Positions 1-37,403 of a DNA stretch of 37,403 nt are shown here, one piece after another; within the stretch, counting starts at the first letter, position 1, and each line of letters starts with the position of its first letter. The translations under genes and the position numbers were made by a program. The stretch comes from an uncultured virus (IMG/VR IMGVR_UViG_3300050343_000259) (Duplodnaviria > Heunggongvirae > Uroviricota > Caudoviricetes): the IMG/VR virus record IMGVR_UViG_3300050343_000259; one strand, written 5' to 3'. Under the pieces are notes generated by a model. That model saw nothing but the letters and a program-made list of their open reading frames with translations. It searched no databases and had not been told where the DNA came from.

Positions 1-120
1 ATATTTATTTGGAGTAGGGAATACCGGGCTTCTTTTACCTCTTGTTTGATACTCTCCGGTTTCAGGATTCAATCCTCCGTGACCTGCATCTAATATCCAA
101 TGATATTTTTTAGTATTCAT
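1..120 (-). CDS. N-acetylmuramoyl-L-alanine amidase (Amidase_3), probable endolysin; 5' part only, runs off the window
   Basis: Not in the ORF track. ATG at 120 gives MNTKKYHWILDAGHGGLNPETGEYQTRGKRSP; ILDAGHGG is the Amidase_3 first zinc-ligand motif and TxGKRSP is typical of Bacteroidota/phage amidases. Confidence 0.85.
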   Translation of the reverse strand, partial: MNTKKYHWILDAGHGGLNPETGEYQTRGKRSPVFPTPNKY

Positions 121-130
121 ATACTTATGT

Positions 131-1099
131 TTATTTAGGACCAAACGGAGGCATACCTCCTTCAGGTGCTTTAGGAAGCCCTCCAAATACCTCATTTTCA
201 TTTACTGTTTTAGGTGGAGCAAATCTATTAGGATTTTGTCCTTGATTGCCTTGAGGACTGTTTTGTACTGCATTAGAGATTCCATAATTTTGTTGTGAAT
301 CAAAATAATTTTCTGTCCCCGGATTATTATTTACATAATTCTTTATTGGGCTTTTGCTATCTCCTATACTTTCTGCAATTTTACTTGCATTAAAATATTT
401 ATTTTTAAAGTTGTCATCGTTAATAATACCCTGAGCCAATTGCTTACCAAAAACTTCATCAGAAGGAAAATGAACTCCTAAAATTATTCTTGATTTAGAG
501 CATTTATCAGCAAATTTAGTTAGCATATCTTGTTGGTCGGGATAACGAAAAGATAATATCTCTGCAAATACCCTGCTTTGTACTGTATGACCTGAAGGGT
601 ATGAAGGTGACTGAGCAGATACCGTAGGCATTGGGTTCAAAGGAAACTTATAAATATTTGCAAGTTGATAAGGTCTTATTCTATTATAATAAAATTTTAA
701 CTTCATTATAATTGGATTTATATCTTTATATAATTCTTTTACAAAACCTTCAGGATTTGAAACTCCGCATTTATATGCAGTATCAAGAAACATTCCTTCT
801 AAATCTTCATCAAATTTGATACTTAACTCCACAACTTTATCGTGTTGGAGTTTTTCCATATCTTTTTGTATATCCTTTAACTCTTTAGCGGCATAAGTAC
901 CATCATTATTTGGATAGGGTTTATCCATAAAATAATTTGCTATGTAATCAAAATCTCCTTCTTTTCTAATAAGTATATCTTGTGCTGCATTAGGATTTCC
1001 ATATGTTAGATTATTAACAGGAATTAGCCCATACTTAGTTTCAGGTGTAGAAGTATTAATTGTTTGCTGAGTTCTTTTTCTTGTTCTTGTTCTAGCCAT
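131..1099 (-). CDS. PAP2 superfamily phosphatase (acid phosphatase/haloperoxidase fold)
   Basis: All three PAP2 motifs: KFYYNRIRP (Kx6RP), SYPSGH, SRIILGVHFPSD (SRx5HxxxD); low-complexity N/P/G tail. Confidence 0.88.
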   Translation of the reverse strand: MARTRTRKRTQQTINTSTPETKYGLIPVNNLTYGNPNAAQDILIRKEGDFDYIANYFMDKPYPNNDGTYAAKELKDIQKDMEKLQHDKVVELSIKFDEDLEGMFLDTAYKCGVSNPEGFVKELYKDINPIIMKLKFYYNRIRPYQLANIYKFPLNPMPTVSAQSPSYPSGHTVQSRVFAEILSFRYPDQQDMLTKFADKCSKSRIILGVHFPSDEVFGKQLAQGIINDDNFKNKYFNASKIAESIGDSKSPIKNYVNNNPGTENYFDSQQNYGISNAVQNSPQGNQGQNPNRFAPPKTVNENEVFGGLPKAPEGGMPPFGPK

Positions 1100-1108
1100 A
1101 ATTATATA

Positions 1109-1543
1109 TTAAAAAAAGTAATCAAAAAGTGAATTTCCCTCTTGCTTAGGTTTAGACTCAGGCTCTTCTTTCAATTTTTCTTCTTCTAATCTTTTAGCTT
1201 CTGCCTGTTCTGTTCGCTTTAAATCCTCTTCTTCTTGAATTCTTTTTAGTTCTAAGGCTTCTTGTTGTAGTCTTTCTTCTTCTTTCTTTCTAGCTACGGC
1301 TTCTTGCCTTGTGGTATTCATATCTTCATAAATCTGAACACAAACTGATTTTGATAATCTTATTAATTTTTGTGTGTCAGATTCTGATACTTCAAAATCT
1401 TTGCCTTTTTTTTCTGCTCTTGATTGCTTTAAAGAAACTCCTCTATGAAAATGATTAAAATCTTTTAAATAATTTTGTGCTTCTCTTGTCAGATTTTCTT
1501 TTTGAAGTTTCTGCTCTTCCATTAAAACTTGGTGTGGGTACAT
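1109..1543 (-). CDS. Hypothetical protein with charged coiled-coil C-terminus
   Basis: 144-aa ORF tightly packed with neighbours; E/K-rich helix. Confidence 0.7.
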   Translation of the reverse strand: MYPHQVLMEEQKLQKENLTREAQNYLKDFNHFHRGVSLKQSRAEKKGKDFEVSESDTQKLIRLSKSVCVQIYEDMNTTRQEAVARKKEEERLQQEALELKRIQEEEDLKRTEQAEAKRLEEEKLKEEPESKPKQEGNSLFDYFF

Positions 1544-1565
1544 AATGTATAAGTTTAGTTAATAA

Positions 1566-2159
1566 TTAATTTTGTGCACCGGGCTTCAATCTTCCGGATG
1601 CTATGTCGGCTCTTATCTCGCCTAATTTTTTAATCAAATCTTTTATTAATTGGTCTGCATCTTTTTTATATTGTATCATTTCAACACAATTTTTAACAAT
1701 AGACTCAATATTGAATGCAATGGCTTTTTGTTCACTTTTGGTAATCTTCTGACCGGCATCAGATTTACTCTCAATAGTTTTAGCTTCATTTTTCAATGAT
1801 GTACTTGGTTTTAATGAACCATCTTTGATTGCTCTTCCTGATTTAATATTTTTTTCAGTTGTATCTTCTGCCTTTATATATCTTGCCTTCATCTCTGCTA
1901 GGATTTTATTACAATCCTCCTTAGAATATGTTCCTGCTATTTTCTTAGATTTTTTTTCTTTGGCTTTTTTGTCAGTTTCTGACTTTTTAGTTGCTTTAGC
2001 TTTTTCTTCATTCTCCAAGGCTTTAAGTGCTTCTTTAGCAGCTTTTATCCTAACCTCTACCTTATCAGCAAACTTTTTATTTCCTTTCTTTACAAAAGTA
2101 GATTTTAAGGCTTCTTGGCTCTTAATTTTCTTCTTTAATTCTTCTATTTTACTTGCCAT
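1566..2159 (-). CDS. Hypothetical Lys-rich helical protein
   Basis: 197-aa ORF; TATATTTG promoter element 20 nt upstream. Confidence 0.75.
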   Translation of the reverse strand: MASKIEELKKKIKSQEALKSTFVKKGNKKFADKVEVRIKAAKEALKALENEEKAKATKKSETDKKAKEKKSKKIAGTYSKEDCNKILAEMKARYIKAEDTTEKNIKSGRAIKDGSLKPSTSLKNEAKTIESKSDAGQKITKSEQKAIAFNIESIVKNCVEMIQYKKDADQLIKDLIKKLGEIRADIASGRLKPGAQN

Positions 2160-2178
2160 TTTCTATTGTTTTATTTTA

Positions 2179-2186
2179 CAAATATA
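2179..2186 (-). promoter_or_regulatory. Bacteroidota-type -7 promoter element (TATATTTG)
   Basis: Matches TAnnTTTG in an intergenic gap, 20 nt upstream of the ATG at 2159. Confidence 0.65.
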
Positions 2187-2234
2187 TTATTTTTTAAAAT
2201 AACTTACTACATTTGTATGGTTAATTTAATATTA

Positions 2235-3821
2235 CTACTTTAATGTTGTTAACTTCTTTAAGTTTTTATCAATCAATTTTTGTATTGACTCTGCCCTAAA
2301 TGAATTAATTCGTTTTTCATCTGATGTTACACTAGCATCTAAATTTTCTAAACTTACTTTTAATTGATTATAAAGATAGTCCAAACTAAAATTAACTTTT
2401 AGTGATTCATCTGACTTTAATTTTTTGACTTTTCCTCCTTTTTTCATACGAGATTTTGCTCTAACTCTATCTGCTTTGCCCGATGAAATAGCACCAAAGT
2501 ATCTTTTCTGTTTATCAGTTAATTTCTTTCCATTTGCAATACCATCATCTAGTATTTGTTTAGCTTTTGTAGGTGTAAGCCCTCCTTTTTTAAACTTTCC
2601 TTCGTTGTCAATATAATATAAATCTCCTTCATATTCAAAACCTATAGCTTCTTGACCCCATTTTCTAGCCCATTCTTTTACTTTAGAAACTACTTTTGCT
2701 TCATTCTTACTCCAATCCTTTTCATTAGCAAATACTGATACTTTAACTATATCTTCTTCTATTATTTCTCCTGACTGAGATTTGTAACCTCCATCTGTTT
2801 CGGTTTCAGTATATCCACCAAATTCATTAGCTACATAATTTTCCACTTCTTTGACTCTGCTTTCTAACTCCTCCTCAGATATTTTATCTCCTACATTAGA
2901 TGTAGATGGAACATAAATAACAAAATTCTTATCAAATTTAAATTCTTTTGACAAGGCACCACCTCTCTCATAAGGACTTGATACCCAAAGTTCTCCGCCT
3001 TTTTCCATCTTCAATTCCTTTTCATCTACCTTAGCTGCTTTACCTCCCATTACCGCACTATATACTCTAGCTTGAGCCCATTGCTCTTTTGATTTAACAT
3101 TAGGTCTAACACTTGATGGATTAGTTTTATAGGCTCCTATGCCTTTATTGTATATTTTTTGAATTCCTTTTTTTGAAACACCGGTATCTTCTGCTATATC
3201 CGATAATGAATTTGATGCATCTAAATCATTTCCATACTTTTTATTATATTTTTCTTTCCAAGTCTTTGCCTCTTTGGTCTTACCACCTTTTTTAAATTCA
3301 GTTGGCTTATTAGGATAACGAGCAGGAATTAAATATCTATCTCTTGTTAGTTCTCTATCAACACTATCTGCTCCGCCCCAATTAGTTTTAGAGTCTTGTA
3401 TGTATTTGTCTACTGCAACTCTTATTTCTTGTAATGAAAATCCACCATCATAGTCTTTAGCATAGATTCCTTTATTCCCATAAAAGTCATTCATATAATT
3501 TTCAAAATATTCTCTTTCACTAAAAGGTATATAGCCGCCTTCAGCAAATTCTTTTTTCTCAAATTCTTCCTCTAAAACATCCGGATTTTTACAATGATAA
3601 TTGATGTGCTCTGCATACTCATCTAAAGTTACTTTTCCATCATCATTTAAATCGAAATGTTCGTGTAATTCATCTTTAGTTATGTCGTTAGGATTTTCGG
3701 GAAAATCTTCTTCAACTTTACTGTTTTTCTTATCAAATATTTCAGCATAAGAATTATAATTGCCTTTTTCTCTTTCACTATTTCTTATAGCTAATAGTTT
3801 TTTCTTTTTTTCTCTATCCAT
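2235..3821 (-). CDS. Modular (polyvalent-like) protein with six xxxGG-delimited units: EF-hand-like loop, DUF5824-like module, DUF3574-like module
   Basis: Motifs FAEGG, FKKGG, MEKGG, YERGG, FKKGG, MKKGG; EF-hand-like DLNDDGKVTLDE; IYNKGIGAYKTNPSSVRP..WAQARVYS (DUF5824-like, from memory); FGGYT..GGY..GEIIEE..GQEAI module. Confidence 0.8.
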   Translation of the reverse strand: MDREKKKKLLAIRNSEREKGNYNSYAEIFDKKNSKVEEDFPENPNDITKDELHEHFDLNDDGKVTLDEYAEHINYHCKNPDVLEEEFEKKEFAEGGYIPFSEREYFENYMNDFYGNKGIYAKDYDGGFSLQEIRVAVDKYIQDSKTNWGGADSVDRELTRDRYLIPARYPNKPTEFKKGGKTKEAKTWKEKYNKKYGNDLDASNSLSDIAEDTGVSKKGIQKIYNKGIGAYKTNPSSVRPNVKSKEQWAQARVYSAVMGGKAAKVDEKELKMEKGGELWVSSPYERGGALSKEFKFDKNFVIYVPSTSNVGDKISEEELESRVKEVENYVANEFGGYTETETDGGYKSQSGEIIEEDIVKVSVFANEKDWSKNEAKVVSKVKEWARKWGQEAIGFEYEGDLYYIDNEGKFKKGGLTPTKAKQILDDGIANGKKLTDKQKRYFGAISSGKADRVRAKSRMKKGGKVKKLKSDESLKVNFSLDYLYNQLKVSLENLDASVTSDEKRINSFRAESIQKLIDKNLKKLTTLK

Positions 3822-3824
3822 AAC

Positions 3825-6800
3825 CTATAATACTTTTTTCATTTTTTCAATTTCTTCCATCAATTCTTTACGCAATCCCTCATCTTTTTCTTCTTTTATC
3901 ATTGATTCAAGAATATCTATTTGTTCTGCAATTTCTTTGTCAAACTTTTTTAAATCTACTTTACCACCTTTTTCATATTCTTCTGTGTAATAATCATCTT
4001 CATCAGGGTCGTATAATGTATTGCCTTCATATTTTTCAATCAAATCTTCTACTTCACTTTTAGTTAAATCATCTACATCATAATATCCCATTATCTCCGT
4101 AAATTCTATATCATCTCCTTTTATTTCAATACCTTCTTCTAAATTATTCCGGTCTACCTCCAACATAGCGAAACTTACACTCACCTCCCCATAATTATCT
4201 GTATCAAACACTCTACCACCTTTTTCAAATTGTTTATTATACTCTTCGGCTCTTTTTTCAATTTTATTTTTTATTACAATTGGAGCCTTTTCATAAGTAA
4301 TTGTTTTACCCCAATGGCTTATGTCAGCAGGAAATTCTGCTCTGTTTCCTGCATACATATCTATACTCATATTTGGCATAGTATGATGGTTCATTTCATA
4401 TACATCTCCGTGCATTACTATAGTATAATCTCCATCCAAGCCTTGATATATGTCTACTTCATTCATATCTAGCTTTCCTCCATCTTCAAGTAATCTTGCT
4501 CCACTATTGTCAGATTTAACAAAAGAACTACCAACACTTTTTCCTGAAGTAGATTTGATTTGATTTATAAACTCCTGTAATTCTGCTTCACTTAACTCAA
4601 AAGTATTTACATTCCTATTCATCATATCTGAAGCTAAGTGCCAACTTGTATTTCCTGATTTGCTTAAAATACCTTTTCCGGTAGGCAAGTGTATCTCTCC
4701 AAATTTCTTGTCACTTTGAATTCTAATTTTATCAGTTTTCTCAGTAATTGGATATACTATAAAATCTTGTGGCTTTCTCATACCTTTAACCTTTAGGTCA
4801 AAAGATGTGGTTCCCATTATATTTTTCTTATAGTTTGTTATTGGTGAATCAGTTTCTCCCCCTTTTGCATAAGGTACTGCTTTAGTTTTTCCTGCTCTTG
4901 CGAACTCTAAATCTTCTTCATCTTCCACTACACTTATATCTCCTGTATCTCCAAAATAAACATAGTCATTAATATTTATTTCTTCATCTTCTCTTAATTC
5001 ATATTTATCTCCAAAACTATCTGTTATAACTTCGCCACCTTTTTCAAATGGCTTCATTACTACTCTTTCTCCCAAAGGATAAGTATCGTTTACTCTATAA
5101 ACAGTATCAATTAGCAAGTCTTTAGGATTTTCTCCTTTTGGTCGTACTCTATCAATTTCAACTAATCCTACCCCATCTTCTTTGAATTTATTCTTTCCCC
5201 ATTCAATAGCTTCTTTTTCACTAGCAAATCTTTTAGAATCTCCATATTTTAAATTATGTCTGTGCTCTAAAGCTACTGCATTGTAGTGAGGTGTAACTCC
5301 ACCTTTTGCGTAGTAATTTTCAATTTCAATTTTTTCAACTTCTTCTAAAGGCAACATTCTCCAAGTGCTTTCATCAAAACCTTTCATTGTAGCAACAGAA
5401 TCCTTTTCGTATGAAGAACCTTGATAAATATATTTAATACCTTGATTATCATAAACAACAACATCATCCCCATTATCGAGTGCATTGTCAAATTTATCCA
5501 ATTCTTTTATAGATATTTTACCACCTTTTGCGTAGGCAGTTACCATTGGATATTCTCCTTTGTATGAGTCATCAGCTATTTCATAGAGATATTCTCCATC
5601 TTTAGATACTTCAACATACCAAGTTCTTTTAAATTTACTTTTTGCTAATTCTATAATAGATTTTGGTGTGCTATTTTTAGGAATATCAATATCTCCTAAT
5701 AAAACTGCTCCGCCTGTATCATCACCTTTAAATCCAACAACTTCTCCTTTGTAAGTTAAATTTTTGTCTATGGTACCTCCCTTTGCATAGTTTTTAGAAA
5801 TATTTCCTTTAGTTTTTATCTTAGAATAGGTTTTTCCTAAATCAATTAATTCATCATACTTTTTATTTGCCTCTTCTAATGTTGCATATTGCCAAACCTC
5901 TTGATTTTTACCCGGTCCTTGTCTGCTTATGCCATACTTATAATTTCCTTTATACTTTAATCCATCTTGATTTCTTAAAGGGTTTAGTTTTACTAAATTA
6001 AATATCCATCCATCTTCAAAGTTGGTATATCTTAACAATGGACTTATATTGGTTCTTCTTACAGAGCCACCTTTTGCATATTTATTTTTCCATTTATTAT
6101 TGGCAGTTTTTATATAATCTTCCTTGATGGCTATTTCTTCAAAATTATCATCATCAACATTATATCCGTGTTGTTCAAAATGTTCTTTCAAATCTTCATC
6201 AGTATATCTAACTCTTTGGTCATAAGTATATTTAGGGTTTTTTATTCTGCCACCCTCTGCGTAGGTAGAACCGCCTTTTGCATAATCTTTTATAGCCTTG
6301 TCTAGTGAAAGAAAAACAACATTGGCACTTGCTCTATTAAACTTTGGATTTTTGTCATCATAATCGCTATTTAAATCATTATCCTCAGACATAAAATAAA
6401 CTCTGCCGTTTTTAATATTTATTTTTACTAATGGCATTTCACCACTAACCATATTATCCGTTTGAACTCTTGCTAACATTTCTCCATCATTTAGAGGAAT
6501 ATGTGAGTAAAATTTTTCATCATAATCATCTAGTTTATACAAATAATAATCTCCAATATATTTTTTATCTATCTTGTGAGCAAAGGCTCCAAAAGATTTT
6601 TGACCATTAGATGATTTTTTGCTTTCCCAAATTTTTCTTGAAGAAGTATTATCTTTTAAGTCTGTAAATATTACTTCTCCTCCTTTTGCCATTTTCTCAA
6701 TATCTCCAATTAAATAACTTCCTTTTTCTCCTGAAAATTCTACTTGGTCTTTTTTGTTTTTTGATATGTCAGTAACTTTCATTGTAGTTCCGCTATCTTT

Positions 6801-7361
6801 TATTTTTACTTTATCACCTTCATATATAGCACCACCTTTAGCAAAGAATAAACTATTATCTACCTTGATGTCAGAGAATTTTATATTATCTAAATTTTCT
6901 TGTGAAACCTGTTTTATTTCTATTGGTTTTGTTTCAATTTGTTCTACGGTTTCTTCAAACTCTTCAGCCGGAGGAGAATCTGCACCTGATGGATTGTAGC
7001 GGCTCTCTAAATCTTGTTCTTCTACAGTTTCTACAAACTCTTCAGCCGGAGGAGAATCTGCACCTGATGGATTGTAACGGCTCTCTAAATCTTGTTCTTC
7101 TACAGTTTCTACAAACTCTTCAGCCGGAGGAGAATCTGCACCTGATGGATTGTAACGGCTCTCTAAATCTTGTTCTACAGGAGCATCAGTATTGAGTTCA
7201 CTCAAAGCCGCATTAATTTTAATTATTTCTTGAGCATTTTTATCATACATCATTTTATAATCACGGTCATCAAGGTCCTCTTCAAACATTTCTTGTTGCT
7301 CGTTTAAATCCTCTAAGATTTCTAATAAATCTTCTTCTGTTTTATTGGTGTAATCTTCCAT
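3825..7361 (-). CDS. 1178-aa modular protein with 13 (Y/F/M/L)xxGG motifs separating unrelated units; candidate polyprotein
   Basis: FAKGG, MAKGG, YAKGG x6, YAEGG, FEKGG x2, LEDGG, YEKGG; acidic N-terminus containing a 26-aa tandem repeat. Confidence 0.85.
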   Translation of the reverse strand: MEDYTNKTEEDLLEILEDLNEQQEMFEEDLDDRDYKMMYDKNAQEIIKINAALSELNTDAPVEQDLESRYNPSGADSPPAEEFVETVEEQDLESRYNPSGADSPPAEEFVETVEEQDLESRYNPSGADSPPAEEFEETVEQIETKPIEIKQVSQENLDNIKFSDIKVDNSLFFAKGGAIYEGDKVKIKDSGTTMKVTDISKNKKDQVEFSGEKGSYLIGDIEKMAKGGEVIFTDLKDNTSSRKIWESKKSSNGQKSFGAFAHKIDKKYIGDYYLYKLDDYDEKFYSHIPLNDGEMLARVQTDNMVSGEMPLVKINIKNGRVYFMSEDNDLNSDYDDKNPKFNRASANVVFLSLDKAIKDYAKGGSTYAEGGRIKNPKYTYDQRVRYTDEDLKEHFEQHGYNVDDDNFEEIAIKEDYIKTANNKWKNKYAKGGSVRRTNISPLLRYTNFEDGWIFNLVKLNPLRNQDGLKYKGNYKYGISRQGPGKNQEVWQYATLEEANKKYDELIDLGKTYSKIKTKGNISKNYAKGGTIDKNLTYKGEVVGFKGDDTGGAVLLGDIDIPKNSTPKSIIELAKSKFKRTWYVEVSKDGEYLYEIADDSYKGEYPMVTAYAKGGKISIKELDKFDNALDNGDDVVVYDNQGIKYIYQGSSYEKDSVATMKGFDESTWRMLPLEEVEKIEIENYYAKGGVTPHYNAVALEHRHNLKYGDSKRFASEKEAIEWGKNKFKEDGVGLVEIDRVRPKGENPKDLLIDTVYRVNDTYPLGERVVMKPFEKGGEVITDSFGDKYELREDEEININDYVYFGDTGDISVVEDEEDLEFARAGKTKAVPYAKGGETDSPITNYKKNIMGTTSFDLKVKGMRKPQDFIVYPITEKTDKIRIQSDKKFGEIHLPTGKGILSKSGNTSWHLASDMMNRNVNTFELSEAELQEFINQIKSTSGKSVGSSFVKSDNSGARLLEDGGKLDMNEVDIYQGLDGDYTIVMHGDVYEMNHHTMPNMSIDMYAGNRAEFPADISHWGKTITYEKAPIVIKNKIEKRAEEYNKQFEKGGRVFDTDNYGEVSVSFAMLEVDRNNLEEGIEIKGDDIEFTEIMGYYDVDDLTKSEVEDLIEKYEGNTLYDPDEDDYYTEEYEKGGKVDLKKFDKEIAEQIDILESMIKEEKDEGLRKELMEEIEKMKKVL
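6942..7175. repeat. Three near-identical 78-bp tandem repeats (EQDLESRYNPSGADSPPAEEFVETVE)
   Basis: Units start at 6942, 7020 and 7098; in-frame within 3825..7361. Confidence 0.95.
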
Positions 7362-7366
7362 ATTTT

Positions 7367-9592
7367 TTATTTTAATGCTTCAATTTTTTCTTTAATAATT
7401 CTTATTTCTTCTTCGGCTTCTTCATCCTCTCCAACCATATCTACATACTCTTGCAAAGCAAGAAGTTCAGTATTTAATTCTCTTGTCTGAATAGTTCTTT
7501 CATCTTCTACTACTACTATTGGCTCTTCAGGATTATCTAAATCAATTATAATATCTTCTTCAGGTTTCTCTTCTACCCTTTCATCAATTTTTGCAGGAGC
7601 AATTTCTTCTCTGCTTCCAATCATTTTTCCTTCCAAAGTCAATACAGGGTCTAAAGTTTCAATCTTTTCTATGACCTCATCATAATCCCATACTTCACTT
7701 GGGTATCTACCTGCCGGTATATTTATGTAAGTGCCTCTAAATTTAAGTTCTTCTTGTTTTTTATTCTCCCTTTCAAGAAATGCTAAATCTTGTTTTTCTT
7801 CTTCCCAAACCCCTTTGCTTGTTTCTTTCATTGTAGTAGGGGCTTTGCTTCTAATTGCTCCCTGTACTGCTAATAAATTATTATTGGCATCTACTATCTG
7901 AAAAAATACAATTGGAGAGCCTACATAAGGAGATTCGTTTGGACCTAAAATCCTAATGTTATCTTCTCCATACATAGAGCATATATATCTATAGTCCTGA
8001 CCATTTATAGCATAATTAAAGTTTGGGTTTATTGTTCCTGCTATATAAAGTTCTTTTCTATCTAAATCCCTAAACATTATCTTGTCTTTTGTAGAGCCTC
8101 TCTGCTCTCTAGCTTCGTGCATTTTTCTAATGCTCAAGTTTCCTCCTGCTCCAAAAGGCAAATATTGTTGATACTCTCTAAAGTTTTGTTCTTGTTGCCA
8201 CTTCATTGAGAATGAATCTTCTTGAATTGCATCATCAACACCCATAGCTTGTAATTCTGTACTTGGTATTGCTAGTGCAAATGTTATGTCTTGAACAAAT
8301 GGTTTGGTATGATATAATGTGGTTCCATTAAATGAAGAATAGAATGTTTTTTTAGCATTTTTTAATTCTTTCCCTAAATCATTCATATAATACATAAAAG
8401 GCTTAAAAGAAGGATTTAAAAGGGGTTGACCTGTCATATTATAAGATAACATAACACTACCCAATCCTGTAGGCTTATAATTAATATCCAAGAAATTATC
8501 CTTTACTAATTCTTCTAATATATTTTCTGAATGCCTTACATTTCCAATTCCTTCAATGTAGAAACTTTGAGTTTTTATGTTATCTTCAATTTGTGCTTTT
8601 ACATTTCTGTCTACATTCAAATTAGAATGAACTTCTTTACACATTTGTAGTGTGCATATTTTTTCTAGCGGAGTATATAATGAAAAATATTTTGTTATGT
8701 AATTAGATGCGTATGCAATAGATTTTGATTGCTGCAATATTTCCGCTTCTTTCCATAGTATATCTAATTTTATTGAAGATAATATGTAAGGTGTATTGTA
8801 TAAAAATTCATCATCTACCTTTGAATAAGAATCTACATCCATATCCCAAGCATCTTTAAATACATTAAATATTGTTTCTAACGATTTTTCGTTGTCATTC
8901 AACATATAAACTTTTAAGTCTTGGCTTGAAGATTGAAATAGGTTTTCATAACTATATCTTTCTTCTGAAGTTTCGATAATTATTCTACCCATTCCTTTTA
9001 ACTTGAATAGTGCAAAATGTTTAGATGCATAAGTTGTATAGTAAAATTTACAACCCTGTTTCATCATAGCTAAAGCTAGTTTGAACTCACTTTGCTTAAA
9101 AGAATCATAATTCCAAGTTATTCCAACAAACCTATCTTCTTCATCAAAATCTTCTTTTGTTCTAGTTGGTATGTCCTGTCCAATTAATTTAGGTTTTACT
9201 GACTCATCTTCTTCAATAATTTCCTCAATTCTTTTTTGGTCAATTTGATATTTATCAGACAGTTCTTTTATTTCTCTTTCTAAATCTTCTTCTATTTCTT
9301 CTCTTTCTTCTATTGGTAATGCAACTCCTTTTTTAGGAAGTAAGGAAAGGTCAAGTTGAGCAAGTGGATTAGTATAAGTTTTATTAAACCTTTCAATGCT
9401 TTCCGGCTTAAACAAGAAAGTATCGAATGTATTCATAAGTAACTCGTATTGCTCTTCAATTTGAGGAGAAACACCCTTTTTAACTTTTTTATCTAAACTT
9501 TGTAACTCTTTTAAAAAAGAATCATATCTAGGATAAACTGAATACAGTTGTTCAATTGTTACATTAGGAAATGTGTCTAAAAACTTTCTCAT
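7367..9592 (-). CDS. Hypothetical 741-aa protein with acidic helical C-terminus
   Basis: Long ORF, tightly packed with neighbours; no motif recognised. Confidence 0.8.
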   Translation of the reverse strand: MRKFLDTFPNVTIEQLYSVYPRYDSFLKELQSLDKKVKKGVSPQIEEQYELLMNTFDTFLFKPESIERFNKTYTNPLAQLDLSLLPKKGVALPIEEREEIEEDLEREIKELSDKYQIDQKRIEEIIEEDESVKPKLIGQDIPTRTKEDFDEEDRFVGITWNYDSFKQSEFKLALAMMKQGCKFYYTTYASKHFALFKLKGMGRIIIETSEERYSYENLFQSSSQDLKVYMLNDNEKSLETIFNVFKDAWDMDVDSYSKVDDEFLYNTPYILSSIKLDILWKEAEILQQSKSIAYASNYITKYFSLYTPLEKICTLQMCKEVHSNLNVDRNVKAQIEDNIKTQSFYIEGIGNVRHSENILEELVKDNFLDINYKPTGLGSVMLSYNMTGQPLLNPSFKPFMYYMNDLGKELKNAKKTFYSSFNGTTLYHTKPFVQDITFALAIPSTELQAMGVDDAIQEDSFSMKWQQEQNFREYQQYLPFGAGGNLSIRKMHEAREQRGSTKDKIMFRDLDRKELYIAGTINPNFNYAINGQDYRYICSMYGEDNIRILGPNESPYVGSPIVFFQIVDANNNLLAVQGAIRSKAPTTMKETSKGVWEEEKQDLAFLERENKKQEELKFRGTYINIPAGRYPSEVWDYDEVIEKIETLDPVLTLEGKMIGSREEIAPAKIDERVEEKPEEDIIIDLDNPEEPIVVVEDERTIQTRELNTELLALQEYVDMVGEDEEAEEEIRIIKEKIEALK

Positions 9593-9600
9593 TTTTTATT

Positions 9601-12600
9601 TTATTTTACTCTTATTTTTAATAATGGCATAGACCTATTAAAATTTTCAATTAATGTTTCAAGATTATCGCCTCTATTTTTTGAGTTCGCCTCTTGAATT
9701 TCCTTCTCTACTACTCTTCTTTTTTCTTTCCACTTTTTCTCGCTATCTAATTCTTGTTGACCTTCGATTATTTTATTAGATGCACTACTTATTAATTCAT
9801 CAATATCGTAGATAGAATAATTCTCCTTTGTTTTTTCATCTTTTACTTGATTCTCAATTAAGTAGTAATAGTTCGACATAATACTTTCATTTTCAGAACC
9901 TGTTACAAATTCATTTACTCTTCTTACCAAAGCATCATAAGTAAAGCCTTTTTTGCCTGTTTGATTTCCAAAAATTACTTTAACAATTTGCTTTCCTAAA
10001 GAAGATTCCTCGGTTGTCCTTGACATTTCTAAATTTTGCTCATCAGGTTCTAAATCAAGAATAGTTTGAATTTCTCCTTTTCTTGCCCTAATCATTCTTC
10101 TTACTTTATCAGCTACTTCATTAACCTCTGTCATTTGTGATGAGGAGTTTAGGTATATATCTTGATTTTCTAATATTATATTATTATTATCAATTTCTTT
10201 TTGAATAATATCAATTGCATCACTCATAGAAACCGGAACAAATTTATTCTCTTCTTTCCAAGCACTTCCTCTTCCTCTACTATCTACTTGATACTCATAT
10301 TGTTTTTGAATATCTAATCTTGTCTTTTCTTTGTCAGCTAACATTCTAATCTCTCTGTCTATCACTAATTTGTATAGTTTATTCATAGTGAAAACATATC
10401 TATCATAAGAGGTTTTAACCTCACCATAATTGTTTTTAATGGTATTTAATTTACCTTTTATATCAGAATATCTTGAAACCTTTGCGTTCAATTCATCAAC
10501 TTTATCTTGCCAAGCTAAATCAGTTAATTGGTCAATATCAGAGATTATGTTTCTAATTCTTTCTTTAGCATTTATAGTGTATTGTGTTTTATTTAATTCA
10601 TAAACACCCTGCTCTAGCATTACTTTAATTTCATTAATCTTCGTTTGAAGTTTTGAATAAATAAATGCATCTATGCTATCTCTACCAAGAACATATACTA
10701 TTCGTACAAACTCCCACATATTTCCTTGCCTCCAAATTCTACCCTCTAATTGCATAGCATTAGATGGAGAAAAATCACTATCTAAAACATATAAAGTATG
10801 TGCCCTTTTGTTCAAATCAATTCCTTCCTTAATAGCAGATGAACCTATTAGTATTTTTATTCTTCCATCATTAAACTTATCTCTAATATCCTCTCTAGTT
10901 CCAATTTTTTTCTTATCACCATTTTCATCTAACATTACATTATTAAATTTGTCAGTAGCATCAACAGTTTTTGACATACCTCCTGTAATAATTCCTATTT
11001 GGTCTTTAGTGATAACCTTTTCCTTTTCTTCAATATTATCGTAGTATTTTACATTTCTATCTACTATATATGTTTCAATCATTTCATATAAATTATAGTA
11101 GTTACCACCATACTTCATACTTTTTCCTTTATTAACATAAATTATTTGACCACCGACCTGTTTGTCATTGGCAATAGATTTAGAGTCGTTAGTAATAGTG
11201 TTAATAGCACATTCGATTGCATACTTTATTTTAGGGCTATTTTCCACAAAGTTTTTAGCTGATTTAGACTTGTCATCCGGATATAATGGAAAGTCTTTTA
11301 AAAGGTCATTAGGAGTGTTTCCTGACTTATCACATTTAAGTAAATAAGGAGAGATAACACATAGTTGACCAAATCCTTGCCCTACTATTGCTCTAGCTAA
11401 TCTTACTTCGTTTTTGCTATTTACAGTTAAGTCTATATCTTGATAATTACTATCGTATAAACTCTCTTCATCTGCCATATCTTTAAGTGTTTCAGGCTCA
11501 AACAATGCCTTGTCTACTTTAGATTGTTTACTAGCAATTCTTCCATCTTCAGGATATTTTTCTCTTAATTCTACTAATATTTTTCTTGCGTTATGAAATA
11601 ATTCTATCCACTCATTACTTTCTTGCTCTTCTTCTTTTGCTTTTTTAAGAATTGCATTTACTTCTTCTATTGACTCTTCTACTTCTTCATTAGCATAAGT
11701 TATCAAGCCTGTTTCTTCTTCAACTTTTATTGCCTCTCCATAATTAGGACAGTATTCAAATGGAATATCAATTTTCCCCTCAACATATTCTGCTATTTTC
11801 TTTAGAATTTGTTTTTGAACATCACTTAATTCAATATAACTAGAAACATTTTGAAGTTCAGGTGCCCATTGAACAGATGATGTATTTGCACCTGCTTGAA
11901 AACCTCCATCAGCCCCATCTTGAGGTATAATATACTTTAGTGGTCTTGTAGCTTCTATAATCTTATCAGATACCTTAAAGTTAGCCATAGACTTAATAAA
12001 GTTAGCCATAGCTGCACTATTATAATAGCTTTTAATTTCAGGAAATAATCCAAAAGTTTGTCTGTGAGTAATGTTATATCTCCACTCTTCTTTTACAAAT
12101 GTTACAAAGAAGTCCCAAACAGACATAATGTTACTATCTTTCATCTTTTCAAGATTAGTCATACCAAATACAGAAAACATTTGAAATATATTATCTGTAA
12201 AAGGAGTAGCAGACATTAGTATCGTATTGTTAACATTTTGATTCTCTTCTTTAGATTGAATTTGAAATACTAAAGCCATTAAATTAGATGGAGCAGTAGT
12301 TAAACTTCCCTTACCTGATGAATAATACTTTAATCTATAAGCTGCTTGAGCCTCGTATTTTTCTGTTTTTATATTTCTTTTAAAAGGATGATGGTAGTTA
12401 GTATTATCTTCTATCTGAAGTCCTTGAGTAGAGTTTATATTCTCTCCATCCGGTAAAAATTTAAGAGCCGCACTTGCACTCATTGTTGGTAATATGTGGA
12501 AGTCCTTGTCAACCTTTTTCTGACCACCCCTTAATGGTGCAACATTGGAAAGCATATGCTCTCTTGGCTTACTAATAAGATTATTGAAATTATGTATTTC

Positions 12601-15600
12601 ATCTACACAAATCCCATCAATATTTAATTTTCTTAATGATAAAGGTTGATTTGCTAAATTATCAAAGAACCTGTTAGTGCTCTTATTAACATATCTTACA
12701 TCTTCTACATTTTGAACATACATCTTAGCCTTTTCTCTAGCTTTTGAAGTAGCACGGAATTGTTTAATAGCTTGATGAGAACAAAGCACAATTTTATTTG
12801 GTTTTAAAACTTCAGGTCTGTAGATGCCTAATACATCAATTAACATACCTTCAATCTTTTTTAATAAAGCCGTAACTTTTCCTGTATTCTTACTACCTAT
12901 AGGATTAAAGAACTCTAAACCTACTTTGTTTTCAAGTGATTTAATTTTACTAACTCCTATTTCTGTCAATGCACCTTCCCATTCTGTATTTAAGGCTTTT
13001 GTTTCAGAAACAATTTTATCATACTGTGCTTGAGTAATCACACCATCTTTAAGTGCATCCGAAGGATTATCTATCCACCCTTTTTGTGGATATGAACTTT
13101 GTGCAATAGCATAGTTTTCTATATTCTTATTTGCTTTAGGGTCTGCTTTTTTCCACCATTCTTGTATTGACTGTGGATATTCTTTTATTTTCAGTTTTTT
13201 ATCGCCTGTAAAGTCCTGATAAGTATATCTATATCCCGTTTTAATTCTTTCAAATTCACTATCTACTTGTGCAATATTATAATCAATTAACCTTTTGATT
13301 TTATTAATTATTTCTTCACTTGCCTCTTGTATTGGTCCATCATCAAATAGCTGAGGTATTTTTGTAGGTAAGTAATCAAATAAGAACTCTTCATACCATT
13401 CTTCTGCACTTGACTTTATAGAGGTTTCAGAAAATCTTCCTCCTTCTACTTTTCCATTACTAAACTTAATAATTGGTAAAGTGTCCTCCGGTAAAAATGT
13501 GGCTCTACCTGCCGGTAAGTTTGATATTTGTTTTTTTACTTCAGCTAAAACACCCTCGCCTTTTCTTCCATTCCAAGCATCTATAATTTGCAATTCTTCC
13601 TCATTATATTCTTTTAAGCCTTGTTTATCTTTAGTTCCAAATAATATTTTTTGAGAACCATTTCCAAACATTACTACATTAACCGCATCTTTATTGTTTT
13701 CTCTTTTGTTCTTTTCAATTACTTGCCAATTTGATAGTAAGCCTAAAACACCTGTTGTATCTCTACCAATAATTTCATCAGCAAATTTTTCATAAACTTG
13801 ATTAGGAGTAAATACAATTGTTCTTTTGCTTTCTCCTGTCAAAATCATATGTGACATCATTGCAATAGAAGTAGTTGTTTTACCAAATCCTACCTCGTGA
13901 GCCAATAGACCTGCGTTTTTGTTAGCAACGGAAAATTTCATTCCCTCAACTTGTGCTTCTCGTAAATTAAATAAGAAAGGTCTTGGCATTTTACCAAACC
14001 ATCTTGAGTGCTCTACAAATATTGGAAATTTTGTATAGTCTGAAATTGCCATATTATTGTATGTAGAGTTCCATAGTTTCTCCAAATAAATACGATAATC
14101 AGGCTTTAATTGTGTTTTACAAAATGCGGTAAATAATGTATTACCTTCAACAATAATATCACTTTCAAGTTTTTTGTATTTGTCTGTAATTACATTATAA
14201 ATTCTTTTTGCTTCCTCCTCAGTTATTGGAGTAAACATTTGCTTAACTGTAATTGTATTTTCTCTGTCTTTTGGGTCTGCAATTTTTAACTCAACTTCTA
14301 CTTTAGGTTTATCTTCTACTAAACCTACTTTTATAAGATTCTCTCTACTTTGCTGAGTTAAGTTGCTAAATTGATAACGGTCACTCTTTTTATATAAATT
14401 ACTTCTTGTAAATGTTTTTTGACTCTTTACTAATTCAGGAATAAATTCTAAGGGTGCCTTTATGTTACTACCATCTTCAATTATTTTTTCAAATTTTGGA
14501 AGAATATGTTTCGTTATGAATTGTGCGGATGGAATAGGAAAAACATATCCCTCTATCAATAAAAACTCATTCTGCTTTAAGAACGGGTTGCTTATAAAAT
14601 CAATGCCTTTTCCGAACATTATCCATTCATAAAATTTCTTTAAGTGATTATTAGTTAAGTTAAGAGGGTTGTTTCTCTTAAACTCATCATAGGCAGTTTG
14701 TCTTGAAGAACCTCCTATTTTAATTGGGTTATACATATTATCCCCTTGCTCTACAGTAGATATTTTTACTTTTCCATCTCTGAAAACACCATAACCTTTT
14801 CCAATTCTACCAACAAAACCATCATCACTAGCAAAGAATATAGGATTATGAACATTTACAATAAGATTTTTATTTGGGTCTTTATCTCCAAATGAAAGAG
14901 GCTCAGGTATTGCTTTTTCAAGAATTGCAAATTGATTGTCTATAATTATGTTTCCTTTATTCTCTCCGTAATATTTTCTTATATTATCTGATAATTCTCC
15001 TTGTAGTTTATTAAGTTTTTTATAAACATCTCCCGATACATATTCATAACTGTATGAATACTTTCTATTTGTTACTTGACCTGAACCAATAGCAATATCA
15101 AATTCTTCAATACAAATGTGTCCTTCTTGTAATAGTATTGGAAACAGTTTTTTTGAAAAAACAAAATAATCAATACCTAAAATTCTTTGACATAATTTTC
15201 TGAAATAACTAGAATTATCTCTTGAACTTCCTCCTTTTGTAACAAAATAAGCCAACACTTCTTTGATTGTCATATTTTGATTATTCTTCCAAAAAGTTTC
15301 TCTTACATCATATATGTAAAAATAATCAGGATTACTCCATTGAAAATTTCCATCTTTGTTTTTATAATACTTGCCCTCAGATGCATCAAGTGACCATTTT
15401 GGATTCTTTTTGTTTTGCCAAACTAAATTAAATTTTCCTGACTTATCCTTAATTTGAACTTGTTCAGCATAAGTATAAATGTATGATGTTATACTTTTTA
15501 AAAGTAATTTGTAAAAAAGTTCACCATCTTGAATATCAATAAGTTTAGATTGTCTTTGAATTGATTCTTCTAATCCCTCTGATTCTTCAATAACATTCTC

Positions 15601-17028
15601 AGCTAATAAAACAGGTCTTACATCTTGTTCTTCAAATAATAATGTCTTTTGCTGAATTGATAATGATGGCTTAAAAAGTTCAGCATAAATTATGTGTTCA
15701 GAGTTAGATAAGAAATCAGAAGAAATTCCTTTGCAATATCCATACTGCTCTGCGTTCTTATTTACAAAATAAGCCTCATTTTTATTTTCATTAAAATAAA
15801 TATCTATTATATCTTCTTTGTTATCTCCATAAGTAGCACAAGACAAAGCAAAAAATAAATCGTTTGACCTAACATTAATAAATGATTCGTTTTGTTTATC
15901 AAAATATAATTTAGATGATATTGCATATTGACCTCTTTCTTTTTTAAAGATATTATTAGAGGCATCGTAAAAGTTTCTACTAATACAACTAAAAGGCATT
16001 ACATTTTGCAAAATTTCTTTACCTCTTATTCCTGTAACCTTTGTGTATTTTTCATTAACCGGAAGAGATTCAACTAAATCTGTTTGCTTTTGTATTTTTT
16101 CTAAATCTTTTTCGGTGCAACTAGCTTTATCTGAAATTTGCATTAATGATATATCACTTGCTTCTTTATTAATTGTGTCTTTAGTAAAGAAACCTGTAAA
16201 ATAAGATTGGTCTGTAGATGATTCTAAAGAAAGTGGAGAGCAATTGTAGTCGTATTCTTCAGTTAATTGTAAAGATTTAGAAATATAGGTTTTTGCATTT
16301 TTTATGTAGCCTCTTGCTCTTGTTAACTTATAATCTAACTTTATACTATCATTGTCATTATTGACAACTATCTGAAAATATTTTCCTGTATTTGCAGCCG
16401 TAGAATCGGTAAATTTAAGATTTACAGGCGATAAGGCTATTGCCATTTCTTTGATTTCCTGAATTCCAAGTGCTTCACCTGTGTAATCTATATAATGCTT
16501 GTAAGTTCCTGTATTTATGGAGTTTATAATTCCATATGGTAAAGATTCAAAATTTAAATTAGTGTATATTTTATCATAAGTTGATGGTCTTTCACCTAAA
16601 GTTTGAAATGTAGTGTTTAGTACACTATAATTTATAAGGTTGGCAAGAGCATCAACCAAAAATTCATATTGTGCATTAGTATATAACTTATCAATTAATT
16701 TTCTCACATCAGGGTCTTTTTTACCCTCCTCTGTTAAAATTCTTGCTTTAAAATATTCCGACTTTTGCTTTCCTTTTAAGTTGGATTCTATTTTTAAGTC
16801 TTTCCAATATTGTGTGTTAATTCCAAAATCTGCTTTTACAAGTCCTTCTGTTGAGAATCTAGTATTTGTATCTACAAAAGGGCTACAATTACCATATAAA
16901 AATCTAGGGTTTCTTGAAACATACTTAGCTATGACATACATATCTTCGTTTTTCAACAAAGTATTATACTCAACCTCTTTATTTAGATTCTCTACTATTT
17001 CGCTTATGTAATTTAATATTCTTGCCAT
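9601..17028 (-). CDS. Giant SNF2/SF2 helicase, DarB/polyvalent-protein type, with no recognisable methyltransferase domain
   Basis: Motif I LLAHEVGFGKT, II VDEIHNF, III LMSATP, V LIGSSAIKEGIDL, VI QLEGRIWRQGN; family-typical EYVSGDVYKKL and SIDAFIYSKLQTK. Confidence 0.9.
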   Translation of the reverse strand: MARILNYISEIVENLNKEVEYNTLLKNEDMYVIAKYVSRNPRFLYGNCSPFVDTNTRFSTEGLVKADFGINTQYWKDLKIESNLKGKQKSEYFKARILTEEGKKDPDVRKLIDKLYTNAQYEFLVDALANLINYSVLNTTFQTLGERPSTYDKIYTNLNFESLPYGIINSINTGTYKHYIDYTGEALGIQEIKEMAIALSPVNLKFTDSTAANTGKYFQIVVNNDNDSIKLDYKLTRARGYIKNAKTYISKSLQLTEEYDYNCSPLSLESSTDQSYFTGFFTKDTINKEASDISLMQISDKASCTEKDLEKIQKQTDLVESLPVNEKYTKVTGIRGKEILQNVMPFSCISRNFYDASNNIFKKERGQYAISSKLYFDKQNESFINVRSNDLFFALSCATYGDNKEDIIDIYFNENKNEAYFVNKNAEQYGYCKGISSDFLSNSEHIIYAELFKPSLSIQQKTLLFEEQDVRPVLLAENVIEESEGLEESIQRQSKLIDIQDGELFYKLLLKSITSYIYTYAEQVQIKDKSGKFNLVWQNKKNPKWSLDASEGKYYKNKDGNFQWSNPDYFYIYDVRETFWKNNQNMTIKEVLAYFVTKGGSSRDNSSYFRKLCQRILGIDYFVFSKKLFPILLQEGHICIEEFDIAIGSGQVTNRKYSYSYEYVSGDVYKKLNKLQGELSDNIRKYYGENKGNIIIDNQFAILEKAIPEPLSFGDKDPNKNLIVNVHNPIFFASDDGFVGRIGKGYGVFRDGKVKISTVEQGDNMYNPIKIGGSSRQTAYDEFKRNNPLNLTNNHLKKFYEWIMFGKGIDFISNPFLKQNEFLLIEGYVFPIPSAQFITKHILPKFEKIIEDGSNIKAPLEFIPELVKSQKTFTRSNLYKKSDRYQFSNLTQQSRENLIKVGLVEDKPKVEVELKIADPKDRENTITVKQMFTPITEEEAKRIYNVITDKYKKLESDIIVEGNTLFTAFCKTQLKPDYRIYLEKLWNSTYNNMAISDYTKFPIFVEHSRWFGKMPRPFLFNLREAQVEGMKFSVANKNAGLLAHEVGFGKTTTSIAMMSHMILTGESKRTIVFTPNQVYEKFADEIIGRDTTGVLGLLSNWQVIEKNKRENNKDAVNVVMFGNGSQKILFGTKDKQGLKEYNEEELQIIDAWNGRKGEGVLAEVKKQISNLPAGRATFLPEDTLPIIKFSNGKVEGGRFSETSIKSSAEEWYEEFLFDYLPTKIPQLFDDGPIQEASEEIINKIKRLIDYNIAQVDSEFERIKTGYRYTYQDFTGDKKLKIKEYPQSIQEWWKKADPKANKNIENYAIAQSSYPQKGWIDNPSDALKDGVITQAQYDKIVSETKALNTEWEGALTEIGVSKIKSLENKVGLEFFNPIGSKNTGKVTALLKKIEGMLIDVLGIYRPEVLKPNKIVLCSHQAIKQFRATSKAREKAKMYVQNVEDVRYVNKSTNRFFDNLANQPLSLRKLNIDGICVDEIHNFNNLISKPREHMLSNVAPLRGGQKKVDKDFHILPTMSASAALKFLPDGENINSTQGLQIEDNTNYHHPFKRNIKTEKYEAQAAYRLKYYSSGKGSLTTAPSNLMALVFQIQSKEENQNVNNTILMSATPFTDNIFQMFSVFGMTNLEKMKDSNIMSVWDFFVTFVKEEWRYNITHRQTFGLFPEIKSYYNSAAMANFIKSMANFKVSDKIIEATRPLKYIIPQDGADGGFQAGANTSSVQWAPELQNVSSYIELSDVQKQILKKIAEYVEGKIDIPFEYCPNYGEAIKVEEETGLITYANEEVEESIEEVNAILKKAKEEEQESNEWIELFHNARKILVELREKYPEDGRIASKQSKVDKALFEPETLKDMADEESLYDSNYQDIDLTVNSKNEVRLARAIVGQGFGQLCVISPYLLKCDKSGNTPNDLLKDFPLYPDDKSKSAKNFVENSPKIKYAIECAINTITNDSKSIANDKQVGGQIIYVNKGKSMKYGGNYYNLYEMIETYIVDRNVKYYDNIEEKEKVITKDQIGIITGGMSKTVDATDKFNNVMLDENGDKKKIGTREDIRDKFNDGRIKILIGSSAIKEGIDLNKRAHTLYVLDSDFSPSNAMQLEGRIWRQGNMWEFVRIVYVLGRDSIDAFIYSKLQTKINEIKVMLEQGVYELNKTQYTINAKERIRNIISDIDQLTDLAWQDKVDELNAKVSRYSDIKGKLNTIKNNYGEVKTSYDRYVFTMNKLYKLVIDREIRMLADKEKTRLDIQKQYEYQVDSRGRGSAWKEENKFVPVSMSDAIDIIQKEIDNNNIILENQDIYLNSSSQMTEVNEVADKVRRMIRARKGEIQTILDLEPDEQNLEMSRTTEESSLGKQIVKVIFGNQTGKKGFTYDALVRRVNEFVTGSENESIMSNYYYLIENQVKDEKTKENYSIYDIDELISSASNKIIEGQQELDSEKKWKEKRRVVEKEIQEANSKNRGDNLETLIENFNRSMPLLKIRVK

Positions 17029-17030
17029 AT

Positions 17031-17273
17031 TTAATCGTTCAATGTAACTTCAATAGAAGAAATAGCATCCTCTACTCTATAAACACCCATTGGGCTATAT
17101 ATGTTAGTTATAATTGTTTCTATTAATTCTACCTTACTATTGTCATTATCTATCTGCATACATATATTAGGAAATCTATTAGCATCTAATCGGCTTAATT
17201 TCTCTACTATTTCTGAAACAATAGCTTTCTTTTGCTGAATGTTTTTTATGCTATATAATTTAGGTAAATTCAT
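17031..17273 (-). CDS. Hypothetical protein
   Basis: 80-aa ORF; start overlaps the upstream stop (TAATG). Confidence 0.65.
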   Translation of the reverse strand: MNLPKLYSIKNIQQKKAIVSEIVEKLSRLDANRFPNICMQIDNDNSKVELIETIITNIYSPMGVYRVEDAISSIEVTLND

Positions 17274-17542
17274 TATTTTATGTATTCAAGGTTTAATTCT
17301 CCTTTATCATTTAATACCCAATACTTGTTTTCAGGTCCTTTACATAAAGGCAAGGTTTTAGTAAACTTCTTAAAATTTAAGGGCTCTGTTTTAATAGCAT
17401 CTAAATCTCTATCTGTTTTACCAATTAATTGTCTTTCTTGATAACCTATAATTTCTAATTCTGAAGCATCACTTGCTTCTAAAAAATCTATTGAAGTATT
17501 TTCAGTTGTATCTATTTTAAAATTTGGTGCTATATAAGCCAT
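17273..17542 (-). CDS. Hypothetical protein
   Basis: 89-aa ORF in operon packing. Confidence 0.65.
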   Translation of the reverse strand: MAYIAPNFKIDTTENTSIDFLEASDASELEIIGYQERQLIGKTDRDLDAIKTEPLNFKKFTKTLPLCKGPENKYWVLNDKGELNLEYIK

Positions 17543-17553
17543 ATCTATTTAAT

Positions 17554-18030
17554 TTAATAACATTCGTTTTGTATTTCTTCCATTTTATCAATTGAAGAGT
17601 ATATCGTATCTATTTCTGCTTGACTATTAGCAAAATTTAAGTCATTGTATAATTTTTCAAGCTGCAACTTTACAAATTTGCAATGTGCATTTCTAATGTT
17701 AACTTTAATTTCATCAGGAATACCTCTTTCATCAAAAGGGTGTGAATACCAAATGTTTCCTGAAGGGTCAAACTTATCTATTGTATCTCCTAATGGCAAT
17801 TCAGGTGAATCTTCTCCATCAGTATTATCTTCTACCGGCTCTTCATTTATATTATCTGAGTTCGGTACATATTGATTTATATTAGCACTATCAGGGTTTC
17901 CGACTGACCATTGAGCATCAGCATCAGCATCAGGATTAAAAACCTGACTGTTAAAAGTTGAATTACTTGAATATCCGCTTGAAACTGATAAACCTCCTCC
18001 CGATTGATTAAACCATAAATCTTTTTTCAT
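17554..18030 (-). CDS. Hypothetical acidic protein
   Basis: 158-aa ORF starting 1 nt after the upstream stop. Confidence 0.7.
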   Translation of the reverse strand: MKKDLWFNQSGGGLSVSSGYSSNSTFNSQVFNPDADADAQWSVGNPDSANINQYVPNSDNINEEPVEDNTDGEDSPELPLGDTIDKFDPSGNIWYSHPFDERGIPDEIKVNIRNAHCKFVKLQLEKLYNDLNFANSQAEIDTIYSSIDKMEEIQNECY

Positions 18031-18031
18031 A

Positions 18032-18745
18032 TTAATTATTTTTAAATACTATTGCCTCATAAGATAAATACTCTAAATCTTTATCTTTAAATTGTTTTAC
18101 TATTTTCATTCCTGCTAATTTTTCCAATTTTTCAAATGGAATATCATTGCTTGGCGAATGAATAACTACCAAGAATCCGTTTTCATTTACAAAATGTGAA
18201 CCTCTTTTTATGTAATATTCTAAGGGAGATAATTCTCCGACCTCTCTGTTATTATCTATAGATTTATAAAAGGTCATTTCATCATCAGGTTGTGTTATAA
18301 CAATGTTATATTTTCTTGATGAATTAGTATTGCATACTGCGAAATACTGTGAAATATCTCTTTCAAATGAATTAAATAATCCTTTTTCGTTTCTATCTTG
18401 ACAAACAAATTCTGTTACTCTTTTACATACATAATCTAAATTATATGCACTTATGCTCGTGTTTTTAGGTGCTGCTTCTAGCATTTTACCTGCACCGCTA
18501 TTAGTGTGTAATAGGCTCACAGGAGCCGGTAATTGCTTGTCCCCCTCTACTGAGTAATTTATTATTTGACCTCTAAACCACCCCCAAATGTCTTTTATAA
18601 GTTTATTAGATAATATAAAGTCATTACATTTACTATACCTTTTCAAAAAAGATAATTCTTCTTGAGATGCATAATAACCTTCAGGATATGATTTAACTAT
18701 CCTTTCTATTCTATCATCTATATTATTTTCTTTTTTAATTTCCAT
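18032..18745 (-). CDS. Degenerate N6-adenine DNA methyltransferase-like protein (DarB N-terminal type), probably inactive
   Basis: Collinear remnants: SQEELSFLKRYS, IKDIWG, LLHTNSGAGKML (motif I), AYNLD, YNIVITQPD (in place of FDxVIGNPP), YYIKRGSHFVNENGFLVVI. Confidence 0.65.
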   Translation of the reverse strand: MEIKKENNIDDRIERIVKSYPEGYYASQEELSFLKRYSKCNDFILSNKLIKDIWGWFRGQIINYSVEGDKQLPAPVSLLHTNSGAGKMLEAAPKNTSISAYNLDYVCKRVTEFVCQDRNEKGLFNSFERDISQYFAVCNTNSSRKYNIVITQPDDEMTFYKSIDNNREVGELSPLEYYIKRGSHFVNENGFLVVIHSPSNDIPFEKLEKLAGMKIVKQFKDKDLEYLSYEAIVFKNN

Positions 18746-19798
18746 TTATTTTTCTGATTTGACCATATCTATATAAACTTCTTTAATGTTTGCATCACTT
18801 CTGACCCAAGGTGCTCTTTCTTCAAGGATTTTTCTGCTTCCTTTTGCCGTTACCCATATTTGTTTAGTAGGTCCATACTTTTTATAATCTGCGAACTCAC
18901 TTCCTCCTATGAACATATCACTAAAGAAAATTACGCACATTTCATAATCAGGATTTTCTTTTTGTTTTGTTCTTTCTATATCTCCTAATTTTCTAAATGC
19001 TCCATTAAATGATGTACCACCACCACCGTGATAAATAATTCTTTTATCTACATCTTTTAAAGGCTCCTCTGCATTTGGAACACCAAATTTCGGGTCTTTA
19101 TCATAATCGTACATACTACAACTATCACATACCCACATTTGCCCTGAATACTTTTTAGCTAAATCAGGTATGAATTGAGATAAAAGTTCTAAAAACGATA
19201 CTCCTGCTTCTGTATAGCTTCCCATACTTCCGGATTGGTCTAACAAAACAATAACCTCTTTGTCATCATCTATTACTTTTGACTTTGCCTTTCTAAATAC
19301 TGCAATACCTTGAGAAATATATGTTTGGGCTCCTTCATAATCTATGTTTTTTCTTCCCATTTTAGGTAAGCCTATTAACTCTCCTATTCCTGCTTCTATT
19401 TTACTAAACCACTCAGGCTCTCCTCCTTCACTTTCAGGAACTGCCATACTACCTATTTCTCCACCTTTTCCTTCTCCTATTGCATCAGGAGGTAGTATAT
19501 ACTCTCCATCAGGAAATTTTATTTTGTTGCTTAAAATCTCAGCTTTTATTTCACTAACATTAAACTCTGCCTCTCTAATATCTTTTAAGTCTTGAGCAGT
19601 TAATTGTTCGTTTTCATTAAAAGCATTTTTTTCAATTGAACCACAAGAATCAGGCATATCTGCCGTAATGGGATTAAGTATCTTATTTTGGGCTTTTATA
19701 TCATCTTTTAGCCTACCAACAAGACCTTCAAGATTTTCATTTAATCCTGAAATAATATCATTATATTTTTCTTCTTTTTGCTTGTAATTCATTACCAT
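18746..19798 (-). CDS. VWA-domain protein (DUF2201 C-terminal-like)
   Basis: MIDAS motif VLLDQSGSM, GGGGTSF, IFFSDM. Confidence 0.85.
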   Translation of the reverse strand: MVMNYKQKEEKYNDIISGLNENLEGLVGRLKDDIKAQNKILNPITADMPDSCGSIEKNAFNENEQLTAQDLKDIREAEFNVSEIKAEILSNKIKFPDGEYILPPDAIGEGKGGEIGSMAVPESEGGEPEWFSKIEAGIGELIGLPKMGRKNIDYEGAQTYISQGIAVFRKAKSKVIDDDKEVIVLLDQSGSMGSYTEAGVSFLELLSQFIPDLAKKYSGQMWVCDSCSMYDYDKDPKFGVPNAEEPLKDVDKRIIYHGGGGTSFNGAFRKLGDIERTKQKENPDYEMCVIFFSDMFIGGSEFADYKKYGPTKQIWVTAKGSRKILEERAPWVRSDANIKEVYIDMVKSEK

Positions 19799-20007
19799 TT
19801 ATTTTGGGGACAATGTTGTCCTCTTAATGCAGTTTTTGCTTTTAAAATACACCCACAAGTTAGTTGTCTACCACTTCTGTCGTATTCAGGTCTTAATAAA
19901 GTTCCACAAGTTAGTCCAACTCCAAAAGTCTGTTTTGAATAGGGACATCTTGCACAGATATTTAACCTGTCTTGTGCCGTTAATTCTCTAGGTGTGTTAT
20001 TCCACAT
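19792..20007 (-). CDS. Small Cys-rich (zinc-binding) phage protein
   Basis: RLNICARCP...CG...CGCILKAKT...CPQNKW, a pattern common in phage small proteins. Confidence 0.75.
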   Translation of the reverse strand: MWNNTPRELTAQDRLNICARCPYSKQTFGVGLTCGTLLRPEYDRSGRQLTCGCILKAKTALRGQHCPQNKW

Positions 20008-20012
20008 ACTAA

Positions 20013-21596
20013 TTATTGTTTTAATTCTTCTAACTCTTCTAATGCAACATCTATATACATCATCTCTTCTTGTGTCAACTTATCTTTATGCTTTAGCTTA
20101 ATACTATTAAAATTGTCTATTGACTTATTAATGTTTTTTGTTAAGTTGATGTCTTTTATTTTTTCCTCTAAATCTTCTTTTCTTTTTGTTTGTTCTTCTG
20201 TCCAATCAGGAATATCATTAGCATCAAAATCTGAATCTTCCTCTTTTTCATTTTCTCCTTTTCCCTCTGCCTCTCCTTCTCCTTCTCCTTCTGCTTTTCC
20301 TTCTCCCTCTTCTTCGTTTACTTTGCTATCTCCTTCATTTTTATCTTGTTCCGTGTCTGATTGTGAACCTGAGCCTGAGCCATCTTCTTCATCCTCATCT
20401 TCATCCTCGCTTAACTCATCTGACCACACACCATCTCCTTGATTGTTTCCATCTACTCCTCCATTGAGTAAATCCTCAAGTATTTCTTCTTTTTCTTTGA
20501 TTATTTCTTCCGGAGTTTTGTTTTCATCTCCACTATCTCCACCTTCTCCATCTCCGCTTTCTCCACCTTCTGAATCTCCACCTTCTGAATCTCCACTTTC
20601 TCCATCATCATCATCATCTCCTCCTGAATCTCCTCCTTGACCTTCATCTTCACCATCATCTCCATACTCTCCTTGTTGTCCTTCTTCTTCAGGGATAGCT
20701 GATATTATTTGTGATTTAGTAAATACACCAAGTAAATCTCCGCTTGTCGTAAGCTGCATTCTTGATTCTTTTACTGCATCCATTAAAGAATTGAATTCTT
20801 CTTCACTTATACTTTCTACAACATAATTTCCCTCTTCATCTATATCTACTATTTTTCCGGGGTCGCCATTGTAAGGGGATTCGTTTGTGTCAATTATTAC
20901 ATAATCTCCTATTTCAAAATCTTTTGGCTCTTGTTTATCTTGTTCTTGGTCTTTATCGTTTTCTTGCTTTTGTCTTTTATTAGCTTTATTGAATTTATTA
21001 GCTATAATCCACCACTCAGGTATGTAAGGGTTATCCGCATCGTAAGGCAAATCAATCTTACCAAATTGTTCTTCAGGAACTAAAAGAGATTGGTCTTTAT
21101 CCTTAAAATTCATACACTTATAAACCTCTAACAATCCGCTTCTACTTAGTTGGTCATTAATTCTGATGTCCATACAACAATTAGCATTACGAACATCGCT
21201 AAAAGGCATTGTAAGTAAGCAATCTCCTCTTAATATATGACCCATTTCGTGTCTAAAAGCTGCTTTCATAGCAGGTTCCCAATAGCACATATATTTAGTA
21301 AATGTTGGATAGCCTATATAAAATCTTTTTTTCTTTCTTGAATATGCTGAGTAAAAAGTAGTAGCTTTTGGGTCATAGTAAAGCAATATATCATTTGGTA
21401 TCATTCCTGCTTCTCTAATCAAATCATCAAGAACACCTAATCTAAAATTATCAGAAATTCTTTTCAGATTTTGTGTAATTCTAGCTGAACTGTTTTTTAA
21501 TGCCTGAAATTTAAATTCACCAATATCATCTTTAGCACTTTGCATATAAAAGTCCCAAAACTTACTCCAATCAGTATAATATTTATGTTCTGACAT
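20013..21596 (-). CDS. Zincin metallopeptidase-like protein (DUF2201 N-terminal-like) with KOW/SH3-like domain and long acidic linker
   Basis: FRHEMGHIL (HExxH) followed by ANCCMDIRIN (NxxxDxxIN); FEIGDYVII..GKIVDID; D/E/G-rich tract at about 20200-20690. Confidence 0.82.
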   Translation of the reverse strand: MSEHKYYTDWSKFWDFYMQSAKDDIGEFKFQALKNSSARITQNLKRISDNFRLGVLDDLIREAGMIPNDILLYYDPKATTFYSAYSRKKKRFYIGYPTFTKYMCYWEPAMKAAFRHEMGHILRGDCLLTMPFSDVRNANCCMDIRINDQLSRSGLLEVYKCMNFKDKDQSLLVPEEQFGKIDLPYDADNPYIPEWWIIANKFNKANKRQKQENDKDQEQDKQEPKDFEIGDYVIIDTNESPYNGDPGKIVDIDEEGNYVVESISEEEFNSLMDAVKESRMQLTTSGDLLGVFTKSQIISAIPEEEGQQGEYGDDGEDEGQGGDSGGDDDDDGESGDSEGGDSEGGESGDGEGGDSGDENKTPEEIIKEKEEILEDLLNGGVDGNNQGDGVWSDELSEDEDEDEEDGSGSGSQSDTEQDKNEGDSKVNEEEGEGKAEGEGEGEAEGKGENEKEEDSDFDANDIPDWTEEQTKRKEDLEEKIKDINLTKNINKSIDNFNSIKLKHKDKLTQEEMMYIDVALEELEELKQ

Positions 21597-23881
21597 TATA
21601 ACTTTTCAATTAATTCTTTTAATCTTACTCCATTTCCTGACTCTTTCATTCTTTCATTCAAACTACCTTCATAGAACCTAGTAAGTATTGATTTAACTCT
21701 AGGGTTTTTAAAGAAATTCATTACTTTTTCTGATTCCCCTCCTTTTTTACTTTCTTGTAAAAACTTGATATATTTTTCGTTGTCTGCTAAAGTTGAATCA
21801 AAAAATGATGCAAAAGCACCCATAAAGTAATATCTAATATAAAGGCTTAAAGAAAGTGAGTTTTCATAATTGTTTAGTCCGTATAATCCACTTTGCTCTT
21901 GACTTTTTCTTTGAGCAGGTTTCATTCCTCTTAATTTCGATTTAGTTTCGCCATACATCATTTTTTCTGTCTGTTCGGCATCTACTTTAAGAGTATGTGT
22001 TTCAATTTCTCCTTCTTTATTTAAGAACTTTTCAAAAAAGTTATTTACTTCTAAAATTTGCTTTGTAAATAAATCAGAGTCTATTTGAGTATCTCCTCTA
22101 AGATTTATCATTATTTGCTGATATATAAAAGGAATCATTTTATCTCCTACATTTGCTAATTGGTCATAATTTCCTGCTTGATTTTCGTTAGATGCTTGAA
22201 TATATGATAATGCATTTAATGTCCAAGAAGTTAGCTTTGATGGGTTTCCATTAGTTTGAGCATAGCTATTTGACAACTCTAATTGAAGATAATTGAAGTA
22301 ATCCTTTTGATAATCTTTAAATGATAGTGCAATTTCGTTTCTCAATCTCATTACAGGACTTATATTTCCACCGCCTACTTTTGATGCTCCTGCTAATGAT
22401 GCCCCAAAACTTTCCTCATCACTCTCAGTATATAATTCTTCAGCTAAACATAGCCATAATGCACCTAAACTTTCATAATAGTTTTTTAATCCGGGGTCAC
22501 TTTTATAATTTGACTTTCCTCCAAGATAATTATCTCTCCAAATCATTCCCCAAGCAGTATCATTAAAAACCTTATCATCATTTGACAAAAGCCTTACTGC
22601 TGATGACATATCTCCTCTTGCCTTTCCTAATATTTTTTGAAAATATGAACTAAAATTTTGATAAAAATAATTTCCACTTCTATCTCTTTGATTTAGCATT
22701 TTTGGTAAAAAGCTATATTGCCATTGTAAGTTAACTTCATCAAGAAAAGCTACTTTCTTTAGTAGCAATGAAACATCCATATCATTAGGACCAAATTTAT
22801 CTACACAATCCATTACTTTGGTTGCATTTTTATCCGGTGGATATAATGCCATTGTGCTTCTCATAATTATTTGACAAAATCTTCTAAATAGTGCTTCCTC
22901 AATATCTTTAGTGGCATTTGCTATTCCAACTATTCTACAATCCATTAAAGGCAATCCTTTAGATACTTGAGAACGAACTAAATCTGCCATATTACGATAA
23001 TCTCCATAATCAACATCTAATGGAATTGGCATTCCCTTTTTGTTGTTTATTTCTTTCATTGTCCAACTTTTCAATGTTCTTTCACGAACAATATGTAACA
23101 ATGGTGCATATTTTTCTTTTTCGTGTTCACTTACCTTATCTAACTCATCAAGTATTAACCAATAATTACCATACCCTAAAATGGTACACAAATACATACA
23201 TAAGTCCCGTATGTCATCTCTTCCTGCTTCTAACGCATCTAAAGTGTACTCGTATGCAGTTTCTGCCTGTACTGCCGTTTCAGGGCTTCTTTTGAACACA
23301 AATTCTTTTGAATTCAATATTTCACGAGTAGTAGCATTAGATAAATTGTTTCTTGGATTATCTACCAACTGAACACTAATTTCTTGTTCGCCTTCAGGAT
23401 AATCTAATTCCATCAATGCTAGTAATATTTGATGAAGTATTTTATATGAATAAGAAAATTTTGTTTGAGGCTTATCATAAACCTTTATGTAGTTGTCAAA
23501 AATTGTTTGACCATTTGCTACTTGTGTAGAAATTGTACTACTATTTGGAAACCAATAAGGTTTTAAGAATTTTAGAATATCTTCTCCTGTTCTTATTTTT
23601 TTACCCTCACTATCTCTTTCTGTATCGTAATCTTTACTAATTAATTTTGCTAATCCTTCTATGTTTTCAGGCTTTTCTGAACCAATGTAAAGCATAGATG
23701 AAGGAAGCCTCCATTTTTCTGTAATTTGTAATAAAGTATAAGACTTACCAATTGATGATTTTCCTACAATTAAAACAGGTATATCATATCTTACGAGTTG
23801 TAAAATAGTTTTTAGTGTTTCGGTTCCTATTTTATCTTTTTCAACTCTTAATTTTTGTATTTCATTATTATCCCGTGCCAT
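21596..23881 (-). CDS. MoxR/dynein-related AAA+ ATPase
   Basis: Walker A VLIVGKSSIGKS, Walker B LILDELD, sensor 1 IANA, arginine finger ALFRRF. Confidence 0.85.
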   Translation of the reverse strand: MARDNNEIQKLRVEKDKIGTETLKTILQLVRYDIPVLIVGKSSIGKSYTLLQITEKWRLPSSMLYIGSEKPENIEGLAKLISKDYDTERDSEGKKIRTGEDILKFLKPYWFPNSSTISTQVANGQTIFDNYIKVYDKPQTKFSYSYKILHQILLALMELDYPEGEQEISVQLVDNPRNNLSNATTREILNSKEFVFKRSPETAVQAETAYEYTLDALEAGRDDIRDLCMYLCTILGYGNYWLILDELDKVSEHEKEKYAPLLHIVRERTLKSWTMKEINNKKGMPIPLDVDYGDYRNMADLVRSQVSKGLPLMDCRIVGIANATKDIEEALFRRFCQIIMRSTMALYPPDKNATKVMDCVDKFGPNDMDVSLLLKKVAFLDEVNLQWQYSFLPKMLNQRDRSGNYFYQNFSSYFQKILGKARGDMSSAVRLLSNDDKVFNDTAWGMIWRDNYLGGKSNYKSDPGLKNYYESLGALWLCLAEELYTESDEESFGASLAGASKVGGGNISPVMRLRNEIALSFKDYQKDYFNYLQLELSNSYAQTNGNPSKLTSWTLNALSYIQASNENQAGNYDQLANVGDKMIPFIYQQIMINLRGDTQIDSDLFTKQILEVNNFFEKFLNKEGEIETHTLKVDAEQTEKMMYGETKSKLRGMKPAQRKSQEQSGLYGLNNYENSLSLSLYIRYYFMGAFASFFDSTLADNEKYIKFLQESKKGGESEKVMNFFKNPRVKSILTRFYEGSLNERMKESGNGVRLKELIEKL

Positions 23882-23884
23882 AAT

Positions 23885-24475
23885 TTATTTTCTTATTATT
23901 AATTTCTCACAACTATCATTCAATTCACTTATTTCAAGCATTGATGCCATACATTCATCATCTAAGCACTCTATATTAATAATAGCCCCATCTTTTTTTG
24001 ATGCATCAATTACCGCTTGAGTGTAATATTTGTATGTATGAGTGTTGGAAAAATCTTTATCTAACTTAAATTTATTTATGTTTAATAAATTAGAATTTTT
24101 GTAATTGGGTTTTGTATTTAATTGACCTATTTTTTTGTTTTCACCGCCATCATTAACATAAAAGTCATATTGCCCACAAGATTTTGCATATCTATCGCAA
24201 ACTTGAGGCTCATACATCATTCCGCCTTTTCTAAACATTGTTATTTTGGCTCCTTTGTCAAAACTTACTCCATTTCCATCAATTTCGTTTATTGCTGATG
24301 CAATTTCCCTTGGTGTTCCTTCAACTTTGAATTTTCTGTCATCAGCCATAGATTTCTTGTTGATTATGGCTTCTCCACCCTCAACTTCTATTTTTTGACC
24401 CGTAGACTTTACTGTCATTGGTATTCCACCATCTGCGTGTGATGGTCCTTCTGTAAATCCTCCTTTTGCTCTCAT
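23885..24475 (-). CDS. Phage protein with GPSHxxGGI...EVEGGE motif and two xxKGG motifs
   Basis: RAKGGFTEGPSHADGGIP..EVEGGEAIINK..ASAINE resembles a motif seen in virion/tape-measure-associated phage proteins; FRKGG precedes an unrelated C-terminal half. Confidence 0.7.
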   Translation of the reverse strand: MRAKGGFTEGPSHADGGIPMTVKSTGQKIEVEGGEAIINKKSMADDRKFKVEGTPREIASAINEIDGNGVSFDKGAKITMFRKGGMMYEPQVCDRYAKSCGQYDFYVNDGGENKKIGQLNTKPNYKNSNLLNINKFKLDKDFSNTHTYKYYTQAVIDASKKDGAIINIECLDDECMASMLEISELNDSCEKLIIRK

Positions 24476-24482
24476 ATTAAGA

Positions 24483-24490
24483 CAAAAATA
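24483..24490 (-). promoter_or_regulatory. Bacteroidota-type -7 element (TATTTTTG) heading the left operon
   Basis: TAnnTTTG match 8 nt upstream of the ATG at 24475. Confidence 0.45.
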
Positions 24491-24577
24491 TGAAATTTAT
24501 TCGTATATTTACCCCGGAATTAAAACAAGTTTTTTAGTGAATTTAGGAAAACTTGAAAAATAAAAAAATATATTTTT

Positions 24578-24799
24578 ATGAAAAATGGCAAAGTTTTACC
24601 CTCACAATTTACTACAGATAAAGGAGAAATATCTCCAATAAGCATCGCATTTTTTGGACTAACCCTTGCGGTTATATTTTACCAACTTACCTTCTATAGA
24701 AAGTGGTTAAAGTCGATTGACCACAGTAAAGATTTGGAAGATAGAGTGGCTAAATTAGAGAAGCAAAAGCAAGAAAATAATGTAACTATTGTTTCTTAA
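24578..24799 (+). CDS. Small single-pass membrane protein with coiled-coil tail; the only plausible plus-strand gene
   Basis: ATG start, not shadowing a minus-strand gene, hydrophobic helix ISIAFFGLTLAVIFYQL followed by DLEDRVAKLEKQ. Confidence 0.6.
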   Translation: MKNGKVLPSQFTTDKGEISPISIAFFGLTLAVIFYQLTFYRKWLKSIDHSKDLEDRVAKLEKQKQENNVTIVS

Positions 24800-25022
24800 T
24801 ATTTTTCAACTTTTCAGATAAAAATAAGTAGCCAAAAACCAAAATAATTACTGAAGAATATATACACAAAGCCACTAAATTATATAAAAAAAATATACCA
24901 CAAAGGGGTATAAATATCCACGGATTCTTAATAACACTAGGCTTAACGCAAAATATTTGAGGAAATAATATTTTCTTAATTGTTATTTTAGATAATAATA
25001 TTTTTAGCTTTTTAATCAACAT
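24786..25022 (-). CDS. Small hydrophobic (membrane) hypothetical protein
   Basis: 78 aa with long hydrophobic stretches; start overlaps the upstream stop. Confidence 0.5.
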   Translation of the reverse strand: MLIKKLKILLSKITIKKILFPQIFCVKPSVIKNPWIFIPLCGIFFLYNLVALCIYSSVIILVFGYLFLSEKLKNIKKQ

Positions 25023-25836
25023 TATTGCTTGTTTTTATAAGTTCAATTTGTAAAAAACCATCAACCCACATTACAGTTGCCTTATCTCCGGGCTTATAAT
25101 TATTAAAATCCTTAACTATCCTTTCAATACTATTTTCTGATTTTGGCACCTGATTAAAGGATGTATTATTCAACTTTCTTCTTAAACTTTCTTCGTTCTT
25201 TCTTATGTATGAATAATGATGCATTTTTATATCCCTTCTATTAAAAATATGAAAATCTTTGCAATCAATGGTTCTAGTAGGGTCTAGTATTAAAGGAGTT
25301 AAGCCTACACCATAGTTTCTCTCATCACATTTAACTATAAAAGACATATATCCCAAGTTCATAGTTCTTTGCTTGGTTTCTTTCATAAAATTTTTCTGAG
25401 AAATAATCAGATTTCTTTTTTTGTAGTAATTATCATAAGAAACATAGGTTGTATCATAGTCATTTTCAATTACTTGATTTTTAGCCCATTTAAATTCATC
25501 AGGGACAAAAATTTCATCACAATCCATAGTTATATGATGTGAGCAATTTGCCACTTTAACACAAATATCTCTTCCAATATTTCTTTTTATTACTTCATTT
25601 AACTCTCCCTTGTGCCTTCCCTGTATTTCTTTTGGATTATAGAGGTATAAATAGTCTATTAAGCCTCTGCTCTTCAAATCATATAGAAAAGGCTCTAAAT
25701 CATCCCTAAACTCTCCAAAATTAGATGTATTCTGATATACAATACATATAAAATCTACACTATCTCTAATTTTAGTAATTGACTCCTCTAAAAGTTCTTC
25801 TCCATCAAAAACATTATAACTTACTCCTAATCTCAT
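25012..25836 (-). CDS. Glycosyltransferase-like protein (GT-A fold)
   Basis: VSYNVFDGEELLEESI..VDFICIV start, E..KRN, DxD motif MDCDE, C-terminal MHHYSYIR. Confidence 0.75.
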   Translation of the reverse strand: MRLGVSYNVFDGEELLEESITKIRDSVDFICIVYQNTSNFGEFRDDLEPFLYDLKSRGLIDYLYLYNPKEIQGRHKGELNEVIKRNIGRDICVKVANCSHHITMDCDEIFVPDEFKWAKNQVIENDYDTTYVSYDNYYKKRNLIISQKNFMKETKQRTMNLGYMSFIVKCDERNYGVGLTPLILDPTRTIDCKDFHIFNRRDIKMHHYSYIRKNEESLRRKLNNTSFNQVPKSENSIERIVKDFNNYKPGDKATVMWVDGFLQIELIKTSNNVD

Positions 25837-25837
25837 T

Positions 25838-26242
25838 TTATTGTCTATTTGGATTATCTAAAATTGAATTTTTCACATTATGTTGAGTAACAACTTCTCC
25901 GGTATCTTCTATGTAATATTTATGTTTCTCTTCCATCCCATACTCATTTGTTATTTTCTTTATAGGAAATCCTTTTCTTTTTACTAATATTATCTTTTCT
26001 GCAATTATATCTGTATAATATCTAGTTGTGTTGTCTTTACCTAATCTAGGATTACTTCTTATTCTAAACCATATTTTTACAAAGTCATCAGCTTTATATT
26101 CTTTTTTAACAACATCGGAAAAATGATAGTAAAATAGTATTGATATAAAATATTGCTTTTTGTTTCTGCTCTTGACTAATACAATATTTGTTATATCCTT
26201 AGTTATTTGATTTAAAGAATGTATTTTACCCGATACTATCAT
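25838..26242 (-). CDS. OB-fold single-stranded DNA-binding-like protein (DUF3127-like)
   Basis: MIVSGKI..., VKIWFRIRS, RYYTDIIAEKI match the DUF3127/SSB pattern; lies next to replication genes. Confidence 0.55.
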   Translation of the reverse strand: MIVSGKIHSLNQITKDITNIVLVKSRNKKQYFISILFYYHFSDVVKKEYKADDFVKIWFRIRSNPRLGKDNTTRYYTDIIAEKIILVKRKGFPIKKITNEYGMEEKHKYYIEDTGEVVTQHNVKNSILDNPNRQ

Positions 26243-26243
26243 C

Positions 26244-26645
26244 TTATCTTTTCATAATTTCATCTAATTCCAAATGTGGACATTCATAATGCTTATTTAA
26301 TTTGTCAATGAAAGAAGTTTCTTTTCCGCAAATTTCACATTGATTTTGAGGAATTAATTTTACATACAATGACAATATGGTTTCTATATCAGATTTGTTA
26401 ATTACAATCCCATCATCGCTTTCTGTGATAAATTCTCTCATAGGAACTTCAAGAGAATCCATTACGAATTTATTAAAATAGGCTATTGGACATATTTTAT
26501 CTTTTTTTATTTGTGCCTTATCATTGCTAATAGCCCAAAATATTCTCCACAATTCTTTTTTTTCATCTGCTAATTGCTCAAACCTTTCCCACTCAGGTAT
26601 TCCAATCTCTTTATTTATTATTACTGTTAACCTCGTTTCACTCAT
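26244..26645 (-). CDS. Hypothetical protein with C-terminal zinc-ribbon-like motif
   Basis: CEIC...CPH near the C-terminus. Confidence 0.65.
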   Translation of the reverse strand: MSETRLTVIINKEIGIPEWERFEQLADEKKELWRIFWAISNDKAQIKKDKICPIAYFNKFVMDSLEVPMREFITESDDGIVINKSDIETILSLYVKLIPQNQCEICGKETSFIDKLNKHYECPHLELDEIMKR

Positions 26646-27492
26646 TATTCATTTTTTTAGTTATCTCTTCTTCCAAAGATAAATTATTTTCTAAAATAAA
26701 TTCATAATAATGTAACAAACCTAAATTCTTGCATATTCTAATTACTTTATCCTGTTTTCCTGAAGCATCATTTAATATATCTTCAATCTGATTAGCAAAC
26801 TCAGTTTTTAAGTGCTTTTGTTTTTCTTTTAGTTTCTTTTCTCGTATATCTTCAACCGCCATTTTTCTAGCTTGTTCTAATATAATTGCTTTGGTTTCTT
26901 TATCAATATCAATTACCCCTAGTTTAGACAGAAAATCATATGCTATATATCCAAAATGGTTATATTTTGGCTCTTCTTTAAAATTATCAAAACCCTCTAA
27001 TATGTTTTCAATAAGCATTTTTATTTTTTCTTCCTCATTTGGCTCTGCCGCTTTTCTTTCCAAGGCAGCAATTTCATTTCTATAATCAATAATGTATTTC
27101 CCATTATATCGCTTGTAAGCATTTATAATTTTAGATATATATATAACACTAAAAGATTGATAATGGTCTGCCTCGATGTCTAATTTACCTGCCGTAGCCA
27201 AACTAAAAGCATTATCTATCTCCATTAATGAGAAACGATAGAAGTGTTCTGCTATATATTCTACAAGCATTCTAATTTCATCATCAGTAGGTAAGGGCTT
27301 AACACCTGTTAGTACCGCCCACTTGACAATTAATTTGTGAAGATTTTGAAATTGCTCATTTTTATCTTCAGCATCAAAAAATGTTGCTATTTTTCTGTCA
27401 AAATAAGCCTGTACTATTTTTTTATTTTCGGGTGTCCAATCCTGTATAATCTGTGGTTGAAGCCCCTTTGACTGCGTTACTAATTTGTTCAT
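26638..27492 (-). CDS. Phage replication-module protein (helicase loader/inhibitor-like)
   Basis: FSLMEIDNAFSLATAGKL..HYQSFSVIYISKIINAY pattern; directly follows an initiator-like gene. Confidence 0.5.
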   Translation of the reverse strand: MNKLVTQSKGLQPQIIQDWTPENKKIVQAYFDRKIATFFDAEDKNEQFQNLHKLIVKWAVLTGVKPLPTDDEIRMLVEYIAEHFYRFSLMEIDNAFSLATAGKLDIEADHYQSFSVIYISKIINAYKRYNGKYIIDYRNEIAALERKAAEPNEEEKIKMLIENILEGFDNFKEEPKYNHFGYIAYDFLSKLGVIDIDKETKAIILEQARKMAVEDIREKKLKEKQKHLKTEFANQIEDILNDASGKQDKVIRICKNLGLLHYYEFILENNLSLEEEITKKMNNE

Positions 27493-28147
27493 ATCTCTGT
27501 TTTTGTTTTTTATTAATTGGTTGCTCTTTTAATTTCATTAAAATATTTGATAAACTTGAGTTTATATCAGATAGCTTTACTCTATTACGATTATAATCAT
27601 CTAACTTATTCCAATTGTTAAGAATATATTCCCAACTCAAAAGCACATTTTCATCTAACTCTACATCATCTAAATCTGAATTCTTCTTTTTACATTGTTT
27701 TTTCAAAAATTGAATAATAGATTTCATTGCTTTTCCCTGCATACCATCCATCTTACTTCCAACACCGGTATGTATCGTGCAAAAACCATCGTATTTGTCT
27801 ACCATTTTAGCATATAGAGTATTGGTCTTTGGCTTTGCTCTTTTAGAAACCACTTTGGGTTCACTTTTAGACCGTTTAGGAACCACTTTGGGTTCACTAA
27901 CAACATCTAACAAACTGATATGTAATGAGTTAGAAATCCATTTATAATCCATTTCCAGACCACTAACTGATACACCATAGTCCACAATTCTTTTTAAAGT
28001 TGATTTAGGAACCTTATATTTTGAAGATATTTCATACAAATATATAACCGCCCTGTTATCATCATCAAGGCGAGAGAATATATAAGCCCACACTAATACA
28101 TAGTTATTGGGTTTAGATATTAATTTTTGTATAAATTTATTATTCAA
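27422..28147 (-). CDS. Putative replication initiator/replisome organiser with N-terminal HTH and internal iteron-like repeats
   Basis: HTH-like LYEISSKYKVPKSTLKRIV; linker encoded by DNA repeats; lambda-O-like layout; TTG start. Confidence 0.55.
   Translation of the reverse strand: MNNKFIQKLISKPNNYVLVWAYIFSRLDDDNRAVIYLYEISSKYKVPKSTLKRIVDYGVSVSGLEMDYKWISNSLHISLLDVVSEPKVVPKRSKSEPKVVSKRAKPKTNTLYAKMVDKYDGFCTIHTGVGSKMDGMQGKAMKSIIQFLKKQCKKKNSDLDDVELDENVLLSWEYILNNWNKLDDYNRNRVKLSDINSSLSNILMKLKEQPINKKQKQRYEQISNAVKGASTTDYTGLDTRK
27846..27966. repeat. 11-bp-phased iteron-like array, candidate replication origin
   Basis: Exact 18-mer AACCACTTTGGGTTCACT at 27848 and 27881; 11-bp units at 27846, 27857, 27868, 27879, 27890 and, in register, at 27934, 27945, 27956. 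Confidence 0.6.
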
Positions 28148-28159
28148 GGGTTGGTGTGT

Positions 28160-28531
28160 TTAGATAAGTTTATCTTGTTCTTCAAGCGAAGATTCATCTG
28201 TAAAAACATTCGGTAAAGGCTCGTTTTTATGCTTTTCAAGAATTTCATCTTGCCAAGAAGTATCAGTTCTTTTTTCAAGACCTTTTAGATACTCCGGCTT
28301 TAATAGTTGCAAATCTAAACTATCAGACTCAACTATAGATTGCGGCTTTACCTTCAGGACATTGCATATTTTGACCAATGTGATAATATGATAATTTAAC
28401 TTTTTACCGTTAACTATCTCACTTAATGCATATTGACCGATAGGAGTTTCATAAATCTTTGCTATTTTATCATAAAGTTTCTTTTGTGATATATTTCTTT
28501 TCTTTAATAGCTTCTTTAATTTAGTTTCCAT
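28160..28531 (-). CDS. XRE/Cro-C1 family HTH transcriptional regulator
   Basis: KLKKLLKKRNISQKKL..LSEIVNGK..TLVKICNVLKV. Confidence 0.85.
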   Translation of the reverse strand: METKLKKLLKKRNISQKKLYDKIAKIYETPIGQYALSEIVNGKKLNYHIITLVKICNVLKVKPQSIVESDSLDLQLLKPEYLKGLEKRTDTSWQDEILEKHKNEPLPNVFTDESSLEEQDKLI

Positions 28532-28532
28532 A

Positions 28533-28898
28533 TTATTTACTTTTATTTTTATCTGATTTTATGTTTTCAAATGTGAATAATTTGTCATCCTCTCCTTTAT
28601 TGTGAGATTCTAACATTTTCTTTTGCTTCTCTTCAAATTCCTCTTTAGTAAGTTTTCTTTCTACTTTTTTATATTCTTTAGATTTCTCTTCTAAGACATT
28701 ATGGTCTATTTTTTCTAGTGTTTCCAATACAAATGTCATATACTCAGTTTGTATAGCATATAGCTTACCCTCTTTGTTCCTGAAGGGAAATGTCTTGCTT
28801 TTGGCTTTTATAGCTTTATTGTAAACATTTATTAATTCCTCATAATTATCTTCCGTAATATTAAGACCTATTTTAAGTTCAAATTCTCTTTTCTTCAT
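28533..28898 (-). CDS. Hypothetical protein; N-terminal half similar to 30354..30524
   Basis: ITEDNYEELINVYNKA..KTFPF vs LTNDNYEEFVKLYKKA..KTFMF. Confidence 0.7.
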   Translation of the reverse strand: MKKREFELKIGLNITEDNYEELINVYNKAIKAKSKTFPFRNKEGKLYAIQTEYMTFVLETLEKIDHNVLEEKSKEYKKVERKLTKEEFEEKQKKMLESHNKGEDDKLFTFENIKSDKNKSK

Positions 28899-28920
28899 TT
28901 TTGTTTTTTTATTGATTTTA

Positions 28921-28928
28921 CAAATATA
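28921..28928 (-). promoter_or_regulatory. Bacteroidota-type -7 element (TATATTTG)
   Basis: Intergenic, 23 nt upstream of the ATG at 28898; heads the regulator/replication genes. Confidence 0.65.
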
Positions 28929-28952
28929 ACATTTATTTTTAAAAATAATATT

Positions 28953-29264
28953 TTATTCTTGTTTGATTCGTTCTAATTCACTTTTAAATACTAATTCTCC
29001 CAATTCAATATTGGAACCTGTTTTAATTTTACCGTAATATGCCGGTTCGGTTAAATTGAATATATCATCTGATACCTGTCTTAGCATAAATGCTAGAACT
29101 GCCGGTACATATTGTCTATTTCTCCATTTATCTCCAAATACTTCATAATCTCTTCTTAAATTATGAATTTTAGGATTTTCATCTCCATATTTATCTCTAA
29201 AATATTGACTTTTTGTTTTAATTCTGTAAACCCCTTCTTTTTGAATTTTTAATTTATTTCCCAT
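28953..29264 (-). CDS. Hypothetical phage protein
   Basis: 103-aa ORF in operon packing; YYGKI..LGELV..SELE. Confidence 0.7.
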   Translation of the reverse strand: MGNKLKIQKEGVYRIKTKSQYFRDKYGDENPKIHNLRRDYEVFGDKWRNRQYVPAVLAFMLRQVSDDIFNLTEPAYYGKIKTGSNIELGELVFKSELERIKQE

Positions 29265-29472
29265 CTCTCTTTGATATTTTTAAAGATATATAATTTAACG
29301 ACTTATTAAGCATACTTTTGTTTTTATACAATGTCAATACATTAAATAGAAAATCTTGAGATATTTCATCAATTGGACTTGATTCTCCTATAAAACAAGA
29401 TGATTGTTTCATTTCTTGTTCTAATATCATATCTTCTAATATGTCTTTTGGTATATCTATCTCTATTTTCAT
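29254..29472 (-). CDS. Hypothetical protein
   Basis: 72-aa ORF; ATGA overlap with the upstream stop. Confidence 0.6.
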   Translation of the reverse strand: MKIEIDIPKDILEDMILEQEMKQSSCFIGESSPIDEISQDFLFNVLTLYKNKSMLNKSLNYISLKISKRDGK

Positions 29473-30347
29473 AAGGTTTCTTTAATAAATTCAAATAAGG
29501 ATTTAGTTATTTTAGGTTTTTGAAAATGTGTTCCTAGGGTATATCTAACATCGTGACCTAATCTATCTTCTACATATTTAAACTGTGCAGGTTGGTTGCA
29601 CAACTTACCTATGTATTCTATAATATCTATGTTTTGCATAGTATCTCCACTACCAATATTAAATGTGCCCAAATCGTGAAGCATTAATTCAAATACCTGA
29701 TTTACATTATCTTCTACCCAAATCCACTCTCTTACCTGCTTACCATCTCCATAAATAGGAATTGGCATACCTTCTTTTAGATAATGCATTATTTTAGGTA
29801 TAAACTTCTCTTTATGTTGTTTAATGCCAAAATTATTGCAGGTTCTAGTAATAACATAAGGAATACCATAAGTATGACCACAACTATACACAAGCATATC
29901 TGCTGATGCTTTAGTAGAAGAATAATAAGAAGAGGGATATAAAATGTTTTCTTCATAAGATGCTTCTACATCTAAATTATCTAAATCTCCATAAACTTCA
30001 TCGGTTGATATTTGAACAAACTTTTTAAGATTTTTATTCTTTCTTGCTAACTCAAGAAGATTAAATGTTCCTTCAACATTAGATTTTAAAAATGGCTTTC
30101 CATCTTTAATAGAACTATCTACAGATGATTCTGCTGCGAAATTTACTAAGTATTCATAATTTCCCAAATCTTCTGCCGTAACATCGCATATATCCTTTAT
30201 AAGCAATGGTGTGTCTTTGGGTATATTAGATTGGTTTGCTGCATAAGTTAACTTATCTACAACTAAAACCTCATATCCTTGTTTTAAACATAAATTTACG
30301 AATGATGAACCAATGAATCCACATCCTCCTGTTATGACTATTTTCAT
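29469..30347 (-). CDS. rfbB: dTDP-glucose 4,6-dehydratase
   Basis: ITGGCGFIGS, DKLTYA, FAAESSVD, ISTDEVYGDL, YSSTKASAD, YGDGKQVREW, DRLGHD. Confidence 0.93.
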   Translation of the reverse strand: MKIVITGGCGFIGSSFVNLCLKQGYEVLVVDKLTYAANQSNIPKDTPLLIKDICDVTAEDLGNYEYLVNFAAESSVDSSIKDGKPFLKSNVEGTFNLLELARKNKNLKKFVQISTDEVYGDLDNLDVEASYEENILYPSSYYSSTKASADMLVYSCGHTYGIPYVITRTCNNFGIKQHKEKFIPKIMHYLKEGMPIPIYGDGKQVREWIWVEDNVNQVFELMLHDLGTFNIGSGDTMQNIDIIEYIGKLCNQPAQFKYVEDRLGHDVRYTLGTHFQKPKITKSLFEFIKETL

Positions 30348-30353
30348 TTTGTA

Positions 30354-30524
30354 TTATTTTTTCGATTGTGTCTTTAATTTATAAAATTCAATAAAATATT
30401 TTGCGAAATCTGTAACTACTTCTTTGCCATAAAACATAAAAGTTTTCACTCCTGTATGTTTTGCTTTTTTATATAATTTGACAAATTCTTCATAGTTATC
30501 ATTTGTAAGGTGTGTTTGATTCAT
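30354..30524 (-). CDS. Unlisted 56-aa protein, paralogue-like to 28533..28898
   Basis: MNQTHLTNDNYEEFVKLYKKAKHTGVKTFMFYGKEVVTDFAKYFIEFYKLKTQSKK; exactly fills the gap between the rmlD-like gene and rmlB. Confidence 0.75.
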   Translation of the reverse strand: MNQTHLTNDNYEEFVKLYKKAKHTGVKTFMFYGKEVVTDFAKYFIEFYKLKTQSKK

Positions 30525-30526
30525 AT

Positions 30527-31198
30527 TTATTTATTTAATAATTTATTCATTTTATCTAAATTCATACTTGTGTCATAAGGAACATAACTAGGTTTTTCTA
30601 TTATTTTTTTGTTTGGAGCAATTTTATATAAATTTTTAGTTCCTGTTCCAACATTAAGAATACCAATTGCATTTTTTTCAATTAATTCTACCAATAAACT
30701 AGCTATTTTATCTACTGTGTCACCACTTGTAATAACATCCCAAACCTCATCATATGGAAAAGGGTAGGGCTTGTGAGATAATCTACATATTAAATGATTT
30801 GAATTGGTTTGACTTATATATTCATCAGCAAGTAATTTTGTATAAGAATACCAATTTTTTGCCGGTAAAGGCATTTCATCTTCAGAAGTGACAGGCAGAT
30901 TATTTGCATATACATAATCAGTTGAAATATGTATTAATTTTATATTTAGCTTTTCACAGATATTGCTTAAATCACAAGCAAATCTATAATTAACTTTATA
31001 GTGATTATCTTTATTTTCAGAATAGGTTTGTGTGTCTGCTATGCAATTAATTACTATTTCATAATTACTAATTAATTTTGTCAAAGCACTTTTGTTTTCA
31101 ATATCTAATGAATTTAGCTTTCTTGAGTAAATATCCCAATTTGTCTGCTTCTTCAATTCAGAGCCCAATAAACCATCTCCTAATATTAATTTTTTCAT
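30527..31198 (-). CDS. rfbD: dTDP-4-dehydrorhamnose reductase-like SDR (short RmlD-like)
   Basis: ILGDGLLG, VINCIA, HISTDYVY, YSYTK (YxxxK). Confidence 0.75.
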   Translation of the reverse strand: MKKLILGDGLLGSELKKQTNWDIYSRKLNSLDIENKSALTKLISNYEIVINCIADTQTYSENKDNHYKVNYRFACDLSNICEKLNIKLIHISTDYVYANNLPVTSEDEMPLPAKNWYSYTKLLADEYISQTNSNHLICRLSHKPYPFPYDEVWDVITSGDTVDKIASLLVELIEKNAIGILNVGTGTKNLYKIAPNKKIIEKPSYVPYDTSMNLDKMNKLLNK

Positions 31199-31852
31199 AT
31201 ATCTAATTTTAATTGACTGATAGATAAGGGCTTTACTTTAATATCTGCTCTGTTATTCACACCTGTGTACTCAGTTGCTTTAACTTTTTTTATTTTCAAT
31301 GCTATTCTCCATATGCTTTTACAGTCTAATACATTAATAACTTCAACCTTTCTCCAATGACATAATCCCCAAATTGCATATTGTTTTGTAATAGTTTCGA
31401 TATTAGGATTATGCTCTCCATAATAAGAAATTAAATGTGCTCTAGTTATTCCATTTAATATATTTACATATGGTTTAGGCATAGTAACAAACATATATCC
31501 ATCTTCTATAAGCATAAAAATGTCAGGAAAAAATCTATTTGGAAATCCATAAGGGTCTAAATCAATAATATCATATTTTTTCTTTTCAGAAATCAAACGA
31601 TGAAATAATATGTAACTATCTCCTGTTTTTTTATATTTTTTATCATAAGCATCAACTATTCCAAATTTTTTATAATGTTTGGTTAAATTTTCCCTACCAC
31701 AAAACAATTCCAAAATGTTATATTTTTTGTTTTTGTCCAAAACACTATAAATTTGATTGATTTTTTTGGTCAGGATGATGAACTTCATTAGAATTTTCTT
31801 TTTGTTTTTTCCTTACTACATCGTGCCTTAATGCTCTGTATGTTTTTTCCAT
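31195..31852 (-). CDS. SAM-dependent amino-methyltransferase-like protein; true start probably 31852, with a one-base frameshift at the A7 run (31761-31767)
   Basis: ILELFCG (motif I) and YDIIDLDPYG (DPY catalytic-type motif); upstream frame MEKTYRALRHD...HHPDQK joins INQIYS if one A is removed. Confidence 0.65.
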
Positions 31853-31856
31853 ATAA

Positions 31857-32201
31857 TTATTTTAAAAATACTTGAATACAAATAATAAAAACTGCTAAAA
31901 CTATACAAAGAAAGGTTTTCATAGTTATGCCTTCTCCCATATAATAGTAAGTAAGACCTGCATATGATAAAATGCCTACTGCAAATCCGACAAACTTTAT
32001 TGACCATAACATTCCATCAAAATATTGATATAAATATCTTGTAGCATATATAAAACAATAAGAAATTGATGAGCCAAATAATATTGATAATAGGAGAGGG
32101 TTTTTTTCAAACCACTTCCAAAGAAATTGCCCATTTGTTTGAAACCAAATAAGTATATTTCCTATAAAAAATAAAGCAAGACCCAAAAATAATTTGTTCA
32201 T
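31857..32201 (-). CDS. Small four-helix membrane protein (SMR/DMT-like)
   Basis: 114 aa, four hydrophobic segments, GEGIT before the last helix. Confidence 0.6.
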   Translation of the reverse strand: MNKLFLGLALFFIGNILIWFQTNGQFLWKWFEKNPLLLSILFGSSISYCFIYATRYLYQYFDGMLWSIKFVGFAVGILSYAGLTYYYMGEGITMKTFLCIVLAVFIICIQVFLK

Positions 32202-32202
32202 A

Positions 32203-32499
32203 TTAATTTTCCCTTCTTTTTAGAAATTGGTCAACAGAAATAGTATTATTATATAAAAACTTCTTTTTATCCAATATTGATTTATATTCTTTTACTAGAT
32301 TTTTAGATAACTCTTTTATCTCATCATATTTTATATAAATAGGCATAATAACATCTAAAGGTTTTTTCTTTGAACTTCCTTTTCTATTTTTTTTAATTGA
32401 ATGCATTAATGCCTTTTTTCTTTTTTTTTCTGCTTCTATATGTTTTTTATGTAATAAATCAGAATTTGATTTATTTTTTCCTTTTTCCTTTGTCATCAA
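32203..32499 (-). CDS. Hypothetical basic protein
   Basis: 98-aa Lys-rich ORF filling the operon gap. Confidence 0.5.
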   Translation of the reverse strand: MMTKEKGKNKSNSDLLHKKHIEAEKKRKKALMHSIKKNRKGSSKKKPLDVIMPIYIKYDEIKELSKNLVKEYKSILDKKKFLYNNTISVDQFLKRREN

Positions 32500-32959
32500 T
32501 AATATTTGGGTTTTGTTTTATAGTTTGCTTAGTTATCAAATCTTTTAACTTGGTAGTTGACCAATTGTGGGAACGACTTGTATATATAACTTTTGGTGGT
32601 AAATCATCTCCTGTGAAAGGAACAGGTTTTCCATCATTTCCTATATAATCTTCTCCTAATATTCTTACATCAGGCTTCCAAAATTTTATTAGATTATATA
32701 ATTCTTCTTCGTTTTGATATGTATATACTTCATCTATATATTTTATAGACATAAGTGCTTTATATCTATCATAAAGAGGTATAACGGGCTTATACTTGCT
32801 TTTGCGGTGTTCTGATGGGTCTTTTTGTAAAAAGACTATAAATCTATCACAATGTCTTTTTGCTTCTTCAAAAGTGATTATATAGCCGGGATGTAGCAAA
32901 TCAAAGTTTCCGGCAGTAAATCCTAAAATTTCTTTATTTCTTGAATCCATATTTATCAT
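32471..32959 (-). CDS. Cytidylyltransferase (TagD/RfaE-like, HIGH superfamily)
   Basis: FTAGNFDLLHPGY, KPVIPLYDR, ILGEDY, SRSHNWSTT. Confidence 0.88.
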   Translation of the reverse strand: MINMDSRNKEILGFTAGNFDLLHPGYIITFEEAKRHCDRFIVFLQKDPSEHRKSKYKPVIPLYDRYKALMSIKYIDEVYTYQNEEELYNLIKFWKPDVRILGEDYIGNDGKPVPFTGDDLPPKVIYTSRSHNWSTTKLKDLITKQTIKQNPNIIDDKGKRKK

Positions 32960-33815
32960 ATTTATTAATTATAAAAGGTGTGTAATCAGATGTGTAGTTT
33001 AATAATATATTATGATTTATATATTTTTCTTCATTTGCTTTAAAATCATACCATTCTAATTGCCTTGCTTTTAGTCCTGTAAATTCTATATAAAAACTTT
33101 TATAGTCATATCCGTGTTTATCTAATATTTCAGTTGCTATTTTTTTCTTATCTCTATCAACATAAACACAGTCAGTCAACCACATATAAAAACTATCGCC
33201 TAATGCGTGTGCAATTTCCATCATAACTTCAGCAACATAATTTATAATAGCCCAATAGAACGGGCTATATTTATTTTTATATTCCCAATTAGTATCAGTT
33301 GATTGAAGTTTACCGTTTTTATATGTTTCTATAGTTTCGTGTTTATTTAAACTTCCTATACTTGCCAATAAACCCAATTTATTTTCTTTTCTTTTTTCCC
33401 AACCCTTTTTATATAAATCTTCATTTATAAATCCAAGATTATATGCAGTTTTAAAATAACAAGCATTTATGTCAATGGCATTGGTTAATTCGCTTGGATT
33501 TCTATTTATTGCATTTTCTATTTGCATAAAATTATATAGAACAAGTTTTGGTCTATATTTAATTTTTGGAATTGGTTGTTTGCTTTCTATATAATTATCT
33601 ATATTCCTGCGAACTGCATTTACCATATGAACTCCGGGAAGTATATCACTTTTTTGATGACCAAAATATAATCTTTTACTTTTATCATCTTTTTGATTAA
33701 ATATAATTTTCCGTGTAAGTCCACTACTCACAACTTGAAAACTTGTCTTATTATCTTGTAATTTATTTAAATCAGTTTCAAACCTATTTAAATAACCTCC
33801 CCTTACAGTTGTCAT
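32934..33815 (-). CDS. Minimal family-B DNA polymerase-like palm protein with no exonuclease domain
   Basis: Motif A-like AIDINACY, motif B-like KLGLLASIG, motif C-like WLTDCVYV, in the correct order within 293 aa. Confidence 0.5.
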   Translation of the reverse strand: MTTVRGGYLNRFETDLNKLQDNKTSFQVVSSGLTRKIIFNQKDDKSKRLYFGHQKSDILPGVHMVNAVRRNIDNYIESKQPIPKIKYRPKLVLYNFMQIENAINRNPSELTNAIDINACYFKTAYNLGFINEDLYKKGWEKRKENKLGLLASIGSLNKHETIETYKNGKLQSTDTNWEYKNKYSPFYWAIINYVAEVMMEIAHALGDSFYMWLTDCVYVDRDKKKIATEILDKHGYDYKSFYIEFTGLKARQLEWYDFKANEEKYINHNILLNYTSDYTPFIINKYDKYGFKK

Positions 33816-34194
33816 ATAAAATTTATATAAAAAGTTAAATAGATTTTGCTTCTATTTTTATTAAACTATAAAACTTAGTTTTTATATTTAAAAGCATAAT
33901 TAATACTTCATCCATATTATATGCATCATATACTTTTTGTATATCATCATCTTCATATGTTATTTTATATTTTTTTTTGTGGTGTGTTGTACTTTTTCAT
34001 TTTTTGTTTTATTTATTAAATTGTATCTGTTTATCATTTTTTTAAGTTTACTATTATATAAAAATTATATAAAAAAGAGAGATGTATTACCGAGTCAAAT
34101 TATTACTCAAAAATATAAACCCCGGACTTATACCTCACGGAATATTTAACAATTTATCAAGTTGCTAATTATATAAGTCATCTCTCTTTATATA

Positions 34195-34470
34195 TTAATT
34201 TATTTCACTTCTATCACAAATAAGTGCATTACCAACTATATAGTCGTGTTCATTTGTAAGTTTTCTAAAATGATATGTAGCGACATCATTAACTGACTTG
34301 TTATTTAGCTTTCCTTCTTCATCTATTATCATAATATATTTATCTAGGTAAACAAATTCTACCATAGAACAATCAATAATTTTATATAATTCTTGTAATG
34401 TAAATGTTTTACCATTTTCAGGTTTAACATCAATAGGTTCAGTAACATTTATTTTAAATAATTTAGCCAT
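34195..34470 (-). CDS. DUF3846-like phage protein
   Basis: FTLQELYKII..VE..MIIDEEGKL..N..AT..DYIVGNALI. Confidence 0.8.
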   Translation of the reverse strand: MAKLFKINVTEPIDVKPENGKTFTLQELYKIIDCSMVEFVYLDKYIMIIDEEGKLNNKSVNDVATYHFRKLTNEHDYIVGNALICDRSEIN

Positions 34471-34627
34471 TTATAAAGTTTTTATGTGTGAAGTTGATTT
34501 TGATTTCATATATACACAATATATATAATTATTTTTAAAAACATAGCAATATATTTTAGGAAATGTGATTTATGCCCTAGTGATGTGATGTAAAAATATA
34601 TATATAAAAAAAGTAAATTTTATAAAT

Positions 34628-34718
34628 GTAAAAGGGCTCTAGTAGTTAACTCGAGCCCTTTTAGGGAAATCAAACATCCACATTAAGCAATAGCGGACAA
34701 GGGATTGTCCTCGTGGTA
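34628..34718 (-). ncRNA. Putative ~90-nt small RNA (or 14-codon micro-ORF transcript)
   Basis: TATATTTG at 34723-30, hairpin GGACAA/TTGTCC (34695-34710), then the terminator; GC-richer than its flanks. Confidence 0.4.
34630..34662 (-). terminator. Intrinsic terminator-like hairpin (potentially bidirectional)
   Basis: Perfect 10-bp inverted repeat AAAAGGGCTC (34630-39) / GAGCCCTTTT (34653-62). Confidence 0.7.
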
Positions 34719-34722
34719 GACT

Positions 34723-34730
34723 CAAATATA
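34723..34730 (-). promoter_or_regulatory. Bacteroidota-type -7 element (TATATTTG)
   Basis: Same 8-mer as at 2179, 28921 and 37347. Confidence 0.55.
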
Positions 34731-34756
34731 CATATTTTTATTTATATAAAGAATTA

Positions 34757-34764
34757 TAAATTTG
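34757..34764 (+). promoter_or_regulatory. Bacteroidota-type -7 element (TAAATTTG), divergent from 34723-30
   Basis: TAnnTTTG match followed about 100 nt later by a plus-strand terminator. Confidence 0.5.
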
Positions 34765-34767
34765 TAT

Positions 34768-34869
34768 TATTGCATGAGTTAGATAATGGGATTGGTCAAC
34801 CTAATTGACTGAACATAATACATTTTTGTTTTGGAAAAGCCAACTTGAGATAGAGTTGGTTTTTCTTTT
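34768..34869 (+). ncRNA. Putative ~100-nt small RNA
   Basis: Promoter match upstream, hairpin TTGGTCAA/TTGACTGA (34792-34812) whose G-U pairs form only on the plus strand, terminator at the end. Confidence 0.4.
34834..34869 (+). terminator. Intrinsic terminator
   Basis: GAAAAGCCAACTT-gagata-GAGTTGGTTTTTC then TTTT; 13-bp stem including two G-U pairs. Confidence 0.7.
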
Positions 34870-35685
34870 AATAAGGTTTATATGACTTTTGTTCTGTTAT
34901 ATCAGAACCCATTAGAATTATGATCTATTGATATTTTTTATAGTCATTCTTTCATCATTTGTTATATATACACTTCGTGCTATATTCTATAAAAATCATC
35001 ATCGAATTCTTTATTCCTTTCTTTATCTCTTATGTCATCTTCTATTTTCCATAGCTTATTATTTATTTTATATATATCATTATATAAAGTATTTGCTATT
35101 TTCTATAATATGTTTATCCATCATTATTATAAATATTATGTAAATAAACTTGATATTAGACTATAATATTCTATATCAATAAATTTAATTTTTTTTATAT
35201 CAGTTATTTATTTCTGATTTAATTTTTATAGATAGTATTGATAGTTTGTCTATTAACTTCTCCAAGCGATACAGGGTATGTGTACTGTCATTGTATTATT
35301 TTTTTTTATATAATTTTCTTATTTAATTACGAAACGTAGTTTTAAGTAATTCTCTTCTCTCTTTTTAATGGTAACTTTAAATATATAATATAGAACTGCA
35401 TATATTAATACAACTACATGCAATAAACCAAACGGAATAATAAATGCTATTATATAAATAGCTATTATAAATTTTATCTTTTTTATTTAATTTGGTTTTC
35501 ACTTATATATTTTTATTTCTATAAAAAATGGGGCGGTTTCAAAAAACTAAAAACATTTAATACTGATTAATTTGGCAATATGCCATTCCTCCCCATTTAT
35601 ATTTTATTTATATTTTATTTTAAATTGTTTATATAATCTAATCTTTCTATTTCATCTTCAATAGATTCCTTTTTTGTAGAAATAT

Positions 35686-36018
35686 CTAATTCTCCTTCAT
35701 CAATACAACCAATCCACCAAACTTCAGGGTCATTATTGCTATTGTGTCTATATTTATTTCTTTATATAATTTTGGTATAACTCTTACACTATCTCCATTA
35801 AAAACTGTTGATTGACTACTTGCCGGTTTTTGTATAATTTGAAATTTGGGATTTGCTATATTTTCTTTAACACTATTATGTTTCTTTATAAATTTTTCTA
35901 TGTGTGTTAAATCGTGTGGATTGAATTTCACTAATGCATATATGCTTATTGCAATACAAATAAAATATATTAGTGCAATTAAAATTAGACTATATATTTT
36001 TTCTATTTTCTTTTTCAT
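35686..36018 (-). CDS. Membrane-anchored hypothetical protein; C-terminus may be frameshifted
   Basis: N-terminal hydrophobic helix; another frame continues NDPEVWWIGCIDEGELD..ERLDYINNLK to about 35615. Confidence 0.5.
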   Translation of the reverse strand: MKKKIEKIYSLILIALIYFICIAISIYALVKFNPHDLTHIEKFIKKHNSVKENIANPKFQIIQKPASSQSTVFNGDSVRVIPKLYKEINIDTIAIMTLKFGGLVVLMKEN

Positions 36019-36019
36019 T

Positions 36020-37217
36020 TATATTTTTTGAATTGCTTTTTATATAATTTCCCTTTATTTTACTTTGTCTTTTTTCAAAATCGAATTCTCTAAAATAGTT
36101 GTCATTTAAAAACTTTAAATATTTATTTTCTCTTTCCAACTTATAGATTTTTAATTTTTCTTTCCAAATCTGCTATCTCTTCATTTATATCATCTCACTC
36201 CATTACGGATACTGTATGATATGTCCAGTTCTTTATCTTTTAATGCAATAGGCTTTTGATATGCTTCTTTGTCATATCTCGTATAAGCACTTATTTGTTT
36301 TATATATTCTCCTTTTATCATCATAGCCTAATAAGTCTCCTATTGGACCCGGAAGTGAAGGAGTGGTCTGTGATGGTGTTTGTATGGATTTGCCGTTTGG
36401 TTGCATTGGTGTTTGTTTTACTCCACGTTCCTGACCCAACGGCTCATTCAACACAAATACATATATACCTTTTTTGATGGGTCACTATTTGCTTTGGTCA
36501 TATTCAAACTCATAATATGTTGACTTTGCTTTAACCGCCTGTCTGAATGAAATATTGTTATATAGCTTTTTATATTTTCCTATAATTTGAGAATAAGGAA
36601 AACTCATATTTGGTATTGATGGAGTAACAATTCCTAAATCTAATTGTATTGTATCATTTAATCTAAAATATGCCTGACTAAACCCTGCGGTCATTTCATC
36701 TTCAAATTGATACCAAGGTATTCCTAAAGTCAATGAAGGAGGAAATTGTCTTGTTCCTGCATTCTGTATCACTATTCTATTGAATTGGGGAATTAATACT
36801 GAAAGTGGGTAATTTGAGTAATTATCTCTTACTCTTCTATATTCTTTATATAAATCTTTTCTCTTTAAAGGAGTTCCTGCTTTCTTATAATAATCACTTA
36901 TAGCCTTAACAATACTTTGATAGCGGTTTTTATCGCCCTGAGTTTTCAGTTTAAGGGTCTTTCTACGACCTTTCTTTAATTTCCCTTTACTATCTCTAGT
37001 TTTTTTCCAAGTTTCCTTAGAAAGTATCTGTTTGGCTTTTGTCTTGGTGGTTTTTTTTTCTCGCTACGGCTTTTTTGGGGCTTTTTAAGGGCTTTTTTCT
37101 CGTTGCTTTACTATTTCCCTTATTTGTTTTTTTTGTCTGCTTATTTGACCCCTTATTTACTTTTTTGTCTTTCTCGTTTTCCTTTCCCTTTTCGCTTTTT
37201 GATTTCCCTTTTGCCAT
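36020..37217 (-). pseudogene. Probably one long gene with a Lys-rich N-terminus, broken by several indels (sequencing error or decay)
   Basis: Removing one A from the A9 run at 37051-59 fuses ORF 37017..37217 through an open frame into ORF 36485..36772; ORF 36272..36454 follows in that frame. Confidence 0.5.
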
Positions 37218-37346
37218 TATTTAATTTATTTTTTCATTTTACATTCTTTTTGGGTTTTTCTTAAAAATAATTACTCATTATAAACCCTCTTATCTCTTTG
37301 TCTTATCTATTAAATCTCTATTTATTTAAATCTCTAAAACTATCTA

Positions 37347-37354
37347 CAAATATA
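37347..37354 (-). promoter_or_regulatory. Bacteroidota-type -7 element (TATATTTG)
   Basis: Intergenic, upstream of the gene starting at 37217. Confidence 0.5.
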
Positions 37355-37403
37355 AAAAATTTTATCTATCTACCAAATAGCTTTCCTAACCACCTAACCT
37401 CTA

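Follow-up and report, generated by a model that had tools for sequence, protein, structure and literature searches.

Polyvalent proteins are regarded as the earliest weapons that a phage injects, and we know of no account of how their domains are separated, loaded and exchanged. Precursors cut at Gly-Gly include the substrates of adenovirus protease, ASFV pp220/pp62, the LxGG sites of coronavirus PLpro, polyubiquitin and double-glycine leader peptides; such polyproteins carry a hydrophobic residue at P4, and the prohead-protease motifs of giant phages end in Glu. Polymorphic toxins have junction peptides such as VENN of CdiA and DPxGL of Rhs, and the cargo-loading peptides of encapsulins and the capsid-targeting sequence of T4 are precedents for docking tags. 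Iyer, Burroughs, Anand, de Souza and Aravind (2017; PMC5512222) predicted that polyvalent proteins are processed by zincins; the words 'glycine' and 'linker' do not occur in that text, and within the literature searched the published description of these proteins contains no universal junction motif. The tape-measure protein pb2 of T5 is reported to be cut after R1127 (Linares et al. 2023, PMC10038345), where the T5 record reads FVPR before the cut and AEGGMMY after it. Head and ejection proteins of giant phages are described as being cut by a prohead protease at a short consensus (T4 gp21; phiKZ, SPN3US gp245; PMC5694885, PMC10052503).

The window analysed here is a stretch of 37,403 nucleotides from an uncultured marine phage of the Caudoviricetes, and it encodes P0001, an array of cassettes that falls into the polyvalent (putative injected-effector) class of Iyer et al. 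(2017). As in the polyvalent proteins of that account (PMC5512222), unrelated domains share one polypeptide, here five or six independently recurring modules, and a methylase-helicase (DarB-like) dyad lies nearby: a 2475-aa protein adjoining the P0001 locus, at 9601-17028, matches phrog_10089 (DarB-like), the phrog_62 helicase and the phrog_11801 methyltransferase, and the gene order around it is conserved in six loci. Unlike the proteins described there, P0001 holds only small modules of unknown function, with no recognised enzyme or signature domain in Pfam. Its relatives fuse these modules to ART-PolyVal, Zeta toxin, RelA/SpoT, GNAT, RadC, DNA ligase and sliding-clamp domains; the enzymatic and signature domains present in relatives with shared modules include PF18760, PF06414, PF04607, PF13508 and PF04002. 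A host assignment from two GTDB matches was rejected, the MAG contigs being labelled Gammaproteobacteria and Opitutia and probably representing binned phage DNA.

Table 1 Layout of P0001 and other ORFs of interest in the window.
Feature	Window position	Strand	Evidence or remark
P0001, 528-aa cassette-array (polyvalent-type) protein	2235..3821	-	ORF and translation; 391 relatives, architectures shuffled
Constant N-terminal head, residues 1-91, EF-hand-like loop 57-68	3549..3821	-	orthologue conservation
Junction motif 1, FAEGG, residues 92-96	3534..3548	-	in pLDDT<50 segment 87-103
Module YGNKGIY..DSVDRE, residues 97-175	3297..3533	-	phrog_7799
Junction motif 2, FKKGG, residues 176-180	3282..3296	-	in pLDDT<50 segment 164-182
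DUF5824 module, residues 181-271	3009..3281	-	Pfam PF19141; pLDDT block means 71-89
Junction motif 3, MEKGG, residues 272-276	2994..3008	-	in pLDDT<50 segment 273-298
7-residue spacer ELWVSSP then junction motif 4, YERGG (284-288); residues 277-288	2958..2993	-	
Alpha/beta module, residues 289-409	2595..2957	-	phrog_3543; not DUF3574
Junction motif 5, FKKGG, residues 410-414	2580..2594	-	outside pLDDT<50 segments
Module LTPTKAKQILDDG..KQKRYFGAI, residues 415-458	2448..2579	-	49-residue segment cluster in relatives
Junction motif 6, MKKGG, residues 459-463	2433..2447	-	in pLDDT<50 segment 449-469
Constant C-terminal tail, residues 464-528, helical hairpin	2238..2432	-	helices 472-496 and 500-527, pLDDT 91-94; orthologue conservation
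P0002, 1178-aa array, 12 strict motifs plus LEDGG	3825..7361	-	module common to G002 ends at LEDGG
527-aa protein, N-terminal HEMGH zincin (DUF2201_N-like) and acidic region	20013..21596	-	weak candidate processing enzyme
196-aa ORF beginning MRAKGG, FRKGG at residues 81-85	23885..24475	-	same module inside the 1173-aa polyvalent protein of G001

All six motifs that the preliminary description had named in P0001 are present, each fitting the strict pattern [FYM]-x-[KER]-G-G (Table 1). Of the 11 GG pairs in the protein, six belong to these motifs. Shuffling the protein 5000 times gave 0.089 strict motifs on average and never more than 2; the neighbouring P0002, with 12 motifs, gave 0.21 on average when shuffled and never more than 3. 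In a six-frame survey of the whole window (ORFs of 60 aa or longer), the strict motif is restricted to these two proteins and the 196-aa ORF, where it occurs once. An OTU deubiquitinase was considered for the latter and rejected (wMelOTU at E 0.12 in a PDB phmmer search, a non-significant match with Met at the position of the catalytic His), and the ESM Atlas returned no usable match. In the related loci, two to five motif-rich ORFs stand in tandem, in line with the multi-gene system first suggested; 20 of their 289 ORFs contain 151 motifs and 250 contain none. Non-array ORFs of these loci hold 24 motifs where 6.5 are expected, most of them in truncated arrays, and we accordingly rejected the idea that the motif is depleted from other phage proteins, as it might be if a protease scanned them.

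Across relatives the fuller consensus spans seven residues, [YFM]-[AEK]-K-G-G-x-[IVLT], and in 1736 unique motif contexts the information is confined to P5, P4, P3 and P2', the pattern left by a site that is recognised in an extended conformation. The preference at P3 varies by lineage, with Lys in that of the window and Asn, Asp or Gly in G012 and G021. The Gly-Gly codons of the motif differ (GGT, GGA, GGC and GGG), and it is therefore at the protein level that the motif is selected. This codon variation led us to reject a signal in DNA or RNA, such as a recombination site or an internal Shine-Dalgarno-like AAAGGAGG from which translation would start internally, as highly improbable: K-G-G can be encoded as AAA GGA GG and a few sites are, for example residues 459-463, but most use GGT, GGC or a mixture, GGT is commoner in motifs than in genes overall, no start codon follows the motif at a fixed distance, and the peptide is retained across genomes of 29% to 39% GC. 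We conclude with high confidence that the motif serves as a junction signal under selection.

The proposal that motif positions match domain boundaries was borne out by the predicted structure, by alignments and by domain envelopes. In the AlphaFold2 model, five of the six P0001 motifs lie in segments of pLDDT<50 between folded modules, and when P0001 is compared with its relatives, 143 of 243 internal BLAST HSP ends fall within 8 residues of a motif, as against 18% expected from the length covered. Before trimming, six of 87 Pfam envelopes (35 relatives, 235 motifs) enclose a motif, in every case because the DUF5824 profile overhangs at its N-terminal end; once the envelopes are cut back to the free-standing core none of the 87 does, whereas with randomised motif positions the mean was 32 and the lowest count 20 (2000 trials). 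P0001 itself is a case in point, since its raw DUF5824 envelope (residues 159-265) straddles the second motif, against the proposal, because the first ~43 profile positions overhang; free-standing and N-terminal DUF5824 copies begin at profile position 44, corresponding to P0001 residue 186/187, and the core so trimmed is clear of motifs.

Orthologues retain the head and tail but differ through gain, loss and reordering of cassettes at the motif. In P0004 an extra cassette of 54 residues sits immediately ahead of motif 4, and in P0005 the DUF5824 unit precedes the YGNKGIY unit, the reverse of P0001, with a motif at every joint; this contradicts the opposing case of homologues that keep the same order without motifs. 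Segments of the relatives have a median length of 80 aa and form 244 clusters, most without a known family, and cassettes travel with their flanks. The Gly-Gly peptide is a standard connector at which related phages exchange whole modules. It resembles the junctions of polymorphic toxins in being a short conserved peptide at the exchange point of variable modules, but those toxins have one junction, between a constant carrier and a toxin tip, whereas here up to 16 lie between equal cassettes.

The segment length and the movement of cassettes with their flanks would also suit a passive connector, in which the hydrophobic residue caps a module, Gly-Gly acts as a hinge and the chain remains whole, like beads on a string that fit the tail channel, cassettes being copied together with their flanks. 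The short linkers agree with this, as does motif 5, the sole motif of the six outside a pLDDT<50 segment, whose F-K-K is modelled as the last strand (410-412) of its module. However, unrelated folds would hardly all require a hydrophobic residue exactly three positions before and two after Gly-Gly, with Lys at -1; the motif is retained at chain ends and in tandem copies with nothing between them; and the codon variation argues against plain copying. We regard a purely passive role as quite unlikely.

Family searches define most of the modules in P0001. The DUF5824-like unit scores 49.8 bits against a Pfam cut-off of 25 (PF19141, E 4.9e-13, residues 159-265) and the YGNKGIY..DSVDRE unit matches phrog_7799 (E 3e-7, residues 105-162). 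The unit first called DUF3574-like does belong to a real family, phrog_3543 (E 3.7e-10, residues 295-408), but the DUF3574 label (PF12098) falls away at 16.8 bits, under the gathering cut-off of 25; the model of this alpha/beta module shows a weak fold likeness to the T3 SAM lyase (8bb1_E, E 0.067) and to small phage proteins in BFVD. In the EF-hand-like unit, the loop DLNDDGKVTLDE, which we take to fit the 12-residue EF-hand pattern, is present and conserved among orthologues; EF-hand membership rests on a Pfam model over its cut-off, usually with paired loops, and here the loop is single and all EF-hand models stay below the Pfam cut-offs (12.6 bits vs 25.4; E 0.1-0.33). The KAKQILDDG unit (residues 415-458) has no family match in Pfam or PHROGs; with its motif it forms a recurring 49-residue segment cluster in the architectures of several relatives, and the module containing it is N-terminal in P0135. 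Against the PDB, Foldseek returned nothing at E<=1e-3 for the whole P0001 model, and wider structure-list matches (Z about 9) were set aside, as they reflect the generic helical hairpin tail, for which Z is not meaningful.

Units proposed to be free-standing phage proteins do occur in that form. Among the 120 short matches listed, 72 are no longer than 120 aa and lie wholly inside residues 178-282 of P0001; 71 of these begin with Met, one has a strict motif, and they align to residues 186/187-270/278, exactly the interval that separates motif 2 from motif 3. Three other IMG/VR phages (G003 to G005) encode the alpha/beta unit as a gene of its own, 118-147 aa long. Among GenBank phages, tblastn matched the DUF5824 core alone of P0001, in Salinibacter and Roseobacter phages, and found no cultured-phage match for P0002 or for the 761-aa ATPase. 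Roseobacter phage CRP-701 carries DUF5824 N-terminally in an 875-aa ORF next to the portal; annotated 'major capsid protein', the product looks, judged by eye, like a protease-capsid fusion, and it contains no motifs.

The word 'delimiter' in the preliminary description carries no mechanism, and the function of the motif is something that we infer. It is probably a signal for either cutting or loading, and may well be a protease site. Cleavage is favoured because the motif stands at chain ends with nothing to link, closing at least 11 ART-PolyVal proteins as ...FKKGGYVSI-stop and other chains as ...FAKGGSTN-stop, and because it also occurs in tandem copies spaced 7 to 12 residues apart. It is further favoured by the look-alike site at which T5 pb2 is reported to be cut (PMC10038345) and by the zincin processing predicted for polyvalent proteins (PMC5512222). 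The T5 site (x-A-E-G-G-x-M) resembles the array motif and sets an enzyme domain apart from the remainder of its particle protein; unlike the array motif, the T5 site as described is single, has Arg rather than an aromatic residue at P5, and is cut before Ala, not after Gly-Gly (PMC10038345). By analogy with that cut, between R and AEGG, the array motif might be cut internally rather than after Gly-Gly, and for a zincin the conserved aliphatic residue would be the preferred P1'.

The constant head and C-terminal helical hairpin frame four or five small self-folding modules, each also known elsewhere as an independent gene or in a different order, with the seven-residue motif exposed, as we show, in a disordered linker at every joint. 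If the array is cut, an endopeptidase would bind the motif in extended form and release the modules as separate small proteins, either while the particle is loaded or afterwards, turning a single gene into a changeable set of delivered effectors. Any cassette flanked by motifs would be correctly processed, so that only motif-to-motif exchanges would survive.

Against cleavage, the model places part of motif 5 in a strand of its module, and the terminal motifs are explained no less well by docking than by cutting. A docking tag would load the protein by binding a repeated site, either inside the capsid or on a scaffold or chaperone; each module would carry an address label of its own, and cutting would not be required. 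Complete motifs at the extreme C-terminus (...FKKGGYVSI-stop, ...YFKGGLSFLNW-stop), and the single-module proteins P0131 and P0127 with a motif on either flank, fit this reading; the motif is also almost confined to cargo-type ORFs, and a lineage-dependent P3 preference is expected if it co-evolves with a partner. Yet the 6 to 16 copies per chain are far above what loading needs, and free-standing DUF5824 and alpha/beta homologues do without the tag (the strict motif being in 1 of 72 DUF5824 proteins), though they come from other phages. We consider docking somewhat unlikely as the explanation, and it would not be exclusive, being compatible with later cleavage, as with the T4 targeting sequence.

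For cleavage, an M48-like zincin is a candidate processing enzyme only. It is conserved, with invariant HExxH and E, in G001 and G002, both of the motif-bearing genomes whose late region was examined (at 38719-39489 in G001, with the genes between ATPase and zincin at 33045-38722), and in 66 of 75 loci it lies ~6 kb downstream of a small ATPase that the phage of the window shares; that it occurs together with the motif reflects common lineage and is not independent evidence. It also has a carbohydrate-binding-like beta-sandwich, to which the Foldseek matches of the zincin model chiefly correspond and which speaks against a processing role; the enzyme could instead degrade the wall on entry, as the C-terminal peptidase of T5 pb2 is described to do. 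The window encodes another zincin, in the 527-aa protein, which forms a trio with a MoxR-like ATPase and a vWA protein (18746-23881). Of its 30 language-model look-alikes, 27 belong to DUF2201_N clusters (score 0.94); the zincin domain has no Pfam match and no counterpart in G001. In a complex prediction of its residues 1-215 and Zn with P0001 396-480, an unrelated-chain control scored nearly as high, and the result carries no weight for binding in either direction.

As in giant phages (PMC5694885, PMC10052503), many particle-carried proteins would share a short motif and one protease acting at maturation; the giant-phage proteins are described as losing propeptides rather than forming swappable arrays, and their protease is an identified assemblin-like serine enzyme. 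Searches of the complete relative G001 found no such enzyme, Peptidase_S78 (PF04586) being absent. Gly-Gly bounds the units here as it does in the Gly-Gly-cut polyproteins, whose units are released from a precursor, but the hydrophobic residue of the P0001-type motif is at P5 instead of P4, and the clan CE (C48, PF02902; C5, PF00770) and C39 (PF03412) peptidases of those systems gave no match in G001 at E<=10. More broadly, no protease family was found in G001 (Pfam, 76 ORFs; PHROGs, 44 ORFs) or G002 (PHROGs, 49 ORFs), and family searches found no capsid, portal or terminase family in either genome.

Taken together, we tentatively propose that the motif is possibly an address-and-release code for a programmable cargo, in which small proteins flanked by [YFM]-x-K-G-G-x-[IVLT] would be loaded as arrays and then freed by a dedicated peptidase, perhaps the M48-like zincin; the system appears to be widespread in uncultured marine phages. 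The junction peptide provides a rule for parsing very large polyvalent proteins into functional units, a concrete target in the search for their processing or loading machinery and a natural design rule for cargo arrays in phage particles, and it would account for in-frame cassette exchange in the evolution of such genes. If the address-and-release code is true, it would be a bacterial-virus counterpart of the polyproteins of eukaryotic viruses and of polyubiquitin, with one gene encoding an exchangeable cocktail of effectors.

The 528-aa array protein P0001 contains six matches to [FYM]-x-[KER]-G-G, starting at residues 92, 176, 272, 284, 410 and 459, bearing out the delimiters read by eye in the preliminary description: 5000 shuffles of the protein gave a mean of 0.089 motifs and a maximum of 2. 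The neighbouring array, P0002, carries 12 (shuffle mean 0.21) and additionally a variant, LEDGG. The window is phage-like DNA of low GC (~30%) with genes almost all on the minus strand; among all its six-frame ORFs ≥60 aa long, a single further motif was found, in the ORF beginning MRAKGG. The Gly-Gly codons are mixed pairs of GGT, GGA, GGC and GGG, and the signal is therefore the peptide; the same observation argues against a Shine-Dalgarno-like or recombination sequence. Among 289 ORFs of related loci, 250 lack the motif and 20 carry at least three (151 motifs in 20,955 residues), these motif-rich ORFs lying in tandem runs of 2 to 5, which together with P0002 upholds the proposal of a multi-gene system.

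We derived a consensus from 1736 unique motif contexts. P5 is Y (41%), F (28%) or M (18%), P4 is A (43%), E (18%) or K (15%), and P3 is K in 52%, followed by Gly-Gly, any residue, and I, V, L or T at P2' in 86%; positions beyond carry no information. In two more distant genomes, G012 and G021, the hydrophobic and aliphatic positions and Gly-Gly are retained but P3 Lys is replaced by Asn, Asp or Gly, and the motif therefore drifts by lineage.

The motifs had also been proposed to mark domain boundaries. An AlphaFold2 model of P0001 (25 sequences in the alignment, mean pLDDT 63) contains folded blocks at 183-272, 300-410 and 470-528, and five of the six motifs fall within segments of pLDDT <50 (87-103, 164-182, 273-298 and 449-469). 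As for the units named beforehand, DUF5824 was recovered by Pfam (E 4.9e-13, residues 159-265), while DUF3574 and the EF-hand were both sub-threshold, the former region matching phrog_3543 instead (295-408); phrog_7799 matched at 105-162. The raw DUF5824 envelope does span motif 2, the outcome that the preliminary description had named as refuting. However, among 120 listed short relatives, 72 (≤120 aa) fit wholly inside residues 178-282, with Met first in 71 and a strict motif in one. Because 67 of these 72 matches start at residue 186 or 187, and DUF5824 copies at the N-terminus of larger proteins begin at position 44 of the profile, the overhang is the initial third of the Pfam profile, which fits loosely and lies outside the domain proper. 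Across 35 relatives (235 motifs, 87 Pfam envelopes at E≤1e-5), a motif lay more than 5 residues inside an envelope in six cases, every one the DUF5824 overhang; once DUF5824 was trimmed to profile position 44 the count was 0/87, against a mean of 32 and a minimum of 20 in 2000 trials with randomised motif positions.

The units between motifs behave as exchangeable cassettes. Searching 5.8 billion proteins returned 391 relatives of P0001 of similar length, 1072 shorter and 369 longer, and 143 of 243 internal ends of BLAST matches lay within 8 residues of a motif (18% expected). In an alignment of 25 sequences, ~15 of them full-length relatives with a common head, the head (including its conserved EF-hand-like loop) and the tail are constant, and whole cassettes between motifs are present or absent in the middle. 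Cutting 121 proteins (120 relatives and P0002) at the motif gave 769 pieces of median length 80 aa in 244 clusters, by which P0001 reads 2-22-0-s-1-6-3, P0004 2-22-0-4-s-1-6-3 (with one additional cassette), P0020 2-0-4-5-7-3 and P0005 2-0-22-1-6-3: its order is swapped, the opposite of a fixed order kept without motifs. Free-standing units, as suggested in the preliminary description, do occur: besides the short DUF5824 proteins, the alpha/beta unit (residues 289-409) is its own motif-free gene of 118-147 aa in three unrelated IMG/VR phages, and many small phage proteins in BFVD resemble it. Its closest solved look-alike, weakly, is T3 SAM lyase (8bb1_E; Foldseek probability 0.98, E 0.067), an anti-restriction enzyme; a phage SAM hydrolase is among the BFVD matches too, which is a lead only.

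What does the motif do? It ends at least 11 ART-PolyVal proteins (...F-K-K-G-G-Y-V-S-I), flanks some single-module proteins on both sides, and occurs in tandem (STYAEGG in P0002, ELWVSSPYERGG in P0001). We tentatively rank a cleavage site first, because the information pattern is typical of a short site recognised in an extended conformation, motifs remain where nothing is joined, tandem motifs occur, and the T5 tape-measure protein is cut at a similar AEGG site. That cut is described as falling after R1127 (PMC10038345), FVPR|AEGGMMY in the sequence record; if the precedent holds, the scissile bond would lie before A/E-K-G-G and not after Gly-Gly. A loading tag borne by each cassette is a less probable reading, a passive hinge is doubtful, and other roles are less likely still.

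Known Gly-Gly or prohead peptidase families were not detectable in G001, a complete relative of 68.8 kb with inverted terminal repeats, nor were recognisable capsid, portal, terminase or protease genes in G001 or G002 (Pfam was run on 76 and PHROGs on 44 ORFs of G001, PHROGs on 49 ORFs of G002). This group shares a conserved 270-aa HerA/FtsK-like ATPase. One candidate for a cleaving enzyme is a 256-aa zincin protein common to both genomes (E 7e-33), of a family of 589 representative clusters, with H183, E184, H187 and E197 invariant in 46 sequences. Its confident model (pLDDT 93.9) comprises a beta-sandwich then a zincin domain whose nearest structural neighbours are M48 peptidases (BepA with Z 8.4 and rmsd 4.2 over 121 residues; 3c37 with Z 6.7; Ste24 with Z 6.3), although such Z values can arise from a shared arrangement alone. 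The gene is located ~6 kb downstream of a small HerA-like ATPase in 66 of 75 IMG/VR loci, and the window's phage also encodes this ATPase. A YAKGG-coding pattern occurs in 14 of 20 zincin-bearing records, the reversed pattern in none of 25 records searched (G001 to G005 among these); four of the six zero-match records were inspected, and each contains arrays whose motif is a variant with N, D or G at P3. Motif and zincin travel together within one virus lineage, which is no proof that one acts on the other, and a role for the protein in degrading the cell wall at entry is equally conceivable. A second, weaker candidate is the zincin encoded in the window, which is DUF2201_N-like by language-model look-alikes and has a MoxR-like ATPase on one side and a vWA protein on the other.

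This second zincin protein carries a long Asp/Glu/Gly/Ser-rich region, and its trio resembles a split DUF2201 system within a phage; the MRAKGG ORF lies directly upstream of the trio. The MRAKGG ORF holds a conserved module, SHxxGGIP...E-V-E-G-G-E-x-I-I, also in G001 (11355-14876, residues ~440-540), which starts MRAKGG, MAKGG or MATGG at protein N-termini and elsewhere lies inside polyvalent proteins; within it, FRKGGMMYEP is similar to AEGGMMYPG of the region where T5 pb2 is cut. The PAP2 gene is conserved downstream of arrays in 7 loci, and PAP2 and DUF5824 are fused as one 333-340-aa protein in some relatives. The Lys/Glu-rich pair, scaffold-like by eye only, keeps its position after arrays in 5 to 6 related loci. 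Translation of the P0002 head shows an acidic repeat (EQDLESRYNPSGADSPPAEEFVETVE) ahead of the first junction motif.

Features of the window and their coordinates
Feature	Position	Strand	Remark
PAP2-family phosphatase	131-1099		Pro/Gly/Gln/Asn-rich tail; separate gene here
Two Lys/Glu-rich proteins	1109-2159		197 and 144 aa; probably helical
P0001	2235-3821	-	ORF translation, 528 aa
Alpha/beta module of P0001	2595-2957		
P0002	3825-7361	-	1178 aa
Acidic repeat of P0002	6900-7200		three tandem 26-residue copies, residues ~63-140
MoxR-like AAA ATPase, HEMGH zincin protein, vWA protein	18746-23881		trio; 761, 527 and 350 aa
Zincin protein of the trio	20013-21596		
MRAKGG ORF	23885-24475		SHxxGGIP module

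In relatives, P0001 modules are fused to ART-PolyVal, Zeta toxin, RelA/SpoT, GNAT, RadC, DNA-ligase/WGR and sliding-clamp domains, and a DarB-like helicase of 2475 aa is encoded two genes upstream. P0001 and its relatives fit the polyvalent-protein class of Iyer et al. 2017 (PMC5512222), a paper which predicts zincin processing of such proteins and in which the words 'glycine' and 'linker' are both absent; full-text literature searches found no published description of the motif. Taken together, the finding is real and the initial inference holds: the motif is under strong selection as the junction signal of what is probably a modular cargo system.

Follow-up and report, generated by a model that had tools for sequence, protein, structure and literature searches.

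The gene at 3825..7361 on the minus strand of the window (the whole stretch of DNA analysed, 37,403 nt) belongs to an uncultured marine phage, and its product is a polyvalent effector array in which all parts are connected by a standardised joint. Comparison of closely related sequences shows that the cassettes are gained, lost or replaced exactly at this joint, a point absent from the earlier note on this DNA, which had read the protein as a precursor cut after Gly-Gly. Our best overall explanation, a cassette array whose joints a trans-acting protease putatively cuts, is offered tentatively and stops a little short of being probable.

3825..7361, minus strand: cassette-array (polyvalent-type) protein, 1178 aa, segments M0-M13 (14), from the ORF and its segmentation

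The open frame is uninterrupted, and its translation contains 14 GG dipeptides, 13 of them within [YFML]xxGG. When GG was counted in the translated ORF, the 13 copies fell exactly where the earlier note had placed them. The cut positions likewise confirm its spacings of 51, 136, 7, 61, 97, 85, 74, 88, 59, 127, 87 and 84 aa, and the one GG that it had seen outside the motif, DDTGG, is indeed the only one and lies at residue 550. The joints are as follows, with the low base of each GG pair and the cut position (residue) in brackets.

6825..6845, minus strand: joint 1, FAKGG-AI (6831; 177)
6672..6692, minus strand: joint 2, MAKGG-EV (6678; 228)
6264..6284, minus strand: joint 3, YAKGG-ST (6270; 364)
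6243..6263, minus strand: joint 4, YAEGG-RI (6249; 371), a doubled joint 7 aa past joint 3
6060..6080, minus strand: joint 5, YAKGG-SV (6066; 432)
5769..5789, minus strand: joint 6, YAKGG-TI (5775; 529), pLDDT <50
5514..5534, minus strand: joint 7, YAKGG-KI (5520; 614), pLDDT <50
5292..5312, minus strand: joint 8, YAKGG-VT (5298; 688)
5028..5048, minus strand: joint 9, FEKGG-EV (5034; 776), recombined with joint 10 in the relative L050
4851..4871, minus strand: joint 10, YAKGG-ET (4857; 835), recombined with joint 9 in L050
4470..4490, minus strand: joint 11, LEDGG-KL (4476; 962), L-type variant between the always-adjacent M10 and M11
4209..4229, minus strand: joint 12, FEKGG-RV (4215; 1049)
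3957..3977, minus strand: joint 13, YEKGG-KV (3963; 1133)

This abundance is far from chance: 5000 shuffled versions of the protein had 1.2 copies of [YFML]xxGG on average and 6 at most, compared with the real 13. Among the 33 ORFs of the window, 30 are free of the motif and one has a single copy, and the target is flanked by a second joint-bearing protein and by a joint-free giant.

2235..3821, minus strand: second joint-bearing protein, 528 aa, 6 joints; its modules match entire small-protein families (phrog_7799, DUF5824, phrog_3543/DUF3574)
9601..17028, minus strand: SNF2-type helicase/DarB-like polyvalent protein, 2475 aa, joint-free, two genes upstream of the target

Homologues of the target protein at E<=1e-3 number 139, and its relatives sit in IMG/VR viral contigs. 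Motif statistics and module clustering refer to the 120 homologues listed, all of which (120/120) have 4-23 copies per protein. Their 964 unique contexts show that the (Y/F/M/L)xxGG of the earlier note is real but that the actual motif is tighter and longer. The joint consensus is [YF]-A-[KDE]-G-G-x-[IVTL], seven residues with uninformative flanks, in which Y/F accounts for 87% of contexts, Ala for 75%, K/D/E for 96% and I/V/T/L for 89%. The search pattern did not fix the Ala and I/V/T/L positions, which are strongly conserved all the same. Proline occurs in 0/964 contexts at +1, 1/964 at +2 and 2/964 at the Ala position, whereas its share of the flanks is 1.3-4.1%. Elsewhere GG shows no avoidance, with 641 occurrences where 564 are expected. 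All four joint copies covered by two AlphaFold models have a pLDDT below 50; the joint is thus a linear motif, devoid of proline, within linkers that are predicted to be flexible and that separate unrelated folded units.

Are these units really unrelated, as they had looked to the earlier note, or are they divergent copies of one repeat fold in which GG is a structural turn, the outcome that the note itself had named as refuting its reading? Their similar sizes (median 85 aa) would suit a repeat, but in profile-profile comparison of the 13 segments of at least 25 aa none of the 78 pairs exceeded 50% probability (best 8.4%). The secondary-structure orders of M5, M6 and M10 also differ in the AlphaFold predictions, and instead of forming turns within domains the motif sits in linkers of low confidence. 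We therefore give the repeat-fold reading almost no credence.

6831..7361, minus strand: M0, conserved N-terminal module (cluster 3; first in all 32 proteins bearing cluster 3 among the homologues listed), acidic, with a tandem repeat
6942..7176, minus strand: 78-nt x 3 tandem repeat (26-aa units) in M0, 98% matches, copy number varying among relatives
6270..6677, minus strand: M2 (cluster 1), spread more widely than any other cassette (54 proteins with 55 modules among the homologues listed); stand-alone homologues exist
5520..6065, minus strand: M5 (cluster 4) and M6 (cluster 6), which AlphaFold predicts to fold as distinct domains
4857..5033, minus strand: M9, 59-aa cassette missing from the otherwise identical relative L050
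4476..4856, minus strand: M10 (cluster 0), conserved beyond all other modules (60 proteins among the homologues listed); small beta-rich fold with a disordered conserved tail as predicted by AlphaFold
4215..4475, minus strand: M11 (cluster 2), after M10 in 36 proteins among the homologues listed
3828..3962, minus strand: M13, conserved helical K/E-rich C-terminal tail (cluster 23)

Across the 120 homologues listed, 1339 modules fall into 463 clusters, in shuffled orders and other combinations; the neighbours of cluster 4, for instance, diverge immediately past the GG. Five small stand-alone genes (P0128, P0124, P0130, P0123, P0163) are homologous to modules, and in such homologues the motif is absent or decayed. 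Reordered and free-standing modules, and independent predicted domains joined by GG linkers, are what the earlier note had proposed to look for, and together these observations support the view that the modules are unrelated autonomous units. None of the target's own 13 modules matches a Pfam or PHROG family or any described family, and the predicted structure of M10 matched no known fold. Homologues with shared modules carry Zeta_toxin, RelA_SpoT, ArdA, DUF2958 and LPD11 domains (PF06414, PF04607, PF07275, PF11171, PF18824).

Polyvalent proteins of phages and conjugative elements combine 2-15 unrelated domains, as described in the part of the source available (Iyer, Burroughs, Anand, de Souza, Aravind 2017, PMC5512222). 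The target resembles them in stringing together many unrelated conflict domains, in its extensive mosaicism and in its neighbourhood of other polyvalent or conflict genes. Domains typical of the class include MPTase, ART-PolyVal, Zeta toxin, the LPD families and the DarB-type helicase; the target's own modules match no family, and Zeta toxin and LPD-type domains are found in the homologues that share modules with it. The same paper, in the portion seen, proposes autoprocessing by embedded zincin MPTase domains. Such modules are frequent in the polyvalent proteins published so far, whereas the target family is without embedded zincins (HExxH in 2/171 homologue proteins, 1.6 expected). That portion mentions no linkers, spacers or boundaries, nor glycine or a GG motif.

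Among close relatives the flanking genes are 97-99% identical as against 72-80% for the target gene, which alone gains, loses or replaces whole modules; because this cassette turnover occurs in otherwise 97-99% identical genomes, the target gene is the variable hotspot of the locus. L050 differs from the target by the precise loss of M9 and of one N-terminal repeat copy, and the joint that remains there is chimaeric, part joint 9 and part joint 10. In L051-L053, 22 of 38 junctions have 60 nt at least 95% identical on one side and at most 53% identical on the other, and the exchange breakpoints fall within the 15-base motif. The available part of PMC5512222 contains no description of cassettes turning over between strains at a fixed joint. 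Cassette-by-cassette difference at one gene is the pattern expected of an arms-race locus and indicates which cassettes to prioritise.

Polymorphic toxins offer a parallel, with demarcating motifs such as VENN in CdiA and PxxxxDPxGL in Rhs, the latter also a cleavage site. There too a short conserved peptide marks the exchange point of variable toxin cassettes, but they have one boundary and one C-terminal cassette, whereas the target is a phage protein with a dozen serial boundaries.

Cassette exchange alone could explain why there is a joint at every boundary. The joint would then be a standardised linker, partnerless, that cassettes carry along; crossovers in the common word would remain in frame, and Y and I/V would merely cap the domains. 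The breakpoints and the chimaeric joint just described agree with this, as does the stand-alone P128, which retains the V-I-F and Y residues without GG. There are also lineage-preferred codons: the first Gly is GGC in 51% (background 14%), Asp is GAC in 86% (background 41%), and for Ala one lineage mostly uses GCA, the other GCT. However, the Gly codons are mixed overall, third codon positions vary freely, the exact nucleotide word common to joints is only about 8-11 nt, and the commonest 15-mer makes up about 5% of copies at most (6/115 in one lineage, 11/344 in the other). Moreover, two deeply diverged lineages retain the peptide despite different codons, and fold capping can hardly account for 463 unrelated module families that conserve Ala and +2 and exclude proline. 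We judge an account by exchange alone improbable. Because codons are mixed, no 15-mer dominates and the lineages differ in their Ala codon, selection on the joint acts at the peptide level and not on a DNA word or a Shine-Dalgarno site.

A further possibility, a nucleic-acid signal, supposes that K-G-G encodes embedded Shine-Dalgarno sites (AAAGGAGG) or internal starts from which the modules are translated separately. AAA GGA GG does read as Shine-Dalgarno, and +2 is often I, V or L. On the other hand, GGA is the first Gly codon in just 3 of the 13 target copies, none of the 33 window genes has an upstream Shine-Dalgarno, and at +2 GTG makes up 2% against a background of 7% and TTG 4% against 23%. 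Codon use, the genes and the +2 position all contradict this reading, and we consider it extremely improbable.

What, then, might read the peptide? Joints also occur where they connect little. The Zeta-toxin and ART-PolyVal proteins of G001 and G005 show this in 5/5 cases: a joint sits 11-15 aa into the protein, or a tail common to them, 16-19 aa long with the pattern ..P(D/N/E)YLxMFL.., comes after a joint, or both. Some genes stop 2-3 aa past a joint, with the gene that follows encoding a module by itself, and doubled joints 6-10 aa apart occur. In G001, G004 and G005 the effector genes form contiguous blocks to which the motif is restricted; none was seen in a recognisable head protein of these three, the head genes of the group being unrecognisable. 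Recognition by a protease would account for the persistence of a single peptide word at junctions that number in the hundreds and are otherwise unrelated, as well as at the termini of toxins with one domain, and we regard proteolytic processing at the joints as plausible, if not quite probable.

The protein has a conserved N-terminal module, some ten interchangeable domains of 50-140 aa and a conserved C-terminal block, with one standard joint, [YF]-A-[KDE]-G-G-x-[IVTL], connecting all parts. A trans-acting protease would bind the joint in extended form and most likely cut at or beside G-G, which would free separate effectors and strip off leaders and tails, whether once the protein is built into the particle or once it has reached the host. 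That the joint has a dual role, as the recognition site of a putative Gly-Gly protease and as an in-frame cassette crossover point, is possible on the sequence evidence, though we hold it with distinct reservation. If so, a packaged or injected precursor would yield about a dozen small effectors, a phage counterpart of the polyproteins of eukaryotic viruses. The gene would then act as a protein-level integron, and the motif would be a natural delimiter for hundreds of small effector families (463 clusters in the 120 proteins listed).

Gly-Gly cysteine proteases include adenain, ASFV pS273R, Ulp1 and the DUBs, coronavirus PLpro (LXGG) and those acting on C39 double-glycine leaders; ASFV polyproteins are cut at several G-G sites. 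The P4 residue in such sites is a bulky aliphatic (LXGG or (M/I/L)XGG). The joint is like these substrates in having G-G at P2-P1 (if the cut follows the second Gly), a variable solvent-facing P3 and a hydrophobic anchor upstream. It differs in that P4 is Ala (75%) or Glu (12%) in the 964 contexts, the anchor is aromatic and at P5, and P2' is a conserved aliphatic.

No Ulp1/C48, C39, adenain (C5), S77, S78, ClpP or S49 enzyme was found in 23 proteins of the window, which is part of a genome. The same families were absent from the scanned ORFs of the complete relative G005 (63 against PHROGs and 56 against Pfam, of 101 called) and from 49 and 38 scanned G001 proteins, and Peptidase_S78 (PF04586) was found in 0/5 records. 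The only papain-like enzyme detected was a CHAP domain, which is typical of lysins. Strongly diverged enzymes could escape scans of this kind. Thus the search for a Ulp1/C48, C39 or prohead protease that the earlier note had called for gave none in these sets; with no fitting family and Ala in place of a bulky hydrophobic P4, its cleavage after GG is not borne out so far. Lineage-specific zincin-like proteins are the only candidate enzymes seen.

20013..21596, minus strand: zincin-like protein with HEMGH at residue 116, a mere lead for a trans-acting protease
21596..23881: P-loop ATPase adjoining the zincin candidate, with Walker A at 40 and a Walker-B-like motif, LILDE, at 242; weak match to a PHROG ATPase, E 4.4e-4
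18746..19798: VWA-like protein, MIDAS DQSGS at 187; VWA_2 E=0.0015, below the Pfam cut-off

All three of these genes lie on the minus strand, the zincin candidate being placed between the P-loop ATPase and the VWA-like protein. The H, E, G and H of its HExGH are invariant in 31/31 aligned homologues, and its Atlas feature scores are 0.88-0.89, which makes it a lead only. PF13203 (DUF2201_N) gave no match to the window protein and matched 1/31 homologues at E 0.0067, and a PDB profile search returned only KOW-like rows. In the other joint-bearing lineage the candidate was found in 0/33 IMG/VR records, 0/6 of those at least 90% complete, in a search without a positive control. A different zincin-like protein (HEFSH) is present in 9/21 records and in 4/6 complete ones. 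Because the first is lineage-restricted and the second occurs in only part of the records, no single candidate tracks the motif. No isolate related to this phage group was found.

A jumbo-phage MoxR AAA+/vWA pair with an N-terminal metallopeptidase has been proposed to act in virion assembly and peptidolytic processing (PMC7824862, section 3.4.5, the part seen). The window is similar in that genes for a P-loop ATPase, an HExGH protein and a VWA-like protein follow one another, but here peptidase and VWA are separate genes and family membership is weak. The ATPase and the VWA-like protein had no PDB sequence match, and counterparts of both are present in G001, G004 and G005.

That ATPase/VWA pair also bears on a reading without cleavage, in which the modules stay together on one uncut chain, like beads on a string, and the joint serves as a hinge and as a handle that a partner without protease activity holds in extended form. 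A packaging adaptor, the portal or tail channel, or an unfoldase or chaperone (the neighbouring pair is a candidate) could play this part, and small domains could be loaded and threaded singly. Proline exclusion and an extended conformation fit a non-cleaving partner equally well, a proline-free seven-residue word in flexible linkers suiting beta-strand docking as much as a protease cleft, and the null result of the protease search points the same way. So does the crAss001 cargo, which travels whole and must partly unfold to pass the tail, according to the part of PMC10172136 available. Against this reading, joints that adjoin just a short leader or tail in single-domain toxins, doubled joints and genes split exactly at joints show the linkage of the modules to be dispensable, and stand-alone module homologues lose the motif. 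We think it rather unlikely.

The crAss001 cargo consists of large particle-borne proteins of Bacteroidota phages that are ejected ahead of the DNA; the text of PMC10172136, as far as available, does not mention cleavage or proteolysis and uses the word 'processed' twice. A sequence relation to that cargo was not found, nor did the relatives have recognisable crAss-like genes for head proteins or RNA polymerase.

Processing of packaged proteins by a phage enzyme is familiar from prohead proteases, whose cleavage motifs in internal proteins of T4 and phiKZ end in Glu. T4 internal proteins have a capsid-targeting leader, and ejection proteins of phiKZ and SPN3US are processed by the prohead protease (PMC10052503 and PMC5694885, in the parts seen). 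As with the putatively cut joint, a short motif recurs in many packaged proteins and one phage protease cuts it, removing targeting peptides and releasing injected products. In contrast, the joint has G-G and not Glu, it is confined to the effector block, and the prohead protease that is recognisable in T4/phiKZ-type systems was not found in the G001 and G005 scans or, as PF04586, in the 5 records.

Polyvalent proteins are thought to be a main store of phage counter-defence functions, and their domain boundaries usually have to be guessed. In the present family, which is large and comes from uncultured marine phages, each boundary carries the same seven-residue word, and hundreds of small domains can therefore be excised cleanly for testing. 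Should the joints prove to be cut, tailed phages would possess a genuine polyprotein with many products, along with a protease of novel specificity; should they stay uncut, the joint ought to lead to a novel step, docking or threading, by which proteins are delivered.

It is of note that the conserved N-terminal module also varies in length, M0 having 177 aa in the target, 151 aa in L050 and L053, and 145 aa in L051 and L052.

The target, minus-strand ORF 3825-7361, is open across 1178 codons and encodes 14 GG dipeptides, of which 13 lie within a (Y/F/M/L)xxGG motif and the remaining one in DDTGG. The earlier note had listed 13 motif copies in this protein, and on recount their coordinates and spacings matched exactly. 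Shuffling the protein 5000 times gave 1.2 copies on average and at most 6. Two neighboring genes hold nearly all the copies in the window, the target with 13 and the next gene (2235-3821) with 6; 23885-24475 has 1, and the remaining 30 ORFs have none. Searched against 5.8 billion proteins, the target retrieved 139 relatives, many of which span just 5-50% of the query; motif and module statistics rest on the 120 listed of these 139. All 120 carry the motif, in 4 to 23 copies. Their 964 unique contexts define a seven-residue word, here called the joint: Y (59%) or F (28%), A (75%), K (70%), D (15%) or E (11%), G, G, any residue, and I, V, T or L (89%). The edges of this word are sharp and the sequence flanking it is uninformative. 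Because the search pattern left free both the Ala and position +2 (the second residue after the second Gly), conservation at these positions is independent evidence. Proline occupies the Ala position in 2 of the 964 contexts, +1 in none and +2 in 1; its frequency in the flanks is 1.3-4.1%. Joints are often doubled, at a distance of 6-10 residues.

Are the segments between joints divergent copies of a single repeat fold, with GG as a structural turn, or unrelated modules? In a profile-profile comparison of the target's 13 modules, with the motif stripped beforehand, none of the 78 pairs exceeded 50% probability (best 8.4%), which rules out the single repeat fold. Cutting the 120 listed proteins at the motif gave 1339 segments (median 85 aa) that group into 463 clusters, 289 of them singletons. 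Homology between proteins stops exactly at the motif; straight after the GG behind module 4, for instance, at least 13 different sequences are found. In the architectures the first module and the last block are conserved and the middle is shuffled (the target's order by cluster number is 3-22-1-95-4-6-x-16-30-0-2-96-23), and end modules differ in other families, e.g. DUF2958 at the start. Modules of the target also occur as stand-alone genes. Among the homologues, P0128 (148 aa) is a stand-alone M2 without the motif, in P0124 and P0130 a variant motif precedes the module, P0123 ends in the motif plus six residues, and P0163 consists of M4, the motif and a hydrophobic tail. The target's own modules had no convincing family match in Pfam or PHROG; three modules of the neighboring joint-bearing protein (2235-3821) each correspond to an entire small-protein family (phrog_7799, DUF5824 and phrog_3543).

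Structure prediction gave folded units in the cases modeled (M5, M6 and M10), with the motif in low-confidence or disordered segments. For M10 (11-row alignment) AlphaFold modeled residues 1-106 with confidence as a beta-rich unit, and the motif falls in the disordered tail. For M5+M6 (17-row alignment) the model was moderate (mean pLDDT 62.8); it shows two distinct folded units, with pLDDT below 50 in the segments that hold the three motif copies. The M10 fold had no Foldseek match in PDB or BFVD at E<=0.001, and the best match of a wider VIA-align search (PliC, Z 5.7) is inside that tool's stated noise.

A metagenome scan yielded 11 loci with close relatives. In three of these (L051, L052 and L053) the genes around the target (2475, 741, 528, 322 and 389 aa) share 97-99% identity with their window counterparts, and the target itself aligns at only 72-80%. 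Most target cassettes in such near-identical relatives are 94-100% identical, and others have been swapped for unrelated ones. At 22 of the 38 junctions of these three loci, identity to the window over 60 nt is >=95% to one side of the 15-nt word and <=53% to the other; one further junction is ambiguous. One short repeat also varies:
6942-7176, a 78-nt tandem repeat (3.0 copies, 98% matches) encoding acidic units of 26 aa within the conserved N-terminal module.
The copy number of the 26-aa repeat must differ between relatives, since their N-terminal module is shorter (151 or 145 aa versus 177). A fourth locus, L050, is identical to the window save for one M0 tandem-repeat unit and the exact absence of M9, and its surviving joint is a chimera of the window's joints before and after M9. 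The joint is thus the place where cassettes are exchanged, in frame. The target gene is the hypervariable spot of the locus.

The signal in the joint lies in the peptide and not in the DNA. Glycine codons are mixed across the 13 target joints, and third codon positions vary among the 115 copies from the window's lineage and the 344 from a second lineage, where the commonest joint 15-mer accounts for only 6 and 11 copies, respectively. The preferred Ala codon splits by lineage (GCA versus GCT), and other lineage-specific biases occur, e.g. GGC for the first Gly of the joint (51% versus 14% background); recent copying of joints therefore also contributes. The joint might instead be a Shine-Dalgarno or internal-start site, which the codon data rule out: both GTG and TTG are rarer than background at +2. 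No Shine-Dalgarno sequence precedes any of the 33 window genes. Nor is there a specific N-end-rule signal at P1', L, F, Y and W making up 10.7% of residues at +1 versus 10.0% at +3.

With the whole target protein as query, no match was found in IMG/VR; an M10 alignment retrieved 33 viral contigs. In three long ones, G001 (102 kb), G005 (77 kb) and G004 (80 kb), the motif is restricted to one contiguous block of large genes, which includes Zeta-toxin and ART-PolyVal proteins, DUF5661, LPD11 and DUF2958. This content is that of the polyvalent proteins of Iyer et al. (2017), a known class in which we place the target. Single-domain toxins in the block carry a joint 11-15 residues from the N-terminus. 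In all five Zeta-toxin or ART-PolyVal proteins a joint is followed by a common C-terminal tail, ..(T/V/N)P(D/N/E)YL(E/R/K)MFL(GK/DL), which may be a targeting tag:
G001 19419-23884 (locus L035), Zeta-toxin/ART-PolyVal proteins with the tail
G005 53396-56657 (locus L042), Zeta-toxin/ART-PolyVal proteins with the tail
Some genes end two or three residues past a joint; one such end in G004 is followed by a gene for a stand-alone M10-type module. It is of note that some arrays and one 67-aa stand-alone module (P0060, P0064, P0067, P0091 and P0163) end in a joint and a hydrophobic ..EMIIGGLAGxLLGxFLNK sequence, which looks like a C-terminal membrane anchor. Separately, a ~75-aa N-terminal module with an H-x-D-G-G-I ... 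E-G-G-E pattern and no family match is common to the 196-aa window protein 23885-24475 and the N-termini of three giants:
G001 23919-28964, giant with the ~75-aa module
G004 30357-32912, giant with the ~75-aa module
G005 46547-53392, giant with the ~75-aa module
The joint that follows it is FRKGG in the window protein, FADGG in G001 and G004, and a variant, FANGG, in G005.

We accordingly regard the target as a cassette-array effector protein whose joints are in-frame exchange sites and also putative protease sites, the latter a reading that we hold at a shade short of even. The earlier note had proposed a polyprotein cut after GG, a reading that is supported in part: its independent modules are borne out by the unrelated profiles, stand-alone homologs and separate folded units, but its cleavage is still a proposal. 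In favor of cleavage, hundreds of unrelated junctions, in lineages that have diverged, retain a single peptide word; the joint is exposed and free of proline; it precedes short leaders and tails on toxins, which may have to be kept inactive or targeted; and the linkage of modules is dispensable. Against it, a search of the scanned window, G001 and G005 proteins for a Ulp1/C48, C39 or prohead protease, as the note had suggested, came up empty, as it did for C5, S77, S78, S49 and ClpP, and the prohead protease PF04586 was found in none of five records. Moreover, embedded HExxH (zincin) modules occur at chance level only, stray GG is not avoided inside modules, and P4 is Ala, which differs from known G-G sites.

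The window does contain a candidate chaperone-peptidase row:
18746-23881, genes for a P-loop ATPase (761 aa), a HEMGH zincin-like protein (527 aa) and a VWA-like protein with the MIDAS motif DQSGS
These genes may form a chaperone-peptidase set. The row resembles the MoxR-vWA-metallopeptidase set that Iyer et al. 2021 (PMC7824862) proposed for virion protein processing. In the 527-aa protein (20013-21596), a candidate for the enzyme that would cut the joint, the middle is KOW/SH3-like and the long tail is acidic and rich in G, D, E and S. Its HExGH, encoded between the ATPase and VWA-like genes, is invariant in 31 of 31 homologs; its family assignment is weak. As a universal partner of the joint it was rejected, being found in 0 of 33 joint-bearing records in a search run without a positive control, for which an empty result says little; a later protein search on 21 of the same 33, for the second zincin-like protein described below, did return matches. 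PDB sequence searches with the 527-, 741-, 761- and 350-aa neighbors gave nothing usable. A second zincin-like signature, PMRxAILxHEFSHFYxNE...EAD, with no family match, is found in a conserved 261-aa protein of G001 (L037:8177-8959), also in G004 and G005; the joint-bearing viral records often have this protein in place of the first candidate, with 9 of 21 carrying it and 4 of the 6 complete ones.

We found no published account of the conserved joint, of joints at protein ends, or of near-identical genomes turning over single cassettes at the joint. The joint motif strings retrieved no phage paper by title, and a literature search yielded no phage example of Gly-Gly polyprotein processing. 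In the text of the polyvalent-protein paper (PMC5512222) the terms linker, glycine, boundar, spacer and 'GG motif' do not occur.

Two genes upstream of the target lies another large gene:
9601-17028, 2475-aa SNF2-type, DarB-like giant
Its product has SNF2/ResIII and Helicase_C domains and DarB-like and methyltransferase PHROG matches, and is 97-98% identical in L051 and L052 and 81% in the more distant L058. It has no joints; the giants of G001 and G005 have 14 each. By tblastn against 50,697 phage records, neither the target nor M10+M11 has an isolate relative, and the giant has only a weak match, to Leptospira phage LE1. A scan of 185,579 species genomes for the host returned four MAG contigs from four unrelated taxa, probably mis-binned phage DNA. 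The lack of Shine-Dalgarno sequences and the ~30% G+C do no more than hint at Bacteroidota. Head, portal and large terminase genes of G001, G004 and G005 were not recognizable by PHROGs or Pfam; a 271-aa protein of G005 has a weak terminase-nuclease-like match (E 1.8e-05), and its G001 and G004 counterparts were found by BLAST only. This phage group is structurally uncharted. Among the few genes common to the window and all three long contigs is one for a PAP2-family membrane phosphatase (window 131-1099; 30-35% identity). The window also has nucleotide-sugar genes at 29469-32959 (an NAD-dependent epimerase/dehydratase, an RmlD-like fragment and a cytidylyltransferase), and relatives carry glycosyltransferases and a sulfotransferase.
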